Shown here piece by piece: positions 1-64,000 of a stretch of DNA of 64,000 nucleotides. The notes below the pieces were generated by a model. That model saw only the letters and a program-made list of their open reading frames with translations. It ran no database searches and was not told the DNA's origin. Numbering within the stretch: the first letter of the stretch is position 1; the number at the start of each line of letters is the position of its first letter. The position numbers were made by a program, and so were the translations under genes. This DNA is from an uncultured Chloroflexales bacterium (GTDB lineage: Bacteria; Chloroflexota; Chloroflexia; Chloroflexales; Chloroflexaceae), in the NCBI GenBank assembly GCA_937918935.1, contig CAKZSI010000050.1, positions 2,736 to 66,735 of the forward strand, in the 5' to 3' direction.

Positions 1-831
1 GTGGCAATCTATCCCCGCGAAGGAACCTTCTGGCACGACAATCCCTTCATCATCCTCAGCAGCGCCAGCGATGCCGAACGCGAAGCGGCCAGGGCTTTCT
101 TCGACTTCCTGCTTGCCCCCGAGGCCCAGCAGGCGGCGATGAGCTACGGCTTCCGCCCCGCCAATCTCAACGTGCCCCTGGCCGACCCGATCAGTCCGGC
201 CTATGGCGTGGATCCCCAGGGGGTGCAGACCGTCCTCGAACTGCCCGGCGCTGACGTAATCGTGGCCGTCAAGAACGCCTGGGCGCTCAACCGCAAACGG
301 GCGGACATCATGCTGGTGGTTGACACCTCGGGGTCCATGGAAGGCGACAAACTAACCATGGTCAAGGCCGGTCTGGAAACCTTTTTGATACGTATTTTGC
401 CCGAAGATCGGCTCGGTTTAATTACCTTCAGTTCGAGCGCCCGCGTTGTGGCGCCGATGGCCGAGTTGAGCGAGAATCGCATTCCCCTGCAACGGGCCAT
501 CGGCGAGATGCGCGCCCAGGGCAAAACGGCGGTGTTCGACGCCCTTGAACTGGCCCGCGCGGAACTGGAGGCGCTGCCGCCGTCGGAGGATGATCGCATC
601 CGGGCGATCGTGTTGCTTTCCGATGGCGCGGATAATGCCAGTTCGATCCCTCTGGAGACGTTGCGTCAGCGCTTCGACGAGACGGGTATCAGCATTTTCC
701 CGGTGGCCTATGGCGCCGATGCCGATGTGCGCATTCTCGAACAGATCGCCGAGTTCTCGCGAACGATTGTTGTCAAAGGTGATACCGGCGATATCGCCCA
801 GATCTTCGAGAACCTCAGCCGCTACTTTTAG
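1..831 (+). CDS. VWA (von Willebrand factor A) domain protein, C-terminal part; the 5' end lies outside the window
   Basis: Open from base 1. MIDAS-type motif DTSGSMEGDKL is followed by LLSDGADN. The upstream part resembles a solute-binding-like domain. Confidence 0.8.
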   Translation: MAIYPREGTFWHDNPFIILSSASDAEREAARAFFDFLLAPEAQQAAMSYGFRPANLNVPLADPISPAYGVDPQGVQTVLELPGADVIVAVKNAWALNRKRADIMLVVDTSGSMEGDKLTMVKAGLETFLIRILPEDRLGLITFSSSARVVAPMAELSENRIPLQRAIGEMRAQGKTAVFDALELARAELEALPPSEDDRIRAIVLLSDGADNASSIPLETLRQRFDETGISIFPVAYGADADVRILEQIAEFSRTIVVKGDTGDIAQIFENLSRYF

Positions 832-884
832 GGGGTTTCGGAGGGGCGCAATCCTTTGAAAAACCCGCCCTCCCCTCCGGCCGG

Positions 885-913
885 GGCGTGGGAGAACCAG
901 CTTCCCCCACGCC
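885..913. repeat. REP-like palindrome copy
   Basis: GGCGTGGGAGAACCAGCTTCCCCCACGCC. The outer 8 bp are perfectly complementary. Downstream of the VWA gene. Confidence 0.7.
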
Positions 914-1061
914 CGTCCAACCGGCGGTTCCTCGCGCATCGTGCGGAGGGCGCAGCCCTCCGCGCCTCCTTTCAATGGTCAGGCAACGGGCCGCGCCGCG
1001 AAACCATATCCTGGCAGAACGAAGGATGAATCTTTTGTCAAGATGATCAGGACCACAGGGC

Positions 1062-1091
1062 TTGACAGGAGCCACACAGACTTTGTATGCT
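1062..1091 (+). promoter_or_regulatory. Candidate sigma70-like promoter for the downstream kinase gene
   Basis: TTGACA (1062-1067), an 18-nt spacer, then TATGCT (1086-1091), about 50 nt upstream of the ATG at 1140. Confidence 0.25.
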
Positions 1092-1139
1092 CCATGAGGT
1101 CGCAATCAAATAGACGATGATTATAGGCAGGGATTACTG

Positions 1140-2594
1140 ATGCGGGTCGTTCGCTTGGCTTTGCCCAGAAACCTGGCCCGCCAGGTCGTGCCCCTGGTGC
1201 TGCTGGTGGCTGGCTCGCTGACACTGGTGGCCCTCGGCGTATTGATCTTGCTTCCCACCAGCCTGATGGTCGGAGCATATCTCCTGCTTGGCGCGCTCGT
1301 GATAGGTATCGGGATCGCTGTCGTTCTGTACTGCCGTGCGCGCGTTGCAGCCTCGACGACCCTGATCGCCTACCTTGTCGTCGTCTTTCCATTGCTCAGC
1401 AGCCTGATTTTCGGGTTCGAGCATAACCCGTTGATCTACCTCTCGGCCCTGGGGGTGGCCTTTGCCGGTCTGCTGGCCGGTCCTCAAACCTTGCGAGCCG
1501 TGACGCCCACCGGTCTGGTTCTGGTATTGGCCCTGGTAATCGCCCCCGTGGTCGTTAGATCGACCGACGGGTCCCTGAGGGCGCGTATTGCTGCCGGGGT
1601 CGCTGTGGCAACCCTGCTGGCAGGGGTCGCGATGACTGCCTGGGTAGGCGTTCATCAGCGGCGGGGTCTGCTTGCCTGGAAGATTAAAATGACCGCTCGC
1701 TCCAGGCGTCGTGAGGAGGCTCTGCAGCGTGTGCAGGCCGACCTGGAGTCGGTGCTGCGTGAGCGCGACCACCTGCGTGACCGGCTCTACCAGCAGCAGC
1801 TCGAACTGGAAGCGGCCCGTGCCGCCGCTGAGGCCGCCGCGCGTGCCAGGGCGGGTTTCATTGCGACAATGAGCCACGAGTTGCGGACCCCGCTGAATAT
1901 CATCATCGGCTTCAGCACGGCGATGATTGAACACCCGGAAATCTACGAGGTTCAGACCCTGGCGCCGCCGATCGTGGCTGACCTGGCCGAGATCCGCCGG
2001 AGCGGCCAGCATCTGCTGCGCCTGATCAATGAGGTGCTCGATCTGGCCCAGGTTGAGGCGGGGCGCCTGGAGTTGAACCTCGCGCCCCTCCCGCTGGTGC
2101 CGGTGCTTGACGCGATGCTGCAGGCGGCCAGAGGGCTGCTGCAGAATCGACCCGTGCAATTGCGTCGCGAGTACGGCGGCGCCCTGCCCATGGTTGTCGC
2201 CGATGAAGTGCGGGTGCGCCAGGTGTTGCTCAACCTCCTTTCCAACGCCTGTAAGTTTACCCGCACGGGTGAAGTGGCGCTCGGCGCCTGCGCCAATAGC
2301 ATCGAGGTGACGATCTGGGTGCGTGATACGGGCATCGGCATCGCTGCAGCCGACCGGGAACGGATTTTCAACTATTTCGAGCAGGTTGACCGTGACGATG
2401 CCCGGCTGTACACCGGAACGGGCCTGGGTCTGGCGATCTCACGCTGGCTGGTTGAACTGCACGGCGGTCGAATCTGGCTGGAGAGCGAACTCGGCAAGGG
2501 AAGCACGTTCTTTATTACCTTGCCGCGTGTGCCGGCCCCCGGCGTTGGATTTGCCCGGCTGACTGCTGGCCCGGCGCATGGTGAGGGTGGCTGA
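1140..2594 (+). CDS. Membrane-bound sensor histidine kinase
   Basis: About 180 aa of hydrophobic N-terminal helices, a coiled coil, the H-box SHELRTPLN, and N/G boxes (LLSNACKFT, DTGIGI, GTGLGLAISR). Confidence 0.85.
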   Translation: MRVVRLALPRNLARQVVPLVLLVAGSLTLVALGVLILLPTSLMVGAYLLLGALVIGIGIAVVLYCRARVAASTTLIAYLVVVFPLLSSLIFGFEHNPLIYLSALGVAFAGLLAGPQTLRAVTPTGLVLVLALVIAPVVVRSTDGSLRARIAAGVAVATLLAGVAMTAWVGVHQRRGLLAWKIKMTARSRRREEALQRVQADLESVLRERDHLRDRLYQQQLELEAARAAAEAAARARAGFIATMSHELRTPLNIIIGFSTAMIEHPEIYEVQTLAPPIVADLAEIRRSGQHLLRLINEVLDLAQVEAGRLELNLAPLPLVPVLDAMLQAARGLLQNRPVQLRREYGGALPMVVADEVRVRQVLLNLLSNACKFTRTGEVALGACANSIEVTIWVRDTGIGIAAADRERIFNYFEQVDRDDARLYTGTGLGLAISRWLVELHGGRIWLESELGKGSTFFITLPRVPAPGVGFARLTAGPAHGEGG

Positions 2595-2780
2595 CTCCGC
2601 GACTCGGGCGCCCCTGACGCTCAACGGTCCGTGAGCGGAGGTTTCGTGCACGTCGCCGGATGGACCCACGTCCCGCTTGCTGGCCAGAGGCTGTGGCAGT
2701 TCACGGACCGCCCGAGCGGCGGTGTTGACTGCCAGCGCCACGCGGGTTACCCGGTGCTCGCAGGGTCAAGGAGTCGCGCT

Positions 2781-3251
2781 ATGGCTACGATCCTGCTGGT
2801 TGATGATATGTATACTGCACGATCACTGCTTGAGCGAGTCTTGCGCCTGGTTGGTCGTTATGAGGTCATAGCGGTTGGAAGCGGCGAGGAGGCGGTGCAG
2901 GCCGCCCGTGAGGCTGCCCCGGATCTGGTTGTGCTCGATGTGATGATGAGCAAGCTGGATGGCGTAGCGACCCTGCAAGCCCTCCGCGCGCTCGGGATTG
3001 CCTGCCCGGTACTGGCCTACACCGCGCGCTCGGAACAGTTTCCTGGGGAGTTTGTGACGCACGGTTTCAGCGCCTATTTGCAGAAGAACGGCGATCTCAG
3101 CAGTCTGCTTGCGATGGTGCGGGAGTTGCTCGGTAAGCCGGTCGTTACACTTTCTGACGACATACCGCAGAATGACCCCGGGACGGGCGCTTCTACGGCG
3201 CCTGGTGCGGCCGATGAAGACTTGCAGACGAAGGCGGTAGGCGGCGAGTAG
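2781..3251 (+). CDS. Single-domain (CheY-like) response regulator
   Basis: The receiver signature begins at MATILLVDD, then DLVVLDVMMSKLDG. The ATG at 2781 was chosen over the longer ORF starting at 2631. It sits directly downstream of the kinase. Confidence 0.8.
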   Translation: MATILLVDDMYTARSLLERVLRLVGRYEVIAVGSGEEAVQAAREAAPDLVVLDVMMSKLDGVATLQALRALGIACPVLAYTARSEQFPGEFVTHGFSAYLQKNGDLSSLLAMVRELLGKPVVTLSDDIPQNDPGTGASTAPGAADEDLQTKAVGGE

Positions 3252-3281
3252 CCCCTATCGTGATCTCCTGGAGGGTTGCCA

Positions 3282-4094
3282 TCAGCTTCCCTTCTGCACC
3301 ACAAAGACGATCTCGTTGGTGAATTCAAGCCTCTGCAGTCGCCATGCCGCGGCGGCGGCGATGGCGTGCATCTGTGCGGTATAGGTTGTCGCCATGCCAA
3401 CGTTGCGCCCGCCGAGGCTGCGTGTGGGAAACGACACGACCAGGTACGGCGCATTGATCATATGCAGCAGATCCCGCCCGGCGCCGCGGCGCGCGTGTTC
3501 CAGCAGGGGCAGGGTTTTGAGCAGCAGGGCCACGTCGGCGCGCCATGGGGGCAGCGCCCCCGTCAGGTCGCAGACGCCGCTTACACCGTTCAGGCCCAGC
3601 AGGGGCAGGGCCGCGCCGAGAAAGGCGCTCAGATCGGCATACAGATCGCAGGCCAGATAGGAAGCGCCGGGTACGAGCGGCATCCAGGGCGCCGCCAGGG
3701 GATTCAGCCCGCAGGCCAGGTCCATAACGCTGCGGACCGGTGGAAGGGCGGCGAAGATGGCCGGATAGAAGCGCTCCAGGTCGGGCAACCGCTCTCGGGT
3801 GGAGGCGTGCTGCTTCAACGCCTCCAGACAGATAGCGCGGATGCGTGCTGTATCGCCCGCAGCGTCGCGCAATGCGGTGAGCCAGGCCGAGTAGGGCGGC
3901 GTCCGTTCAAGAAACGCGCCGGCGATCTGGTGCAAGCGCCCTTTCGTGGCCTTGACCGCTGCTTTCAGCGAGCCTCGCGTCGCCAGTTCCTGTGCGCCAA
4001 TGGTGCGTACCACCGCTGGATGGAGAGCGCAATATTTGCCGCTTGCCAGCACGCGGGCAACGAGCCATTCAAGATCATCGGGCTCGCGGGCCAC
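3282..4094 (-). CDS. 16S rRNA (guanine1405-N7)-methyltransferase family protein (FmrO/Rmt/Arm-like)
   Basis: Collinear with my recollection of RmtB/ArmA: ASGKYCALHPAVVRTI, LHASTRERLPDLERFYPAIF, the SAM motif VMDLACGLNPLA, LLKTLPLLEHARRGAG, and VVSFPTRSLGGRNVGMATTY. GTG start at 4094. Confidence 0.75.
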   Translation of the reverse strand: MAREPDDLEWLVARVLASGKYCALHPAVVRTIGAQELATRGSLKAAVKATKGRLHQIAGAFLERTPPYSAWLTALRDAAGDTARIRAICLEALKQHASTRERLPDLERFYPAIFAALPPVRSVMDLACGLNPLAAPWMPLVPGASYLACDLYADLSAFLGAALPLLGLNGVSGVCDLTGALPPWRADVALLLKTLPLLEHARRGAGRDLLHMINAPYLVVSFPTRSLGGRNVGMATTYTAQMHAIAAAAAWRLQRLEFTNEIVFVVQKGS

Positions 4095-6276
4095 GTCGAT
4101 CCAGCTTTCCTGACATCGGTTCTATCGCTACCGGCAGAGTAAAGAAGAAGCTCGAACCCCGCCCCAGCTCGCTTTCGGCCCAGATGCGCCCACCGTGCAG
4201 TTCGACCAGGGCGCGGGTGATGCTCAATCCCAGGCCGGTACCGCCAATCCGGCGCGTATTGGTATTATCAACCCGGTAGAACCGTTCCCAGATCCGCGAC
4301 AGTTCTTCGGGCGCGATGCCGATCCCCTGATCGTGTACAGCCACAAGCACAAAGCGCCCCGGCGGATGGTCACCGGGCAGGTCGCTGCTCTGTGCCTCGC
4401 GCATCTCGAGCGTGATTTCCCCCCCTTTGGGACTGTACTTAATCGCGTTGGTGAGCAGGTTAAAGATGATCTGCTTCACCTTGTCACGATCAATGAACAC
4501 CGGCGGCAGAACCGGCGCGACGTCGAAGAGCAAGCGGTGGCGTTCGAGCTGGGTGTGGAGCTGGGTCGTGAGTTCAGCAACGATACCATGGAGTGACGTC
4601 ACCCACTGGTTCAGTTTGACCTTGCCTGCCTCCAGCCGTGAGAAGTTGAGCAGATCCTCGACCAGTTGCGACAGCCGGCCAGCCTCGTCATAGACCGTGC
4701 TGATGAACTGGCGGCGTTCCTCGCCGGTGAATTCGCGGTTGAGCAACAGCTCGGTGTACCCGAGGATCGAGGTGAGCGGTGTGCGTAATTCGTGCGAAAC
4801 GATCGAAACGAACTCATTCTTCAACCGCTCGGCCTCGCCTTCACGGGTTACATCGCTGATGGCCCAGAGGCGCCCGGTAATGCGGCGCTGGTTGTCGTGC
4901 GTGGGCGCCGAGAGGATCTGCAATTCCTGGGTCGGGTTCACCAGGTGCAAACGCAGGACACGGTTTTCGGTCGGGGAGTGCAGGCTGGCGGCGCAGAACT
5001 CGGTGAGACGCAGCGGGTCCTGCAGGCGTGGCAGCAGGGTTTCGACCAGATCGATGGGCACGTGGAAGGCGCTGCGCGAGTGCTCGCAGTCAATGCCAAG
5101 CAGAGCGTACCAGGCCGGATTGGCGCGCAACACCTTGCCATTGGCATCGAGCAGCGCCAGGCCAGTTGGCAGACTGGCGAACACCTGGCCGAGGTAGTTG
5201 GCGCTTTCCAGGGCGTTCTGGTAGTGAATGGCGCGATGCAGGGGCTGAGCCGCCCGTGCGCAGAGGGCGCGCATAAAGGCCAGTTCTTCTTCACCAAAGG
5301 CGTTAGAGCGTGAACTGTCGAGGATGATCACTGCGGCGGCCCGCCCTTCCACAAGGATAGGCGCGGCCAGTTCCGCGCGTGCGCCCGGCCCGGCAGGAGG
5401 CAGGTCGGGCTGCAGGGTGACATCGCGCACCAGCAGCGCGCGCCCCAGGCGCGCGGCGCGTCCCGCCAGCCCACGCTCCCAACTCAGACGTTGACGGTGA
5501 TGCGCCGGCCACTGGCGCCACTGCTCGTGTGGGTAACCCTCATAGACGTGGATGACCAGTTCGCCGGCATCGTGGTCAACCAGGGCTATCGCCCCGGCCT
5601 CGGCGCCGGTGTGTTCCAGGGCGTGGCGGAGGAGCAGGCTGAGAAGGTCGTGGACCCCGAGCATAGCTTCCAGACGCCGGTCAACTGCGGCGAGTTGCTG
5701 TTGCCGCAGGGGCGACAGGGTGAGGCCAGCGGGTGTTTCGCCGTCACTGGCGCCTGCGGGCGCCCCGACAAGCTGGTGTCCTTCGCGGGCCACGGCGATG
5801 GCCAGTTGTGGAGCCAGTGCGGCGACCAGCTCGCAGTGGGCCGGCTCGAACCGGTGGTTATGCTCAGCCCGGAACTCCAGCACGCCCCAGAGCCGTGGCC
5901 CCCAGCGGATGGGGATGCCCAGGTAGGCGGCCTGCACCGCCGGCAGATGCTCACCCGGCGCCGCGGCGTTGCTCACCACGATGGTACGGGCCTGAAACGT
6001 CTCGCCAAGGGCCACCCGGCGCATGAGTTCGTCGTCCCACGGATAGGGCCAGCCATCGAGCGAATAGAACTGCTGCCGCACCGTGCCCGGCATGGCCGAC
6101 TGGAGCCAGCATGTCAGCCGGGCATCGCGGAAGTGCAGTTCGGCGCGCAGCACCTCAAAGAGCCGATGCACCCGTTGCTGGAGGGGTTGCTCGGTGTGAA
6201 TACTGCGGGTCGCCTCGGCCAGAACGGCCAGGGCCTCGGTTGCACGGTCAGTGGGCAGGACCATAGCAGCCGCCAT
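4075..6276 (-). CDS. GAF-GAF-PAS sensor histidine kinase (soluble)
   Basis: 733 aa. H-box SHELRTPLTSILGYTELL. HATPase boxes LLTNAIKYSP, DQGIGI, GTGLGLSITR. No obvious TM segment. Confidence 0.85.
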   Translation of the reverse strand: MAAAMVLPTDRATEALAVLAEATRSIHTEQPLQQRVHRLFEVLRAELHFRDARLTCWLQSAMPGTVRQQFYSLDGWPYPWDDELMRRVALGETFQARTIVVSNAAAPGEHLPAVQAAYLGIPIRWGPRLWGVLEFRAEHNHRFEPAHCELVAALAPQLAIAVAREGHQLVGAPAGASDGETPAGLTLSPLRQQQLAAVDRRLEAMLGVHDLLSLLLRHALEHTGAEAGAIALVDHDAGELVIHVYEGYPHEQWRQWPAHHRQRLSWERGLAGRAARLGRALLVRDVTLQPDLPPAGPGARAELAAPILVEGRAAAVIILDSSRSNAFGEEELAFMRALCARAAQPLHRAIHYQNALESANYLGQVFASLPTGLALLDANGKVLRANPAWYALLGIDCEHSRSAFHVPIDLVETLLPRLQDPLRLTEFCAASLHSPTENRVLRLHLVNPTQELQILSAPTHDNQRRITGRLWAISDVTREGEAERLKNEFVSIVSHELRTPLTSILGYTELLLNREFTGEERRQFISTVYDEAGRLSQLVEDLLNFSRLEAGKVKLNQWVTSLHGIVAELTTQLHTQLERHRLLFDVAPVLPPVFIDRDKVKQIIFNLLTNAIKYSPKGGEITLEMREAQSSDLPGDHPPGRFVLVAVHDQGIGIAPEELSRIWERFYRVDNTNTRRIGGTGLGLSITRALVELHGGRIWAESELGRGSSFFFTLPVAIEPMSGKLDRRGPRAR

Positions 6277-6559
6277 TGCTGCTGCCGGGAGGCAGGCGTT
6301 TCCGCATCAAAACAGCAGCCCCTTCATTGTAGCGCCTGCCGCGTTCCTGTCAAAAAATCTGTCAGGTGCGACAATGATTGCCGTAGCCCCATGTCTGTGG
6401 CCACGTCTTTCGGGCAAGCCCCGGACTCCAGGTGGCGCCCTGGTTCTGGCGATATAGCTGCCAGAAGCAGGACACAATGATCCTGTCGGGCAGCATAGCC
6501 GTCCCAGACCCCGCTGCCGGAGACGGACGTTGCTCAGACCCTGAGCCATGGATCAGCCC

Positions 6560-6588
6560 TGTGCCAAATTTCAAAGACGCGGTATAAT
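6560..6588 (+). promoter_or_regulatory. Candidate promoter (perfect -10 TATAAT) for the epimerase gene
   Basis: TATAAT at 6583-6588, about 40 nt upstream of the ATG at 6630, which has an AAGGAGC Shine-Dalgarno. The -35 is weak. Confidence 0.3.
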
Positions 6589-6629
6589 GGGTCATCCAGC
6601 GATGGGCCGTTCTCAAGGAAGGAGCACGC

Positions 6630-7037
6630 ATGTTCACCCATGTTGACCATATCGGGTTTGCCGTCAATGACGTCGAAGAAGGGATTGCCTTCTACAGCCA
6701 GGCCTTCGGTCTGACGGATTGGGAGCGCATCAGCCTGCCGGATCGGCACATGGCCGTCGGGGTTGCCCGTCTGGGTGATACATTGCTGGAGTTGATCGCC
6801 CCCACTTCTGAGGAGGCGGCCTTCGCCAGGTTCCTGCGCGAGCGCGGGCCGGGGGTACATCATATTGCCTACCGGGTTGACGATATCCGCGCCGCCCTGG
6901 CTGAACTGGCTGCCCGTGGCGTGCCACTGATTGACAAGGAACCCCGACCAGGCATCCATAACACCTTGATAGCCTTCGTGCATCCAAAGGCGGGCGGGCA
7001 GGGCGTGCTCGTGGAACTCGTTCAGCACCAGCATTAG
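6630..7037 (+). CDS. mce: Methylmalonyl-CoA epimerase (VOC/glyoxalase fold)
   Basis: 135 aa. HIGFAVNDVEEGIAFY, LELIAP, GPGVHHIAYRVDDI and HPKAGGQGVLVELVQ are typical of the epimerase family. Confidence 0.85.
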   Translation: MFTHVDHIGFAVNDVEEGIAFYSQAFGLTDWERISLPDRHMAVGVARLGDTLLELIAPTSEEAAFARFLRERGPGVHHIAYRVDDIRAALAELAARGVPLIDKEPRPGIHNTLIAFVHPKAGGQGVLVELVQHQH

Positions 7038-7043
7038 TTCGCT

Positions 7044-8042
7044 ATGACCCATAACGAGCTTGAGGATCGCCGGCTGCTCTGCAGCATGAGTCTGGGGTAC
7101 ACCGCCTACTACGTGTGGTCGGTGCAGGCGAAACGCGAGCGCAAGTACAACATCGCCCGCCTGCTGAACGCCTTCAGCGCCGTCAAGCGAGTACGCGCCG
7201 AGCGGGCTCTCCGCGCGCTCGGCGAGGTGAGCAGTACTGCCAGGAACATCGAGCGCGCCCTCGCCGGTCTCGAACCGGAGGCGGTGGCGACCGGCCCCGT
7301 TACCGGCACGCAACCATTTTCACGCGAGTTGCTGAGCCGCGCGGCCCGCGCCCTGTCCGAGGGACGTGACCTGATGGCGGAGGAACTGGATGATCTCTAC
7401 GTCTGCAGCACCTGCGGCGAGTTAATGGAAGGTGCTCCGCTCGCCACCTGCCCGGTGTGCGGCACAGTCCGCGAAGGGTTCCTCAGCTTTCGCGCCGCCG
7501 AGGCGATGGGCGCCCTCGGTCCTACCACCCTGGTGCGGCGGCTGGAACAGACCCCCGAGACGCTGCAGGCTCTGGTGGCCGATCTGGACGACGAGATGCT
7601 CTCCTGGCCCGTGGGCGGGTATTCGCTCAAGGAACTGGTGGGCCACCTGACCGATATCGACATCGTCTTTCGCGAACGCGCCTGGCTCATTCTGGAGACG
7701 GACGACCCGCGCCTGCCTGGCGCCGATCCGCCCACCCTGGAGAAGGCCGCTGTCTACCGTACCTATCCGATTGCCGAGCTTCTGGAAGCCTTCACCAACA
7801 GTCGCCGGCAGACCCTCAACCTGCTGCGCGGGTTGACCCCCGCTGCCTGGCGTCGCACCGGCTACCACCCGGTTTTCGGCGTCATTCCACTGACCCATCA
7901 GGGGAACTGGGTGGTTGATCACGAACGCGGCTACCTGATCGAGATGGCGCAGATCCGCCACGAGTTGCTGCAGCGCCGCTTTGAACGGCGCTCCATTAGC
8001 ATCCCTGACAATCTGATCCCCGAGGTGCTGGAGGGGGAGTGA
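7044..8042 (+). CDS. Fusion protein: degenerate rubrerythrin-like helices, a Cys4 zinc ribbon and a DinB-like four-helix bundle
   Basis: CSTCGEL...CPVCG ribbon. The C-terminal half (LKELVGHLTDIDIVFRERAW, HERGYLIEMAQIRH) is DinB-like. Confidence 0.6.
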   Translation: MTHNELEDRRLLCSMSLGYTAYYVWSVQAKRERKYNIARLLNAFSAVKRVRAERALRALGEVSSTARNIERALAGLEPEAVATGPVTGTQPFSRELLSRAARALSEGRDLMAEELDDLYVCSTCGELMEGAPLATCPVCGTVREGFLSFRAAEAMGALGPTTLVRRLEQTPETLQALVADLDDEMLSWPVGGYSLKELVGHLTDIDIVFRERAWLILETDDPRLPGADPPTLEKAAVYRTYPIAELLEAFTNSRRQTLNLLRGLTPAAWRRTGYHPVFGVIPLTHQGNWVVDHERGYLIEMAQIRHELLQRRFERRSISIPDNLIPEVLEGE

Positions 8043-8765
8043 TCAAAGGTAGCTGCGGCCCAGGAGCTGGCGCAGGCGCTGGCGTAGCTCCAGGCGCGCG
8101 GTGCGCCCGATGAGGGCGACAAGGAAGAGCCCGATCAGTGCCAGAGGGCCGTAGCGTGGCCGTGTCAACGCCCGTAGGGCTGCGGGGTCGCGCAGGGGGA
8201 GGGGCGAGGCATCGCGTACTTCGACCTTTAAGTCGTCACCGTGCCATTCACGCTCCACCCAGAACAGATGGGGCATGCTGCGCTGGAAGAAATAGTAGGC
8301 CGGGTTGTACTCGTACAGATAGTCGAACAACTCGCCAAACGGCTCGTCCGGCTCCCTGGGGTGGAGCACCAGCGTATCATCTACCAGGTTCACGTACCAG
8401 CGATGGAACGACCAGTGAAACAGGCGCTCGGCGATTTCCGAGGGGCTCTGGATGTAGCCGGCCTTGCAGGTCCGGCGGAGTTCGCGAGCGAACTCCAGCG
8501 GGTCGTCCATATGCTCCAGAATGTGTGAGCAGATACTGTAGGCGAAGACCCCATCTTTGAAGGGCAGATGGTGGGCATCGGCCACGACGAATGGCCGGTC
8601 AACCACCAGATCGCCGCCCCGCTCGCGGTTATCGGCGCCGAGGAAGCGATCAACAAGCACATTGGCGCGCGGATGGGGATTATCGCCGCTGCCTACTTCG
8701 AGTACCAGCCCCTCACGCGGCGGGTTAAGTTTCTGACGCATGGCGGATACGTAGACGAGGTTCAC
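8043..8765 (-). CDS. Class I SAM-dependent methyltransferase with a C-terminal TM anchor
   Basis: Motif I VLEVGSGDNP, then HHLPFKDGVFAYSICSHILEHM, and a hydrophobic tail PLALIGLFLVALIG. Confidence 0.7.
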   Translation of the reverse strand: MNLVYVSAMRQKLNPPREGLVLEVGSGDNPHPRANVLVDRFLGADNRERGGDLVVDRPFVVADAHHLPFKDGVFAYSICSHILEHMDDPLEFARELRRTCKAGYIQSPSEIAERLFHWSFHRWYVNLVDDTLVLHPREPDEPFGELFDYLYEYNPAYYFFQRSMPHLFWVEREWHGDDLKVEVRDASPLPLRDPAALRALTRPRYGPLALIGLFLVALIGRTARLELRQRLRQLLGRSYL

Positions 8766-8924
8766 ATCTACGCCATAGTTGGGAGGGGCGCGGGGAGACG
8801 TGGCCTCTCCGCAATCACCTCGGTTACACCCGCGGCAAGCGGGCGCCCCGGATAAGCCGGGGTACGCCTGCCGTCGTGGGCGGAAGGCGCAGCCCTGCGC
8901 GCCTCTCCCGAACGGTAGCGCAAC

Positions 8925-9935
8925 TCAATTCAGATCGTCGCCGCTCAGGCTATCACGGAGGATATCCAGGTTTTCCAGGGCCAGACCGGTACCGATCGCC
9001 ACGCAGGAGGCAGGCTGATCGGCCACGTAGCAGGGCACGCCGGTGACTTCGGTGAGCAGTTCGTTGATGCGCCGCAACATTGCGCCACCGCCGGTCATTA
9101 CCATGCCTTTGTCAATGATATCGGAGGAGAGTTCGGGCGGAGTCTCGACCAGCACGGCGCGCACGGCATTCACAATCGCCTCGAGCGGCTCCTGGATGGC
9201 CTCGGTGATCTCGTTCGAGTCCACATCAATCGTGCGCGGCAGCCCGGCCACCTGGTCGCGCCCGCGCACCTGGGTGGTCAGGGGGCGTTCAAGGGGCAGG
9301 GCCGAGCCGATCTCGATCTTGACACTCTCGGCGGTGCGCTCGCCGATGAGCATGTTGTACTTGCGCTTGACATACGCGGCGATGGCTTCATCGAACTTGT
9401 TGCCACCCACGCGCACCGAAGTGCTCACCACAATATCGTTGAGCGAGATCACTGCCACTTCGGTCGTGCCGCCGCCAATGTCAATCACCAGGTTCCCCGA
9501 AGGTTGCGCCACGGGGATATTGGCGCCGATGGCGGCGGCCAGCGGCTCACGGATGAGATAGGCCCGCCCGGCGCCGGCCTCCAGGGCCGCGTCGCGCACG
9601 GCGCGCATCTCGACGCTGGTTACCCCGGCAGGAATACAGATCATCACCTCCGGTTTGGCGAAGCGAAAGCGACCGGCGACCCGCCCGATGAAGTACTTGA
9701 GCATCGCCTCGGTCACCTGGTAGTCGGCGATCACGCCGTTGCGCATAGGGCGCACCACCTCGATGCTCTCCGGCTCGCGCCCGAGCATCGCCAGGGCCTC
9801 GGCCCCTACCGCGCGCACGCGGCCATCTTTGGTGCTCAGAGCCACCACCGAAGGCTCTGAGAGCACGATCCCCTTTCCTTTCAAGTACACCAGTACATTT
9901 GCGGTGCCCAGGTCAATACCGATCTTGCGGGCCAT
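8925..9935 (-). CDS. mreB: Rod-shape-determining actin homologue MreB
   Basis: [28 protein letters not shown] and [11 protein letters not shown]-type motifs. The ATG at 9935 was chosen over the spurious upstream extension to 10229. Confidence 0.95.
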
Positions 9936-10071
9936 AGATCCTCGATTGTACGTTGCAGCCGGGAACGGCGTCGCAGAAGGCAGGGTTGATGCAACGTCGT
10001 TGGGGCAAGTCTTAAACGTTGTTGTAGGGGATGGTGGCGTTGGCAGCCGATCCCTACACGAAATACCTTTA

Positions 10072-10488
10072 TTACTGGCGCCGTCCAACGTTCTTGAGCC
10101 GCGCCACCTGGAGCCGTACCATTTCCTTGCGCAGCTTGGCTTCGGCAATGGCGGCATCGCGCTCACTCTGGGCCATCTGCTTGCGCTCCTCGGCCAGTTT
10201 GCGCGCCGCCTCGGCGCGGGCCTCATCAATCTCGTCGGCCCGCTCGACCGTATCGGCCAGAATGGTCACCCGCGTGGGCAGCACTTCCATAAAGCCGCCC
10301 GAAACAGCGAAGGGGGTGCGCACCCCGTTCTTGACGATCCCCAGTTCGCCTGGCTCCAGAACCGTCAGCAGCGGGGCGTGACGTGGCAGAATACCCACGC
10401 GCCCGGCCCGCGTGGGGGCGCTGATCAGATCCACATCGTCGGAGAGCACCACCCGCTCGGCGGTGACAATTTCGAGGTGAATGGGCAT
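10072..10488 (-). CDS. atpC: F1 ATP synthase epsilon subunit
   Basis: [42 protein letters not shown]. It is last in the atp operon. ATG at 10488. Confidence 0.9.
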
Positions 10489-10533
10489 GAGGATCTCCTG
10501 AAGCCTGGTGCAGCCTGTCCGAAGAACGTCTGC

Positions 10534-10568
10534 GGGAGCGTGGGGAAACCTGGTTTTCCCACGCTCCC
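10534..10568. repeat. REP-like palindrome copy (atpD-atpC spacer)
   Basis: GGGAGCGTGGGGAAACCTGGTTTTCCCACGCTCCC, followed by TGCCGGAGGGG. Confidence 0.85.
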
Positions 10569-10632
10569 TGCCGGAGGGGAGTATCCGGGAGGAGCTCTGC
10601 CTGAGGCGCACCCCGAATTTCCCGTATTCCTC

Positions 10633-12183
<1,551 letters not shown>

Positions 12184-13062
12184 CTACATTTCGGCGAGCG
12201 CGGCGGCGCCGCTGGAGATCTCCGAGACCTCCTTGGTAATGGCCGCCTGGCGGGCCTTGTTGTAGCTCAGAGTCAGGTCGCGCACCAGGTCCTTGGCATT
12301 ACGGGTGGCGTTGCGCATCGCCACCATCTGCGCCGAGTAGAAACTGGCGATCGACTCGAGAATGGCCTGGTAGATCTGCGTTTCGACGTAGCGGGGCAGC
12401 AATTCATCGAGCACTTCGGCCTGGTTCGGCTCGTAGGTGAAATCAACCTGCCGGCCGCTGCCGCTGTCCTCGGGGGCCTCGACGGGCACGAGTTTCTTGA
12501 GCGTCGGGCGCTGCACCAGCGTATTGATAAACTCGCTGTAAATCAGGTACACTTCGCTGTATTCGCCTGCCTGGACCCGGCTGAGGGCTGCCGTGGCCAC
12601 ACCCAGGATCTGCTCGAGTGAGGGCGCATCGCCGAGCCTGATCGCCTCGGCCTGCAGATTCTGGCCGCTACGGGCGAGAAAGTCGCGCCCTTTTTTGCCG
12701 TAGGCGTAGGTGTCCACCACACGGCCCTGCTGTTGCTGATCGAGGATAAAGCGACCCACCCGGCGCAGGACGTTGGAGGTCAGGCTGCCGGCCAGGCCCC
12801 GGTCGGGAGTGACGACGATCAGGGCAATGCGGCCGGTATCCGGGCGCACCTCCAGAAAGGTGCCGCGGCGGGCGTGGCCCACCACGCGGGCGTTCAGGTC
12901 GCCGATCAGCTCGCGCATGCGGTCGGCGTAGGGTCGCGTCGCCAGCACATTGCGTTGCGCCCGGCGCATCTTCGAGGCTGCGACCATCTCCATGGCGCGG
13001 GTGATCTGGGCCACATTCTTTACCGAGCGGATACGTCGCTTAATTTCGCGGCTGGAAGCCAT
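12184..13062 (-). CDS. atpG: F1 ATP synthase gamma subunit
   Basis: [36 protein letters not shown] and the C-terminal [15 protein letters not shown]. Confidence 0.95.
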
Positions 13063-13136
13063 AGTCGCTCCGCTAAAGGCTCACTTATCGCTAAAATTCG
13101 AGAGGGCGCAGATCTCCCGGTTGCTCCCCTCAGGTA

Positions 13137-13225
13137 GGAGCGGGGAGAAACCCGGTTCCTGCCGAACGCTCCTCCCGCCAGGCGAGGAAAGCGTGTTCCT
13201 GGGAGGGCTTTGCCCTGCCGGACCC
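13137..13225. repeat. Degenerate REP-like copy plus GGGAGGGCTTTGCCCTGCCGGACCC sub-element (atpA-atpG spacer)
   Basis: AGGAGCGGGGAGAAACCCGGTTCCTGCCGAACGCTCCT. The sub-element is nearly identical to the one at 20903-20925. Confidence 0.7.
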
Positions 13226-13240
13226 TTCCGGTGCGCGATC

Positions 13241-14806
13241 CTACTGATAGGAACTGGTGGCCTTAAACTCCTTGATCGCCGCCTCCAGGGCGTTCTTCAC
13301 CTCGTCCGAGGGGAACTTCCGGTCCAGGCGATTATCATAGATCAGCTTGCGCACCTCAGGGTGGGCCGAGCGCAGGAAAGCCAGGAAGTCATCGCGCCAG
13401 GTTGTGATGGCCGCGACCGGCACATCGTCGAGGTAGTTGTTGTTGGCGGCGTAGAGAATGGCCACCTGATCCTCGACCGCCAGGGGATGGTACTGCGGCT
13501 GCTTCAGCAGTTCCTGGAGGCGCTGGCCGCGGTCAATCTGGGCCTTGGTGGTCGCGTCGAGGTCGGAGGCGAACTGGGCGAAGGCGGCCAGGTCGCGGAA
13601 CTGGGCCAGTTCACCCTTGAGCTTGCCGGCCACCGAGCGCATGGCGCGGGTCTGGGCCGAGGAGCCGACGCGGCTGACCGAGATGCCAACGTTGAGGGCG
13701 GGGCGCTGCCCGGCATTGAACAGGTCCGCCTCCAGATAGATCTGGCCATCGGTGATCGAAATCACGTTCGTGGGGATGTAGGCCGAGACGTCGTTGGCCT
13801 GCGTCTCGATCACCGGGAGGGCGGTGAGCGAACCGCCGCCATAGTCCTCGTTCAGGCGCGCGGCGCGTTCGAGCAGGCGCGAGTGCAGGTAGAACACATC
13901 GCCGGGGTAGGCCTCGCGGCCGGGGGGGCGGCGCAGCAGCAGGGACACCTGGCGATAGGCGACGGCGTGCTTGGAGAGGTCATCGTAGACGATCAGCGCA
14001 TCCTTGACCAGCTTGCCGTCAACCATCACGCCGTTTTCCATCACCTCTTCGCCCATGGCGCAACCGGCGTAGGGGGCGATATACTGGAGCGCGGCGCTCT
14101 CGGAGGCGGTGGCGGAGACAATGATTGAATAGTCAAGTGCGCCGTACTTCTCGAGAATGCCGACCACCTGGGCCACCTGGGCGCGGCGCTGGCCGATGGC
14201 CACGTAGATGCAGACCATCCCCTGGCCCTTCTGGTTGAGGATAGTATCCACGGCGACGGCAGTCTTGCCGGTCTGGCGGTCGCCGATGATCAACTCGCGC
14301 TGGCCGCGGCCGATGGGGATGAGGGCGTCAATGGCGACGATGCCGGTCTGCACGGGCGTATCCACCGATTTCCGAGTGATCACGCCGGGGGCGATGCGCT
14401 CAACCTCGCGGTAGGTTGTGCCGGTGATCGGCCCCTTGCCATCGAGAGGTTGGCCGAGGGGGTTGACCACGCGGCCGAGCAATCCCTGGCCAACGGGCAC
14501 CGAGATCACGCGGCCGGTGGAGGTGACCATATCGCCTTCCTCGATCGACTCGTAATCGCCGAGGATAATGGCGCCGACAGTATCTTCTTCCAGGTTGAGG
14601 GCATAGCCAAAGATCGACTCAGGGCGACCGGCTTTTGGCGGGAACTCGATCAACTCCGAGGCGCGCACCCGGTCCAGCCCGGAGATGCGAGCCACACCGT
14701 CGCCCACGGCGACAACGGTGCCAACATTTACCTGGCGCGGCTTCAGATCAACCCCGGCGGTGATACTCTGCCTGAGCCGGGAAAGCAACTCATTGGTCGT
14801 GGTCAT
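13241..14806 (-). CDS. atpA: F1 ATP synthase alpha subunit
   Basis: P-loop GDRQTGKTA, 521 aa from the ATG at 14806. Confidence 0.95.
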
Positions 14807-14900
14807 GGTGCAGCTCCACACACAGAATGGGAGCACTGGCGCCTGGACGGCGAGCAGGGCGGCAGTGCCGCTCGCCCCGCCGGACCGGCGCCGTGCCCCG

Positions 14901-15392
14901 TCAGCTATTGAGCATGCTCCGCTGCATCGCGCTCAAGCGCGTGCGCAGACTATTATCGAGCACCTGGTCGCCCACGCGAATGATCAGGCCGCCAATGAGG
15001 GAGGGATCGACGTAGAACCTGACCGACACATCGGCACCGTAGCGCCGTTGCAGATCGGCGGTGATGCGTTTGCGTTGCGCGTCACTCAGTTCAACGGCGC
15101 TGGTAACCGCCACCTCAAGTTTTGCGGTGGGCGGGCCGGCGAGGTAGGTCGCGAACACCTCGGTAACATCGCCGACACGATCAAGCAAGCCTTCGCGGGC
15201 AAGACCAAGGAGGAAATTACGCACCTGGGGCAGCGCATTCTTCGGCAGAGCCGCGTCGATGCGCTGCGCCGCATCGGCGGCGGTGACGCCGGCGAGTTTG
15301 GGCGCGGCGGCTCGCAACTGTTCAAGGGCCGTTTCCAGCAGCGATTCGTAGAGGGTGCCAGCGATCGCCCTGGCGTCAACTGTTGTTGCCAT
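14901..15392 (-). CDS. atpH: F1 ATP synthase delta (OSCP) subunit
   Basis: Position between atpF and atpA. C-terminal [26 protein letters not shown] is an OSCP signature. Confidence 0.85.
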
Positions 15393-15441
15393 CGTGGTTC
15401 TCGATAAGCGGTCACCGGTGCCAACGGCAGCCGGCGACCGG

Positions 15442-15936
15442 TCAGTTCTGGCGGCCGAGAGCAGCAAGCGACTCTTCTATTAGTTTATCATGCCCGGTCG
15501 CTTTAAGCTCGGCATTCAACACACGGGTTGCGGTGAGCGTCACCAGTTCGGCGATCTCGTCCTTGGCCTCGCGCAACATCTGGCTGCGTTCCTGCTCGGC
15601 CTGGGCGCGGGCCTCTTCGCGGATGCGGTCGGCCTCGCTGCGGGCCTGCTTGATGATCTCGGCCTCCTGGGCCCTGGCACGTTCCTGGGCCTGGGCGACG
15701 ATCTCGGCGGCCTCTTTGCGAGCTTTAGCAATTTCGGCGTCGTAGTCACGCTTAGCCGAGGCCAGTTGCTGCCTGACCTGATCAGCCTCGCGCAGGCTGG
15801 CCTCGATCCGGGCAGTGCGCTCGTTGAGGATCTTCTGGACGGGCTTGTAGAGCAGCACCCAGAGCAACCCCACGATGACGCCAAAGTTGATCAACTGGGC
15901 GAGGAACAGGTTCAGGTTGATCCCTAATGCTTCCAC
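15442..15936 (-). CDS. atpF: Fo ATP synthase b subunit
   Basis: One N-terminal TM helix, then a long charged coiled coil ([15 protein letters not shown]...). Confidence 0.85.
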
Positions 15937-15962
15937 GCGTCAACCTCCATTGGGGCGAGGGG

Positions 15963-16193
15963 TCACTGAATAACGCCGAAGGCGATCATGAACGAGATCA
16001 CCAGACCGAAGATCGCGAGCGCCTCGGTGAAGGCGATCCCGATAAACATGTAGGTAATGAGCGTATTTTCCATCTCCGGATTGCGGCCCATCGCCTGCAG
16101 GGCGCCTGCCACAATGATGCCGATGCCGATGCCGGGGCCGATGGCTGCCAGGCCGATGGCGAGCGCGGTGGCGATGAGATTCAAGCCTTCCAT
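15963..16193 (-). CDS. atpE: Fo ATP synthase c subunit (proteolipid)
   Basis: 76-aa helical hairpin with a GRNPE loop and the carboxylate in IAFTEALAIFGLVI. Confidence 0.9.
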   Translation of the reverse strand: MEGLNLIATALAIGLAAIGPGIGIGIIVAGALQAMGRNPEMENTLITYMFIGIAFTEALAIFGLVISFMIAFGVIQ

Positions 16194-16262
16194 TGTCTCC
16201 GATCCTCCTGAAATCTACGCTGAACGCATCTCCTCAGAACGATGTATGGTGATCAGGTCGCC

Positions 16263-17228
16263 TCAATGGGCCTTGGAAGCATCGGCGCCGTGCGCCCCTT
16301 CGCCGCCGTGGTGCTCATCGCCGTGGCCACTGGTTGCGATGCTCAGGAAGGCCATCGTGAGCAGGGCGAAGACCAGGGCCTGGATAAAGCCCACGAAGAG
16401 TTCGAAACCGTAGATCGGCATCGGCAGCACGAGCGGCACCAGGAAGGTCAACACCGCGATCAGCACTTCGCCGGCGAAGATGTTGCCGAAAAGACGAAGA
16501 GCCAGCGCGACGGGCTTGATCAGTTCAGAGATGAACTCGATAATGCCCACGAAGGACATAATGCCGTTCAAATTGAAGAACTTTGAGAGGTAGCCGCCGA
16601 AACCGAGGTTGCGGAAGCCCCAGTAGGTGAAGAAGACAAACGAGAGGAGGCCCAGGGCGAAGGTGAAGTTCAGGTCGGTGCTTGGCGGGCGCAGCCAGGG
16701 TATCAGCGAGGTGCCTTCAGGGCAGGTAGTGTAGGGATTATGTTTCTCGGCGGCGGCGGGGATAAGGGCGATAGAACCGGCTTTTGGCCCCTCCTCGACC
16801 AGCGCCAGGCGCGCGGTCTCTTTGTGTTCCTTGGCCATGCACGGTCCGAGCGAGGTGGCGCCGGGGACCAGGCCGAGCCAGTTCGCGGTGAGCACGAAGA
16901 GAAAGATCGTTGCCACCAGGGGCCAGGCGCGATCAATGAATTTCGGGCTGATGTTCTTGAGGAGATTGTAAAGCGCCTCAAGAATGATCTCCAGCACGTT
17001 CTGGAGGCCGCGGGGCACCAGTTGCATGTTGCGGGTGGCCAGCCAGGCCAGCACCACCAGGATGATGTCAACCACCAGCGCTGTAAACAGGGCGTTGGTA
17101 ACCTTGAATCCGCCGATGCTGAAGAGTTTCTCCGCCGCCACTTCGACGTGCGGGTCGCCACTGAAGAGGAAGAAGCGGCTGGCGACCGCGACTGCGAGCA
17201 GCACGATGGCGATTACAAGGAAGCGCAT
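16263..17228 (-). CDS. atpB: Fo ATP synthase a subunit
   Basis: The conserved Arg region LALRLFGNIFAGE. The start is taken at the ATG at 17228 (MRFLVIAIVLL); the ORF could extend to 17294. Confidence 0.85.
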   Translation of the reverse strand: MRFLVIAIVLLAVAVASRFFLFSGDPHVEVAAEKLFSIGGFKVTNALFTALVVDIILVVLAWLATRNMQLVPRGLQNVLEIILEALYNLLKNISPKFIDRAWPLVATIFLFVLTANWLGLVPGATSLGPCMAKEHKETARLALVEEGPKAGSIALIPAAAEKHNPYTTCPEGTSLIPWLRPPSTDLNFTFALGLLSFVFFTYWGFRNLGFGGYLSKFFNLNGIMSFVGIIEFISELIKPVALALRLFGNIFAGEVLIAVLTFLVPLVLPMPIYGFELFVGFIQALVFALLTMAFLSIATSGHGDEHHGGEGAHGADASKAH

Positions 17229-17470
17229 TCGTCCAGACAAGGTTCTACCTCCCTCTCGAGGCATCATTGCGGGCATGCCCGCAAAGCGCGGCAACCGTAT
17301 CTTCGTGGTGCGTGCGTATCCTGGTGCATCCGTGGAACCCCGGCGTCACTGCTGACGCGATCTTGCTTCGTTCCATTCTTCACAAGCAGCATAACACAGA
17401 ATGGACGAACGCACAAGTCGCCGTGTGCGCGCCGTTATCTATATCTCGCGCTGGCGTTTTTCCGCGCGCG

Positions 17471-17499
17471 AGTATACCATAGGCTATCATTCAAGGCAA
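17471..17499 (-). promoter_or_regulatory. Candidate promoter of the atp operon
   Basis: On the minus strand: TTGCCT (17499-17494), a 17-nt spacer, then TATACT (17476-17471). Confidence 0.3.
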
Positions 17500-17534
17500 A
17501 CCTTACGGATCGCGAACAATGCATCACCCTTCGG

Positions 17535-17690
17535 TCCGGGAGGGTTTCGCCCGCGCAGGCCGGTGGAGGGGTATGGGGAAACCGGGTTGCCCCATCTGCT
17601 TGCCGGGAGGGTTTCGCCCGCGCAGGCCGGTGGAGGGGTATGGGGAAACCGGGTTGCCCCTTCTGCTTGCCGGGAGGGTCCGGGAGGATG
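17535..17690. repeat. 67-bp tandem array (2 full copies plus a partial one) of the REP-like element
   Basis: CCGGGAGGG restarts at 17535, 17602 and 17669. Each unit contains ATGGGGAAACCGGGTTGCCCCAT (17572-17594 and 17639-17661). Confidence 0.9.
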
Positions 17691-17711
17691 AGGTTCTCCC
17701 AGAAATAGCAT

Positions 17712-18809
17712 CTAACGGGCAAAAGCCTCACGCAGTTCGCGGATAGCGCGCTTGGCGTTGATCAATACCGCGCCGATCTTGGAACTGGCGACCCTCTTGT
17801 TGAACACCAGCACCAGCAAGAAGCGCTGCATTACATCGAAGCAGTACAGGTCCACGTTGACGCCTTCGTGGATGTAGACGCTGGTGGCGTCCTGCTCGCG
17901 CAACTGCCGGGCCACTTCGCCGGTGGTGGAGAAGCCGGTGGAGAGGAGAGGCAGAACGATCATCATCGGCAGGTTGGAGGCGCTGCCCACCTCCACCAGA
18001 ACCATGCCGGCCCGGTCGGTCAGCATCACGCTCTGGGCGCCCAGATCCTGGGAAAGCTGGCTCATCACCGAGCGAATGGCGCTGATGTTTTGCTCGGTCA
18101 CGACCAGATTGCCGCCACCGCTGCGCCAGGATGGAGAAGCTCCCTCGGCGGGTGCGGAACGCGCGGGCGCACGTTCGGCGGCGGCCTTGCTCCGCGCCGC
18201 CAGGCTTATCCGGCCCGGCGCGGCAGGCGCCGGCGCCGCGTTGCGCTCGGAGAGCGGCGGCAGCACCACCCGGGCCGGGGTAATCGCTGGCCGGGACTCC
18301 GGTGAGTCCTGTGGTGCAATGGGTTCGGGTTCGCTGGCCGATTGTTCGAGATCGGCTGGAGCGGATGCAGGGGGCGCCGGATCGGGAAGGGGGGGCGCAG
18401 CATCGGCATCTGCCTGCGCCTCGACATCGGCAGGCTGCTCCGCCATGGCGGCCCCGGCCCGCAAAGCTGCCTGCAGGGCAGCCACAAGCTCCTCCGGCGC
18501 CAGCGGTCCGTGCAGGACGTGATGCACGCCGACGGCATCGTCAAGGGGCGCGGCTTCTCCCTCGGATGCGCGGTAGAGCACCACCCGCGTCGGAACCTCG
18601 AAATGGGTGATAATCTCAGCCAGTTCCACCCCGCTCTTGCCGGGCAGGTCCACCTCGGCGATGAGAGCTTCGGGCGGTTGCTCCTGTAGTTCCCACAGGG
18701 CCTCATCGGCGGACTCGAAGAGTTGGACCGCCACTTCGTCGCCCATCTGTTGTGGCAGGTTCCGTAGTGCCGAGCTTGCTGCGGCCACTACCATCAGTCG
18801 GTAGGTCAT
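17712..18809 (-). CDS. Receiver-like domain, Pro/Ala-rich linker and Roadblock/LC7 (MglB-like) domain protein
   Basis: N-terminus LIAEVDLPGKSGVELAE (receiver acidic-pocket region). About 120 aa of P/A-rich linker. The C-terminus (VMLTDRAGMVLVEVGS...FLLVLVFNKRVASSKIGAV) matches the Roadblock pattern. Confidence 0.7.
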   Translation of the reverse strand: MTYRLMVVAAASSALRNLPQQMGDEVAVQLFESADEALWELQEQPPEALIAEVDLPGKSGVELAEIITHFEVPTRVVLYRASEGEAAPLDDAVGVHHVLHGPLAPEELVAALQAALRAGAAMAEQPADVEAQADADAAPPLPDPAPPASAPADLEQSASEPEPIAPQDSPESRPAITPARVVLPPLSERNAAPAPAAPGRISLAARSKAAAERAPARSAPAEGASPSWRSGGGNLVVTEQNISAIRSVMSQLSQDLGAQSVMLTDRAGMVLVEVGSASNLPMMIVLPLLSTGFSTTGEVARQLREQDATSVYIHEGVNVDLYCFDVMQRFLLVLVFNKRVASSKIGAVLINAKRAIRELREAFAR

Positions 18810-19197
18810 TGCCTTGTTCTCACAGCTCGCCGTTGGGCCGGCGAGCGTGCTTGTGAAGCTTTGAGGTGAATTACGGGTTTACTATGTGGCTCAAACTCGT
18901 GGCAGGAGTTACGCTGCGCAACGCACGAGCCAGGGCCATGCCAATCCGGTTTCGTGGGGCCTGGCCCGCTTCCCGAGCGCCGGATGTGCGATTGAACGTG
19001 TGTCAGCGTGACCTGGTTCGTACTGCCGATAGTATACCCTATAGCTGTTACGAGCAATGCAAGCAGTCCTGTGCTCAGCCTTCGTTGCCGGGTGCGCTCC
19101 CTGGGCCGACGTTCGCTATGCCAATGCTTCGGCCTTACCGGCAAGCCCCAAACCCGCCGCCGGAGGCGGACATTTCGCCTGCTCCGCTTGCTCACGC

Positions 19198-20868
19198 TCA
19201 GGGCAGGGGCAGGGCGAAGCTGAAGATGCTGCCGCGGCCTTCCTCGCTCTCAACCCAGACCAGGCCGCCCTGGAGCGCGGCCAGGTCGCAGACGATCGCC
19301 AGGCCCAGTCCTGTGCCGCCCTGTTCGCGCGTCAGCGAACTGGCAACCTGATAGAAGCGTTCAAAGATGCGGCCCTGCTGCTCCCGCGGAATGCCGATGC
19401 CGGTATCCTTGACGCGCACCAGGGCCCAGTGCGCGGGCGCGGCGCCCGCAAGGCGGCGCATCGTCGGATTGGCAACGGCGCGAGCAATCTCCGCGGCGAG
19501 GCGTTCGTGCGGCCAGCAGACGACTTCGACGTGGATGCGTCCCCCTGGCGGAGTAAACTTGATGGCATTCTCGATCAGGTTACCTGTCACCAGCAGGAAC
19601 TTCTCCCGGTCAACGTCCAGGATCACCGGCTCGGGGGGCAGGTTCGTACTCAGGTCCTGCCCTTTTTGTTGCGCGGCGGGAATGAGCCGTTCGACCGCCT
19701 GGCGCACCAGCGCATCAAGCGCCGAGCGTTCCAGGGTCAGGGTGGTCTGTTTGCGGTCGAAGTCGCGCAGGTGCAGCAGGTCGTTCACAATGGCCTTGAT
19801 CCGTTCGGCGCCGGTGAGCAGGCGCTGGGCGTATTCGCGCAGATCGCCGCTGCTGCGATCATGCACCATTCTGGCATAGCCCAGCACGATTGAAAGCGGG
19901 CTGCGCAGTTCGTGGGAGGCAATGGCAATAAACTCGCTCTTGAGTCGATCGAGTTCGCGCAGGCTGTTGTAGGCGGCGTCGAGCTGGCTGTAGAGCTGGG
20001 CGTTGTGCAGGGCGTTACCGGCCTGGTTGGCCAGCAGGGCCAGGAACTCGCTGGCCCCGGGCGCGTTCAACGCATCCTCGGCGCCACACAGGAGAAGCGC
20101 ACCAATGGCTGCGCCGTGGGCGCGGAGGGGCACGGCCAGGCCGTAGGTGAGGGGCCTGGCTTCCAGCAGCGCAAGCGGCCCGGCGCTGGCAACCGGCAGC
20201 GGGCGACCGGCGCGAATGCTCTGGGCCACGGCCTCGCGCCCGGCGGGCTGGATCGCGGCGCCAGCGGGTTCGGCGAAGACCCGGGGCGGCAGGTGGTCCG
20301 ATCCGGCGACGAAGAGAAAGCCGGCCTCACCGGGAGCGTGCGCGCGGGCGTGGGCGATAATCTCTCGCGCGAGCTGGTTCCGGTCGAGGATGGCGTTGAT
20401 CGCTTCGCTGCTGCGGAGCAACTCTTCAAGCGCCCGCACGCGCAGGCTCTCCTGCAACAGGCTGCGTTTGTGCAGCGCCTGCTCAACGACGAGGCGCAGT
20501 TCCTCGACCTCGAACGGCTTGGTCAGGTAATCGGCGACGCCGCGGCGCACCGAGGCATGCAGCGTATCAACCGTACTGTGACCGGTCATAATCACCACAG
20601 CGATGGCCGGGTCGATCTCGCGCGCGATCTGGGCCAGTTCCAGGCCGCTGCGCCCGGGCATCCTGATATCGGCGAGCAGCAGATCGAATGGTCCCTGCGT
20701 TTGCAAGGTAGTGATGGCCGCCTCGGCTTCGGCCGCAGTCACGACGGTATAGCCCGTGGCGCTCAGGGCACGGGCGCAGAACGAACTCATCGTGGCGTCG
20801 TCGTCGGCGATGAGCACCCGGCCGGAGTTTGCGGTCACCGAAGAGGGCGCCAGAGGTTCTTGAATCAT
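19198..20868 (-). CDS. Hybrid receiver-GAF-histidine kinase
   Basis: RVLIADDD...LLLADIRMPGRSGLEL receiver, a central GAF-like region, H-box SHELRSPLSIVLGY, then KDTGIGI and GTGLGLAIV. Confidence 0.85.
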   Translation of the reverse strand: MIQEPLAPSSVTANSGRVLIADDDATMSSFCARALSATGYTVVTAAEAEAAITTLQTQGPFDLLLADIRMPGRSGLELAQIAREIDPAIAVVIMTGHSTVDTLHASVRRGVADYLTKPFEVEELRLVVEQALHKRSLLQESLRVRALEELLRSSEAINAILDRNQLAREIIAHARAHAPGEAGFLFVAGSDHLPPRVFAEPAGAAIQPAGREAVAQSIRAGRPLPVASAGPLALLEARPLTYGLAVPLRAHGAAIGALLLCGAEDALNAPGASEFLALLANQAGNALHNAQLYSQLDAAYNSLRELDRLKSEFIAIASHELRSPLSIVLGYARMVHDRSSGDLREYAQRLLTGAERIKAIVNDLLHLRDFDRKQTTLTLERSALDALVRQAVERLIPAAQQKGQDLSTNLPPEPVILDVDREKFLLVTGNLIENAIKFTPPGGRIHVEVVCWPHERLAAEIARAVANPTMRRLAGAAPAHWALVRVKDTGIGIPREQQGRIFERFYQVASSLTREQGGTGLGLAIVCDLAALQGGLVWVESEEGRGSIFSFALPLP

Positions 20869-20896
20869 GCTGGTGGTTTGATCTGGCTAATGACTC

Positions 20897-20971
20897 TGCC
20901 GGGAGGGCTTTGCCTGCCCGGACCCGCGCGGCAGATAGGGGTGTGGGCCAACCTGGTTCCCCCACACCCCT
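20897..20971. repeat. REP-like composite copy
   Basis: TGCCGGGAGGGCTTTGCCTGCCCGGACCC, then AGGGGTGTGGGCCAACCTGGTTCCCCCACACCCCT. Confidence 0.85.
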
Positions 20972-20999
20972 CCAGCCGGTTATGTTCACGGTAAAAGAC

Positions 21000-22139
21000 T
21001 TACCCCAGCACTTCCACGCAGGTGCGGGGGAGCCAGAGATCGCTGTCGTCCTCGAGGAGCACGTGCACGGCGGGCAACCCGACGCCCGAGGCCAGACCAC
21101 GCGGCGTGGCCGACAGCGCGCGGATGGTTCCCATTCGCCCCAGATGGGCGTCGTCGAGCAGGCGCACCGTGGCCCCGGGGCGCAGGGCGAGACGCGGGAG
21201 TTCGGCCGGCGTGCCACGTGAGAGCGGCACGATCACCCGTGGGCGACGGAATGGTGCGCGGAGACTGGTTCGTCCTTCGATCAGGGCCTCCTGGCGATCC
21301 AGCGAACTGAGCAGGCCGAAGATAGCCTCGTTCATTGGCCGGAAGCCAAAGCCCTCGGTAAGTACGAGGGTCAATTTGAGATCGGCGGTGACGCGCGCGT
21401 CGGGCAGCGACCATGCGGGGAGGGCTTCGGTCCAGTGCTCTGTGCCCGCCCATTCGAGGAACTGGCGCAGTTCGTGTTCTTCGATCCCGCCCACGATCAC
21501 GCCGCGAACCTGCTCGAGCACGGCCCGTCGCAGGGCGGCTGCGCTGATGGCGGCTCCGCCAATGATAATGGCGTAGGCGCTGCGGGTATCGATCTGCTCG
21601 GGTTGCACGCTATCTGACGGGTCTGTCACCAGGAGCCGGAGCACGCCGGTCTGGTCGGCACCGAGGCCAAATACCCCGTAGACCTGCGCAGCGAGGGTTT
21701 CGATGACCAGGCCGCGGTTCGGGAAGATCTCGGTGACTACGCCGCGCACCCCTGCCGAGAGTTCCTGTTCCACCGGATCGGGGACGATGGTCACGTAGCC
21801 GGTCTCGGTGTCAATGTCAGTTATTTCACCGCTCACCGGTGCGACACAACGGCGCCCGAACAGGCTCCCCGAGCGGGCCAGCACCTCGCCCGCGCCGATC
21901 TTAACGCCCTTTTCGCGGCGCATGGCGCGGTACACATCAGCGGGGGGGATGTTCAGCGCCCGCGCCACGTTGATGATGTGCGGCGGAGCGGGCATAAGCG
22001 TAGTCGCCACAACGTCTTCCGGCTCAACCCGCCGCCCCGGGTTGAACAGCACCTCGCCCGGGTAGGGCAACAGGCGTTCGATGCGGGCCAGGCCCGCCGA
22101 AATCAGCGGAGGGACGCCTTCAGGGTTGTAGACGGTCAT
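21000..22139 (-). CDS. Hypothetical protein (possible lipoyl-like barrel-sandwich N-domain and KOW/SH3-like C-terminus)
   Basis: The coding-looking part begins at MTVYNPEG (ATG at 22139). The upstream 203 codons of the tracked ORF are Arg/Gly/His-rich and overlap the divergent gene. Confidence 0.55.
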   Translation of the reverse strand: MTVYNPEGVPPLISAGLARIERLLPYPGEVLFNPGRRVEPEDVVATTLMPAPPHIINVARALNIPPADVYRAMRREKGVKIGAGEVLARSGSLFGRRCVAPVSGEITDIDTETGYVTIVPDPVEQELSAGVRGVVTEIFPNRGLVIETLAAQVYGVFGLGADQTGVLRLLVTDPSDSVQPEQIDTRSAYAIIIGGAAISAAALRRAVLEQVRGVIVGGIEEHELRQFLEWAGTEHWTEALPAWSLPDARVTADLKLTLVLTEGFGFRPMNEAIFGLLSSLDRQEALIEGRTSLRAPFRRPRVIVPLSRGTPAELPRLALRPGATVRLLDDAHLGRMGTIRALSATPRGLASGVGLPAVHVLLEDDSDLWLPRTCVEVLG

Positions 22140-22352
22140 GCTGCCTCGCGGTGGTGCTCCGGTTTGCTTCGTGATGGAGATTATAGCACAGGCGTGGCGC
22201 TCGGACCGGAAACATCCTCTGCGCACAGGGTGGCGCAACGTTCGCCCCCGGCGGCGGGTTCGTGGCTTGCCCCAATGCCTTCGCAGCGGTTCTGGCAACA
22301 CGCAAGCTGTTATAATGGACCGAACGGCGTTCCGCTTCGCCGCAACACGGGT

Positions 22353-23108
22353 ATGAAACAAGTATGTTCCTGGAGGCGCCTGCTCGCCCTGCTGGCCCTG
22401 GCGGCGCTGCTGAATGCCTGCGTGATGCCGGCGGCTGCGCCCGAGACCCCTGAGCAGCCGCGGTTCTCGCGGGCGGTTGATTTGAGTCACGTGGTGCGGG
22501 AAGATGTGCCGTTGCCAGACGGCGAGCCCCGGCCACGCCTGGCGCGCGCGCCGGACGGCGACGTGACGCGGATCGAGCTGGGCAGCAATACCGGTTCGCT
22601 GCTCCGGGTGGTTCCCGGGCCGGGCGCCGAACTCACCAGCGTCGAGCACCTCTCGCCACGCGACCTGGTGCTCCCGGCGGTGGTGATTGACGCCCGCGAT
22701 CGCGCCCAGGACGCGCCGGCCTTCGCCCTCAGCGCCGGTGATCTGCACGCCTGGGAGCGTCGCTATGGCCGTATTCCGCCGGGGACGCTGGTGTTGCTGG
22801 CCACCGGCTGGGACGTGCGCTGGGGCGATCCGCGGGCCTATCTGGGTGTGGATGGCGGGTCTCCCGCCTCCGTGCCTGGTTTTGGGGCCGATGCGGCGGA
22901 CCTGCTGCTCAACCAGCGCGGCGTGGCCGGCCTGGGGGTGGATGCCCCGGGACGGATCTACGTGCCGGCGCGGGGTTTCGCGCTGTTTCTGGAGAACCTG
23001 ACCAGCCTTGAGCAGGCGCCACCCACCGGCGCCACAGTGGTGATCGGCGTCCTGAAGTTGCAGGGGGCCTCAAGCGCGCCGGCGCGGGTGCTGGCGCTGG
23101 TGCCGTAA
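22353..23108 (+). CDS. Cyclase-family (kynurenine-formamidase-like fold) lipoprotein, apparently lacking the metal-binding His motif
   Basis: Lipobox LLNAC after MKQVCSWRRLLALLALAA. DLSH..., VVIDAR, GTLVLLATGW and GLGVDAP follow the family layout. Confidence 0.6.
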   Translation: MKQVCSWRRLLALLALAALLNACVMPAAAPETPEQPRFSRAVDLSHVVREDVPLPDGEPRPRLARAPDGDVTRIELGSNTGSLLRVVPGPGAELTSVEHLSPRDLVLPAVVIDARDRAQDAPAFALSAGDLHAWERRYGRIPPGTLVLLATGWDVRWGDPRAYLGVDGGSPASVPGFGADAADLLLNQRGVAGLGVDAPGRIYVPARGFALFLENLTSLEQAPPTGATVVIGVLKLQGASSAPARVLALVP

Positions 23109-23136
23109 AGTGCCAGTGACGAGAGGGGACCGAAGC

Positions 23137-23688
23137 ATGCCCGAGGCTCACCATCTGCCCTCCGGCGGGGAACGCCATCCCGAGCGGGCCGCCGGGCTGC
23201 CGGAACTGCTCTACCGGGCGCGGCAATTCCGGGCGGCCCTGGAGGCACAGGTCGGACCCGATGAACTGGTCGCGGCGCAGGCGCTGCTGACGCCCGCAGA
23301 ATGGCGGCTCTTCAGTATGATGCCACGCTACGATCAGCGCCACTGTCTGGATGTGTACGCCACGCTGGTGGCCGCGGGCCATGCCGATCCGTTGCTGCTG
23401 CGCGCCGCCCTGGTGCATGATTGCGGCAAGGTGGGCGATGATGGCCGCCCGATGTCTCTGGGCTGGTACGTGCTGGCGACCGTCCTCAAGCGCGTACCCG
23501 GGCTGTACCTGCTCGCCGCTCGCATCCTGCCTCCTGTCGCCGTCTACGCCGAACACGCCTGGCGCGGCGCGCGTATGGCCGCCGCCGCCGGCAGCCCGCC
23601 GGAGATGGTTGAGGCCCTGCGCCACTACCACGACCCGGCGCCCACCGGGCGCGCCGCGCTGCTGCAATGGGCCGATGAGCAGCATTGA
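23137..23688 (+). CDS. HD-domain phosphohydrolase family protein
   Basis: HCLDVY...ALVHDCGK (H...HD). The ATG at 23137 is preceded by GAGAGGGG. An alternative GTG lies at 23110. Confidence 0.7.
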   Translation: MPEAHHLPSGGERHPERAAGLPELLYRARQFRAALEAQVGPDELVAAQALLTPAEWRLFSMMPRYDQRHCLDVYATLVAAGHADPLLLRAALVHDCGKVGDDGRPMSLGWYVLATVLKRVPGLYLLAARILPPVAVYAEHAWRGARMAAAAGSPPEMVEALRHYHDPAPTGRAALLQWADEQH

Positions 23689-23723
23689 GGGGTGGGGAAA
23701 CCAGGTTTCCCCATGCCCCTGCC
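23687..23723. repeat. REP-like palindrome copy
   Basis: GAGGGGTGGGGAAACCAGGTTTCCCCATGCCCCTGCC. Confidence 0.9.
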
Positions 23724-23740
23724 TACCTCCCAACGAATGA

Positions 23741-24502
23741 ATGTACGCAATACGCTTACCAGGCTTTAACGGCCCCCTCGACCTCCTGCTGCGCCTGATC
23801 GAGCGCGCTGAGTTTGACATAACATCAATTTCTCTGGCGCAGGTGGCCGATCAGTACCTGGCACACGTGCGGGCGCTGGAGGCGCCGGAGCCTGGCGCAC
23901 TGGCCGAGTTTGTGAGCCTGGCGGCCCGTCTCCTGCTGATCAAATCCCGGGCGTTGCTGCCGCGCCCCGCCGTCGAGGAGCGGCCCGCGCCGTTCCAGGA
24001 TGCGGATGCCGAGGCCCTGGCGCGCCAACTACGCGAGTACCGGCGCTACAAACAGGCGGCCGCCCTGCTGCGCGCCTGGCACGAGGAAGAGCGGCGCACC
24101 TTTCTGCGCCTCGCCCCCGCCCCGCCGGAACTGGATCTGACCCCGCCGCCGGTGCGGCACACGGTGGCCGAGCTGGTCGCCGCGCTTCAGCGCCGCCTGC
24201 AACTGGCTCTGCCACTGGACGAAGCCGAGGTCATCGCCCTCGGCCCGCGTCTGACCGTGGCCCAGGTGGTTGCCGAGATCCTGCGGCGCCTGGAGCGGGC
24301 GGCCTGGTTCAGCTTCGATGACCTGCTGGCGCCGGACACGCGGCGAGAGGAGGTGATCGTCACCTTCTGGGCGGTGCTCGAGTTACTGAAACGGCGCATT
24401 ATCACCGTGGAACAACCCGACCTCTTCGGGATCATCAGCATTGGCCGCGGCGAGGCCGCGCTGGCTCCCATCGAGGCAACGTTCGAGGACCATGAGCTAT
24501 GA
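23741..24502 (+). CDS. scpA: Segregation and condensation protein A
   Basis: LPGFNGPLDLLLRLIERAEFDITSISLAQVADQYLAHV is the kleisin ScpA N-terminal signature. Confidence 0.85.
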   Translation: MYAIRLPGFNGPLDLLLRLIERAEFDITSISLAQVADQYLAHVRALEAPEPGALAEFVSLAARLLLIKSRALLPRPAVEERPAPFQDADAEALARQLREYRRYKQAAALLRAWHEEERRTFLRLAPAPPELDLTPPPVRHTVAELVAALQRRLQLALPLDEAEVIALGPRLTVAQVVAEILRRLERAAWFSFDDLLAPDTRREEVIVTFWAVLELLKRRIITVEQPDLFGIISIGRGEAALAPIEATFEDHEL

Positions 24503-26673
24503 GTGAGCCGCTTCCGGGCAGCAAGCCCTATTGGGAGGGGGCGCTGGCGCTGCCCCTGGGCGATCTGCTGGCCCTGGGCGCCCAGATCCGCGCCCACGAC
24601 GCCCCCGAAGCCCTGCTGCGGGAAGTCGCCGAGACATTGCGCCGCCTGGTCGCCAGCCCGCGGGTGTACGTGCGCCTGCGGAACATTGATACCGACGCCC
24701 TGGAAGCGGTGGCCTTCGCCGGCGTCGCGCCCCCGATCGAGGCGCGGTTGCGCGCCGAGGCCGTGCCGCCGGGGGCCTACCAGGCCCTGTTGCGGGCCGA
24801 ATGGCGGGTGAGCGACTCGTTTTTGGCGCCTGCGGGCGAATTGCTGCCGCTGCCGGCTGATGCTGCGGCCGTGGGGGAGGTCGCCGCGCTCCTGGCGCCG
24901 TTGCGGGGGCGTGGCGAGCGCCTGATCGGCGTGATCTATCTGGCGCTCCCCTATGACAAACTGGCGCGCGATCCAACCCTCGTGCTGGTGATCGAGGCCA
25001 TTGCGCGCCAGGCGGCCATGGCCGTCGAAAACGTGCGCCTCGCCGAGCGCAGCGCCCGCCTGCTCGCCAAGGAGCAACTCCTGGCCGCCCTCGGGCGCGA
25101 TGTCAGCGCGACGCTCGATCTGCGGGCCATGCTTGATCGGACCATCGAGCGCGTGGCGGCGGCCTTCGGCGGCGGTTCGCTGGCCCTGCTCGATGGCGCC
25201 GATACGCTGCTCATCGTCGCGGCAGCGCCCGGCGAGGAGCGCCTCCTTGGTGCTCGGTTCAGTCTCGGCGAGGGGATGATCGGCTGGGTGGCCCGCTACG
25301 ATCGGGCTTTCTTTGCCAACCAGTTCGATGAACATACCCGCTTCCCTCCGCCCGACCCCGCCGCCCGCGCCGCGATTGTTGTGCCACTCCGCAGCGGCGG
25401 CCAGGTGATCGGTACGCTCAACGTCGGAGCGCAACGCCCCGGGGCCTTTACCTACGAGGACGTGGATCTCCTCGAGGCCATTGCCGCCCAGGTCGGCGGC
25501 CCGATCACCTCGGCGCGCCTCTACACCGAGGCGCAGGATCTGGCCGCCCAGGTGCAGCGCCGCGCCGAACAGCTCGCTGTGCTCAACGCCATCGCCCGCA
25601 GCGCCTCGGCCTCGCTCGATCAGGCGGTAAGCCTCCCTGAGGTTGCCGCCGAGATCCGCCGCGGGTTCGACTACGAGCAGGTAGACCTGTTTCTGGTCGA
25701 TGAAGAGACCGGCGATCTGACCCTCGCCGCCTCCGATGGCTGGGTGGCGTTGCCGCGGGCCGGCTACCGCCAGCATCGCAGCCTGGGGCTGATCGGGCGC
25801 ACCGCCCGCAGTGGCCAGATGTTGCTGGTAAACGACGTTACCGCCGATCCCGACTACCTGCCCCTCGCCGAGCGGGCCGACGTGCGCGCCGAACTCGCCG
25901 TGCCCATTATGGCGAGCGGACGGGTCCTCGGCGTGATCAACGCCGAGTCGCCCCGCTCAGGGGCCTTCAGCGAAGAGGATGCGCGCATCCTGACCACCGT
26001 GGCCGACGTGCTGGCCGGCGCGCTCGAAAATGCCCGCCTCTATCGCAAGGCCCAGGCCGCCGCGGTTCTGGAGGAGCGCAACCGGCTGGCCCGCGAGTTA
26101 CACGACAGCGTGACCCAGCAACTCTTCAGCATCACCCTCACCGTGCAGGCCGCCCGGATGCAACTCGAACGCGACCCGCGGCGAGTCGTCCTCCAGCTTG
26201 AGCGGTTGCAGGAGACGGCCACCGCCGCACTGGCCGAGATGCGCGCCTTGATCTACCAGCTTCGTCCGCCCGCGTTGCGCGACCAGGGGCTGGTGGTCGC
26301 GCTGCAGCAACATGCCCGGTTCCTGGCCCATCGCGAGGGGATGGTGATTACCCTCAGCGTCAGCGGCGACGAGCGCCTGGCCCGCGGTATCGAGCAGCCG
26401 ATCTACCGTATCGTGCAGGAGGCCCTGAACAACGTGGTCAAACACGCCAACGCTCGCAATGTCCAGGTGACGCTCGCCTTTACCAGCGAGCGTGTGCAGG
26501 TAGGCGTGCGTGACGATGGCCAGGGGTTCGACCCTGAGGCCCCGCCCACTGGCGACGGGCGGCACTTCGGCCTGTTGAGCATGCGCGAGCGCGCCGCCGA
26601 GATTGGCGGTACGGTGGAGGTCCGTTCCGCCCTCGGTTGCGGCGCCGAGGTGATCGTTACTGTGCCGCGGTAG
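24499..26673 (+). CDS. Multi-GAF sensor histidine kinase (HisKA_3 / NarX-type)
   Basis: ERNRLARELHDSVTQQLFSI H-box, EALNNVVKHANA, and VRDDGQGF. Its ATG overlaps the scpA stop (ATGA). Confidence 0.85.
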   Translation: MSEPLPGSKPYWEGALALPLGDLLALGAQIRAHDAPEALLREVAETLRRLVASPRVYVRLRNIDTDALEAVAFAGVAPPIEARLRAEAVPPGAYQALLRAEWRVSDSFLAPAGELLPLPADAAAVGEVAALLAPLRGRGERLIGVIYLALPYDKLARDPTLVLVIEAIARQAAMAVENVRLAERSARLLAKEQLLAALGRDVSATLDLRAMLDRTIERVAAAFGGGSLALLDGADTLLIVAAAPGEERLLGARFSLGEGMIGWVARYDRAFFANQFDEHTRFPPPDPAARAAIVVPLRSGGQVIGTLNVGAQRPGAFTYEDVDLLEAIAAQVGGPITSARLYTEAQDLAAQVQRRAEQLAVLNAIARSASASLDQAVSLPEVAAEIRRGFDYEQVDLFLVDEETGDLTLAASDGWVALPRAGYRQHRSLGLIGRTARSGQMLLVNDVTADPDYLPLAERADVRAELAVPIMASGRVLGVINAESPRSGAFSEEDARILTTVADVLAGALENARLYRKAQAAAVLEERNRLARELHDSVTQQLFSITLTVQAARMQLERDPRRVVLQLERLQETATAALAEMRALIYQLRPPALRDQGLVVALQQHARFLAHREGMVITLSVSGDERLARGIEQPIYRIVQEALNNVVKHANARNVQVTLAFTSERVQVGVRDDGQGFDPEAPPTGDGRHFGLLSMRERAAEIGGTVEVRSALGCGAEVIVTVPR

Positions 26674-26730
26674 GGCGATGGGGAGCAACGGGTTCTCCAT
26701 CGCCCTCCGAGCGGCGCGAGGCTGCCGGCG

Positions 26731-26780
26731 CCCCTCCCCGGGCAGGGGAATGTGGAACCCGGGTTTCCCCATCCCCCTGC
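26731..26780. repeat. REP-like palindrome copy
   Basis: CCCCTCCCCGGGCAGGGGAATGTGGAACCCGGGTTTCCCCATCCCCCTGC. Confidence 0.8.
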
Positions 26781-26860
26781 AACCGGCTAGATTGACGAGG
26801 TCCTGGCTCTCCCGGACTCTCCTGTGAGATAGCTCTGTTCACCTCAGGAAAGGCTGATCA

Positions 26861-27508
26861 ATGGATCCCATCACCGTGCTGCTGATCGACGACCACCGTG
26901 TGGTGCGCCAGGGGTTGCGCGATTTTCTGGAGTTGCAGGAGGACATCGAGATCGCCGGCGAGGCTTCCAGTGGTGAAGAGGGCGTGCAACTGGCGCGCGA
27001 GCTGATCCCCGACGTCGTGCTGATGGACCTGGTGATGCCCGGCATTGACGGGGTCGAAGCCACCCGCCAGATCAAGGCCGCCAGCCCCAACACGCGAGTG
27101 ATCGTGCTCACCAGCTTCGCCGACGACAACAAGGTCTTCCCGGCGATCAAGGCCGGCGCAATCTCTTACCTGCTCAAAGACGTCTCGCCGGAGGAACTGG
27201 CCCATGCCATTCGTGCCGCGCAGCGCAACGAGGCCGTGCTGCACCCCGAGGTCGCCGCCCGGCTCATGCAGGAGTTCAGCGCCCCGCGTGCCGATGAGGC
27301 CCCCGTCGAACAACTCACCCCCCGCGAGCTGGAGGTCCTGCGCCTGATTGCCCGGGGCAAGTCGAACAAGGAGATCGCCGACGCCCTGATCGTCTCGGAA
27401 AAGACGGTCAAGACGCACGTGAGCAACATTTTATCCAAGCTCCACCTGGCCGATCGCACCCAGGCGGCGATCTATGCCCTGCGAAAGCGTATCGTGGCCA
27501 TGGGGTGA
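26861..27508 (+). CDS. NarL/FixJ-family response regulator (receiver plus LuxR HTH)
   Basis: ITVLLIDDH, VVLMDLVMPGIDG, LTPRELEVLRLIARGKSNKEIADALIVSEKTVKTHVSNILSKL. Confidence 0.9.
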   Translation: MDPITVLLIDDHRVVRQGLRDFLELQEDIEIAGEASSGEEGVQLARELIPDVVLMDLVMPGIDGVEATRQIKAASPNTRVIVLTSFADDNKVFPAIKAGAISYLLKDVSPEELAHAIRAAQRNEAVLHPEVAARLMQEFSAPRADEAPVEQLTPRELEVLRLIARGKSNKEIADALIVSEKTVKTHVSNILSKLHLADRTQAAIYALRKRIVAMG

Positions 27509-27556
27509 TAACGAGCGCCTGGCGTTGGGCGGCGAAGCTGCACAATGACGGGATGA

Positions 27557-27748
27557 AAAGATGACAAGTGTCCTGGCGTATTGTTGGGTGAACTGAGGTT
27601 CACAACTACTGCGACCGAGAGCAGCCCCGGGGGTACGTACTCGATCGTCCCGAGTGGTTTGTCCAGCCCGAACTACAACATTATCTACGTGCCGGGTACG
27701 CTGACAGTCGTTGATAACCGGATCTACGTGCCGTTCGTGCGGAACTAG
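27557..27748 (+). pseudogene. 3'-terminal remnant of an MBG (YGX-type) domain surface protein gene
   Basis: A start-less frame encodes ...TATESSPGGTYSIVPSGLSSPNYNIIYVPGTLTVVDNRIYVPFVRN*. The GxY.I..SGLSS.NY.I.YV.GTLTV pattern is characteristic. A stop lies immediately upstream at 27554 and there is no ATG or GTG. Confidence 0.5.
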
Positions 27749-28326
27749 CACAGCCAGCGGCAGTCAGGAGGAATGTAGACCCTGCACAGAAGGGTCCGGG
27801 AGCGCGCGCCTCTCCCGGCCCGAAGGAGAGGAACGGTTCAGAACCTGGCCGTGCTGACCATCGTAACCGGCAGGGGGCGACTTGCCGATCGCCCCTGCCG
27901 GTTCGCTCCTTCTGCACAGACCATATGGTCCGTGAACGACGTTTTTCGCTACCGCCCCACCCGCTTCTCAACCTGCTCCCGCCAGGCTATGCATTACGTC
28001 GCATCGGGTTACGACGCTGGCGGCCGGCACTATTCGGCATACCCTGGCTGGCGGTTGATTCGTCTGTGAAGTACGTTTCCTTGTCTTTCCGCCCCCCGGC
28101 CCCCCCGCAGGTGGAGGGTTGTTCGAGCGAGAAGGGATTTTTGGCATTCCAATGCCCCAGATGGCGAACACGACGCGAGGATGTGCCGAAAAACTCTCCA
28201 CCTGAGAACCCGGCCCCCCGTTGGGGGGGAGGAGCCAGACTCCCTCACCTGGCGGGGGAGGGTCGGGGAGGGGGCGAAAAGGCAAAAAAAGTGGAGCTTG
28301 CGTGGCCTGCGCCGCGCGCGTGGACG

Positions 28327-28335
28327 TGCTATGAT
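28327..28335 (+). promoter_or_regulatory. Candidate extended -10 promoter element (TGcTATGAT)
   Basis: TGCTATGAT lies 34 nt upstream of the ATG at 28369. Confidence 0.25.
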
Positions 28336-28368
28336 GTGCGGGTAGCCTATGCAACAGGAACTGGTGTC

Positions 28369-29121
28369 ATGCCACGCATGATCCTGCTGGGAACCGGCAC
28401 CGGTCTACCCGACGTGGACCGGGGACACACGCACATGGTCTGGGATGGACCAGGCGGCCCGCTACTGGTTGACGCGGGAGGCGGCGCCTACGAGCGGCTC
28501 CTGCGCGCCGGGATCGACCCGCAGGCGCTGGCCGGCGTCATCATTACCCACAGCCACTGCGATCACATCAACGGCTTGCCGGGACTGATCTTCAGCATGC
28601 GCCTGGGCGGGCGCGAGGCGCCGCTGCCGATCTACGGGTTGGCGCCGGTGTTACAGTTGCTGGAGCGTACCCTGGAGGTGATGCAGGTCGAGTACCACGT
28701 ACCCGTAGACTGGCGCCCGCTGCAGCCCGGTGATACGCTGGCGCTGGCAGAGGGGTGGCAGGTGCGCACGGCGCCGACAACCCATAGCCGCCCCGGTCTG
28801 GCGTTGCGCTTCGAGGCCCCGGCGAGCGGTCGTGCCCTGGTCTACTCGGCCGACACCGAGCCGTGTGCGGCAGTGCAGGAACTGACCCTGGGGGCTGGTG
28901 TTCTCATCCACGAGGCCACTACGGCGGAGCCGTTTGCCGGGCATACCACGCCGCGACAGGCCGGAGCATTGGCAGCGGGGGCGGGCGTGGCGCGGCTGGT
29001 GCTGGTGCACTACAGCCCGCGCTGGACAATGCCGGAGGATGCGGCCCTGGCCGCGGTGACGGACGCGGGCTTCATCGGCAGCGCCGAAATTGGGCGCGAT
29101 GGGCAGGCAGTTGAGATTTGA
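28369..29121 (+). CDS. MBL-fold metallo-hydrolase (RNase Z / beta-lactamase superfamily)
   Basis: MPRMILLGTGTG...VIITHSHCDHINGLPG (HxHxDH). The upstream part of the tracked ORF (27925-) looks non-coding. Confidence 0.8.
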   Translation: MPRMILLGTGTGLPDVDRGHTHMVWDGPGGPLLVDAGGGAYERLLRAGIDPQALAGVIITHSHCDHINGLPGLIFSMRLGGREAPLPIYGLAPVLQLLERTLEVMQVEYHVPVDWRPLQPGDTLALAEGWQVRTAPTTHSRPGLALRFEAPASGRALVYSADTEPCAAVQELTLGAGVLIHEATTAEPFAGHTTPRQAGALAAGAGVARLVLVHYSPRWTMPEDAALAAVTDAGFIGSAEIGRDGQAVEI

Positions 29122-29186
29122 GGTGAACGCAGGCTCACACGGGGGGGGAAGGCGTAGCTTTTCCGTAACCCTCACCTCTGGCAGGG

Positions 29187-29211
29187 GCGTGGGGAAACCA
29201 GGTTTCCCCGC
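29187..29211. repeat. REP-like palindrome copy
   Basis: GCGTGGGGAAACCAGGTTTCCCCGC, with a perfect 9-bp core. Confidence 0.9.
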
Positions 29212-29436
29212 TTTCTTCTCACCGGCTGCCGATCGAGGGAAGACATCGTTTCGCTGCACTGCCTGTTGGGTAACGGGGAAACGCGGCGGGCGCAGCTCTC
29301 CGCGATGCGTTTGTTCCACCCGCGGCGGCAGACCTGTCCCGCCTTCGCCAGAGCGCCCGTCGTGGGCGGCATGCGGAGTGCGGTGAGACTACGCCTTCCC
29401 GCACCCCTCCAGACGGTAACGTAACGTGGCTGACCA

Positions 29437-30198
29437 ATGGACGAGCGAACGCTACGCACCTTACTCGAACAGATGCAACGGGGCGAGATGAGGGTGGAGG
29501 AGGCCCTGGCGGCGCTACGCCGGCTGCCCTTCGAGGATCTGGGCTTTGCCCGGCTGGATACGCACCGTGGTCTGCGGGCCGGCTTTCCTGAGGTAGTGTA
29601 CTGCGAGGGTAAACGTCCTGAACAGGCTGCCGCGATGATCGCCCGGCTGGCCGAGGGGCCGGGGCCGGTGCTGGGAACACGGGCCGTGTTCGAGGTGTAC
29701 GCACGGGTGCGCGCCGCCATGCCCGCGGCGCGCTATAGCGACGTGGCGCGCATGGTGATCGTCGAGCGCGAGCCGCTCCCGAAGCGCCCCGGTACGGTGC
29801 TGGTGATCTGCGCCGGCACCGCCGATCTGCCCGTTGCCGAGGAGGCCGCGCTGACCGCCGAAGTGATGGGCAACCACGTCGAGCGTCTGGTAGATGTAGG
29901 GGTGGCCGGGTTGCACCGGCTACTGGCCCACGTGGAGCAGGTGCAGCGCGCCACGGTGCTGGTGGTCGTTGCGGGGATGGAGGGCGCCTTGCCCAGCGTG
30001 GTGGGCGGGCTGGTGCGGCGGCCGCTGATCGCCGTGCCGACCAGTGTGGGCTATGGCGCGAGCTTCGGGGGCCTGGCCGCCCTGCTGGCGATGCTCAACA
30101 GTTGCGCCCCCGGCGTTACGGTGGTAAACATTGACAACGGCTTCGGCGCGGGGTACGCTGCGAGTATGATCAATGCGCTGGCCGCTGAGGGCCAATGA
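29437..30198 (+). CDS. larB: Nickel-pincer cofactor biosynthesis protein LarB (AIR-carboxylase-like)
   Basis: FEDLGFARLDTHRGLRAGFPEVVYCEGK and the C-terminal PurE-like VAGMEGALPSVVGG...VPTSVGYG. Confidence 0.8.
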   Translation: MDERTLRTLLEQMQRGEMRVEEALAALRRLPFEDLGFARLDTHRGLRAGFPEVVYCEGKRPEQAAAMIARLAEGPGPVLGTRAVFEVYARVRAAMPAARYSDVARMVIVEREPLPKRPGTVLVICAGTADLPVAEEAALTAEVMGNHVERLVDVGVAGLHRLLAHVEQVQRATVLVVVAGMEGALPSVVGGLVRRPLIAVPTSVGYGASFGGLAALLAMLNSCAPGVTVVNIDNGFGAGYAASMINALAAEGQ

Positions 30199-30346
30199 TT
30201 TCGCTGCGTGGCCTTCCGGGTTGCCTTTCGCAGGCGGCGCGGAGGGCGCGGCCATCCGCCTCCCCGCGCTCCTCCACCGGCAACACGGGTGTCAACCATC
30301 TGGGAGAGCAACTCCTCCGGACCCGCCCCTCCAGAATGGAACCAGA

Positions 30347-31210
30347 ATGAACCACGAAGCCCTGTCCCCCGAACTGGCCGCCAAAGCGGTGGGTCTACAG
30401 GCGATCCTGCGGGACCTGGGCGGCGCGGTGATCGCCATGTCCGGCGGCGTGGACAGCGCGCTGCTGGTCCACGCGGCGCATGCCGTTCTGGGCGCGCGCG
30501 CCCTGGCCGTCACCGCCGATTCGCCCTCGTTGCCGCGCCGCGAGTTGCGGGAGGCAGAGGAACTGGCGCGCCTGATTGGCGTGCGCCACATGGTCATCCA
30601 GACCGGCGAGGTGGCTGACCCGCGCTACGCGGCCAACCCGAGTAATCGCTGCTACTTTTGCAAAACCGAGCTGTTCACCCGGCTGCGCGCCCTGGCCGAG
30701 CAGTACGGTCTGCCCTGGGTGCTCTACGGCGAGAATCTCGACGATCTGGACGACCACCGTCCGGGGGCGCGGGCGGCGCTGGAGCACGGCGTGTGCGCGC
30801 CGTTGAAAGAGGCCGGCCTGACCAAGGCCGACATCCGCGCCCTGGCGCGCTGGCACGGCCTGCCGGTGTGGGACAAGCCGGCCTTTGCCTGCCTCGGCTC
30901 ACGTTTTCCCTACGGTATGCTGATCACGCCCGCGAAACTGGCGCAGGTGGAGGCGGCGGAGGAGGTCCTGCGCGAGTTGGGGCTGCGGCAGTACCGGGTG
31001 CGGCACCATGGCGATCTGGCGCGGATCGAGGTCGAACCGGCGGATATGCCGCGGCTGGTGAACCGGGCGGTCGAGGTGGTCGAGCGCATCCGCGCGGTGG
31101 CCGGCTTCCGCCACGTGACGCTGGATCTGGCCGGTTACCGGCGCGGGCGTCTGAACCAGAGCCTGGATCTGGCCATCGTGCCAGAACCGGTGCAGCGAGG
31201 CCGAACGTGA
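30347..31210 (+). CDS. larE: ATP-dependent sulfur transferase LarE (PP-loop ATP pyrophosphatase)
   Basis: PP-loop AMSGGVDSALL, NRCYFCKTELF, and ACLGSRFPYG. ATG at 30347. Confidence 0.8.
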   Translation: MNHEALSPELAAKAVGLQAILRDLGGAVIAMSGGVDSALLVHAAHAVLGARALAVTADSPSLPRRELREAEELARLIGVRHMVIQTGEVADPRYAANPSNRCYFCKTELFTRLRALAEQYGLPWVLYGENLDDLDDHRPGARAALEHGVCAPLKEAGLTKADIRALARWHGLPVWDKPAFACLGSRFPYGMLITPAKLAQVEAAEEVLRELGLRQYRVRHHGDLARIEVEPADMPRLVNRAVEVVERIRAVAGFRHVTLDLAGYRRGRLNQSLDLAIVPEPVQRGRT

Positions 31211-32823
31211 GAGCGCCACGGAACCAGCGGCTGGCTGCCGCGAAGCAGGTGGCGGAGCCGGCCCTGAGCCGATGGCCGGCGCGCCTGGCCCGAACCCTGG
31301 CCGGTATGGCCGGCCTGGCGGCGCTGGGCGTGGGGCTCTGGCTGCTGATCACCCCGCGGGCGCCCCTGGCGGGCATTGAACACCTCACCCTGGGCACGAC
31401 ACCGGTCACGGTCTACCAGCCCGCGGGCGCGGGGCCGGCCCCGGCAGTGGTGATCGCCCATGGCTTTGCCGCCTCGCGGCAGATCATGGAGTCGTTCGCG
31501 CTCACGCTGGCGCGCAATGGCTACCTGGCGCTTACCTTCGATTTCCCCGGGCATGGCCAGAACAGTGCGCCGCTTCAGGGCAATCTGGCCGATCGCGAAG
31601 GCCGCTACCGGCAGTTGCGAACGGCGCTCGACGCGGTGGTGGCCCATGCGCGCGAGCAGGGTGATGGACGGGTAGGGCTGGTCGGGCACTCAATGGGCAG
31701 CGAAGCGGTGGTGCGCTACGCGATGGAGCGGCCCGAGATCGCCGCGACGGTCGCGGTCTCGCTGGTCTACGAGGGAACGACGGCCACGCGCCCGGCCAAT
31801 CTGCTGGTGCTCACGGGCGCGCTGGAGGGGGGCCTGCGACCGCTGGCGGAGGCGGTAATCATGGCGGCGGCGGGGCCGGCGGGCGTTCCGGGAGAGACCT
31901 ACGGTGATCTGGCGGCGGGTACGGGGCGGCGGGTGGTGTTCGTGCCGGGGGCCGAGCACATCCGGGTACTGTTTCACCGGGTGAGCATGGCCGAGGCCCT
32001 GGGCTGGTTCCAGGCGGCCATGCCGCTTCCGTCGGCGTCGCCGCCCGGGGCGGGCTTTCTTGACAATCGCCTGCCGGCTCTGGGGTTGGTGTATGCCGGG
32101 GCGGTGTTGCTCTACTGGCCTCTGGCGCAACTGTTGCAGCCCATTGGTCCCATCGGGGGGCAGGCGGCGCCCTTCCCGCGGCGAGGCTGGTGGGCAGTGG
32201 CGCTCGTGCCGGCGCTGCTCGCGCCGCTGCTGCTGCGTTTGATTCCCGCGGGGGATCTGTTGCCCATTCGCGTCGGGGGGCCGCTGGCGCTCTTCTTTGG
32301 CCTCTACGGGTTGCTCACTGCTGCGGGCCTGCCGCTGCTGACCTGGGGGCGGCGCGCGGCGTGGAGCGGCCCAGCGGTCTGGCGGCGCGGCATCCTCATG
32401 GCCGCGGCCGCTGCGTTGCTGGTGGTTGGGTACGTGTTTCTGAGCTTCGGCGTGCCGACCCATCTGTTCGTGCTCAACTACTTCCCGCCGCCCCCGCGCT
32501 GGCCGGTCTTCCTGGCGGTCTTCGCGGCCATGCTGCCCTACTTTCTGGCCGACGAACGCCTGACCCGTGGAGCGGGAGCGCCGTGGGGAGCCTACGCGCT
32601 GACGAAGGTCGCCTTCTTTGGCGGCCTGGTCCTGGCCATCGTTCTCAACCCGCGGGAACTCTTCTTCCTGGTGCTGATCGCCCCGCTCTTCGTGGTCTAC
32701 TTCGTGTTCTACGGCCTCTTGAGCGGTCTGATCCACCGTCGAACCGGCACGGTCGTGGTGGGTGCGCTGGTGAACACGGTGTTGTTCGCCTGGATCGTCG
32801 CGGCGACCTTTCCGTTGACGTAA
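31207..32823 (+). CDS. Alpha/beta-hydrolase domain fused to a polytopic membrane domain
   Basis: N-terminal TM, AHGFAASRQ, and the nucleophile elbow GHSMGS, then about 250 aa of hydrophobic helices. The GTG at 31207 overlaps the larE stop (GTGA). An alternative ATG lies at 31306. Confidence 0.6.
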   Translation: MRAPRNQRLAAAKQVAEPALSRWPARLARTLAGMAGLAALGVGLWLLITPRAPLAGIEHLTLGTTPVTVYQPAGAGPAPAVVIAHGFAASRQIMESFALTLARNGYLALTFDFPGHGQNSAPLQGNLADREGRYRQLRTALDAVVAHAREQGDGRVGLVGHSMGSEAVVRYAMERPEIAATVAVSLVYEGTTATRPANLLVLTGALEGGLRPLAEAVIMAAAGPAGVPGETYGDLAAGTGRRVVFVPGAEHIRVLFHRVSMAEALGWFQAAMPLPSASPPGAGFLDNRLPALGLVYAGAVLLYWPLAQLLQPIGPIGGQAAPFPRRGWWAVALVPALLAPLLLRLIPAGDLLPIRVGGPLALFFGLYGLLTAAGLPLLTWGRRAAWSGPAVWRRGILMAAAAALLVVGYVFLSFGVPTHLFVLNYFPPPPRWPVFLAVFAAMLPYFLADERLTRGAGAPWGAYALTKVAFFGGLVLAIVLNPRELFFLVLIAPLFVVYFVFYGLLSGLIHRRTGTVVVGALVNTVLFAWIVAATFPLT

Positions 32824-32828
32824 GTACA

Positions 32829-32846
32829 GGGCAACCGGGTTTCCCC
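32829..32846. repeat. REP-like half/degenerate copy
   Basis: GGGCAACCGGGTTTCCCC. Confidence 0.6.
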
Positions 32847-33018
32847 AATACCCCGGCCCGGCGGGGCGCGAGGCGCCATTTTCGGTTATACTTGTTTGCT
32901 ACGCTAGGTAAGGGCTTGCTGGCGGGACGGTTCGGGCGGGCTGTGCTTTCCCAGGAGCACTCTTTTTCATCCGGTCATTGTACGGCGAAGCCGCATAGGC
33001 GCCTGACGAGCACCAGGC

Positions 33019-33774
33019 ATGCGTGAGCGCATCTATCGAACCGAAGCGTTGATCCTCCGGCGGAGCGATCTGGGCGAGGCCGACCGGCTGATGTTGCTCG
33101 CCACACCCGGCGGGAAGCGCCGGGTGCTCGCCAGAGGCATCCGCAAGACGACCAGCAAGCTCGCGGGGCACCTGGAACTGTTTACCCGCGCCGGGTTGTT
33201 GCTTGCCATCGGGCGAACCTTCGACATTGTCACCCAGAGCGAGATACGCGACAGCCACACAACGCTGCGCGCAGAGTTGCCCCGCTTGAGTTGCGCCTAC
33301 TATGCCGCCGAGTTGTACGACCGCTTCAGCGAGGAGGATGACGAGCATCCTGAGCTCTATGCAGTGCTGGCGCAGACCTTTGCGGCGCTGGATCGCAGCG
33401 CGAACCCCGACCTCGCGCTGCGCTGGTATGAACTGCGCCTGCTGCACCTGACAGGCTATCGCCCGCAGTTGCACCGCTGCGTAGTCTGCCAGGATCTGTT
33501 GACGGAGACCGCCAGCCGCTTCAGCCCCACGCTCGGCGGGGTGCTCTGCCCGCAGCATGAGGACGCCGACCGTGCGGCGATGACGATGAGCGGCCCAGCC
33601 TTTCGCCTGTTACGCTACCTGCAAAGCCAGCCCCTTACGGTTATCGAGGGACTCCGGCTCTCACCGGAGGTCCGGAGCGAGGCCGAGAGCTTGCTCCGGG
33701 CCTACCTGCGTCGTCTCCTGGAGCGTGATCTGCGTTCGGTCGCCTTCCTGGACGAGGTACTGCGCATCGAATGA
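33019..33774 (+). CDS. recO: DNA repair protein RecO
   Basis: YRTEALILRRSDLGEADRLMLLATPGGKRRVLARGIRK plus the zinc motif CVVCQ...LCPQH. Confidence 0.85.
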   Translation: MRERIYRTEALILRRSDLGEADRLMLLATPGGKRRVLARGIRKTTSKLAGHLELFTRAGLLLAIGRTFDIVTQSEIRDSHTTLRAELPRLSCAYYAAELYDRFSEEDDEHPELYAVLAQTFAALDRSANPDLALRWYELRLLHLTGYRPQLHRCVVCQDLLTETASRFSPTLGGVLCPQHEDADRAAMTMSGPAFRLLRYLQSQPLTVIEGLRLSPEVRSEAESLLRAYLRRLLERDLRSVAFLDEVLRIE

Positions 33775-33784
33775 GGAGTATCGC

Positions 33785-34474
33785 ATGGCCTACCTTGACC
33801 ATCTGCTCGGTCGCGGGGAGCAGATTCTCTATGTCGCCCGCCAGCATCTCTTCGTCCTGATCGCCAATATCGTGACCGAGCTGGCGCTGATCGCCCTGCT
33901 CGTCGCCGCCGGTGTGGCCTCGCATATGGCCTTCGATACCAGCACGATCACCCTCGGTGGCATCACCGCCAGCAACCTGATCCTGCTGATCTGTATCGGT
34001 ATCAGCGTGGTGGTGCTGGTCAGCGGTTTCCTCGACTTTCTGCGCTGGAACAATACGCACCACGTGGTGACCGACCGACGCCTGCTACAGGTGCAGGGGG
34101 TGTTGAGCAAGCAGGTGAATGACGTGGCGCTGGAGAAGATCAACGAGGTCGTGTTGCACCAGAGTTTCACCGGGCGCCTGCTGAACTTTGGCACGGTTAC
34201 AGTATTTACGGCTTCGGGCGATCCGGGCGCCAATATGCTCGATCGGATCGAGGCGCCGCTGGCCTTCCAACAGGCACTGCTCGAGGCCAGGCGCCAGCTT
34301 GAGCAAAACTACCGCTACTTCGACCGCCTTTATCACGCGGCCCCGGCACCGATCGACTCCGCGCCGGTCGAGGTTCGGCGCACGCTGGAAGAACTGGCCG
34401 CGTTGCGCGATCGGGGCATTCTCTCGATTGACGAGTTCGAGGCTCGCAAGCGTGAATTGTTGAGCAAGGGCTAA
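33785..34474 (+). CDS. Membrane bPH (YdbS/YdbT-like) domain protein with a C-terminal SHOCT domain
   Basis: Two TM helices, then HHVVTDRRLLQVQG...VTVFTASG (bacterial PH). The tail is LAALRDRGILSIDEFEARKRELL (SHOCT). Confidence 0.7.
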   Translation: MAYLDHLLGRGEQILYVARQHLFVLIANIVTELALIALLVAAGVASHMAFDTSTITLGGITASNLILLICIGISVVVLVSGFLDFLRWNNTHHVVTDRRLLQVQGVLSKQVNDVALEKINEVVLHQSFTGRLLNFGTVTVFTASGDPGANMLDRIEAPLAFQQALLEARRQLEQNYRYFDRLYHAAPAPIDSAPVEVRRTLEELAALRDRGILSIDEFEARKRELLSKG

Positions 34475-34552
34475 CGATCCACCGCAGGTGGAGAGCGAGG
34501 GGGCGCCGAGTGTGGTGAGGCGGGGGGGTTGAGACGCAGTACTCCACCGGTA

Positions 34553-34583
34553 GAGTATAAGGAAACCTGGTTTTCCCATACTC
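34553..34583. repeat. REP-like palindrome copy
   Basis: GAGTATAAGGAAACCTGGTTTTCCCATACTC, followed by CTGCCGATGCAGGGG. Confidence 0.8.
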
Positions 34584-34604
34584 CTGCCGATGCAGGGGAA
34601 CTCT

Positions 34605-35432
34605 ATGGACGTCTACGATCGCATCGAACAGGCGCGGGCCAGGATTGCGGAGCGGCTGACGCTCACGCCACGGGTCGGGCTGATCCTCGGCTCGGGGTTG
34701 GGCGCACTGGCCGATGCGCTGGAGCAGGCCGTGGTGGTTCCCTACCGCGACATCCCCGGGTTTCAGCAGCCGAAGGTGGCGGGCCACCGGGGTGAACTGG
34801 CGATGGGGCGGTTGGGCGGGCAGCCCGTGGCCGTGCTTCGGGGGCGCTTTCACTTCTACGAAGGCTACACGATGCAGGAGGTGACCTTCCCGGTGCGTGT
34901 GCTGCGTGCCCTGGGATGTGACACGCTGATCGTGACGAATGCCGCGGGCGGGTTGCGCCCCGACTGGCAGGTGGGCGATATGATGCGCATCAGCGACCAG
35001 ATCTTTCTGCCGGGCATGGCCGGCCACCATCCCCTCATCGGTCCGAACGACGAGCGGCTCGGCCCGCGCTTCCCGGCAATGGTCGGGGCTTTCGACGATG
35101 AACTGGCGGCACTGGCCCGCGTGGTAGCCGCGGAGCAGGGAACGCCGCTGCGTGAAGGGGTATACTGCATGGTCGCGGGGCCGAGTTTCGAGAGCGCGGC
35201 CGAGTTGCGTCTCCTGCGCGCTCTCGGCGCCGACGCGGTGGGGATGTCCACCGCGCCTGAGGTGATTGTGGCCCGTCACGGTGGCATGCGCGTCCTCGGC
35301 CTCTCGCTGATTACCAACCTGGCCCTGCCCGATGGCCCGCCGGCTAACCACGAGGAGGTGCTCGCCGCCGGTGAGCAGGCGCGACCCCGCTTCGCCGCGC
35401 TGATCCAGGGAGTGCTGGCGCGAATGACTTGA
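34605..35432 (+). CDS. punA: Purine nucleoside phosphorylase (PNP/MTAP family I)
   Basis: GLILGSGLG, GHRGELAMGRLGGQPVAVLRGRFHFYEGY, TNAAGGL, and GMSTAPEVIVARH. The ATG at 34605 has an AGGGGA SD. An alternative start lies at 34590. Confidence 0.85.
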   Translation: MDVYDRIEQARARIAERLTLTPRVGLILGSGLGALADALEQAVVVPYRDIPGFQQPKVAGHRGELAMGRLGGQPVAVLRGRFHFYEGYTMQEVTFPVRVLRALGCDTLIVTNAAGGLRPDWQVGDMMRISDQIFLPGMAGHHPLIGPNDERLGPRFPAMVGAFDDELAALARVVAAEQGTPLREGVYCMVAGPSFESAAELRLLRALGADAVGMSTAPEVIVARHGGMRVLGLSLITNLALPDGPPANHEEVLAAGEQARPRFAALIQGVLARMT

Positions 35433-35513
35433 GGTTGGGTGAGGGTGATAGCATCGCTCCACACCTCCATACCTCCACACCTCCACAGAGCTGCCAGGCA
35501 GGGAGATAACCCT

Positions 35514-38393
35514 ATGCGCCCTCTGACCCCCCTTGAACGCATCGAAGCGATGGATGCAGCGGTGCGCGAAAAGCTGGCGATATACTGGATCACCAGCGTT
35601 GAAGAGTTCTACGCCACCGTTCGTTCGCGCAACCAGCAGTATGGCACGGGCGTGCAGGCCCTGGCGGTGGCGCTGGAGCTTCCCGAGGAGCGGGTGCGAA
35701 CGCTGGCCGAGGCGGCCCTGCCGTTGCTGCCAGAAGGTGTCTCTTTCAGTGTGCCGGTCGAACTGGAGGTCGGCGCCGGACTGGTGATTGACGCCTACGA
35801 GGATGTCGAGGTCACGGCGTTCGCCGTGCCCACGGCATTGCCCGATCGGGTCGAACCGCCAGCGCACCTGCCGCCGCCCGGCAATCAGGGGGTGCGCAAT
35901 TCCTGCGTAGCCTTCACCCTGGCCGCACTCTTCCAGGCCCGCAGCGGCGATCCGACCGATCTCTCCGAACAGTTCCTCTACTGGGCCTGCAAGGAGCGCG
36001 ATGGCATACGCGGCGACGTGGGCACCGATCCGCTCGTGGGTGTGCGGGTGTTGCAGGACCTGGGCATCTGCACCGAGGCGACCTGGCCCTACCGTCCCGC
36101 GCCGAGTGACCACACCCGCCCGGGTCACGAGCGTCCGCCCGCACAGGCGTTTGATGAGGCCAGGCTGCGCCGGGTGACAGCATTTCGGAAACTGCCAGCG
36201 AAGGGAGTGCTGCAGATCAAGGAGGCGCTGGCGCAGGGGTGCCCGGTGCTGATTGGCCTGTATATCTGGGAGCACTGGAACGGCTCGTGGCAGGGGCGCA
36301 ACCTGGGGCGCGTGCGCTTTCCGTTGCCTGGCGAGGCGCGGCGAGGCGGCCATGCCATGGCCGTGCTGGGCTACCGTGACGATGTGGATGCGCCTGGGGG
36401 CGGGTACTTCATCGTGCGCAACTCCTGGGGCGTTGACTGGGGTGTTGAGAACTCCGATGGGCCGGGTTACGCCCACGTGCCTTACCGCCTGGTCGCCGAG
36501 AGTGGTCTGGCGGCGATTGCCATTGAGGCCGTCGAACACCCGCGCGCCGTCCCCCGCCCGGCAACCGGCACGCTGGCGCTGGTGGGTGAATCTGGCGCCG
36601 AGGCGTTGTACCGTGAGGCGGTGGCGTTGCGCGCGGACCTCCAGGCGCTTGCGGCGCGCTTCGAGGCCCTGGTTGCGCGTCTGGGGGTGCTGGCCGGGGC
36701 ACGGGGCGGGGCCGAGGCGGCGGCCCGCGGGGTCGTCGCACCCGAGGCGCCGGCCGCGCCGGCAATACTGCCCGCAGCGGTGACGGAAGGCCTCGCCGCT
36801 GGCCCGCTGCTGTTCCTGCGCGGTGACGGCCCCGGCGCGGGCGACGAACTCTACCCCAACGGTCTTTCGCCTGAGGGCGCGCCGTTGCTGCGCATTGACG
36901 CCGCCTCGGCCAGCGAACTGGCCCGCAGCGCCCTCGGCGCCGAGCCGCCCGAGTTGCAGGGCGTCTACAAGGCGAAAAAGGAGGTTGCGGAGACAACCCA
37001 CCTCGGCACGACCCGCGACATTGATCCGCTCGATCTGGCCCAGGCTCGCTGGGCGGTGGTGATCAACGCCACCGAGAGCGCCGAGTTGATCAAGGCAATC
37101 TGGCCGCTGATCGCTCACCGGATGACCCGGATGGGCCTCAGCGCGCCGGCGGTGACCTTCGTGGCTGAAGAGAATGCCGGGGCCTGGGTGAACCGGCACA
37201 CCGACAATGGCAGCAAGAACCTGCGCGAGCACTGGGGCCAGATCCCGCCAGTGCTGACCTACCGCCCCAATGAGCGGGCCGGGCGCTGGCTGGCCCGCCA
37301 CGGGGTGAGCCAGGGTCCAGTCGATCCGCGCCGTGGCGTGCCCTACTACCTGCTGCTGCTCGGTCTGCCTGGCCCGCTCCACGCCAACGATACACGCTTC
37401 ATTCCCTTCACGTTCCAGTACGAACTGGATCTCTTCTGGGCCACCGGGCGGCTCTGCTTCACCGGCGCTGACGGCGATCACCGTCTGGCCGACTACACAA
37501 CCTACGCCGAACGTCTGGCTGGCTTCGAGCAGCGGCCCGACCGGGCCAGCCAGGTGCGCAACGAGATAATCTACTACGCGACCCATCACGATATGGACGT
37601 CGCAACGCGGCGCAGCGCCGAGGAGTTAGTGCGCCCGCTGATCCGCTGGACCGGAGACCCCGCCAATGTGCCGCACAGGGAGGGCTTCGTGGCGCGCCCG
37701 TTCGTGGCGGGCGAAGCCAGCCGGGCGGTGCTGGAGCGGATCGTGCGCGGCGAGGGTGATGGCAAGGCGCCGGCGCTGCTGTTCGCAGCCTGTCACGGCA
37801 TGGGCCTGCCACTAAACGATGCGCGGCTCGTGCTGCACCAGGGCGCCCTGGTGACGCAGGATTGGAACGGTGCGGGCAATGTGCAACGCGAGCACTGGTT
37901 CGCCGGGGAGGACCTGGACGACCAGACCCATCTGGAGGGGACGATGGCGCTGCTCTTTGCCTGTTACGGCGCGGGCTGCCCCGACCGCGACGAGTTCATC
38001 TTCGACGAGACGCGGACGCGCCCCCAGGTGGCCCCCTTCCCGCTGGTTGGCCAGTTGCCGCAACGCCTGCTCCTCAGCGGCGTCCAGGCAGTGATCGGCC
38101 ATGTCGAGCGGGCCTGGACCTACTCGTTCAGCGGAACCGATGGCGCACGCTCGCAAACCCAGGCCTTCGAGGACGTGATCGCCCGGCTGCTGCTGGGCGA
38201 GCCGGTGGGCAACGCCACCGACGACTTCAACATCGTGCAGGGAGCGCGGGCCATGGCGCTCACCGACGAACTGGAAAATATCAAGTTCGGCAAGATCGTG
38301 GACCCGCTGGAACTGGCCCAGCTCTGGGTGGCCCGCAACGACGCCCGCAACTACGCCCTGCTGGGCGACCCGGCGGCGCGATTACCGCGGTGA
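35514..38393 (+). CDS. Large cytoplasmic protein with an N-terminal papain-like (C1) and a C-terminal clan-CD (C25/caspase-like) cysteine peptidase domain
   Basis: NQGVRNSCVAFTLAALF, GGHAMAVLGYRD and FIVRNSWGVDWG (C1 Cys/His/Asn-Trp blocks). PALLFAACHGMG and TMALLFACYGAGC (His/Cys each after a hydrophobic strand). C-terminal NYALLGDPAARL. The ATG at 35514 has a GGGAGA SD. An alternative GTG lies at 35439. Confidence 0.7.
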   Translation: MRPLTPLERIEAMDAAVREKLAIYWITSVEEFYATVRSRNQQYGTGVQALAVALELPEERVRTLAEAALPLLPEGVSFSVPVELEVGAGLVIDAYEDVEVTAFAVPTALPDRVEPPAHLPPPGNQGVRNSCVAFTLAALFQARSGDPTDLSEQFLYWACKERDGIRGDVGTDPLVGVRVLQDLGICTEATWPYRPAPSDHTRPGHERPPAQAFDEARLRRVTAFRKLPAKGVLQIKEALAQGCPVLIGLYIWEHWNGSWQGRNLGRVRFPLPGEARRGGHAMAVLGYRDDVDAPGGGYFIVRNSWGVDWGVENSDGPGYAHVPYRLVAESGLAAIAIEAVEHPRAVPRPATGTLALVGESGAEALYREAVALRADLQALAARFEALVARLGVLAGARGGAEAAARGVVAPEAPAAPAILPAAVTEGLAAGPLLFLRGDGPGAGDELYPNGLSPEGAPLLRIDAASASELARSALGAEPPELQGVYKAKKEVAETTHLGTTRDIDPLDLAQARWAVVINATESAELIKAIWPLIAHRMTRMGLSAPAVTFVAEENAGAWVNRHTDNGSKNLREHWGQIPPVLTYRPNERAGRWLARHGVSQGPVDPRRGVPYYLLLLGLPGPLHANDTRFIPFTFQYELDLFWATGRLCFTGADGDHRLADYTTYAERLAGFEQRPDRASQVRNEIIYYATHHDMDVATRRSAEELVRPLIRWTGDPANVPHREGFVARPFVAGEASRAVLERIVRGEGDGKAPALLFAACHGMGLPLNDARLVLHQGALVTQDWNGAGNVQREHWFAGEDLDDQTHLEGTMALLFACYGAGCPDRDEFIFDETRTRPQVAPFPLVGQLPQRLLLSGVQAVIGHVERAWTYSFSGTDGARSQTQAFEDVIARLLLGEPVGNATDDFNIVQGARAMALTDELENIKFGKIVDPLELAQLWVARNDARNYALLGDPAARLPR

Positions 38394-38416
38394 TCGGTCT
38401 ATCGAGCGGGAATGGC

Positions 38417-38445
38417 GCAGGGGCGAAAGAATCGTTCGCCCCTGC
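38417..38445. terminator. Hairpin between convergent genes (possible bidirectional terminator)
   Basis: 11-bp stem GCAGGGGCGAA / TTCGCCCCTGC with a 7-nt loop. No clear U-tract. Confidence 0.3.
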
Positions 38446-38474
38446 CAATGCCCTTTCGCCTCGGCGACCCCTGT

Positions 38475-39809
38475 TCATCGCCCGAATGACACCGACGGCA
38501 AATAGGTCACCAGGGCCGGGAAGAGAATGACCAGGATCACGATGGCCAGTTGCACTGCGATAAATGGCCACACCCCGCGATAGATGTCCTGGGTAGTCAC
38601 TTCAGGCGGGGCGACGCCCTTCAGGTAGAACAGGGCGAAGCCGAAGGGCGGGGTCAGGAACGAGGTCTGGAGATTTGCGCCGAGGATGACGCCGAACCAC
38701 ATCAGATCGACCCCCAGATCGCGCGCGACCGGCACGAACAGGGGGATGACGATGAAGCAGATCTCGAAAAAGTCAATAAAGAACCCCAGAAAGAAGACGA
38801 TCAGCATACTGGCGACCATGAAGCCCCAGAAGCCGCCGGGCAGGTTGGTCATAATGTCGTAGACGAACTTATCGCCGCTCAGGGCCCGGAAAACCAGGGA
38901 GAAAGCCGTCGAGCCGATCAGGATGAACAGCACCATCGTGGTGGTGCGCAGGGTCGCGTCAGACACCTCGCGGAAGGTCCTGAAGTTCAGACGTCGGTTG
39001 AAGGCTGCCAGAATGGTCGCGCCGAGGGCGCCCACCGCTCCGGCTTCGGTGGCGGTGGCCAGGCCGAAGAAGATCGAGCCAAGCACGGCCATAATCAGCA
39101 GCAGGGGTGGCACCATCACCTTGAGCACGCGCACGGCGAGGGCGCTACCCCTGAGCGTGCGTGCCGAGAGCGGCAGCGCGGGGGCCATATCGGGCTTGAT
39201 CTGGGCCACCGTCCAGCAGTAGAAGGCCAGCGCCGCCGCCAGCAGCAGCCCGGGGATAAGTGAACCGATGAAGAGCCGTCCCACCGAGACACCAAGCTGG
39301 TCGCCCAGCACCACCAGCACCACCGAGGGAGGGATGATCTGCCCCAGGGTGCCCGAGGCGCAGATCACCCCGGTAGCCAGTTGCTTGTTATAGTTATAGC
39401 GCAGCATGATCGGCAGGGAGATCAGGCCCATTGCCACCACTGTAGCCGCCACCACCCCGGTCGTCGCCGCCAGCAACGCACCCACCACCACCACTGCGAT
39501 CGCCAGACCGCCGCGTATCGGCCCGAACAATACCCCCATCGTGTCGAGCAAATCTTCGGCCAGGCCCGATTTCTCGAGCATCGCGCCGAGAAATATGAAG
39601 TAAGGGATCGCCAGGAGGGTGAAGTTAGAGGCGATACCAAAGATACGTGACGGCAAGGCGCGGATCAGGATGGGATCAAAGATCCCCAGACTCACTCCGA
39701 TCAGGCCAAAGATGATCCCCACCGCGGCGAGCGAGAAGGCCACCGGGTAGCCGATCGAGAGTATCACCAGGGCCCCGAGAAACATCAACGGACCGAGCCA
39801 CTCGCTCAT
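38475..39809 (-). CDS. dctM: TRAP transporter large permease subunit
   Basis: 444 aa, polytopic. LAIPYFIFLGAMLEKSGLAEDL and GIPPSVVLVV-type motifs. ATG at 39809. Confidence 0.9.
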   Translation of the reverse strand: MSEWLGPLMFLGALVILSIGYPVAFSLAAVGIIFGLIGVSLGIFDPILIRALPSRIFGIASNFTLLAIPYFIFLGAMLEKSGLAEDLLDTMGVLFGPIRGGLAIAVVVVGALLAATTGVVAATVVAMGLISLPIMLRYNYNKQLATGVICASGTLGQIIPPSVVLVVLGDQLGVSVGRLFIGSLIPGLLLAAALAFYCWTVAQIKPDMAPALPLSARTLRGSALAVRVLKVMVPPLLLIMAVLGSIFFGLATATEAGAVGALGATILAAFNRRLNFRTFREVSDATLRTTTMVLFILIGSTAFSLVFRALSGDKFVYDIMTNLPGGFWGFMVASMLIVFFLGFFIDFFEICFIVIPLFVPVARDLGVDLMWFGVILGANLQTSFLTPPFGFALFYLKGVAPPEVTTQDIYRGVWPFIAVQLAIVILVILFPALVTYLPSVSFGR

Positions 39810-39896
39810 GCAACCTCCAACAACGATGTTCAGGTCTTTTCTTGAGCGTTTCCTGAAAAAGCGGGGCGCCAGACGGCCCCAACCCGTCTTGTAAGG

Positions 39897-39925
39897 ATGG
39901 GACAACCGGGTTCCCCCACGGCCCT
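39897..39925. repeat. Degenerate REP-like copy (dctQ-dctM spacer)
   Basis: GGATGGGACAACCGGGTTCCCCCACGGCCC. Confidence 0.55.
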
Positions 39926-39990
39926 CGCCACCGGGGTTTCTTCTCGCCCCTTCGGGAGGGGGCCAACCCACCCCGCTCCGCCACGCCGGC

Positions 39991-40563
39991 CTACTCCAAC
40001 TCCAGCGTATCGCGCCTCTGTTCCTCGGCGACCAGGGAGGGATCAGCGGCGCCCGTGACCACGGCCAGGTTCTTAATTGCCTCAGAGATGCCCTGAATGA
40101 ACAGCAGCACAGGGCTGACGATCAGAAAAGCTTTGAGCGGATAGCGCGGCAGGCCGCCGGGGTCGGGCGACATTTCGCGGATCTTGAAGGCCGTTTGCAC
40201 AACCGGCCAGGAAAAGTAGATCAATAACACACAGAACGGCATCAAGAAGAACAGCGTACCCAGCAGATCCACCAGCGCCTTGCGGCGGGGCGGGTAGTTG
40301 GCATAGAAGAGATCCACCCGCACATGGCCGCCGTGCTTGAGCACATAAGCGCTGCCAAGGAAGAAAATCACCGAGAAGATGTACCACTGGGCCTCGATAT
40401 AGAAGTTCGAGCCAAGCGTGCGGCCAATGGCGCGCCCGACGTAGCGATTCGCCACGTTCCAGACGCCGACGCCGACCACAAGCGGCACCAGCCAGATGGT
40501 AATATTGCCAACTACCTCGGTGAAGGCGTCAATCACCTTTGAAAGACGGAGCAATCCTTGCAC
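39991..40563 (-). CDS. dctQ: TRAP transporter small permease subunit
   Basis: Four-TM 190-aa protein directly upstream of dctM. The GTG at 40563 is preceded by GGAGG. The longer tracked ORF (to 40896) runs through a REP element. Confidence 0.75.
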   Translation of the reverse strand: MQGLLRLSKVIDAFTEVVGNITIWLVPLVVGVGVWNVANRYVGRAIGRTLGSNFYIEAQWYIFSVIFFLGSAYVLKHGGHVRVDLFYANYPPRRKALVDLLGTLFFLMPFCVLLIYFSWPVVQTAFKIREMSPDPGGLPRYPLKAFLIVSPVLLFIQGISEAIKNLAVVTGAADPSLVAEEQRRDTLELE

Positions 40564-40772
40564 GCGACAACCTCCGCTGGGTCCCGGTTGAGCCGGAGCT
40601 GACCATCTGGCGCATGGGCGCCCCCTCAGGCTCATGCCAGGAGCCTGGCCGTGCGCGCCGCATGGCGCGGTAAACGGCATATCTGAAGCGAAACTGTTGT
40701 TGATCGAACAATGGGAAACGCGAAATGCGTACAGTGCATCATACCGCTTCTGGCGGGATCTGTCAAAGAACC

Positions 40773-40833
40773 AGAGGGGTGGGGAAATCCGGTTTCCCCA
40801 CCCCTCTGCCGGATGGGAGGGTGAAACCCTCCC
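40773..40833. repeat. Best-preserved REP-like composite copy
   Basis: Perfect 15-bp stem AGAGGGGTGGGGAAA-TCCGG-TTTCCCCACCCCTCT, then GCCGGAT and the second hairpin GGGAGGG-TGAAA-CCCTCCC. Confidence 0.95.
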
Positions 40834-40856
40834 AGGACCCCCTTTTGAACGCGGGA

Positions 40857-42734
40857 CTACTCGTGGGTCGGCCCCCAGTTCCTGGGAGTGCGCCACAGGC
40901 TGGAGAGGATCAATTCGCGCACGTAGACCATTTCCTTGGGCAGCCGGTCGTAGAGCTTGATGAACAACTCCTCGTGGAGCAGGATCTCGTTCTGCCAGGC
41001 CTCGACGTCAATGTGCATCACCTTGTCGAACAACTCCCGGCTGAACTCAAGACCGCGCCAGTCGAGGTGATCGTAGCAGGGAATCCAGCCAATCGGGCTC
41101 TCGACACTGAAGGCCTCGCCGTGGGCGCGTTGCACGATCCACTTGAGCACACGCATATTGTCGCCAAAGCCGGGCCAGATGAACTTGCCGTTCTCGTCCT
41201 TGCGGAACCAGTTGACGCCGAAGATGCGCGGGGGGTTGAAGATCTCGCGCCCAAACTGCAACCAGTGGTTGAAGTAATCGGCCATGTGGTAGCCGGCGAA
41301 GGGCAGCATGGCGAAGGGATCGCGCCGGACCACGCCCTGCTGGCCGAAGGCGGCCGCCGTCGTCTCTGATCCCATCGTGGCGGCCAGGTAGACCCCGTAG
41401 TTCCAGTTGAAGGCCTGGTAGACCAGGGGCACGGTGGTGCTGCGGCGCCCGCCGAAGATGAAGGCTTCGATGTGTACGCCTCTGGGGTCGTCCCAGGCCG
41501 GATCGAGCACCGGGTTGTTGGTCGCCGGGGCGGTGAAGCGCGCATTGGGGTGCGCCGCCGGGGTGGTGCTCTCCGGCGTCCAGTCGTTGCCGCGCCAGTC
41601 AATCAGGTGGGCCGGCTTCTCTTTGGTCATACCCTCCCACCAGACGTCGCCATCGTCGGTGAGGGCCACGTTGGTAAAGATGGTATCGCGCTTGCAACTC
41701 TCCATCGCGCTGGCGTTGGTATCGTAGGAGGTGCCGGGGGCCACGCCGAAGTAGCCCGACTCGGGGTTGATCGCGTAGAGCTTGCCGTCGGGACCTGGCT
41801 TGATCCAGGCGATGTCGTCGCCTACGGTGGTCACTTCCCAGCCCTCGTCCTGGAACGCCTTCGGAGGTTGGAGCATGGCGAAGTTGGTCTTGCCGCAGGC
41901 CGAGGGGAAGGCGGCCGCCACGTAGGTCTTGCGCCCGGTCGGGTCCTTGACGCCCAGGATGAGCATATGTTCGGCGAGCCAGCCCCCCTGGCGCGCCATC
42001 ACCGAGGCGATGCGCAGGGCGAAGCACTTCTTGCCCAGCAAGGCGTTCCCGCCATAGCCCGAGCCGTAGCTCCAGATCGAGCGCTCCTCGGGGAAGTGCA
42101 CAATATACTTGACGTTGGGGTTGCAGGGCCAGGGCACGTCCTTCTGACCCGGCTCCAGCGGCGCGCCGACGGTGTGGGCGCAGGGTACGAACTCACCGTC
42201 CGTACCGAGAATATCATACACTGCCTTGCCCATACGGGTCATGATCCGCATGTTCACCACCACGTAGGGCGAATCGGTGATCTCGATGCCGATATGAGAG
42301 ATCGGCGAGCCCAGCGGCCCCATGCTGAAGGGGATGACATACATCGTCCGGCCACGCATCGAACCGGTGAAGAGCCCGTTGAGAATCTCTTTCATCTCTT
42401 TCGGGTTCATCCAGTTGTTTGTCGGACCGGCATCAGCCTTGGAGACTGAGCAGATAAACGTGCGATCCTCGACCCGCGCGACGTCGCTGGGGTCCGAGCG
42501 GGCGAGAAAACAGTTGGGGCGCTTCTCAGGATTGAGGCGGATGAAGGTGCCGCTCTCGACCATCTGCTCGCAGAGCCGGTCGTACTCTTCCTGCGACCCG
42601 TCGCAGAAATGCACTGCGTCAGGCTGGCACAACGCGGCCATCTCCCTGACCCATTCCTTCAGCCGCCTGTGTCTGATGTACTCTGGAAATGAAATGTCCA
42701 GCTGTTTTACGGCCACAGTCCCTGGAGTGCTCAT
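40857..42734 (-). CDS. pckG: Phosphoenolpyruvate carboxykinase (GTP)
   Basis: 625 aa. FPSACGKTN kinase-1a motif, [32 protein letters not shown]. Strong GGAGGGAGG SD. Confidence 0.95.
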
Positions 42735-42986
42735 GCCTCCCTCCCTGCGCTGCTACTGCTGTTGCTCCGCTGCGTGGCATACCCGGTTTAACATTCCGTG
42801 AATGTGCCAATCATACCATAGATGTGAGCCTGATTTGCGGGGGAAAAAGTCACGGATTATACTGAATGTCGCAACCGCAACCGTTTGTGAGGGAACGATC
42901 ATTAGGAGGGCTTCCCTATCCCAAACCCTTCCCTCTCGTGGAGGGGTGCGGCGCAACTGCCTGACTGTCAGAGAAAGACCTCCGCT

Positions 42987-43754
42987 ATGCCCAGGATCGA
43001 TCTCAACTGCGACTGCGGCGAGAGCTTCGGCGTCTGGTCTCTCGGCGATGACGAGGCCGTGCTGCGCCACGTGACCTCGGCCAGTGTGGCCTGTGGCGCC
43101 CACGCGGGCGACCCCGAGGTGATGCGGCGCACGGTGCGGCTGTGCCGTTCCCTGGGGGTGGCCGTCGGGGCGCACCCCGGCTTCCCCGATCTGCCGGGCT
43201 TCGGGCGCCGTCCGTTGCCGCTCACTCCATCCGAGATTGAAACCAGTGTACTGTTCCAGATCGGTGCGCTCCACGCCATCGCCCGCGCCGAGGGCGTGGC
43301 GTTGCGCCACGTCAAGCCCCATGGCGCGCTATACAACCTGGCGGCGAAGACCCCCGCCGTCGCGGAGGCCATCGCCCGTGCGGTGGCCGCTTTCAGCCGC
43401 GAGTTGATCCTGGTGGGTCTGGCCGGTTCGGTGCTGGTGGAGGCCGGCCTGGCCGCCGGGCTGAGCGTGGCCAGCGAAGCCTTCGCCGACCGGGGCTACG
43501 CCGCCGATGGCGCCCTGCTCCCCCGCGATGCGCCGGGGGCGCTCATCCTCGACCCGGAGCGGAACCTGGCCCAGGCGCTGAGCATCGTTACCACGGGTCA
43601 GGTGGTCGGTCCCGAGGGGCAGGCCGTCCCCGTGGTCGCCGATACGCTCTGTATCCACGGCGATACGCCCGGCGCCGCCGAGCGGGCCGCGTTGCTGCGC
43701 CAGGGCCTTCTGGCGGCGGGGGTCGAGGTGCGGGGGATGGGGGTGTGGAGATGA
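42987..43754 (+). CDS. pxpA: 5-oxoprolinase subunit A (LamB/YcsF family)
   Basis: [12 protein letters not shown]...[15 protein letters not shown]...VKPHGALYN. Confidence 0.9.
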
Positions 43755-43849
43755 AAGCACGGATATCTAGCTCTACACCTCGACACCTCCTCAGATCGTT
43801 GATGATGCACACGATACCTGAGCCTTCCTGAACCTATGACTCACCAACC

Positions 43850-44503
43850 ATGACCCTTGCCTGGAGCTTCACGCCCCTGGGTGAGGCGGCGCTGCTTGCC
43901 GAGGCGGTCACCGCCGATCACGACGCGGCCAACCGGGCGGCCCTCGCCGCTGCTGCTGCCCTCGAAGCCGCCCCGCCGCCCGGCTTCATTGCTGCTACCC
44001 CGGCGATCGCTTCGCTGCTGGTGTGCTTCGACCCGCTGGTCACCGGCCACGCCGCGATGATGGCCGTTGTCCGGGCCTTGCTGGAGGATCCACCCCCGTT
44101 ACGCGAGCAGGGGCGTGTGGTGATGATCCCGGTGACCTACGGCGGCGAGGCCGGCCCCGACCTGGACGACGTGGCGGCGCTCCTGGGCATAACGCCCGGC
44201 GAGGTGATCGCGGCGCACACCGCCGGCCCGTTCCGGGTGATGATGATCGGTTTCGCGCCAGGGTTCCCCTACATCGGGCCGCTGCCCGCGCGCCTGCGCG
44301 TGCCCCGGCGCGCCACGCCCCGCGCCGCCGTGCCTCCTGGCTCGGTGGCCCTCGCGGCGGGGCTGACCGGCATCTATCCGGCGCGGCTCCCCGGCGGCTG
44401 GCACCTGATCGGGCGCACCAGCCTGCGACTCTTTGATGCCGCTGCCGAGCCAGTGGCGCTGCTGGCCCCGGGCGATCTGGTACAATTTGTGGCCGATGCT
44501 TGA
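43850..44503 (+). CDS. pxpB: 5-oxoprolinase subunit B (KipI / allophanate hydrolase subunit 1 family)
   Basis: MIGFAPGFPYIG and LPGGWHLIGRT. Confidence 0.85.
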   Translation: MTLAWSFTPLGEAALLAEAVTADHDAANRAALAAAAALEAAPPPGFIAATPAIASLLVCFDPLVTGHAAMMAVVRALLEDPPPLREQGRVVMIPVTYGGEAGPDLDDVAALLGITPGEVIAAHTAGPFRVMMIGFAPGFPYIGPLPARLRVPRRATPRAAVPPGSVALAAGLTGIYPARLPGGWHLIGRTSLRLFDAAAEPVALLAPGDLVQFVADA

Positions 44504-45488
44504 TGTGATCGCCAGTGGCCCGTTGTTGACGGTGCAGGATCTCGGACGGGCTGCCGCTCGGCGCTATGGCGTGCCCGTCGGCGGCGCGATGGACCGCTTC
44601 GCCCTCGTCGCCGCCAACCGGCTGGTGGGCAACCCGCCCGGAGCGGCGGCGCTTGAGATCACCGCCGGAGGCGCCGAACTGCTCGTGAATGCCCCGGCGC
44701 TGGTCGCGGTCACCGGGGCCGATCTTGGCGCCCGCTGCAACGACCGGCTTCTACCCCTCTGGACAGCCGTGCGGGTTGGACGTGGCGAGCGTATCCGTTT
44801 CACGGGGCGCTCCCGCGAGTGGGGCGCGCGGGCCTACCTGGCCATGGCGGGAGGCATTGCCGTACCTGCGGTGCTCGGCAGCCGCGCGACCGACCTCGCC
44901 AGCGGGTTCGGCGGCCTGGCGGGCCGCCCGCTTCGCCCGGGGGATCGCCTGCCGACTGGCCCGCCGCCGCCGCTGGTCGAACTGGGCCTGGGGCGCTACT
45001 GGCCGCCCGCGGCCCGTCCCCCTTACAGCCCGCTGCCGACCCTGCGGCTGCTCCACGGGCCGCACAGCGCCAGCTTCGCTCCTGAAGCTCTGGAGTTGCT
45101 GACCACGCGGAACTGGCGGGTTGGCGCCACCTCTAATCGTATGGGCTACCGGCTGGAGGGACCGCCTCTGGCAGCTATGCGCCCTTTCGATGTGCCTTCC
45201 CTCGGGGTCGTTCCCGGTGTTATCCAGGTGCCACCCGATGGCGCGCCCATCCTGCTCATGGCCGACGCCCAGACCACGGGGGGCTACCCGGTCATCGGCA
45301 CGGTGATTGGCGCAGATCTGCCCCTGGCGGCGCAACTGCTCCCCGGCGATGCCCTGCGCCTGGTTCTAGCCACGCTGGAGGAAGCCCTGGCCGCCCACCG
45401 CACCCTGATGGCGCTGCTGGCCCGGCCGCTCGATGCCGACGAGGGCGACCTGCTGGCGGCCATGGCGGGAGAAGGGCCGCAGCGTTGA
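44496..45488 (+). CDS. pxpC: 5-oxoprolinase subunit C (KipA / allophanate hydrolase subunit 2 family)
   Basis: GPLLTVQDLGR...GVPVGGAMD...ANRLVGN and ADAQTTGGYPVIG. An 8-nt overlap with pxpB. Confidence 0.85.
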   Translation: MLDVIASGPLLTVQDLGRAAARRYGVPVGGAMDRFALVAANRLVGNPPGAAALEITAGGAELLVNAPALVAVTGADLGARCNDRLLPLWTAVRVGRGERIRFTGRSREWGARAYLAMAGGIAVPAVLGSRATDLASGFGGLAGRPLRPGDRLPTGPPPPLVELGLGRYWPPAARPPYSPLPTLRLLHGPHSASFAPEALELLTTRNWRVGATSNRMGYRLEGPPLAAMRPFDVPSLGVVPGVIQVPPDGAPILLMADAQTTGGYPVIGTVIGADLPLAAQLLPGDALRLVLATLEEALAAHRTLMALLARPLDADEGDLLAAMAGEGPQR

Positions 45489-45513
45489 CCGAGCCAACGC
45501 TGCGGCTCTTTTT
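45476..45513 (+). terminator. Rho-independent terminator of the pxp operon
   Basis: 12-bp perfect stem GCCGCAGCGTTG / CAACGCTGCGGC with a 7-nt loop, followed by TCTTTTT. Confidence 0.7.
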
Positions 45514-45557
45514 CGTCTCCGCGCCCTCGGCAGTGAGGATGTCTCCAGTCGAAGGGG

Positions 45558-45968
45558 TCAGGTTCGCACGCCGATCAGCACATTACTCACCACCAGCACC
45601 AGCAATACGCTCAGGGAAGCCAGCGGCGCCCAGCGTCCCAGGCCCCGCAGGGGGTTGCGTCCCCCAACAGCCATATGCGCCAGCCCGGCGGCCAGAATGC
45701 CAATGAGCGGGTGCAGGATGAAGGGGAAGCTCAGGTAGCGCGCCTGAGCCGCGCCCGAGGTGTTGAACAGCAGAAAGATCCAGAAGATGATGCCCAGCCC
45801 TGCTTGAAGATCCACCAGCACGGGAAATACGCGGGTGAGAGGACTGCGGGGCGCGTTGGGCCGGTAGGTGACAACGAGGTAGATCGCCATGGCCACAATG
45901 ACCAGCGGCAGGATCATCTCGCCAACGATGCTGTGGATCTGGAACACGACGCTGAATACGGGACCCAT
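45558..45968 (-). CDS. Small integral membrane protein (4 predicted TM helices), unknown function
   Basis: Hydrophobic periodicity. The ATG at 45968 is preceded by GGAGGAG. Confidence 0.6.
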   Translation of the reverse strand: MGPVFSVVFQIHSIVGEMILPLVIVAMAIYLVVTYRPNAPRSPLTRVFPVLVDLQAGLGIIFWIFLLFNTSGAAQARYLSFPFILHPLIGILAAGLAHMAVGGRNPLRGLGRWAPLASLSVLLVLVVSNVLIGVRT

Positions 45969-46286
45969 GATAGATGCTCCTCCAGGGCTAATACCATACC
46001 ACAATGAGACCAGGAATCCTCCTGGTAAAGGAGGTCTGGAGGGGCGAAAACCCTCCGAGAGCCTTTAGAGCGCTGCGGCTGCGCCGCGCCGCACCGGAAA
46101 AAGGGTAATCCTGTGTGGGGCCGCAGGCCCCCGCCACTCCTGCGAGACAACGTCTTGTTGTAGTACTAATTGGCTATGTTCCCGGGGGATGGATGGTAAC
46201 GAACTGGTTACATCCCCGACGTATGCTTCACCTGTATGATGATACCTGTGAGCGCGCCGCCGATGGCGGCCAGAGAGGAAACGGGC

Positions 46287-46529
46287 ATGGCTACGCGCAG
46301 AGTCGAGTCCTTCTTGCTCCGTATTGTCGTCTCCGAGGATCACCCATCGATCCCGGAGCGCTGGCGGGGCAGGATCCAGCATATTGCTACCGGCGCCGAA
46401 CGACAGGTTGATGAACTGGCGCAGATCGTGGCCTTTATCAATAGCCATCTCTACACCCTGGCTACGCCGGACCACTCGAATACAAGCGTTGAGACGCCTG
46501 ACTTTTCCAACTTCCCCAATCAATCTTAG
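46287..46529 (+). CDS. Small hypothetical protein (80 aa)
   Basis: MATRRVESFLLRIVVSEDHPSIPERWRGRIQHIATGAERQVDELAQIVAFI. The protein looks like real coding sequence. The ATG at 46287 lies within the longer tracked ORF. Confidence 0.45.
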   Translation: MATRRVESFLLRIVVSEDHPSIPERWRGRIQHIATGAERQVDELAQIVAFINSHLYTLATPDHSNTSVETPDFSNFPNQS

Positions 46530-46673
46530 CGCGTATCCGGACAACTTCTTCGGGAAGGTCTGGGAGGGCCCGGCTCCCCCAGGAACGCTCTTCCCTGTGC
46601 CCCTGGCTGCGGGGCGGGTCTGGCCCTCCCAGGCCCGTCCGGAGCGTATCTCCTGGAGGTGGTAGGGCGGCGC

Positions 46674-49600
46674 TTACGGCGCCAGAAGGTTCCTGCGTAT
46701 CTTCTGATAGATCGCCACCGTTTCGGGCAGCGGCTCAACGCCGAGTTCCTGGTGCAGCGCGGCGACGCAGCGGTTGTAGAGCCGCAGCGCCGTGCTGCGT
46801 TCACCGAGGACGCTGTAGGCCCGCATCAGCAGTTGGTAGGCCTCCTCCTGGGCATGGTCATACTCCAACACGCGCCAGGCCAGACCGATGGCTTCGTGCG
46901 GGTTGCCGTCTTCGAGCAGCAGATTGCCCAGGCGCAGCGACGCCTCGGTGAAGAGCAGCTCCAGGCGTTCCCGCTCCACCACTGACCAGTCTTCGTAGAG
47001 ACAATCTGGCAGGAACGGTCCGCCGTAGAGGCTGATCGCCTGGCGAAAGTGGGCAATGGCCTCGGCGCGTTGTCCCCGTTGCAGGGCGTTCCGTCCCTGC
47101 TCCACCGCCTTGGAAAACTCTGCGGCGTCGTAGCCGTGGTCGCTTTCGACATTGAAGCCGTAGGTGTCGCCCTGTTGCAGAATGTAGTACATCGGCGCGC
47201 CCTCGGGCCGGTTGGGTTCAATCGCTTTAGTCAACCGGCTGATGGTAACGCGGAGGTTATTGGCCGCGGCTTCGTTGTCGAGGCCGGGCCAGAGCATGTC
47301 CATGATCCGGTCGCGGGGTAACATGCGCCCGCGTTCGACCAGCAGCAGTTGCAACAACTGGCGCGCCTTGATACTGCGCCAGTCGCGGTCACGGATCTCG
47401 ACGTCGCCGCGCCAGACGCCGAAGGCCCCCAGGGTGCGCACGTTGAGGCGATACGCGGGGCGATACACCAGGCGTTCCAGGGCGCTCTCGGCGGCGCCGC
47501 GCACATCGGGATGGCGGTCCTTAAGCATCGTTCGGAGGGTGGCGTAGGCCTGCGCGGCGCCCAGGTCGCCCAGGAGCCCGGCGATGCGTGCGCGGATTGC
47601 CGGAGAGGTATGACTGGAAAGCATCTGCAACAGCAGTGCCGGCGCGGACCGAGGGATCTGGCAGCGCAACACCTCGCCGACCGCCACGGGTGCCAGGTCA
47701 TGTTCGATGGCGCTGGCGACGGCCTGCTCAACCACGGCCTGCGGCAATCCGGGCAAAAAGCCGAAGCGGTGGCGCTCACACAGGTTCCAGCCGGCCCGCA
47801 GAGCCTGCAATGAGGTGTCGGAGTGGCCCAGGCGTTGTTCGAGAGCCGCCCGATAGATCTGGACCGAGGCCAGGAACAGGCCATCGCCACGGGCCAGCAT
47901 CTCGCCAGCAAGTTCGGCGGCCAGATTGGCGGCCCGTTCGGTTTCGCCGCCCTCACCGAGCACCACCAGCAGGTAGAGTTGGAGCCAGAGATCGTGGGTG
48001 CTCTGGGCAGGCGGCGCAAGGTCGCCTGGCGTCTGGACCCGGTTTGTCGCCGTAGCCACGGCGGGATCGGCGCCAACGGCGCGCGAGCGCCGCATCAGGT
48101 CGAGGGCCGCGGCGGTCGCAACGGCATCCTGCCCGCCACGGCGAGCCAGGTAGGCCTCAATCACCTGGGCGCGGGTGAGGAGGGACGCCGAACCGCTGGC
48201 ATTCGCGATGCTCCGCGCGCGTGAGAGGTACGTCGTCGCTTCTTCCGTTTCGCCCTGTTCGACCAGCAGGAGGGCCAGGAAGGCGGCGCTCACGCCGATG
48301 ACGCTCTGCTGCTCATAGACGCTCAGGCGGCGATACGCATCGAGGGCCACGAACACCGCCTCGCTGACCTGGCCCTGCTGGTACAGCGCCAGGGCCTTGA
48401 GCAACAGCAGATTCTGATGCAAGCGGTCGTCGCGTTCCACCTGGGGCATCTCCAGCGCCTGACCGATGGCGGTGAGCGCCGCTTCGGGATAGCCCTGTTG
48501 CGTGTGGATCGAACTGACGATCATGGCCAGCAACCACTGCCAGAAGACGCTGCGGGGATGGTGCGTGGCGTGGGCGGCGACGCGCAGGGCGGCGGCGTAG
48601 CGGCCACGGCTGTAGAGCAATGCGGCGGTCGAGGCCAGGGCGGCGCCCCTGGCCCACGTGTCACGCACGCGATTGGCGGCGTGCACGGCGCGCACGCAGA
48701 CATTGGCGAAGTCAGCGGGGCGTCCCTCCCAGAAGATCAGCGCAGCCACGTCGCTCAGGGCACGCAACTCACGCTGATAATTACCTTCGCGGCGGTACAG
48801 TTCGGCGGCGCGGCTGATCGCCTGCAGCGCCTGATCGGGATTTGAGGCGGCCATGCTCCAGCCCCACATGTGCAACAACTCTGCGTCGCGCTCGCGGCGC
48901 TCAACGGGCAGGCTCTCCAGCCAGGCGCGAATACTGTCGCGCTGCGGGCTTTCGATCAGTGGCCAGGCCCGGCGGCGCAGGGCTCCGGCTATGGCCTCAG
49001 CATCACCGGCGGCGCTGTAGTGGGCCATGGCCGCTTCGAGCCGGCCCCGTCGCTCGAAGGCCGCGCCGTAGCGCGTGTGCAGTTCCACCAGCGCCTGTGC
49101 GTCAAGGGTGTGGAGGGCGCGCTCGCGCAACAGCCGGCTCCACAGGGGGTGGAACCGGTAACTCGGTACACTGCTTTCTCCCGTATCAACCAGCGAGATC
49201 GGCAGACCTAGTTGCACACAGCGGTTGATGAGCGCCTCTGCTTCGGGGCGCCCCAGCGCTTCGGCGATCAGAGGCGCGTCGAACTGATCGGTCAGCGCCG
49301 CCTGGGAGAGAAACTCCAGCAGATCCTGCGGCAGGTTCGCCAGCACCTCCGAGGCCAGATAGTCGAACAGGCTGCGCTCACTGCTGTCGAGGGTCTCCAG
49401 GTAGGCGCGGCGTTGCTCGGGGGCGAGGCGCGCCAGGGCCCGGGCGGCAAGTTGCACGCTGAGCACCCAGCCCTCAGTGCGCTGGAGCAGCAGATCAAGT
49501 TCCTCGGCGGGGAGGCGCACCCCCGCGCGCGCGAGCAGTTCGGCCGCCTCCTCGCGGGTCAGCGACAGATCGCCCTGTTCGACCTCGACCAGCGCGCCCT

Positions 49601-50189
49601 CGGCGCGCATGCGCGGAAGGGGCGCAATGTCAATCATGCGCCGCGAGGCCAGAATGACGTGCAGCGTAGGTGGTGCGGCCCGCAGGAGATAGCCGATCAG
49701 CGCCATGGTGATCGGCCCGTCGCTGATCAGGTGCACGTCGTCGATGATCAAGAAGGTTGGCATGGTCAGGGCCGTCTGCAGTTCGCTGAGCAGCGCGCCG
49801 GCGACCACCGGCCAGTCGCGTTCGAGATCGGCGGCCGAGTGGATCACGCGCCACGACTCTTCACCAACCTCAGGCAAATGGCGTTGGAAGGCGCGCACCA
49901 GGTAGGCCAGCAAAAGCGAAGGGGCCTGATCCTCGGCATCGAGGCTGAGCCAGATCACGTGCGCGCCGGTGCGCTGCAACTCGTCGGCCCATTGGGTCAG
50001 CAATGTGGTTTTGCCATACCCCGCCGGAGCTACCACCAGCGTCACGGGCCGTAGACGCACTTCTGCCAGTAGCGCCTGAAGATCAGGCCGTAGCAGGGTT
50101 TCGCTGCGCGGCACCGGTGGCGCCAGTTTCAGCGGCAGCAATGCCGGCCCCGGTTGTGATGTGGATCGAACGGTGGCTACCTGGCTCAT
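46674..50189 (-). CDS. Giant STAND regulator: MalT-like AAA ATPase, TPR-like helical repeats, HEAT-like repeats, and a C-terminal SARP module (OmpR-type wHTH plus BTAD)
   Basis: Walker A APAGYGKTT and Walker B FLIIDDVH. HEAT-like LLGDLGAAQAY...KDRHPDVRGAAESALERL. wHTH LNVRTLGAFGVWRGD...RQLLQLLLVERGRMLPRDRIMDMLWP. BTAD ...LYGGPFLPDCLYEDWSVVERERL...AYQLLMRAYSVLGERSTALRLYNRCVAALHQELGVEP. Confidence 0.8.
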   Translation of the reverse strand: MSQVATVRSTSQPGPALLPLKLAPPVPRSETLLRPDLQALLAEVRLRPVTLVVAPAGYGKTTLLTQWADELQRTGAHVIWLSLDAEDQAPSLLLAYLVRAFQRHLPEVGEESWRVIHSAADLERDWPVVAGALLSELQTALTMPTFLIIDDVHLISDGPITMALIGYLLRAAPPTLHVILASRRMIDIAPLPRMRAEGALVEVEQGDLSLTREEAAELLARAGVRLPAEELDLLLQRTEGWVLSVQLAARALARLAPEQRRAYLETLDSSERSLFDYLASEVLANLPQDLLEFLSQAALTDQFDAPLIAEALGRPEAEALINRCVQLGLPISLVDTGESSVPSYRFHPLWSRLLRERALHTLDAQALVELHTRYGAAFERRGRLEAAMAHYSAAGDAEAIAGALRRRAWPLIESPQRDSIRAWLESLPVERRERDAELLHMWGWSMAASNPDQALQAISRAAELYRREGNYQRELRALSDVAALIFWEGRPADFANVCVRAVHAANRVRDTWARGAALASTAALLYSRGRYAAALRVAAHATHHPRSVFWQWLLAMIVSSIHTQQGYPEAALTAIGQALEMPQVERDDRLHQNLLLLKALALYQQGQVSEAVFVALDAYRRLSVYEQQSVIGVSAAFLALLLVEQGETEEATTYLSRARSIANASGSASLLTRAQVIEAYLARRGGQDAVATAAALDLMRRSRAVGADPAVATATNRVQTPGDLAPPAQSTHDLWLQLYLLVVLGEGGETERAANLAAELAGEMLARGDGLFLASVQIYRAALEQRLGHSDTSLQALRAGWNLCERHRFGFLPGLPQAVVEQAVASAIEHDLAPVAVGEVLRCQIPRSAPALLLQMLSSHTSPAIRARIAGLLGDLGAAQAYATLRTMLKDRHPDVRGAAESALERLVYRPAYRLNVRTLGAFGVWRGDVEIRDRDWRSIKARQLLQLLLVERGRMLPRDRIMDMLWPGLDNEAAANNLRVTISRLTKAIEPNRPEGAPMYYILQQGDTYGFNVESDHGYDAAEFSKAVEQGRNALQRGQRAEAIAHFRQAISLYGGPFLPDCLYEDWSVVERERLELLFTEASLRLGNLLLEDGNPHEAIGLAWRVLEYDHAQEEAYQLLMRAYSVLGERSTALRLYNRCVAALHQELGVEPLPETVAIYQKIRRNLLAP

Positions 50190-50218
50190 ACACTTCGCTC
50201 CACGGATCAGCCACTACG

Positions 50219-50368
50219 ACGAGGCTTCCTCTCGACGGGCGCCGGGGGCCACAGGCCCCCGCAGGATCCTGCCTTCCGCTGCGGCGCGGTGTTATCCCGC
50301 TGCAGCGGAAGGGACATGTCGGAGGAGGCTTCGCCCCTTCAAGCCTCCTCGACCAGAAGAAGCCTCGT
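50219..50368. other. Highly structured spacer (closing stem plus three internal hairpins) between the Ser/Thr kinase stop and the STAND regulator start
   Basis: ACGAGGCTTC (50219-28) pairs with GAAGCCTCGT (50359-68). Internal hairpins: GGGGGCC-ACA-GGCCCCC (50244-60), CCTTCCGCTGC/GCAGCGGAAGG (50272-82/50302-12), and GAGGAGGCTT/AAGCCTCCTC (50322-31/50341-50). Confidence 0.4.
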
Positions 50369-50370
50369 TC

Positions 50371-52320
50371 CTATCCTGATTTACTATCGTCGTAGCGCTC
50401 GAACCTTCCACTATTGTAAAGCACAAATATACTTGCGCTTCCAACGGATCGGTAAATCGGCGTGTAAATCATAGCGCCCTGCTCAAAGAATTGAATAACG
50501 CCCGGCATTTCACCGTCTAACACGATCTCCGGGCTTGTCCAGGCCCCCAGGGCTTCGCGGACACCGGGCCGGTAGAAATAGACGCGCCCGAAGCCACGCA
50601 CGGGTTGGTTCGGATCGGGGCCGGGCGTTGGCGCAGGCCCCAGGTCGGCCACCGCCGCAGGTGAGAGCGCCTGGTACGCGCCTTGCTCAAGCCCTTCAAA
50701 CACAAAGATGTAATCGCGCCAGCGGGTGCGATTGGTCAAATCCCAGTACAACATCGTCCCGCCCTCGAAGAATTGCACCGATCCCTTTCCGGGGCTTTCC
50801 GCGACTACAGGGCATCCCAGGCCGACGCGGACGTTGACGTTTGCCCTGAACAGCCGCCCGAAACCGCCGGCCAGCAATTCATCGGGGCAACCGGCTACTT
50901 CGGTGGCCGTGGGGGCCGGGGAGGGGCTGACCGTGGGCGTCTCGGTGGGGCCGGGGGTTGGAGAGGGGCTGGGCGTGGCTGTGGGCGCCTCGGTGGGGCC
51001 GGGGGTTGGAGAGGGGCTGGACGTGGCCGTGGGCGCCTCGGTGGGTGTGACCTCCGGTGTAGCTGTGGGCGCGGGGCTGGCCGTCGGCGTCGGGGTCGCG
51101 CTCACCGTCGCCGTGGGCTCAACGACCGTGGGCAGGGTTGCCGTGGGCGGCTCATTGGTGGGAGCGGGCGTCTCGGTGGGGGTCGCGCTGGGAAGCGGGG
51201 GGACGGTGGTAGAAGGTGGCGGCGGGGGAGGCGTCACACCTCCCCCGGAGCCGTGTCCTGCCACGATCCAGCCCAGCGTCAGCGCCAGCCCGCCCAGTGC
51301 CAGCGCCGCAGCCACCACTGCGAGCCACGGGACGGAGCGCATACTGCGCCCCAGTGGCGCCCCCGGTCCTGGCGGCGCCGTGGTCGTGGCGCCCGGCGCC
51401 GAAGAAGCCAGGAACGGCGTCTGGCCCACAGGCGCAGCGCCGGCCAGCGCCAGGGTGGGGGTGGGGCCGGGCAGAGTCGCCTCGCTGGCGCCCTGGGCCA
51501 CCAGCCGCAGATCACGCACAAAGGCCCCGGCGCTCTGGTAACGATCGTTGGGGTCACGTGCGGTTGCTCGGGCAAGGACCGCATCGAGACCGGGGGGCAG
51601 GGCCGGATTGAGCTGCGAAGGCGGGGTCAGTTGCCCGTAGAGGTGGCCGAGGAGCACGTCCTGGGCGTTCCCCTCGAACGCCCGGCGACCGGTCAGCGCG
51701 CGGTAGACGAGCATGCCCAGAGCGTACACGTCGCTCGGCGGGCCGACCGGGCCTCCGGCGATCTGTTCGGGGGCCATGTAGTCGGGCGTGCCGATCAGGG
51801 CGCCCGTTGTTGTCAGCCCGGGTGCAGCGAGTTGCTTGGCGATCCCGAAATCGGTCAACAGCACTCCTGGCCCCTCGGCGGCATCGTTGAGAAAGATATT
51901 GCCCGGCTTGACGTCCCGATGGATCACCCCTCGCGCATGGGCATAATCGAGCGCCTCCGCCACCGGCCCCAATACGTCCAGCAGTGCATTCAGGCTCATT
52001 GTGCCGCTTTCCTGGAGCCGGTCCTGCAGGGTCCGGCCGGTTAGCAACTGCATGGCGATGAAGACCATGCCCTCTTGTTCACCCACGTCGTAGACTGCTA
52101 CGATGTGCGGATGGGCCAGCGAGGCGGCCGTGACGGCCTCGCGTTTGAAACGCTCCACCACGGCGGGGTCATCGCTATAGTGCGGATAGAGGATCTTCAG
52201 CGCCACGTCACGCTGCAGCACGGTGTCGGCAGCGCGATAGACCGCGGCCATTCCGCCCCGGCCGAGCAACTCCTTGATATAATAGCGACCGAGACGCTGA
52301 TGGATGAGGGAACGTACCAT
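50371..52320 (-). CDS. Transmembrane Ser/Thr protein kinase with a Pro/Thr-rich stalk and extracellular LGFP-like repeats
   Basis: Hanks motifs GRGGMAAVY, VALKIL, HRDVKPGNIF, DFGIA, and GTPDYMAPE. One TM (WLAVVAALALGGLALTLGWIV). The C-terminus carries two G..QFFE.G.M.Y repeats. Confidence 0.9.
   Translation of the reverse strand: MVRSLIHQRLGRYYIKELLGRGGMAAVYRAADTVLQRDVALKILYPHYSDDPAVVERFKREAVTAASLAHPHIVAVYDVGEQEGMVFIAMQLLTGRTLQDRLQESGTMSLNALLDVLGPVAEALDYAHARGVIHRDVKPGNIFLNDAAEGPGVLLTDFGIAKQLAAPGLTTTGALIGTPDYMAPEQIAGGPVGPPSDVYALGMLVYRALTGRRAFEGNAQDVLLGHLYGQLTPPSQLNPALPPGLDAVLARATARDPNDRYQSAGAFVRDLRLVAQGASEATLPGPTPTLALAGAAPVGQTPFLASSAPGATTTAPPGPGAPLGRSMRSVPWLAVVAAALALGGLALTLGWIVAGHGSGGGVTPPPPPPSTTVPPLPSATPTETPAPTNEPPTATLPTVVEPTATVSATPTPTASPAPTATPEVTPTEAPTATSSPSPTPGPTEAPTATPSPSPTPGPTETPTVSPSPAPTATEVAGCPDELLAGGFGRLFRANVNVRVGLGCPVVAESPGKGSVQFFEGGTMLYWDLTNRTRWRDYIFVFEGLEQGAYQALSPAAVADLGPAPTPGPDPNQPVRGFGRVYFYRPGVREALGAWTSPEIVLDGEMPGVIQFFEQGAMIYTPIYRSVGSASIFVLYNSGRFERYDDSKSG
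50941..51046. repeat. 48-bp in-frame tandem repeat inside the kinase stalk (16-aa unit TEAPTATxSPSPTPGP)
   Basis: CTCGGTGGGGCCGGGGGTTGGAGAGGGGCTGG restarts at 50941 and 50989, with a diverged third start at 51037. Confidence 0.8.
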
Positions 52321-52464
52321 GGGTGGTGTGCGACCTGCCGATCCGGGCGCATTAGAGCTATTGTAACATACGCTTTGCCCTGGGCAAGTTATGTCATGCG
52401 TCCAGGTAATAAGAAATGTTTCTGGGAGGCCCAGGCCCTTCTCGACCCTCCCCTCAGACGGCGG

Positions 52465-52489
52465 TGTGGGGTAACCCGGTTGCCTGTGT
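52465..52489. repeat. Degenerate REP-like copy
   Basis: GTGTGGGGTAACCCGGTTGCCTGTG. Confidence 0.5.
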
Positions 52490-52505
52490 AACGATAAAAT
52501 TAGTC

Positions 52506-53429
52506 ATGAATCAAACGTTACGCACCCGGCTTCTTGCGGCGGGGCCGCCCCTGCACCACCTGGCCGGGGGACGCATCGGCCCGGCGCTGCCGGTTGCACT
52601 CACCGCCGGGCTACGCCTCACGCGGGCCGAGCGTGATCGGCTGGTCATTTTCGATCCGCAAGTGGCGCCGCTGATCCGCCCGCTGAGCGACGCGGAGGAC
52701 CTGGCGCCCTGGCACGTCGGCGCTACGGGGCGCTGGATCGTTGCCGTGCCGGCATCCCGGGCCGCCGATCTCCCGGCGCGTCACCCGCACCTCGCTCGGC
52801 ATCTGGCGAGTCTGCCCATGCCGCCCGGCCACACACCAGTCCAACCCTGGTGGGCGCTGCCGGCAGACTGGGAGCGCCTGCCCGAAGCGCCGCGGATCAT
52901 CATTAGCGGCGCGGTAGTGGCCTGGGACGAAGCCACCGGTCTGGTCGGCGGGGCGGCGACGGTGATTGCGGCGGCCGATCCGTACTGGCTCGCGGTGCTG
53001 GCCTCCGCCGTGGGGCGCACGCTGCTGGCCACGGGTGTCGCGGTGGAGGACATGCCCATTCCTGACGCACCGGGTCCGGCGCGGGCCAACCTGGCGGGCC
53101 TGGCGTTGAGCGCGGCCACGCTCGCGGCCCGGCGGGATGAGCTAGAGCGTGCCGTCACGCGACGCCTCGTCGCCGACTTCGGGCCGCCCGGGGTCCAGCC
53201 GGGGCCGCGGTTGCGCCGGTGGTGGGAACTCAGCTTCACTGAGTTGCGCGCGGCGGTGAACGAGGAACTCCGCAACGACATCCCCGAGCGTTACCGCCCC
53301 ACCTGGGCCGAGATCCACGCCGATGAGCAAGCTACCCACGCCGACGCCTCCGCCCGTCTGGCTGACCTGGAACGAGCCATTGATACGCAGGTGGCGGCGC
53401 TCTGTGGGGTGGAGTTGAGCGATCTGTGA
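52506..53429 (+). CDS. Stand-alone TaqI-like C-terminal specificity (target-recognition) domain protein with no methyltransferase domain
   Basis: The layout matches the C-terminal half of type IIG/Eco57I/PglX-like enzymes: PLSDAEDLAPWHV, HPHLARHL, PWWALP, APRIIISGAVVAWDEATGLV, DPYWLAVLASAVGRTLL, MPIPD, and the tail WWELSFTELRAAV...RLADLERAIDTQVAALCGVELSDL. ATG at 52506. Confidence 0.5.
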   Translation: MNQTLRTRLLAAGPPLHHLAGGRIGPALPVALTAGLRLTRAERDRLVIFDPQVAPLIRPLSDAEDLAPWHVGATGRWIVAVPASRAADLPARHPHLARHLASLPMPPGHTPVQPWWALPADWERLPEAPRIIISGAVVAWDEATGLVGGAATVIAAADPYWLAVLASAVGRTLLATGVAVEDMPIPDAPGPARANLAGLALSAATLAARRDELERAVTRRLVADFGPPGVQPGPRLRRWWELSFTELRAAVNEELRNDIPERYRPTWAEIHADEQATHADASARLADLERAIDTQVAALCGVELSDL

Positions 53430-53646
53430 ACATGGGGTTGTGGTCTTCACCGATCCCCCGGTCCCCTCCCGCTCCACCGCAGGCGGAGCGGGAGGGGACG
53501 CCAGGCGCAGCGAGACGGGGTGAGGGTGAAGACTGCGCCCGCCAGGACCGGTTTCCATCTGCGTGCCGTCATGGCGTCCATTCCCCTCAGGATCCTGTCA
53601 GCGCCACGCCAGACGACCCGTGCTATACTTGGGCCGTTTTAATCCG

Positions 53647-53756
53647 GTGGGGAAGCCAGGTTTCTCCACGCCCCTGCCTGAGGGGAGGGTGCGGGAGAGC
53701 CAGTCCCTCGGTTATGCAGGGCGCCGGCAGGAGGGTGCGGGAGGGCCAGGCCCTCC
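53647..53756. repeat. REP-like copy followed by a duplicated G-rich sub-element
   Basis: GTGGGGAAGCCAGGTTTCTCCAC. Then GGAGGGTGCGGGAG(A/G)GCCAG(T/GC)CCCTC occurs at 53684 and again at 53730. Confidence 0.8.
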
Positions 53757-53816
53757 CGAAACAAAACTGTCCACCATAACCAGGGCGGTGAACCACCAGG
53801 TCGGCAATAGGGAAGC

Positions 53817-56800
53817 ATGTTCAGAGAACGCAAGATCAGACGTACCTACGGCGGCCACCCGGTTCCGCGGCGGCCTGCCTATCCCCGGCTCCTCGGGCGC
53901 CGTCCGGCCCCTGCAACCAGGGCAACCGGCATCGCCGCGAAATTCTTTCTCATCCTGCTTATTGGCACACTGGCAGTGATCGTGGGCGTCGTGGGCGTGG
54001 CCTCCTCGGCCTATGCGAGTACCGCGGCGAGCCTCAAACCCCGGCTCGAGGCCCTGGAGAACCGCCAGTTGTTCCAGTCGTCGCGGATCTACGATCGCAA
54101 CGGCGTGCTGCTCTACGAGTTCTTCGACGCCGGCAAACGCACCAAGGTCTCGATTGACGAGATCTCACCGCTGCTGATCCAGGCGACCATTGCGATCGAG
54201 GATAAGACCTTCTACTCTAACCCCGGCATCGATTTCCGCGGCATCGTTCGCACCCTGATCAGCAGCCTGCAGGCGGGCGAAGAGATCGGCGGAGCCTCGA
54301 CCATCACCCAGCAGGTGATCAAGAACAGTGTGCTCACTGCTGAAGAGCGCGCTCCCGAGCGGCGCTATGAGCGCAAGCTCAAAGAGATCATCCTGGCTCA
54401 GGAGCTTGACAAGCTCTACACCAAGGATCAGATCCTCGAATTATACCTGAACGAGAACTTCTACGGCAATCTGGCCTACGGCATCGAGGCCGCCAGCGAG
54501 GTCTACTTCGGGGTGCGCGCGCGTGACCTCAACCTGAACCAGGCCTCGCTCCTGGCCGGGTTGCCGCAGTTGCCAAGCGTGTACAACCCGATCAACTACC
54601 TGGAGCGCGATGCGCAGGGCGGCTATCTCCCGGGCGTGGCGGTGGGCCGCGGCTGGCTCGACGCCGAATACACGCTCCCGAACGATGCGCCCGCGCCCCG
54701 GCGGCGGCAGGTGGCCGTGCTGCGGCGCATGGTCGAAGATGGCTACGTGAGCGAGGCCGAGGCCCGTGCGGCCCTGGCCGAGCCGCTGCGCTTCGCGCCG
54801 CAAGAGGTTCCGCTGAACGCGCCCCACTTTGTCTTCTATGTGCGCGATCTGCTGCAGGAACGTTACGGCCAGGAAACGCTCTTCGGCGGAGGGCTGCGTA
54901 TCACTACCACCCTTGATCTGAATCTGCAACGGATGGTGCAGCAAAAGGCCTACGAACGCATCAGCGAACTCCAGGCGCGCAACATTCACAACGCTGCCGT
55001 GGTGGTGATGCAACCCAACACGGGCCAGATTCTGGCCATGGTCGGCAGCGTTGATTACAACGCCGTTGAACCAACCTCCTCCCCGGGAGAAACCGGCAAT
55101 GTCCTCGATGGGCAGGTGAACGTGACTACGCGCGAACGGCAACCTGGTTCGGCGCTGAAGCCCTTCACCTACCTGGCGGCCATGGAGCGCGGCATGACCC
55201 CCGAAACGGTGATCTGGGACGTGCCGACCGAGTTTCCCACCGGCAACGCTGGCTTTGACGAGTGGTACGCGCCGCAGAATTACAATGGCCGCTTCAACGG
55301 TCCGGTGCGCATTCGCACCGCTCTGGCCAATTCGTTGAACATCCCCGCGGTCAAGGCCCTCAAGTTCGCTGGTGTGCAGGAGACGCTGAACCTCCTCGAC
55401 CGCGTGGGCATCAAGTCTGGTCTGAAGCGCGGCAGGGACTTTTACGGGCTGTCGTTGACCCTGGGCGGCGGCGAGGTTACGCCGCTGGAACTCACCACGG
55501 CCTACAATACCCTCGCCAGCGGCGGGCGCTACTATCCACCGGTGGCCGTGCTCCAGATCACCGATGGCGAGGGACGGGCGCTCGACGAGTTCACCCCCCG
55601 CCGGGGCGAACAGGTGGTTGATCCCGGCCTGGTGGCGATCATCAGCGACATATTGAGCGATGACCGGGCGCGGCAAGCCATCTGGGGCCTGAACAGCCCG
55701 CTCAAGCTCTCGCTGCCCGCCGCGGTGAAGACCGGCACCACCAATGACTGGCGCGATGCCTGGGCCGCTGGCTATACGCCCTTCGTGACGGTCGGCGTCT
55801 GGACCGGGAACAACAACAATGAGCCGACGGCCAGGGTCGAAAGCCTCACCGGAGGCGGCATCATCTGGCGCAACGTGATGGAGGAGATTTTTGCCTGGAT
55901 CAGAGACGATCCGCGCTACCGGGCCTTGTTTGCCGCTCCGTTTCCCGACAGTGTGATCCCGACCGAGTTCCGTCTGCCCGAGGACGGCAGCGTACAGCGC
56001 CGCCCGATCTGCGCTTTGCCTGGCCCCTACGGCGGCTACAGCGAGGAATTGTTCACCCGCTCCATGCTCACGGCGATGATCACCCCCACGCCGGAGAGCG
56101 TGTTCGGGGCTCCGATCGCGCCCACAGTTCTCCCGCGCACTACTCCCGATGCGAATCAGTTCCTTGCTGACGTGAAGGTGACCTGTAATGCCTTTCAGCG
56201 CGTCACGGTGGTGCGCATTCCTGACCCGGACGAGTGGAGCCGTGATGGCCAGTTCGTCGGGCGCGGCGCGACGTCACCCGAAGGCGCCCAGGAGGGAGAG
56301 GCGACTACCTCCGGCGAGCGCTTCTGTCGCCCGGTGGACGGTGTGAGCTACCCTCCCGAACTGGCGCGCACGCTGGTTATCTGGAAGTTGCCCGAACCCG
56401 ATCCGGATATGCGCGAGCGTTTCACCTGGCAGGGGGGCAGTGTGTCGGCGCTGCGTGTCGAGACATTGCCCGCGTGCGAACCGGCGATGTTTGCGCCGCC
56501 CGTGCCTGTGCCGCCCGTGGCTGGAGCGATTATGATGCCCGACCTCAAGCGCCTCGGCGAGAACCAGGCCCGCGGATTGCTCACCGCGCTTGGTGTTGAT
56601 CCGGGCAGCATCTATATTGACTACCAGACGCGCTCCAGGATCCCCGACGTTTTTGATCAGTTTGCGCCCTATGCAGTAGTAAGCACGCTGCCGGCTGCCG
56701 GAAACTGGATCATTCCCGGCACAGCGGTAATACTCGGCGTGCGCGCCCCCGAGTCGCCAGAAGAACCGCCCCCTGGCGTCCAACCAGCGCCCCCCGAAGC

Positions 56801-56963
56801 GCCCACGCCGCAGCCAACCGCGCCCGTGCCCCAGCCGACGGCGTCCCCCCCGCAACCAACCGAAGAGTCAGCGCCGCAGTTCCCCACCCCTGCCCAGCCA
56901 CAACCAGAATTGCCGCTCCCGCCTACCCTGCCCCAACCCATACCGCCGGGCAACAATCCGTAA
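53817..56963 (+). CDS. Class A penicillin-binding protein (glycosyltransferase plus transpeptidase) with a PASTA-like domain and a Pro-rich tail
   Basis: GT51 motifs IAIEDKTFYSNPGIDFRG and GASTITQQVIKN. TP motifs GSALKP and KTGTTND. The C-terminus is a PQPT-rich low-complexity tail. Confidence 0.9.
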   Translation: MFRERKIRRTYGGHPVPRRPAYPRLLGRRPAPATRATGIAAKFFLILLIGTLAVIVGVVGVASSAYASTAASLKPRLEALENRQLFQSSRIYDRNGVLLYEFFDAGKRTKVSIDEISPLLIQATIAIEDKTFYSNPGIDFRGIVRTLISSLQAGEEIGGASTITQQVIKNSVLTAEERAPERRYERKLKEIILAQELDKLYTKDQILELYLNENFYGNLAYGIEAASEVYFGVRARDLNLNQASLLAGLPQLPSVYNPINYLERDAQGGYLPGVAVGRGWLDAEYTLPNDAPAPRRRQVAVLRRMVEDGYVSEAEARAALAEPLRFAPQEVPLNAPHFVFYVRDLLQERYGQETLFGGGLRITTTLDLNLQRMVQQKAYERISELQARNIHNAAVVVMQPNTGQILAMVGSVDYNAVEPTSSPGETGNVLDGQVNVTTRERQPGSALKPFTYLAAMERGMTPETVIWDVPTEFPTGNAGFDEWYAPQNYNGRFNGPVRIRTALANSLNIPAVKALKFAGVQETLNLLDRVGIKSGLKRGRDFYGLSLTLGGGEVTPLELTTAYNTLASGGRYYPPVAVLQITDGEGRALDEFTPRRGEQVVDPGLVAIISDILSDDRARQAIWGLNSPLKLSLPAAVKTGTTNDWRDAWAAGYTPFVTVGVWTGNNNNEPTARVESLTGGGIIWRNVMEEIFAWIRDDPRYRALFAAPFPDSVIPTEFRLPEDGSVQRRPICALPGPYGGYSEELFTRSMLTAMITPTPESVFGAPIAPTVLPRTTPDANQFLADVKVTCNAFQRVTVVRIPDPDEWSRDGQFVGRGATSPEGAQEGEATTSGERFCRPVDGVSYPPELARTLVIWKLPEPDPDMRERFTWQGGSVSALRVETLPACEPAMFAPPVPVPPVAGAIMMPDLKRLGENQARGLLTALGVDPGSIYIDYQTRSRIPDVFDQFAPYAVVSTLPAAGNWIIPGTAVILGVRAPESPEEPPPGVQPAPPEAPTPQPTAPVPQPTASPPQPTEESAPQFPTPAQPQPELPLPPTLPQPIPPGNNP

Positions 56964-56966
56964 CCC

Positions 56967-57029
56967 GGGGAAACCAGGTTTTCGTATATCCCCGCTGCCG
57001 CGGAGGTTCTGGGAGAGTGAAGCCCTCCC
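56967..57029. repeat. REP-like composite copy (PBP / phoU convergent spacer)
   Basis: GGGGAAACCAGGTTTTCG ... GCTGCCGCGGAGGTTCTGGGAGAGTGAAGCCCTCCC. Confidence 0.7.
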
Positions 57030-57079
57030 AGAAACCCTCTTCTCCGAGCAGGGCGGGTAACGAGACCTGCCGGATGTTC

Positions 57080-57739
57080 TTAATTGATCGTTTCCGTGGT
57101 ACTGGTGCAGAGATAGATCACCCGCTCGCCAATGTTTGTGGCGCGGTCGGCGCTGCGTTCCAGTGCGTGGACCACTTCGAGCAGGTCAATGACTGCCTCA
57201 AGCTGTTCGGGCCTGGCTTGCGCCTCGGCAATGAGGTGCTCGCGCAGTCGGTCTTCGAGTTCATCGACGCGCTCGTCGGTAGCGGAGAGACTGTGCGCCA
57301 GATCGGTGTCCTGTCTCAGAAAGGACTCCAGGCTGGTGTTGATCATCTGGATGGCCAGCGTCGCCATCTCGTTGATCTGAGAGGGCGGGAGAAGCAGAGT
57401 GGACCGGCGCACTGCCCGGCGCACGCGGCGGGCGATGCTGTTGGCATAATCGCCGATGCGCTCAAGCTCGCCGGCGATGGCGGTCACAGTGGTGATCAGC
57501 CGCAGATCACTGGCCACGATCGGCTGCTGGGTGGCGAGCAGGCGGATGGTGCGCTCTTCCAGGTCGTGCCAGGTGGCGTCAATCTTCGGGTCGTCACCAG
57601 TAACACGGGTCGCTTCCAGTGCGTCCCAGGTCTCCAGGGCATGCAGCGCGTGTAGCAGCGCCTGCTCGACCATACTGCCCATGCGCAACAGATCTTCGCG
57701 CAGGCTATTGATCTGGCGTGTATAGCGCTCGCGTAACAT
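57080..57739 (-). CDS. phoU: Phosphate signalling complex protein PhoU
   Basis: Two PhoU repeats (DDPKIDATWHDLEERTIRLLATQQP and ELERIGDYANSIARR; ALERSADRATNIGERVIYL). ATG at 57739. Confidence 0.9.
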   Translation of the reverse strand: MLRERYTRQINSLREDLLRMGSMVEQALLHALHALETWDALEATRVTGDDPKIDATWHDLEERTIRLLATQQPIVASDLRLITTVTAIAGELERIGDYANSIARRVRRAVRRSTLLLPPSQINEMATLAIQMINTSLESFLRQDTDLAHSLSATDERVDELEDRLREHLIAEAQARPEQLEAVIDLLEVVHALERSADRATNIGERVIYLCTSTTETIN

Positions 57740-57762
57740 ATACTCGTCCTTTCTGGCGTGAT

Positions 57763-57783
57763 GCGGAAACCGAGTTTCTCCGC
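57763..57783. repeat. Degenerate REP-like copy
   Basis: GCGGAAACCGAGTTTCTCCGC. Confidence 0.55.
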
Positions 57784-57892
57784 ACCTCCACCTGGCGGAG
57801 AACCAGCAGGGTGAAGCCATCCCGGCCCTTCTCCTTCACGTCCTTGCCGGACAGGCCACTAACATAGGAGGGTCATGCTATCACATATGTAC

Positions 57893-57921
57893 TTGCCTTG
57901 CAAGATGTGATATCTTAGACT
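57893..57921 (+). promoter_or_regulatory. Candidate promoter embedded in a nested palindrome
   Basis: TTGCCT (57893-98), a 17-nt spacer, then TAGACT (57916-21). It overlaps the palindromes TATCACAT...ATGTGATA and CTTGCAAG. Confidence 0.25.
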
Positions 57922-58233
57922 AGAGATCACGCAATGATACTGCTGGTAAGCCTGGGAGCGCGGGTCTCCGGCTCGCAGACGGGAGGAGTGCCCGCACTCC
58001 CGGCCACGACCACGCGAGAGTTCGCCAGCAGTATAATGCAACGTCTGCCTCCGGCAGCAGGATCTGGGACGGCTACCCCGCCAAAACCAACCAGAAACCA
58101 TGGGGCTGGAGCAAGCCCCAACGCTGTCAGATGTCGCAACACTCTTAGACGTAGCTTCGCTGTAGGGAGGAAGCAACACCGTGGCGCTGCCAGGTGGAGC
58201 TTCGATACTCCAGCGACTTGCAAAGGTAACGTG

Positions 58234-59643
58234 ATGCGCCTGCGTCTCCGATGGATGCTGATCCTGGCTGCCCTTGCGCTGATGCCTGTCTCGGTCCGCG
58301 TAACAACCGGCACTCGGTCGTCACTCCGGATCTACCTGCCCATTACGGGTATGCCGGCCCAACCATCACTCCTCGGTTTTCAGAGTGCTCCAGACTACCT
58401 ATCGCGTCCAGAGATACGAGCGCGGGCCGCTGATCTTGGTGCGCGATGGGTGCGACTCGATGGTTTCCTCTGGCACGAGGTTCAGGCGCAACCGGGTGGC
58501 GCCTACAACTGGCAGGCCCTCGAACGGGTGGACAGCGCGCTTGCGAGCGCGCGTGCACTTGGCCTCAGGCCCGTAGGTATTATCCGTGGCGCGCCAGCGT
58601 GGGCGGGGGTGGTTCCCTCGAACTGTGCCGCCATTCGTGACGAGTATTTCGGTGAATTTGCAGCCTTTCTGGAGACGCTTGCATGGCGCTATCGCGATAA
58701 GGTGGACTACTGGGAACTCGGGAACGAGCCGGACGTTGACCCCGGCCTTGTGCCGAGCGACTCGCCACTTGGATGTATGGGAGACGTGAATGATCCTTAC
58801 TATGGAGGCGAGCGTTATGGCCGAATGCTTCAGATCGCCGCCCCGGCCTTACGGCGCGGCAATCCGCAGGCAACGATCATCTTCGGTGGTCTCCTCTTAG
58901 CCGCAAGTTCTACGAGCGATCCCCGTATGGGAAGACCGGAGCGTTTCTTCGAAGGAGCGTTGCGGGCCGGAGGTGAAGCGTATGTTGATATTCTGGCCTA
59001 CCATACGTATCCATCGTACAGCGGCCAGCCGTTGCTTGATCACGACATCGATCAGCCCAGTTCCTGGCAGCCTCTTGGTGGCTGGACAGCAGGGAAAGCA
59101 GCCTTCTTGCAAGAGGTGATGTCGCGTTACGGGGTACAGAAGCCTCTGTGGCTGAATGAAACCAGCCTGATCTGTTCTTCGAATTCATTGTACTGTGCAG
59201 CGCCAGATGGGGCGTTTTTTGAGGCCCAGGCCCAGCATCTCGTCCGAATGGTTGCCCGCGCCGCTGCGGCGGGGGTCAGCCAGGTCACCTGGTACACGCT
59301 GGAAGGCCCGGGCTGGCTCTGGTCCAGTCTGCTCGACGAAAGGCAAGAGCCGCGGCCTGCGTATGTCGCCTTCCAGAACATGGCGCGCATGGTTGAACCG
59401 TTCAGCGAGGTCCGCCGTGTGGAGTATGGAGTGGGAATAGAAGCCTATCGTTTTGTGCGCGGCTCGAAGGTCGTTGATGTGCTCTGGTCGCAGGGAGGCG
59501 AACCGCGGGTCGTCAGAATTCCGTTTAGCCGCTACATTGGGGCAAAGCGCCTTGATGGGGTTAGCATAGCCGGTCGGATCGTTCATACCTCGGTGCAATT
59601 GCAGGTGGATTTTGCGCCCATATTCATCGAGCGTCGCCCGTAA
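58234..59643 (+). CDS. Secreted clan GH-A (TIM-barrel, GH5/GH39-like) glycoside hydrolase
   Basis: Signal-like MRLRLRWMLILAALALMPVSV. Acid/base YWELGNEPD and nucleophile region LWLNETS. ATG at 58234 inside the longer tracked ORF. Confidence 0.65.
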   Translation: MRLRLRWMLILAALALMPVSVRVTTGTRSSLRIYLPITGMPAQPSLLGFQSAPDYLSRPEIRARAADLGARWVRLDGFLWHEVQAQPGGAYNWQALERVDSALASARALGLRPVGIIRGAPAWAGVVPSNCAAIRDEYFGEFAAFLETLAWRYRDKVDYWELGNEPDVDPGLVPSDSPLGCMGDVNDPYYGGERYGRMLQIAAPALRRGNPQATIIFGGLLLAASSTSDPRMGRPERFFEGALRAGGEAYVDILAYHTYPSYSGQPLLDHDIDQPSSWQPLGGWTAGKAAFLQEVMSRYGVQKPLWLNETSLICSSNSLYCAAPDGAFFEAQAQHLVRMVARAAAAGVSQVTWYTLEGPGWLWSSLLDERQEPRPAYVAFQNMARMVEPFSEVRRVEYGVGIEAYRFVRGSKVVDVLWSQGGEPRVVRIPFSRYIGAKRLDGVSIAGRIVHTSVQLQVDFAPIFIERRP

Positions 59644-59690
59644 TGTGATTGTGGATTGCCGTATATGGTGTTCCACGTCTCGGGAAACAA

Positions 59691-59719
59691 GGGCGCGGAG
59701 GTTACAGCCCTCCGCGCCC
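59691..59719. terminator. Hairpin between the convergent GH and clpB genes
   Basis: 11-bp stem GGGCGCGGAGG / CCTCCGCGCCC with a 7-nt loop. On the minus strand it is followed by TTGTTT. Confidence 0.35.
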
Positions 59720-59747
59720 TCCGTAACACTACGCGACCGGCCGTGGC

Positions 59748-62354
<2,607 letters not shown>

Positions 62355-62580
62355 GGGCGTATTCCTCCCTGTTCACAATGCTGAGCGTATCGTAACACGC
62401 GCGCATCTGCCATACACTAGTGGGGTATTAGCATTGTGTTAGACTCCTGGGCGGCTTCGCTGCTCACCAGGAGGCGGGAAGGAAGATTCCTCGAAGGGCT
62501 GACCCTCCCCGACTCTCCCGTCGGGGTGCCAGGGGAGATGCCCGGGAGGGCTGCGCCATGCTAGCCGGGAGGAGGGCCCT

Positions 62581-62600
62581 GGGGAAACCTGTTTTCCTGG
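62581..62600. repeat. Degenerate REP-like copy
   Basis: GGGGAAACCTGTTTTCCTGG, flanked by CCGGGAGGAGGG and GCCTCCCATCCCGGG. Confidence 0.55.
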
Positions 62601-62661
62601 AAGGGCGCAAGCCTCCCATCCCGGGGGTGGAGGGGTGGACCAGCGTGGCTCTGGCAGCGCC

Positions 62662-62859
62662 TCAGGCGCCCAGGAAGCGCCCGACAAGCGCCAGCACCAG
62701 CAACACGAGCAGGAACCACAGCAACAGAGCCCCCGGCCCGCCAGCGGGAGACTCGCTCTGGGTGACAATGATCTGGGGCGGTGGCGGAGGCGTCCGCGAT
62801 TGCAGGGCCACGGCCAGGATGAACAGCAGGATCAGGACGAAGACGATGTTCCCCTCCAT
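62662..62859 (-). CDS. Small two-TM membrane protein (65 aa)
   Basis: Two hydrophobic helices separated by PPPPPQIIVTQSESPAGG. AAGGAG SD 8-9 nt upstream of the ATG. Confidence 0.5.
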   Translation of the reverse strand: MEGNIVFVLILLFILAVALQSRTPPPPPQIIVTQSESPAGGPGALLLWFLLVLLVLALVGRFLGA

Positions 62860-63217
62860 AGTGGGCGCTCCTTTCTCCTCGGAACCGTGCTATGGCTTCC
62901 GGCCAACCAGACCGGTCGCTTGAGTCCTTGACTCCACGGTTCTGTGCTGCCCGTCGCCGGCGGGTGCTGCCAGTACGGTCGTAAGGCGCGCAGGGATAGG
63001 ATGCGTGTCAGGGCGTTCTGCGCGGTGGCGAGAGGCTCTTGAGGCCGCTCTATTGTTCTATCGTCACTGGTGTTACAGCAAAGGGTGGGCGCCCAACAAT
63101 TGAAAAAAGACCGCACCGGCGAAGGACGACATGATGCATCCCAGGGGGCGAACGACCATGCGTAGGAGGTTCGCGGACAAGCGGGGGGATGGATGTAATC
63201 TGAGGGAGAGGGAAAGG

Positions 63218-63466
63218 TTAGGAGTACAAAGCCTCGTCGGCGGCGTCAGACAGCAGGGCCGGCGGCGGCGCGGCAAGCCGCGCAACCAGCCGCCGGCGCC
63301 GCCGCTCAAGGTCGGGATCGTCCGGGACCTCATCATCGGGGAGATCAATGAACTGCATCACGGCGAGCAACCGGCGCTCGTGAGGGGTGCAGCGTTCGAT
63401 CTCCTCTCTGGTGAAGTACAGGAGCAAGAGCGCTTCTGCGCTTTGCTCCCAGGAAATCTGCTCCAT
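63218..63466 (-). CDS. Hypothetical acidic small protein (82 aa)
   Basis: ORF with a plausible GAGGA SD. No recognisable motif. Confidence 0.35.
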   Translation of the reverse strand: MEQISWEQSAEALLLLYFTREEIERCTPHERRLLAVMQFIDLPDDEVPDDPDLERRRRRLVARLAAPPPALLSDAADEALYS

Positions 63467-63521
63467 ATGTAATGGTCCTCGTATGCCGGGCGGGTATGGG
63501 AAGCGGCGCTAACGCCGGTCC

Positions 63522-64000
63522 CTATGCTCCCCGCGGCACGCAATTCGCCGGGCCGGGCGGGTAGGTGGAACTCCCGGCTTCACCGGCGAGTGGGCGTGGG
63601 CAGCGCGTGTATGCCTGGTGGCTGGTCCTTCTCCTCCGTAAGACGTGGAAGAACGGAATTGCTCCGGCCAGGACCGCACTTGCCGGTTTGCTGGAGGACG
63701 TACCGGAGAATGGTCCTGCCGATGGACAGGGGTAGGCGACGGATGCACTTACGAAGATCCCCGCAGCGCTGTCGGAACGTGGTGACGCGAACCAGATCCG
63801 CACGCGATCCGTGCCGGGTGGCACATCGGGGAGCATCACCTCCTCAATAATCAGGATTGAGCCGGCGTTCGGCGCCGTTTGCACGTGGGCAACTACACCG
63901 CCGCCCTCGGCGCCGAAGATAACGGGCTGCTCGTCCTGGACGGCGATGAAAACGCCACGCACCCGCAGGTCGCCGCGCTGTTCCAGCGTCTGGGGCAGAA
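63522..64000 (-). CDS. Hypothetical protein, 3' part; the frame stays open to the window edge
   Basis: The reading frame continues upstream of the tracked GTG (…LPQTLEQRGDLRVRGVFIAVQDEQPVIFG…). The C-terminal third is low-complexity, so the true stop is uncertain. Confidence 0.3.
   Translation of the reverse strand, partial: LPQTLEQRGDLRVRGVFIAVQDEQPVIFGAEGGGVVAHVQTAPNAGSILIIEEVMLPDVPPGTDRVRIWFASPRSDSAAGIFVSASVAYPCPSAGPFSGTSSSKPASAVLAGAIPFFHVLRRRRTSHQAYTRCPRPLAGEAGSSTYPPGPANCVPRGA

Follow-up and report, generated by a model that had tools for sequence, protein, structure and literature searches.

What is a gene of the FmrO family of 16S rRNA methyltransferases doing at the 3′ end of a sensor histidine kinase gene in a Chloroflexaceae bacterium, and does the kinase control it? 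Enzymes of this family methylate G1405 of 16S rRNA and give high-level resistance to 4,6-disubstituted deoxystreptamine aminoglycosides, and no known mechanism gives higher-level resistance to the aminoglycosides in clinical use than G1405 methylation does. The initial annotation of this locus, which lies in the 64-kb stretch of DNA analysed here (the window), offered two alternatives: intrinsic ribosome protection regulated through the kinase, or a housekeeping rRNA modification. The second fits better, as the gene occurs throughout the phylum, where its normal place is after tgt and rsmI often precedes tgt, and we put at roughly 60% the reading that an intrinsic, housekeeping-type m7G1405 methyltransferase was captured into a kinase operon. 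The features of the locus are collected in Table 1.

Table 1. Features of the kinase-fmrO locus and its neighbours (window coordinates)
Feature	Nucleotides	Strand	Residues	Remarks
Membrane histidine kinase (HisKA-HATPase_c)	1140..2594	+		several transmembrane segments; directly upstream of receiver gene
Stand-alone receiver-domain response regulator	2781..3251	+	about 156 aa from MATILLVDD	Pfam Response_reg
FmrO-family 16S rRNA (guanine1405-N7) methyltransferase homologue	3282..4094	-	270 aa	GTG start
SFPTRSLGGR..M loop of FmrO-like protein	3405-3434 (SFPTRSLGGR)	-	221-230 (SFPTRSLGGR)	
SAM motif I of FmrO-like protein	3693-3728	-	123-134	VMDLACGLNPLA
Overlap of non-conserved kinase C-terminal tail and first fmrO codons	4075..4094	-		20 nt
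Weak Shine-Dalgarno-like stretch in kinase coding tail	4099..4111	-		AGGAAAGCTGGAT; GGA 5 nt before GTG
Cytoplasmic sensor histidine kinase	4075..6276	-	733 aa	ATG start; Pfam
Kinase GAF 1		-	about 30-164	
Kinase GAF 2	5245-5652	-	209-344	
Kinase PAS_8	5026-5187	-	364-417	
Kinase HisKA	4624-4821	-	486-551	phospho-acceptor His495
Kinase HATPase_c	4126-4491	-	596-717	
Sigma-70-like promoter TTGACA-N16-TACAAT	6326..6353	-		~50 nt upstream of kinase ATG

Family membership of the methyltransferase homologue

The assignment to the FmrO family made in the initial annotation holds up. The protein gives a significant, full-length match to PF07091 (FmrO), covering profile positions 2-255 of 255 with a score of 230.9 bits (E = 2.1e-68), where the cutoff is 27. 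Its closest characterised relative is Sgm (PDB 3lcu), which is matched with an E-value of 2.5e-59 (3.3e-76 with a profile) and shows 42% identity over the structural alignment. The AF2 model (pLDDT 92, pTM 0.88) has helices over residues 5-115 followed by a beta/alpha Rossmann core, that is, an N-terminal helical 30S-binding domain (N1/N2) and a C-terminal class I SAM methyltransferase fold, an architecture common to Sgm and the window protein. Foldseek aligns the model with Sgm at a TM-score of 0.90, and PDB matches 1-16 are all m7G1405 methyltransferases, beyond which the E-value jumps from 1e-11 to 1e-7. Both motifs quoted previously, the SAM motif and SFPTRSLGGR, are present, and a DLACGLNPLAAPWM motif and an FPT[KR]SLG.R..GM loop are common to Sgm and the window protein. 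Taken with the functional residues considered below, the sequence and model matches make a solid case that the predicted protein is a genuine member of the FmrO/m7G1405-methyltransferase family. It is not to be classed with the Rmt resistance alleles, since its score against the NCBIfam Rmt equivalog NF000466 (223.5 bits) lies under the cutoff of 250; the specific RmtA-H models score 80-130 bits against cutoffs of 500-550.

The overlap and the transcription unit

The placement of the reading frame, its GTG start and the 20-nt overlap with the upstream kinase gene are confirmed from the sequence. The kinase stop codon is the TGA at 4077-4075 and the FmrO GTG occupies 4094-4092, the only start codon between an in-frame TAG at 4124 and the onset of homology (residue 9 relative to Sgm). 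Conservation across orthologues follows the FmrO frame for residues 2-14, whereas the kinase tail shifts frame; in sister genomes the JGI and NCBI gene callers choose the equivalent start. A downstream start at the GTG of Val15 (nt 4052), which would abolish the overlap, was ruled out by the conservation of residues 2-14, by their position in the first helix of the model and by the preference of the gene callers. The Shine-Dalgarno-like stretch ahead of the GTG may have a role in initiation; the corresponding position reads GGAG in locus L001 and AGGT in L004.

The geometry of the junction varies among relatives. The same 20-nt overlap is present in L002, L003 and L081-L083, with a 4-nt GTGA overlap instead in L001, L004 and L005, a difference that a 4-nt kinase-tail indel accounts for, and gaps of 58 and 118 nt separate the genes in L006 and L007. 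One could therefore regard kinase and fmrO as neighbours without functional coupling, the overlap being a neutral by-product of a frameshift and fmrO being served by a weak, non-consensus promoter of its own in the kinase 3′ region. The indel falls in a non-conserved tail, spacing in more distant members ranges from 4 to 118 nt, so geometry is not conserved, and independent initiation would be permitted by the weak GGA ahead of the GTG and would be possible in the L006 and L007 gaps. We nevertheless consider such independence unlikely. No promoter-like site was detected within or between the two genes, towards the kinase 3′ end or across the L006 and L084 gaps by a scan that recognises sigma-70 consensus sites only and that a non-consensus internal promoter would escape. 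Moreover, the promoter of the ancestral tgt operon (see below) would have been lost in the rearrangement, which leaves kinase read-through as the simplest source of transcription.

Capture of fmrO into the kinase operon agrees better with the signals found upstream. The element TTGACA-N16-TACAAT matches the consensus at 11 of 12 positions, its exact form is found once only in the 64-kb window, and its hexamers and spacing are conserved in L002, L003/L081, L001, L006 and L084 as the flanks diverge; it is the likely promoter of the kinase-FmrO bicistron. A terminator-like hairpin at 4171-4153 was set aside as a probable coding artefact, as it sits in the conserved GSSFFF coding motif of the kinase; L084 has it too, at the equivalent coding position. 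No RNA leaders, riboswitches or tRNAs were found in the window. Because nine genomes (the window and L001-L008) retain an overlap or a short gap, no promoter-like site separates the two genes and the promoter ahead of the kinase is conserved, co-transcription and translational coupling within the clade, as originally suggested, are likely. fmrO would now most likely be transcribed from the conserved sigma-70-type promoter of the kinase and its translation coupled to that of the kinase through the 20-nt overlap (in sisters, the 4-nt GTGA overlap).

Gene-order history and the role of the kinase

FmrO homologues number 3663 at E ≤ 1e-10, spread over at least 587 species genomes; Chloroflexaceae provide the closest, and the best 80 are nearly all from Chloroflexota. 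The chromosomal copy in a non-actinomycete pointed out earlier is thus real. Its novelty is weakened by Nosrati et al. 2019 (bioRxiv 10.1101/712810, Fig. 1A), where Chloroflexi homologues were already noted as uncharacterised; the group is only listed there, and the window protein is one more member by taxonomy and family. In a neighbour-joining tree with the Rmt and Sgm sequences, the comparison proposed at the outset, the Chloroflexota proteins form one group that broadly tracks taxonomy; its sister is Sgm, and the Rmt sequences branch outside it.

The usual context of the gene is quite different from that in the window. Of the 74 informative loci among the best 80 homologues, 59 have fmrO immediately behind tgt, with a median overlap of 5 nt, and rsmI is upstream of tgt in 22 loci. 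The tgt-fmrO arrangement extends over most Chloroflexota and some Armatimonadota, often as rsmI-tgt-fmrO, which looks like an ancestral operon of tRNA/rRNA (translation-apparatus) modification genes in which fmrO, as the last gene, would take its place among housekeeping functions. The 64-kb window holds no copy of tgt or rsmI elsewhere. The kinase junction is confined to about nine closely related Chloroflexaceae genomes, and the other 72 loci have no kinase gene next to fmrO. L010 and L011 retain tgt-fmrO and have the downstream genes of the kinase-linked loci, and L002-L012 share the synteny of a block in which fmrO is followed by oppositely oriented RR, HK2 and vWA/SBP genes. In the FmrO tree L009 and L010, which lack the kinase, group beside L007 and L008, a placement with which the HK2 marker tree disagrees; on shared synteny and the latter tree, a single origin of the junction is likely, if not proven. 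As read from gene order, the kinase overlap is the product of a rearrangement in one small Chloroflexaceae lineage, which severed the tgt link and put fmrO, with the downstream RR-HK2-vWA genes, at the 3′ end of a conserved GAF-GAF-PAS kinase gene.

The kinase has no convincing transmembrane segment, its H, N, G1 and G2 boxes are intact, its dN/dS against orthologues is 0.10-0.16 (0.18-0.29 for fmrO), both genes being under purifying selection, and full-length orthologues occur across Chloroflexales. In the initial annotation its link to fmrO was taken to suggest, as one of the two alternatives, signal-regulated ribosome protection, a proposal that has not fared well and that we judge quite improbable. 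The GAF/PAS kinase would sense a cytoplasmic cue, possibly antibiotic stress, and autoregulate its own operon via some response regulator, switching on G1405 methylation only when needed. The overlapping genes and common transcription unit would suit such control, as would an arrangement kept under purifying selection in nine genomes. Acquired m7G1405 methylation is described as hindering endogenous methylation and affecting fitness in E. coli (PMC3923132), an effect that would make inducible control advantageous. However, the kinase-fmrO operon contains no cognate DNA-binding response regulator, and elsewhere in the phylum the linkage is missing and fmrO comes after tgt. No regulator is encoded nearby except a receiver-only protein (called at 119-157 aa in sister genomes) on the opposite strand, whose gene converges on fmrO, the two stop codons lying 30 nt apart, and which is probably the partner of the membrane kinase encoded directly upstream of it. 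In Chloroflexus and Chloroploca the upstream block of the kinase gene is conserved and the kinase then precedes other, unrelated genes, not fmrO. The promoter is near-consensus and of constitutive type. Finally, kinases make up at least 4 of about 48 genes in the window and are thus so common that a chance adjacency to fmrO is not unlikely, which makes adjacency weak evidence. We therefore infer that the captured fmrO is not under kinase-dependent control; the kinase promoter and coupled translation would give it low, roughly constitutive expression, which suits an enzyme that acts catalytically.

Target, origin and relation to known enzymes

The captured housekeeping-type enzyme would use SAM, dock on the assembled 30S subunit via its N-terminal helical domain and methylate N7 of G1405 in helix 44 of 16S rRNA. 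In RmtC, according to the same preprint (10.1101/712810), Arg111, Asp160 and Asp188 serve SAM binding, and Lys20, Arg50, His54, Arg211, Lys236, Arg241 and Met245 serve 30S binding or G1405 positioning. RmtC residues K20, Y21, R50, H54, R111, D160 and D188 correspond to K20, Y21, K51, H55, R102, D150 and D176 of the window protein and, in the C-terminal part, K236, R241 and M245 correspond to R225, R230 and M234. The SAM-binding positions R102, D150, D176 and D125-LACGLNP (motif I, D-x-A-C-G-x-N-P) are invariant or nearly so across 20 Chloroflexota sequences, and K20, K51, H55, R225, R230 and M234 are kept, with conservative K/R swaps. The sole 30S/G1405 residue that differs is R211, which is His200 in the window protein.

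The absence of the functionally important R211 is one of several observations compatible with a paralogue whose target has changed to another 16S position, or to tRNA given the partnership with tgt, and which would confer no aminoglycoside resistance. The conserved partner tgt is indeed a tRNA-modifying enzyme, the score falls below the Rmt equivalog cutoff, and the searched literature contains no characterised Chloroflexota FmrO protein. Such a shift is nonetheless improbable, as the whole two-domain fold superposes on Sgm at an rmsd of 1.8 Å, nearly all the 30S/G1405 residues are kept and invariant in the 20 diverse Chloroflexota sequences, and Sgm, a proven G1405 enzyme, likewise has no Arg at the R211 position.

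Recent acquisition as a resistance gene and a self-resistance role in an aminoglycoside producer, the two settings from which the family is best known (PMC13602947), are effectively refuted by host-like composition (GC1/2/3 of 0.70/0.52/0.77, similar to neighbouring genes), by a syntenic chromosomal block beside ATP synthase and mreB in several species, by a phylogeny that broadly tracks taxonomy, by the finding of no transposase, integrase, mobile-element or aminoglycoside-biosynthesis genes among the about 48 genes of the 64 kb, and by the distance of the best plasmid relative (RmtB2, only 36% identity) and best phage match (29%), with no near-identical copies on either. The window genes encode ATP synthase, MreB, ScpA, RecO, PEPCK, a TRAP transporter, PBP, ClpB and two-component systems. 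By these sequence criteria fmrO is a resident, vertically inherited, ordinary chromosomal gene that is widespread in Chloroflexota, neither mobile nor producer-associated.

Three groups of known enzymes invite comparison. Sgm, GrmA, KgmB and FmrO are the intrinsic m7G1405 methyltransferases of aminoglycoside-producing actinomycetes (Kgm family; PDB 3lcu/3lcv) and, like the window gene, are chromosomal and intrinsic; unlike them, the window gene is not from an actinomycete, has no antibiotic cluster linkage and sits in a Chloroflexota clade of its own that spans the phylum and in which tgt and rsmI are the usual partners. RmtA-H and ArmA share its Pfam family and fold and the conserved R102, D150, D176, K20, K51, H55, R225, R230 and M234 (window numbering), but are plasmid-borne in Gram-negative pathogens, whereas the window gene, whose product is about 36% identical to RmtB, is chromosomal with no mobile context. 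RsmI (Cm1402), RsmH and RsmF resemble it in being chromosomal, conserved within the phylum and under purifying selection, and in the clustering with rsmI (22 loci), but differ in fold, family and target atom.

The locus adds no new mechanism. The expected result of the captured enzyme's activity would be constitutive m7G1405 and, through it, intrinsic insensitivity to 4,6-disubstituted deoxystreptamine aminoglycosides. The literature searched yielded neither the tgt/rsmI operon context or kinase junction of Chloroflexota fmrO, nor published aminoglycoside susceptibility data on Chloroflexota, nor a demonstrated housekeeping role for m7G1405 in any organism. We see about even odds that m7G1405 is native to the decoding centre throughout Chloroflexota and that a housekeeping enzyme gave rise to the resistance methyltransferases found in producers and pathogens. 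The fuller proposal, in which native methylation through an ancient rsmI-tgt-fmrO operon and this line of descent are joined by kinase-dependent control in the Chloroflexaceae lineage, is improbable; if true, the re-wiring under a GAF/PAS kinase would make the level of ribosome methylation follow a cytoplasmic signal, a naturally occurring example of signal-dependent rRNA modification. The kinase overlap is best seen as the mark of a gene that, having lost its own operon, was taken over by another next to it, and it cautions against reading adjacency in kinase-rich genomes as regulation. As a vertically inherited chromosomal gene set with tgt and rsmI, the Chloroflexota fmrO constitutes one of the largest reservoirs of the family, one that points to a housekeeping origin of these enzymes and from which intrinsic insensitivity to aminoglycosides would be expected throughout a major environmental phylum.

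The kinase-fmrO junction and its history

Our preferred reading of this locus, to which we give a probability of about 0.6, is that an operon has captured an intrinsic methyltransferase of housekeeping type. FmrO, a putative 16S rRNA m7G1405 methyltransferase, and the GAF-GAF-PAS histidine kinase upstream of it are encoded where the initial annotation had placed them, and the stop and start codons read from the window sequence bear out the 20-nt gene overlap that it had described. The GTG start is favoured because residues 2-14 (xREPDDLExLV) are kept in the FmrO frame across sister genomes, between which the kinase C-terminal tail shifts frame, because a confidently predicted structure has its first helix at residues 5-16, and because the JGI and NCBI gene callers picked the equivalent start in related contigs. 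It is also the sole start codon between an in-frame TAG at 4124 and the onset of homology to known enzymes at residue 9, and a weak SD-like GGA lies 5 nt ahead of it.

The kinase is a soluble sensor composed of two GAF domains, PAS, HisKA (His495) and HATPase_c, with all catalytic boxes present and no membrane segment found in the protein, and full-length orthologues occur throughout Chloroflexales. Among the 80 homologous loci examined, it adjoins fmrO only in L001-L008, as it does in the window, and the FmrO proteins of these eight are 65-92% identical to the window protein. All nine share a syntenic block of ATP synthase, mreB, methyltransferase, DinB and glyoxalase (opposite strand), kinase and FmrO, followed 3' of FmrO on the opposite strand by a stand-alone receiver-domain protein, a second, membrane histidine kinase (HK2) and a vWA/SBP gene. 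In the next clade out, the Oscillochloris-like loci L009-L012, the downstream receiver, second kinase and vWA genes are retained, and FmrO is preceded by tgt (L010, L011) or sua5 (L009). The kinase orthologues of Chloroflexus and Candidatus Chloroploca have the same genes upstream of them (ATP synthase-mreB-...-DinB-glyoxalase-kinase) but no FmrO behind them; in Chloroflexus the kinase is followed by an M17 peptidase gene in convergent orientation, and in Ca. Chloroploca by a metallophosphoesterase gene 4 nt further on (L086:7001-10752, L087:7001-9818). Since tgt or sua5 lies upstream in the outer clade and other genes follow the kinase elsewhere, the kinase-FmrO junction is a rearrangement breakpoint of one lineage, and the 3' flank of the kinase gene is a recurrent rearrangement point. 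By HK2, a second marker, L009 and L010 fall outside the kinase-linked group, a point on which the FmrO tree gives no resolution.

The geometry of the junction differs among the nine genomes: the overlap is 20 nt in the window, L002 and L003 (a form repeated in metagenome contigs L081-L083) and a 4-nt GTGA in L001, L004 and L005, and gaps of 4, 58 and 118 nt separate the genes in L008, L006 and L007, respectively. A 4-nt indel in the non-conserved kinase tail distinguishes the two overlap forms.

On the other side of the kinase, the divergent glyoxalase/DinB_2 pair is kept beside it across Chloroflexales, and the class I methyltransferase gene flanked by mreB and the DinB gene keeps its place throughout the clade and in Ca. 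Chloroploca. As called from its longest ORF, mreB is too long; its start is probably internal, as relatives are annotated at 336 aa.

Coordinates of features in the window and of tgt-fmrO pairs in other genomes
Feature	Coordinates	Strand	Remarks
fmrO ORF	3282-4094	minus	270 aa, GTG start
FmrO GTG	4094-4092	minus	
Kinase ORF	4075-6276	minus	733 aa
Kinase TGA stop	4077-4075	minus	
Terminator-like hairpin and T-run	4153-4171	minus	within kinase coding region, at G-S-S-F-F-F motif after G2 box
Putative sigma-70-type promoter	6326-6353	minus	TTGACA-N16-TACAAT (TTGACAG-N15-GCTACAAT), ~50 nt 5' of kinase ATG
Glyoxalase-family gene and DinB_2 gene	6630-8042	plus	135 aa, 6-nt gap, 332 aa with rubredoxin-like zinc ribbon (weak RUBY_RBDX match) and DinB_2
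Class I methyltransferase	8043-8765	minus	Methyltransf_11, 232-240 aa
mreB, longest-ORF call	8925-10229	minus	434 aa, TTG start
Signalling genes	19198-20868	minus	
Signalling genes	24499-27508	plus	
Signalling genes	46674-52320	minus	
ORF, Pfam match absent	21000-22748	minus	582 aa
ORF, Pfam match absent	52416-53429	plus	337 aa
ORF, Pfam match absent	57934-59643	plus	569 aa; GC3 0.62, unusually low for genome
tgt-fmrO pairs (examples)	L010:380-2332, L015:4879-6792, L058:3946-6789, L078:4851-6822		plus 55 other loci, Chloroflexota/Armatimonadota

Expression of fmrO and the question of kinase control

The simplest reading of fmrO expression is read-through from the kinase promoter combined with coupling of FmrO translation to that of the kinase, the rearrangement having presumably cost fmrO the promoter of the tgt operon. 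The promoter-like site ahead of the kinase comes very close to the consensus, is the sole exact occurrence of its pattern in the window and is kept, with diverging flanks, in at least six related genomes (L002, L003/L081, L001, L006 and L084 compared); it is a possible reference promoter for Chloroflexaceae. Expression of fmrO independently of the kinase seems to us unlikely; neither the 3' part of the kinase gene nor the 58-nt (L006) and 118-nt (L007/L084) gaps contain a promoter-like site. Given the overlap, the conserved site upstream and the lack of one between the genes, co-expression of the two, as first proposed, is probable.

The terminator-like hairpin recurs at the equivalent coding position in a relative (L084:9808-9824) and probably reflects the protein-coding sequence there rather than a terminator.

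The initial annotation had left two options for the locus, regulated ribosome protection and housekeeping rRNA modification. We found no sign here of the kinase regulating the methyltransferase, and signal-regulated protection of the ribosome is more doubtful than independent expression. The kinase-fmrO operon encodes no response regulator, and the receiver-only protein is encoded on the opposite strand right after another, membrane kinase, with which it forms a pair whose synteny does not depend on the GAF-PAS kinase. Furthermore, the kinase-fmrO link is missing from the other 72 loci examined, and kinases account for at least 4 of the ~48 window genes, so that chance placement beside one is not improbable. 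Because kinase-mediated regulation is thus unsupported, we rank operon capture first, and housekeeping modification is the better of the two options; of the original interpretation, family membership and, judged from sequence, probable co-expression stand.

Signalling genes are dense in three further parts of the window, and include a hybrid kinase of receiver-GAF-HisKA type, a HisKA_3 kinase with three GAF domains accompanied by a LuxR-type regulator, a STAND/BTAD regulator of 1171 aa and a Ser/Thr protein kinase; such density lowers the significance of any one gene adjoining a kinase.

FmrO as a member of its family

Assignment of the protein to the FmrO family was confirmed by an end-to-end match to the Pfam model (PF07091; 230.9 bits, E 2e-68). 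Its closest solved relative is Sgm of Micromonospora (E 2.5e-59), followed by RmtB, RmtF, RmtC and ArmA, and an AlphaFold2 model derived from 20 homologues (mean pLDDT 92) superposes on Sgm (3lcu) with a TM of 0.90 and an rmsd of 1.8 A. The best 16 PDB matches of the model are all m7G1405 methyltransferases, beyond which the E-value drops by more than 4 orders of magnitude.

The roles that Nosrati et al. (bioRxiv 10.1101/712810) assign to residues of RmtC were transferred through a profile alignment with that protein (8ghu, native numbering). The SAM ligands R111, D160 and D188 of RmtC correspond to R102, D150 and D176, and the 30S/G1405 residues K20, R50, H54, K236, R241 and M245 to K20, K51, H55, R225, R230 and M234. 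At the position of the 30S/G1405 residue R211 the window protein has H200, which is not conserved; Sgm likewise lacks an R211 equivalent. The majority of the mapped functional positions are invariant among 20 diverse Chloroflexota FmrO sequences. Beside this pattern, an FmrO with a changed target is less probable again than signal-regulated protection. The score against the NCBI generic Rmt equivalog model (223.5 bits) lies below the cutoff of 250, so that by sequence the protein is a member of the FmrO family and not an 'Rmt' resistance allele.

Residency and usual setting of fmrO in Chloroflexota

The nearest FmrO homologues (80-92% identical) come from Chloroflexaceae metagenome-assembled genomes. 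Database proteins matching at E<=1e-10 number 3663, and relatives are encoded in at least 587 of the genomes scanned at one per species, the best 80 of which are nearly all Chloroflexota, with 2 Armatimonadota. These Chloroflexota comprise Chloroflexaceae, Oscillochloris, Chloroflexus (including C. islandicus), Kouleothrix, Roseiflexaceae and Herpetosiphonaceae, together with Caldilineaceae, Anaerolineae, Thermoflexales and Ktedonobacteria (including Tengunoibacter). In a neighbour-joining tree the Chloroflexota proteins form a single group whose inner branching roughly follows taxonomy, with Sgm as sister and RmtB, RmtF and RmtC outside. The window otherwise has the gene content of an ordinary chromosome (ATP synthase, MreB, ScpA, RecO, PEPCK, TRAP transporter, class A PBP, ClpB and many two-component genes).

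That fmrO was acquired, or is a producer's self-resistance gene, is very improbable, given that its GC by codon position (0.70/0.52/0.77) equals that of neighbouring genes, that no mobile-element or aminoglycoside-biosynthesis genes were found within the 64-kb window, that the nearest plasmid gene (rmtB2) is only 36% and the nearest phage gene 29% identical, and that dN/dS values against orthologues (0.18-0.29 for FmrO, 0.10-0.16 for the kinase) indicate that both are maintained by selection. The phage match is annotated on 'Acinetobacter phage MD-2021a' contigs CAKLQH020000068.1 and CAKLQF020000043.1, and is possibly an armA-like resistance gene on contigs that bear a phage label.

Flanking ORFs of the 80 fmrO loci were clustered, and the 74 loci with sufficient upstream DNA were counted. 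A same-strand gene of ~373 aa lies immediately 5' of FmrO in 59 of these and stops no more than a few bases from the FmrO start (median overlap 5 nt). It encodes a bacterial-type tRNA-guanine transglycosylase (Pfam TGT, ~300 bits; TIGR00430 Tgt, 289-307 bits against a cutoff of 306.75) with recognisable DSGGFQ and CxCxxC motifs. Farther upstream on the same strand, 22 loci, including one Armatimonadota genome, carry rsmI (TIGR00096, 212.9 bits against a cutoff of 167.9), the gene for the 16S rRNA C1402 2'-O-methyltransferase. In Chloroflexota, fmrO therefore usually sits in a (rsmI-)tgt-fmrO cluster, among genes that modify the translation apparatus.

The FmrO family is well known, as are its fold and mechanism, and database annotations of the homologues already read 16S rRNA methyltransferase. 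Uncharacterised Chloroflexi homologues stand in the tree of Nosrati et al. 2019 (bioRxiv 10.1101/712810), and a 2026 review (PMC13602947) still ties m7G1405 to actinomycete producers and plasmid-borne genes alone. In the literature searched we found neither a functional test of any Chloroflexota member nor a description of the linkage of fmrO to tgt and rsmI. The window locus adds one more member to a known family; of greater interest is the phylum-wide (rsmI-)tgt-fmrO context, which emerged as a by-product of its analysis.

Follow-up and report, generated by a model that had tools for sequence, protein, structure and literature searches.

Two protease domains in one gene

The window (the whole stretch of DNA analysed, 64,000 nucleotides from an uncultured Chloroflexales bacterium) contains an open reading frame exactly where the sequence-only reading had placed it, at 35439-38393 on the plus strand, with 984 codons counted from GTG 35439. 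We corrected its start: translation almost certainly begins at ATG 35514 (ORF residue 26), giving a protein of 959 aa, because orthologue alignments all begin there, the public gene call has the same 959 aa and a Shine-Dalgarno-like GGGAG lies 9 nt upstream. That the reading frame is a genuine gene, and not one open by chance, follows from the public call (P0121), which is 100% identical to the window protein, and from about 75 clusters of fusion orthologues with 40-91% identity to it. An antisense ORF of 1127 aa (34206-37589, minus strand) was rejected as an artefact of high GC content (65% in the window). All motifs quoted from the raw sequence were found in the translation (NQGVRNSCVAF, GGHAMAVLGY, VRNSWGVDWG, ALRADLQALAARFEALVARLG, PALLFAACHGMG, TMALLFACYGAGC and, at the C-terminus, NYALLGDPAARL), and the fusion of a papain-type and a caspase-type protease, with a coiled coil between them, was confirmed. 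The gene contains the following features, with residues counted from ATG 35514:

35514..38393, plus strand: whole gene, most likely 959 aa + stop (longest ORF from GTG 35439)
35514..35726, plus strand: N-module, aa 1-71, a small four-helix domain with conserved LAxYWITSxEEF
35727..35885, plus strand: extended segment just before the C1 core, aa 72-124, candidate pro-region
35886..36536, plus strand: C1 peptidase domain, xylellain-type, aa 125-341
35886-35888, plus strand: C1 Gln125 (ORF Q150), oxyanion Gln, codon checked
35904-35906, plus strand: C1 Cys131 (ORF C156), catalytic, codon checked
36351-36353, plus strand: C1 His280 (ORF H305), catalytic, codon checked
36420-36422, plus strand: C1 Asn303 (ORF N328), catalytic, codon checked
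36537..36800, plus strand: interdomain linker, aa 342-429, disordered at 349-359, then a long helix, then disordered and Ala/Pro-rich at 396-428
36594..36698, plus strand: coiled-coil helix, aa 361-395, GAEALYREAVALRADLQALAARFEALVARLGVLAG, modelled as a single unbroken helix
36801..38390, plus strand: clan CD (caspase-fold) domain of a 'C25-like' family, aa 430-959, ~530 aa
37794-37796, plus strand: clan CD His761 (ORF H786), followed by Gly
37962-37964, plus strand: clan CD Cys817 (ORF C842), preceded by Ala

From the N-terminus, the protein thus runs through a four-helix module, an extended pro-like segment, a xylellain-type C1 domain, a disordered stretch, a heptad coiled coil, a second disordered stretch and the clan CD domain. 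The helices of the N-module (15-23, 29-37, 46-54 and 58-71) were predicted with pLDDT >90 in the full-length AlphaFold2 (AF2) model. The module matched no Pfam family, even at E<=10, and it also stands ahead of C1 in membrane-anchored C1 proteins of ~800 aa from bacteria of the PVC group (P0197, P0204 and P0216). In a Kyte-Doolittle scan, none of 50 orthologues showed a signal peptide, a transmembrane segment or a hydrophobic N-terminal segment, and the hydrophobic maxima were confined to the cores of folded domains. This agrees with what had been read from the single sequence, and the fusion protein is apparently cytoplasmic. Peptidase_C1 was the only Pfam family detected in the window protein, and NCBIfam gave no match. 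The database name of the protein is simply 'C1 family peptidase', which overlooks its other half.

The N-terminal protease belongs to family C1

The assignment of the N-terminal third to the papain family was borne out by profile, alignment and structure. PF00112 matched ORF residues 148-336 (E=3.8e-10, 40.6 bits against a cut-off of 20.7), and phmmer aligned the Cys, His and Asn blocks to those of xylellain (3OIS; E=1.8e-21), pairing NSC with GSC, GGHA with GGHA and RNSWG with RNSWG. When the full-length model was searched with Foldseek, >250 PDB structures matched at E<=1e-3 and all 50 listed were papain-family enzymes, including 3OIS (E=1e-17, TM 0.79). The Gln, Cys, His, Asn and Trp of the C1 site were invariant in 50/50 orthologues. 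By profile, order of catalytic residues and fold, the N-terminal protease is a member of family C1 with predicted activity.

Just ahead of the C1 core, residues 72-124 form almost no helix or strand in the AF2 model. Their pLDDT is about 80-90 as far as residue ~100, drops to 61 for the block 101-110 and is <50 at 102-104. The Foldseek alignment to 3OIS comprises 289 columns for a chain of 267 residues and so takes in the entire xylellain chain; in the sequence alignment, by contrast, chain residue 52 is the first to be matched. Going by the model, this segment is a candidate equivalent of the xylellain N-terminal pro-region.

The C-terminal protease has a clan CD fold

The remaining half of the protein was modelled with high confidence (pLDDT 92.7, pTM 0.93) as an N-terminal alpha/beta subdomain followed by a six-stranded catalytic subdomain (strands 226-234, 271-276, 297-304, 356-360, 404-408 and 492-496 in domain numbering), and it ends in NYALLGDPAARLPR. 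As had been proposed for a clan CD arrangement, a His-Gly pair (H306-G307) directly follows strand 297-304 (beta3) and an Ala-Cys pair (A361-C362) directly follows strand 356-360 (beta4). The best 23 Foldseek matches of the domain model were all clan CD proteins (prob 0.82-1.0). They are separase, DdvA (a CHAT protein) and Csx29/TPR-CHAT, all three reaching prob 1.0, with 7xsr_C of Csx29/TPR-CHAT at E=4.6e-5; caspases-7, -9, -3 and -1 matched more weakly (prob 0.4-0.7). An hhalign comparison of the family profile with a profile of 46 CHAT neighbours placed H306 opposite the CHAT His and C362 opposite the CHAT catalytic Cys, at a non-significant E=0.14.

Both residues of the dyad are conserved. 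Among the fusion orthologues, His is present in 50/50 and Cys in 48/50, the remaining two having Ser; across the wider family, His is found in 68/69, the adjacent Gly in 69/69 and Cys in 67/69. Judged from residue conservation, purifying selection acts on both active sites of the fusion throughout the order Chloroflexales.

The family label suggested beforehand, C25 or gingipain-type, fared less well than the fold. PF01364 (C25) was matched at E<=0.01 by 48/69 aligned relatives, with a best E of 2e-13, and several exceeded the gathering score (for example, P0091 with 40.2 bits against a cut-off of 23). These matches come mainly through a C-terminal ...NY.LLGDPA motif, and in P0265, P0257 and P0279 they cover profile positions 110-374. 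The terminal motif is common to the window protein, but the protein itself had no match to PF01364, even at E<=10, no gingipain appeared among the best 50 Foldseek matches of its clan CD domain, and CHAT proteins and separase lie nearer in structure. The C25 label reaches the window protein only transitively, through the sequences of its relatives, and attaches to it weakly. Neither of the other candidate families fits better by profile: CHAT (PF12770) was not matched by the window protein and among the relatives only by P0312, weakly (E=0.007), and C14 (PF00656) was matched neither by the window protein nor by any of the 69 relatives.

A conserved coiled coil lies between flexible segments

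The segment between the proteases had been described as an Ala-rich, coiled-coil-like linker, and the orthologues substantiate this. Hydrophobic residues recur with conserved 3-4 spacing (positions 362/365/369/372/(376/379)/383/386/390/393), and the sole indel within the coiled coil among 50 orthologues is exactly 7 residues long. The same helix opens the C1-less paralogues. On either side of it, pLDDT falls to <50 (349-359 and 396-428 in the full-length AF2 model). Across the orthologues the linker is poorly conserved and variable in length, and we infer that it is the likeliest place for an activating cleavage.

Clan CD relatives usually partner a second protease

The clan CD family is very large: clustering at 50% identity leaves 4,493 representatives, and species-representative genomes from many phyla, including cyanobacteria, Chloroflexota and Acidobacteriota, contain at least 580 loci. 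No mention of it was found in the literature searched, which agrees with the earlier remark that no characterised member with such an architecture was known.

A CHAT protein was present at 32/46 non-Chloroflexales loci, no more than 3 kb away at 24 of them and no more than 150 bp away at 14, an association that was measured on relatives, not on the window protein, and that applies to the latter as guilt by association. By Pfam, these neighbours are CHAT-SIR2_2, CHAT-nSTAND1 and CHAT-nSTAND1-WD40 proteins, and the pairing also occurs in cis, as CHAT-C25like (P0259) and CHAT-nSTAND1-C25like (P0333) fusions. Outside Chloroflexales, trypsin-NucA is a further second-protease partner, seen in C25like-Trypsin_2-Endonuclease_NS fusions (P0265 and P0257). 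Sensor domains (STAND, SIR2 and WD40) sit on the CHAT protein in these relatives, and the C25-like protein is usually a bare protease of ~480 aa.

By analogy, the window gene may act like a CHAT-partnered two-protease module, yet it is not a member of one, as the window contains no CHAT gene and 0/22 C1-fused loci have one. A proteolytic cascade or regulated-death effector was the role first proposed for this protein. The idea gains comparative support from the habitual pairing of clan CD relatives with a second protease in STAND, SIR2 and NucA loci, and we infer such a role from that analogy.

The fusion is a core gene of Chloroflexales

Orthologue clusters of 931-1049 aa were found in Chloroflexus, Oscillochloris, Chloroploca, Viridilinea and Roseiflexaceae. 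A neighbour survey revealed a conserved order of RecO, bPH_2/SHOCT, PNP (a purine/MTA nucleoside phosphorylase) and then the fusion in the window, Oscillochloris and Chloroflexus, with a bPH neighbour at 18 Chloroflexales loci and a PNP neighbour at 15. The fusion is a single-copy, vertically inherited core gene of the order. In a neighbour-joining tree, the Chloroflexales copies form one clade nested inside the CHAT-associated family, and the basal members of that clade still adjoin CHAT. At one Oscillochloris locus (L032) the two halves are separate genes with an ATGA overlap, each half with its own helix. Degenerate paralogues also occur: P0053 has lost the C1 Cys, His and Asn as well as the clan CD Cys, and P0196 the C1 Cys and His. 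The fused gene carries no sensor domain or sensor NTPase, and no defence genes or defence-island context were found near it in the window.

A proposed latent two-tier protease and its alternatives

With moderate confidence, we propose by analogy with SAVED-CHAT → PCaspase that the fusion is an apparently cytoplasmic, latent two-tier protease. The C1 domain would have taken over in Chloroflexales the role that CHAT has elsewhere. One protease would be the initiator, cutting in or near the flexible linker or in the pro-like segment, and this cut would license the other as executioner. The coiled coil would promote oligomerisation and thereby proximity-induced activation, and could also recruit the C1-less paralogues that start with the same helix. 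Once freed, the clan CD domain would cut cellular targets, either broadly or at specific sites, resulting in growth arrest, the death of one cell in the filament or a regulated processing event. The gene would then descend from a conflict-system module that has been domesticated and hard-wired, and would not be a mobile defence island; its domesticated look comes from the lack of an attached sensor NTPase together with conserved housekeeping synteny.

The same observations bear on the best-surviving alternative, a housekeeping protease of dual specificity whose domains work independently and in parallel (in turnover or maturation) and which the fusion merely co-localises, with no cascade, death or defence. 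An order-wide, single-copy, vertical gene in synteny with recO, a bPH/SHOCT gene and a purine/MTA nucleoside phosphorylase, with no sensor NTPase, CHAT or defence genes near it in the window and no PADLOC match, fits housekeeping as well as it fits death or defence. Nonetheless, the clan CD family otherwise occurs in CHAT, STAND, SIR2 and NucA loci of the conflict type, where its coupling to a second protease recurs, and the split halves at L032 stay translationally coupled, each with a helix, which argues for a functional partnership and not for unrelated activities. Free C1 and clan CD activity in the cytoplasm would also be hazardous, so that some mechanism of latency is expected. We consider independent housekeeping activities possible but somewhat unlikely.

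We regard as unlikely the more far-reaching claim that the fusion is a sensor-less 'cathepsin-like → caspase-like' death cascade on one polypeptide, a core gene of all filamentous Chloroflexales serving the programmed death or sacrifice of individual cells in the filament, for instance when filaments fragment, in altruistic lysis set off by stress or phages, or during developmental remodelling.

The direction of a cascade could also be reversed, with the clan CD domain as a regulatory and specific initiator or sensor, like separase or CHAT, and C1 as the broad executioner, released, for example, when a ligand or partner binds the clan CD N-terminal subdomain. Papain-family enzymes are typically broad in specificity, the C1 domain, which has a pro-like segment at its N-terminal side, belongs to the xylellain/procathepsin type of zymogen, and the closest solved structures of the other half, Csx29/TPR-CHAT and separase, are highly specific and tightly regulated. 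However, sensors in the relatives sit on CHAT and the C25-like protein is usually bare, which matches the executioner position of PCaspase, and we find this order of events distinctly unlikely.

A secreted or surface degradative protease of the gingipain or C25 kind, for nutrients or virulence, is highly improbable: relatives match Peptidase_C25, the window protein has the C-terminal motif of that family and xylellain-type C1 enzymes are found in plant pathogens, but none of 50 orthologues has a signal peptide or transmembrane segment, Pfam detects only Peptidase_C1 with no sorting or Ig-like domain, gingipains are absent from the best 50 structural matches and the relatives associate with cytoplasmic STAND, SIR2 and NucA proteins. 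We give equally little credence to one domain being a catalytically dead pseudo-protease with no more than a scaffolding or substrate-binding role, for which degenerate paralogues (P0053 and P0196) and the pseudo-protease subdomains of separase and CHAT proteins are precedents, since the window protein keeps all its catalytic residues and so do its orthologues (C1 in 50/50, clan CD His in 50/50 and Cys in 48/50).

Returning to the proposed two-tier protease, its setting is a very large clan CD family that annotation has missed or labelled 'hypothetical' or 'C25', and that is a habitual partner of CHAT-STAND, CHAT-SIR2 and trypsin-NucA proteins. In one lineage the partner protease appears to have been swapped for a papain-type enzyme, fused in cis and then inherited vertically as a core gene. 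At 959 aa, the fusion is a compact, tractable model for the mutual licensing of two unrelated cysteine proteases, and lets one ask whether domestication can turn a conflict module to cell-autonomous use in a bacterium that is multicellular. Were the death-cascade reading true, the fusion would parallel, in a prokaryote, the cathepsin/caspase cross-activation of eukaryotes and would give an experimental entry to a clan CD family of >4,000 clusters that partners CHAT-STAND immune sensors.

Comparison with known protease systems

The closest relatives of the C1 domain are xylellain (Xylella fastidiosa, 3OIS) and Legionella Lpg2622, both short bacterial C1A peptidases. Xylellain is a single domain of ~290 aa, whereas the C1 domain of the fusion is flanked by a four-helix module on one side and by the coiled coil and second protease on the other.

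Gingipains and the clan CD family have in common the His-then-Cys order and the terminal ...LLGDPA, and PF01364 is the only Pfam family that the clan CD family reaches. Gingipains carry T9SS sorting and Ig-like domains; the window protein, by contrast, lacks a signal peptide, is apparently cytoplasmic and has no evident sorting or Ig-like domain, as Pfam gives only Peptidase_C1.

Structurally, the clan CD domain comes closest to Csx29/TPR-CHAT (Craspase) and separase (MEROPS C50), with Foldseek prob 1.0 and E of 5e-5 to 1e-3. Like the window domain, they have the clan CD fold after an extra alpha/beta subdomain, and we count as a further likeness that they are intracellular, tightly regulated proteases. 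The similarity has bounds: there is no significant sequence similarity to Csx29, CHAT or separase, the TM-scores, at about 0.3 of the query, are low, the window protein is without the TPR or HEAT scaffolds of these proteins, and the NDARNY.LLGDPA C-terminal motif of the clan CD family is absent from the CHAT and separase profiles.

Protease cascades have recently been recognised as core logic of bacterial immunity, through CHAT→PCaspase and through protease-licensed MBL, hydrolase, Pepco and EACC1 effectors, and protease licensing of effectors is a general logic of defence (Evans et al., bioRxiv 10.1101/2025.11.14.688446). The clan CD family is distinct from EACC1 (with a TM domain) and from PCaspase (C14), and descriptions of Pepco make it a beta-barrel pore-former. 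Clan CD relatives occur in the same kinds of locus (CHAT-nSTAND1, CHAT-SIR2 and trypsin-NucA) and of organism (cyanobacteria, Chloroflexota, Acidobacteriota and others) as the NTP-dependent conflict systems and protease-effector modules described from multicellular bacteria (Kaur et al. 2020, PMC7159879; Evans et al. 2025), whereas the fused Chloroflexales gene lies outside any such locus. Term searches of the Kaur et al. and Evans et al. literature gave no mention of C25 or gingipain, and in the Kaur literature papain occurred only as peptidoglycan-peptidase or transglutaminase-like effector domains.

The nearest functional parallel is SAVED-CHAT → PCaspase from the type III-B CRISPR/CBASS locus of Haliangium ochraceum, in which a CHAT initiator cleaves and activates a second clan CD protease of broad specificity, leading to abortive infection (Steens et al., bioRxiv 10.1101/2023.06.23.546230). 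PCaspase is defined by PF00656 (C14) with H79 and C146 near its N-terminus (Steens et al.), whereas the window domain has no C14 match and places a ~250-aa N-terminal subdomain ahead of its dyad. The partner is a C1 papain-type protease in cis in the fusion and CHAT in trans in the PCaspase system, and the fusion, unlike that system, has no SAVED, CRISPR or other sensor and is a vertically inherited core gene. What the two have in common is a pair of cysteine proteases, arranged in the PCaspase system in series as a specific initiator and a clan CD executioner, and the standalone clan CD relatives adjoin CHAT proteases just as PCaspase does.

The fusion gene and its papain-like half

The open reading frame proposed by the sequence-only reading was found exactly at 35439-38393(+), with every quoted motif present in its translation. 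Because a public gene product (P0121, 959 aa) is 100% identical to the window fusion and about 75 orthologue clusters exist (40-91% identity, 931-1049 aa), the gene is real. Its orthologues derive from Chloroflexus, Oscillochloris, Ca. Chloroploca, Ca. Viridilinea, Roseiflexaceae and unclassified Chloroflexales and carry the automatic database name 'C1 family peptidase' or none. Based on the orthologue alignments, all of which begin at the Met of ATG 35514, and on a GGGAG motif 9 nt 5' of that codon, translation likely starts there rather than at GTG 35439. In ORF numbering, residue 1 is the GTG; subtracting 25 gives ATG numbering. The antisense ORF that covers most of the gene (34206-37589(-), 1127 codons) is a compositional artefact, given the 65% GC of the window and the strongly supported gene on the sense strand.

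The papain-family identity claimed for the N-terminal part was borne out by a Pfam match to PF00112 above threshold (E=3.8e-10). Xylellain (3OIS) was the top phmmer match to the C1 domain among PDB sequences (E=1.8e-21), and the catalytic blocks of fusion and 3OIS align residue for residue (NSC/GSC, GGHA/GGHA and RNSWG/RNSWG). In a Foldseek search with the full-length AF2 model (pLDDT 86.1, pTM 0.75), 3OIS again ranked first (E=1e-17, TM 0.79 over its whole 267-residue chain), followed by Legionella Lpg2622 and pro-cathepsins. Gln150, Cys156, His305, Asn328 and Trp330 of the C1 domain (ORF numbering) are unchanged in 50/50 orthologues.

Preceding the C1 domain is the N-module (1-71, ATG numbering), four helices confidently modelled by AF2 for which a Pfam search matched no family. 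About 50 residues in extended conformation (72-124, ATG numbering; AF2 model) then lead to the C1 core. The sequence alignment to xylellain does not start until chain residue 52, yet the structural one spans the entire chain, which makes this segment the probable counterpart of xylellain's N-terminal pro-region. In the xylellain structure study, activity was reportedly regulated by that region.

The N-module and a xylellain-type C1 domain also occur together in proteins of about 750-800 aa (P0197, P0198, P0204 and P0216) from Verrucomicrobiota, Planctomycetota, Hydrogenedentes and others. Their unrelated C-terminal ~400 aa have no Pfam match and end in a TM helix, making these proteins a second, membrane-anchored architecture built on one C1 module; a divergent clan CD copy in this region of the PVC-group proteins was ruled out (hhalign E=0.32). 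A review of papain-family evolution explicitly sets aside multidomain bacterial C1 proteins without analysis (PMC10380794).

Consistent with the earlier claim that signal peptide and TM segment are absent, no orthologue of the fusion has a hydrophobic N-terminal segment, and TM-like stretches were found in none outside the folded cores. With no sorting domain detectable either, the protein is most likely cytoplasmic, judging from its sequence.

A coiled coil joins the two proteases

Elements between the two proteases in the AF2 model
349-359, disordered stretch
361-395, single long helix
396-428, second disordered stretch, Ala/Pro-rich

Across 50 orthologues, hydrophobic residues of the helix fall at 362/365/369/372/(376/379)/383/386/390/393, a strict 3-4 spacing, and the one indel seen is exactly seven residues long, so that the heptad register is kept. 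These two features identify a genuine coiled coil, where the sequence-only reading had described a coiled-coil-like linker.

The C-terminal half belongs to clan CD

Identification of the C-terminal half came only from structure prediction with Foldseek and from transitive Pfam matches: nothing relevant was found for it in Pfam (E≤10), NCBIfam or PADLOC, or among PDB sequences by phmmer or with a 69-sequence profile. More than 800 homologues of the domain were recovered in a word-indexed search, and when 1.84 billion representatives were searched with a profile, 4,493 proteins passed E≤1e-3 and 2,472 passed E≤1e-30.

In the very confident AF2 model built from 69 diverse homologues (pLDDT 92.7, pTM 0.93), an alpha/beta subdomain at the N-terminus precedes six strands. 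As the earlier reading had proposed for a clan CD arrangement, His786-Gly comes right after the third strand and Ala-Cys842 right after the fourth. The dyad is conserved family-wide (His in 68/69, Cys in 67/69) and in the fusion orthologues (50/50 and 48/50, respectively). When the model was compared with the PDB using Foldseek, the 23 best matches were all clan CD enzymes, namely Csx29/TPR-CHAT of Craspase (best E=4.6e-5), the yeast, human and worm separases and the CHAT anti-sigma factor DdvA; caspases-7, -9, -3 and -1 came next at lower probability, and no gingipain was among the best 50.

Peptidase_C25 (PF01364) was matched by 48/69 relatives, mostly at profile positions ~287-374, which include the terminal NDARNY.LLGDPA motif, and a few relatives reach positions 110-374 above the gathering score. 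The Peptidase_C25 link of the fusion is thus transitive, running through matches to its relatives. With this route to PF01364 and the Foldseek result, the domain is, as modelled, 'C25-like by sequence, CHAT/separase-like by structure' and not a gingipain. Of the C25/caspase-like label first given to it, clan CD stands and gingipain falls; the observation itself and its interpretation as two folds were correct, and the label should read clan CD (C25-like / CHAT-like). Against a CHAT profile made from neighbouring genes, the C25-like family reached E=0.14 with hhalign, short of significance, and the comparison was used for dyad register alone.

Other CHAT-associated modules were ruled out as identities for the family: EACC1 is a single-TM domain, PCaspase is C14 (PF00656), and Pepco, excluded by its description, is reported to be a beta-barrel pore-former. 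Two degenerate relatives were also seen. In P0053 (862 aa), Cys, His and Asn of C1 are gone, the clan CD Cys is replaced by Ala and an extra ~130-aa insert separates the two domains, and P0196 (613 aa) has Val and Thr for the C1 Cys and His and a different N-terminal region; both are possible pseudo-protease regulators or decoys.

Relatives of the clan CD domain accompany a second protease

With each species represented by a single genome, a scan gave at least 580 family loci, distributed over Chloroflexota, Cyanobacteria, Acidobacteriota, Proteobacteria, Planctomycetota, Verrucomicrobiota, Gemmatimonadota, Desulfobacterota and other phyla. After calling ORFs in 86 loci (±10 kb flank) and clustering the neighbours, we found CHAT to be by far the commonest neighbour family, in the Pfam forms CHAT-SIR2_2, CHAT-nSTAND1 and CHAT-nSTAND1-WD40. 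One example is Nostoc linckia NIES-25 (L083), in which a CHAT-nSTAND1-WD40 gene and a C25-like gene adjoin each other at 9788-11479 and 11584-16350.

CHAT genes by class of locus
Non-Chloroflexales, 46 loci: CHAT in locus 32, CHAT within 3 kb 24
Chloroflexales without C1, 11 loci: CHAT in locus 4, CHAT within 3 kb 4
C1-fused, 22 loci: CHAT in locus 0, CHAT within 3 kb 0

CHAT neighbours are concentrated close by (24/32 at ≤3 kb within a ±10 kb flank), so this is not a flank-wide background, and in 14/46 non-Chloroflexales loci the CHAT gene is ≤150 bp away. The distributions of C1 fusion and CHAT adjacency are complementary.

Domain context among the 150 best family representatives
Standalone: 106
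Tandem repeat: 14
Fused to CHAT (CHAT-nSTAND1-C25like included): 6
Fused to C1: 5
Fused to Trypsin_2 and NucA endonuclease: at least 2

Together, the neighbour counts and the CHAT, C1 and Trypsin_2 fusions make coupling to a second protease the recurrent theme of the family. In the NJ tree, all Chloroflexales copies form one clade nested inside the CHAT-associated family, and its basal members still adjoin CHAT; the fusion evolved from a CHAT-partnered family.

Interleaved with the fusions in the tree are C1-less paralogues of ~600 aa (coiled-coil helix plus clan CD). Three such paralogues (631, 660 and 686 aa by public gene calls) stand in tandem directly downstream of the fusion in Oscillochloris sp. 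ZM17-4 (L001:13034-19258, JAIEWN010000009.1), and one follows the fusion at another locus, L021. These paralogues could act as trans-substrates or as partners that the shared helix recruits.

In an uncultured Oscillochloris sp. (L032:1179-4162, contig CAIRDL010000547.1), the halves of the fusion are two genes:
1179-2363, N-module and C1, with an amphipathic helix at the end
2360-4162, helix at the start, then the clan CD domain

The stop of the first gene overlaps the start of the second (ATGA). Because the overlap is clean and each product has its own helix, a genuine two-gene form is favoured over an assembly frameshift, and such a Rosetta-stone pair argues that the two proteases act together, associating through their helices.

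Three further recurrent neighbours of standalone C25-like genes, none with a Pfam family, were noted:
~455-aa protein with a GHSxG serine-hydrolase-like motif, 15 non-Chloroflexales loci (representative L082:8331-9698)
~263-aa protein, 11 loci (representative L043:11446-12237)
~111-aa protein, 6 loci (representative L055:12645-12980)
The first may correspond to the protease-activated alpha/beta-hydrolase effectors of Evans et al. (bioRxiv 10.1101/2025.11.14.688446).

The fusion resides in a conserved neighbourhood

In the window, RecO, a bPH_2/SHOCT membrane protein and a PNP_UDP_1 phosphorylase lie 5' of the fusion, and convergently oriented TRAP-transporter genes and PEPCK lie 3'. The RecO-bPH-PNP-fusion order is common to the window, Oscillochloris sp. 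ZM17-4 and Chloroflexus; across Chloroflexales loci, a bPH gene is found ≤1.5 kb from the family gene in 18 and PNP in 15. Orthologues cluster by genus in the clan CD domain tree; this and the conserved order mark the fusion as a core gene passed on vertically rather than as a mobile defence island. Tblastn and HMM scans found no CHAT gene, STAND partner or paralogue in the 64-kb window, PADLOC gave no match at the fusion locus, and neither Rfam families nor tRNA genes were detected in the window.

Upstream of recO, both the window (27925-29121(+)) and L001 (6389-7162) encode a hydrolase of the MBL fold (Lactamase_B_2; weak match to Anti-Pycsar Apyc1-like). It belongs to this conserved neighbourhood and is probably housekeeping. 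At 46674-52320(-), a SARP/AfsR-type regulator of 1170 aa (AAA_16/nSTAND5-like NTPase, HEAT repeats, Trans_reg_C, BTAD) adjoins a 648-aa Ser/Thr protein kinase, and no conserved link of this region to the protease gene was seen. The AAA_16/BTAD regulator itself (46674-50189), a SARP-type transcription factor, was ruled out as a STAND partner, being 8 kb from the fusion without conserved linkage. In Chloroflexus (L002/L003:13765-16186), MoxR/CoxD-like AAA+ and VWA_CoxE genes lie ~1 kb downstream of the fusion, with an FHA / VWA / Ser-Thr kinase / PP2C cluster beyond. Of the 11 Chloroflexales loci with this arrangement, all that were inspected belong to Chloroflexus; missing in the window and in Oscillochloris L001, it is probably local synteny. 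Window ORFs 9739-12621(+), 21000-22748(-) and 57934-59643(+) (960, 582 and 569 aa) have no Pfam match at E≤1e-5.

A candidate two-tier protease

The anatomy of the fusion, its conserved and intact active sites, coiled coil, flexible linker and split-gene pair are established. That it is a coupled two-tier protease has, in our estimate, about an even chance. C1 would take the place of CHAT as partner protease, and one domain would cleave either the linker or the pro-like segment, thereby activating the other. The coiled coil would serve for proximity-induced activation and may draw in the C1-less paralogues; proteolysis, broad or targeted, would be the output, with either death/defence or domesticated housekeeping processing as the physiological role. 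Set beside the joint action argued by the split-gene pair, housekeeping proteolysis by two domains working in parallel and independently is unlikely. A cascade running in the reversed direction, the other main rival, is quite improbable.

The nSTAND, EACC1 and NucA-trypsin systems of multicellular bacteria were defined by Kaur et al. 2020 (PMC7159879). Term searches of the Kaur, Steens and Evans papers and wider searches returned no description of the C25-like family or the C1 fusion, nor did literature queries on a defence role of C25-like, gingipain-like or PF01364 proteins, or on clan CD and papain-like proteases in Chloroflexi, turn up an earlier one. The architecture is thus absent from the literature searched, and it is mis-annotated in databases. 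The coupled two-tier reading would make the fusion a compact single-chain model for a two-protease cascade; this, and the large overlooked partner family of CHAT-STAND systems that the fusion exposes, give it moderate-to-high interest. In the known bacterial cascade, cleavage by SAVED-CHAT switches on PCaspase (C14), a second clan CD protease that then degrades many proteins and so causes abortive infection (Steens et al., bioRxiv 10.1101/2023.06.23.546230); conceptually, the fusion would be a new variant on this scheme.
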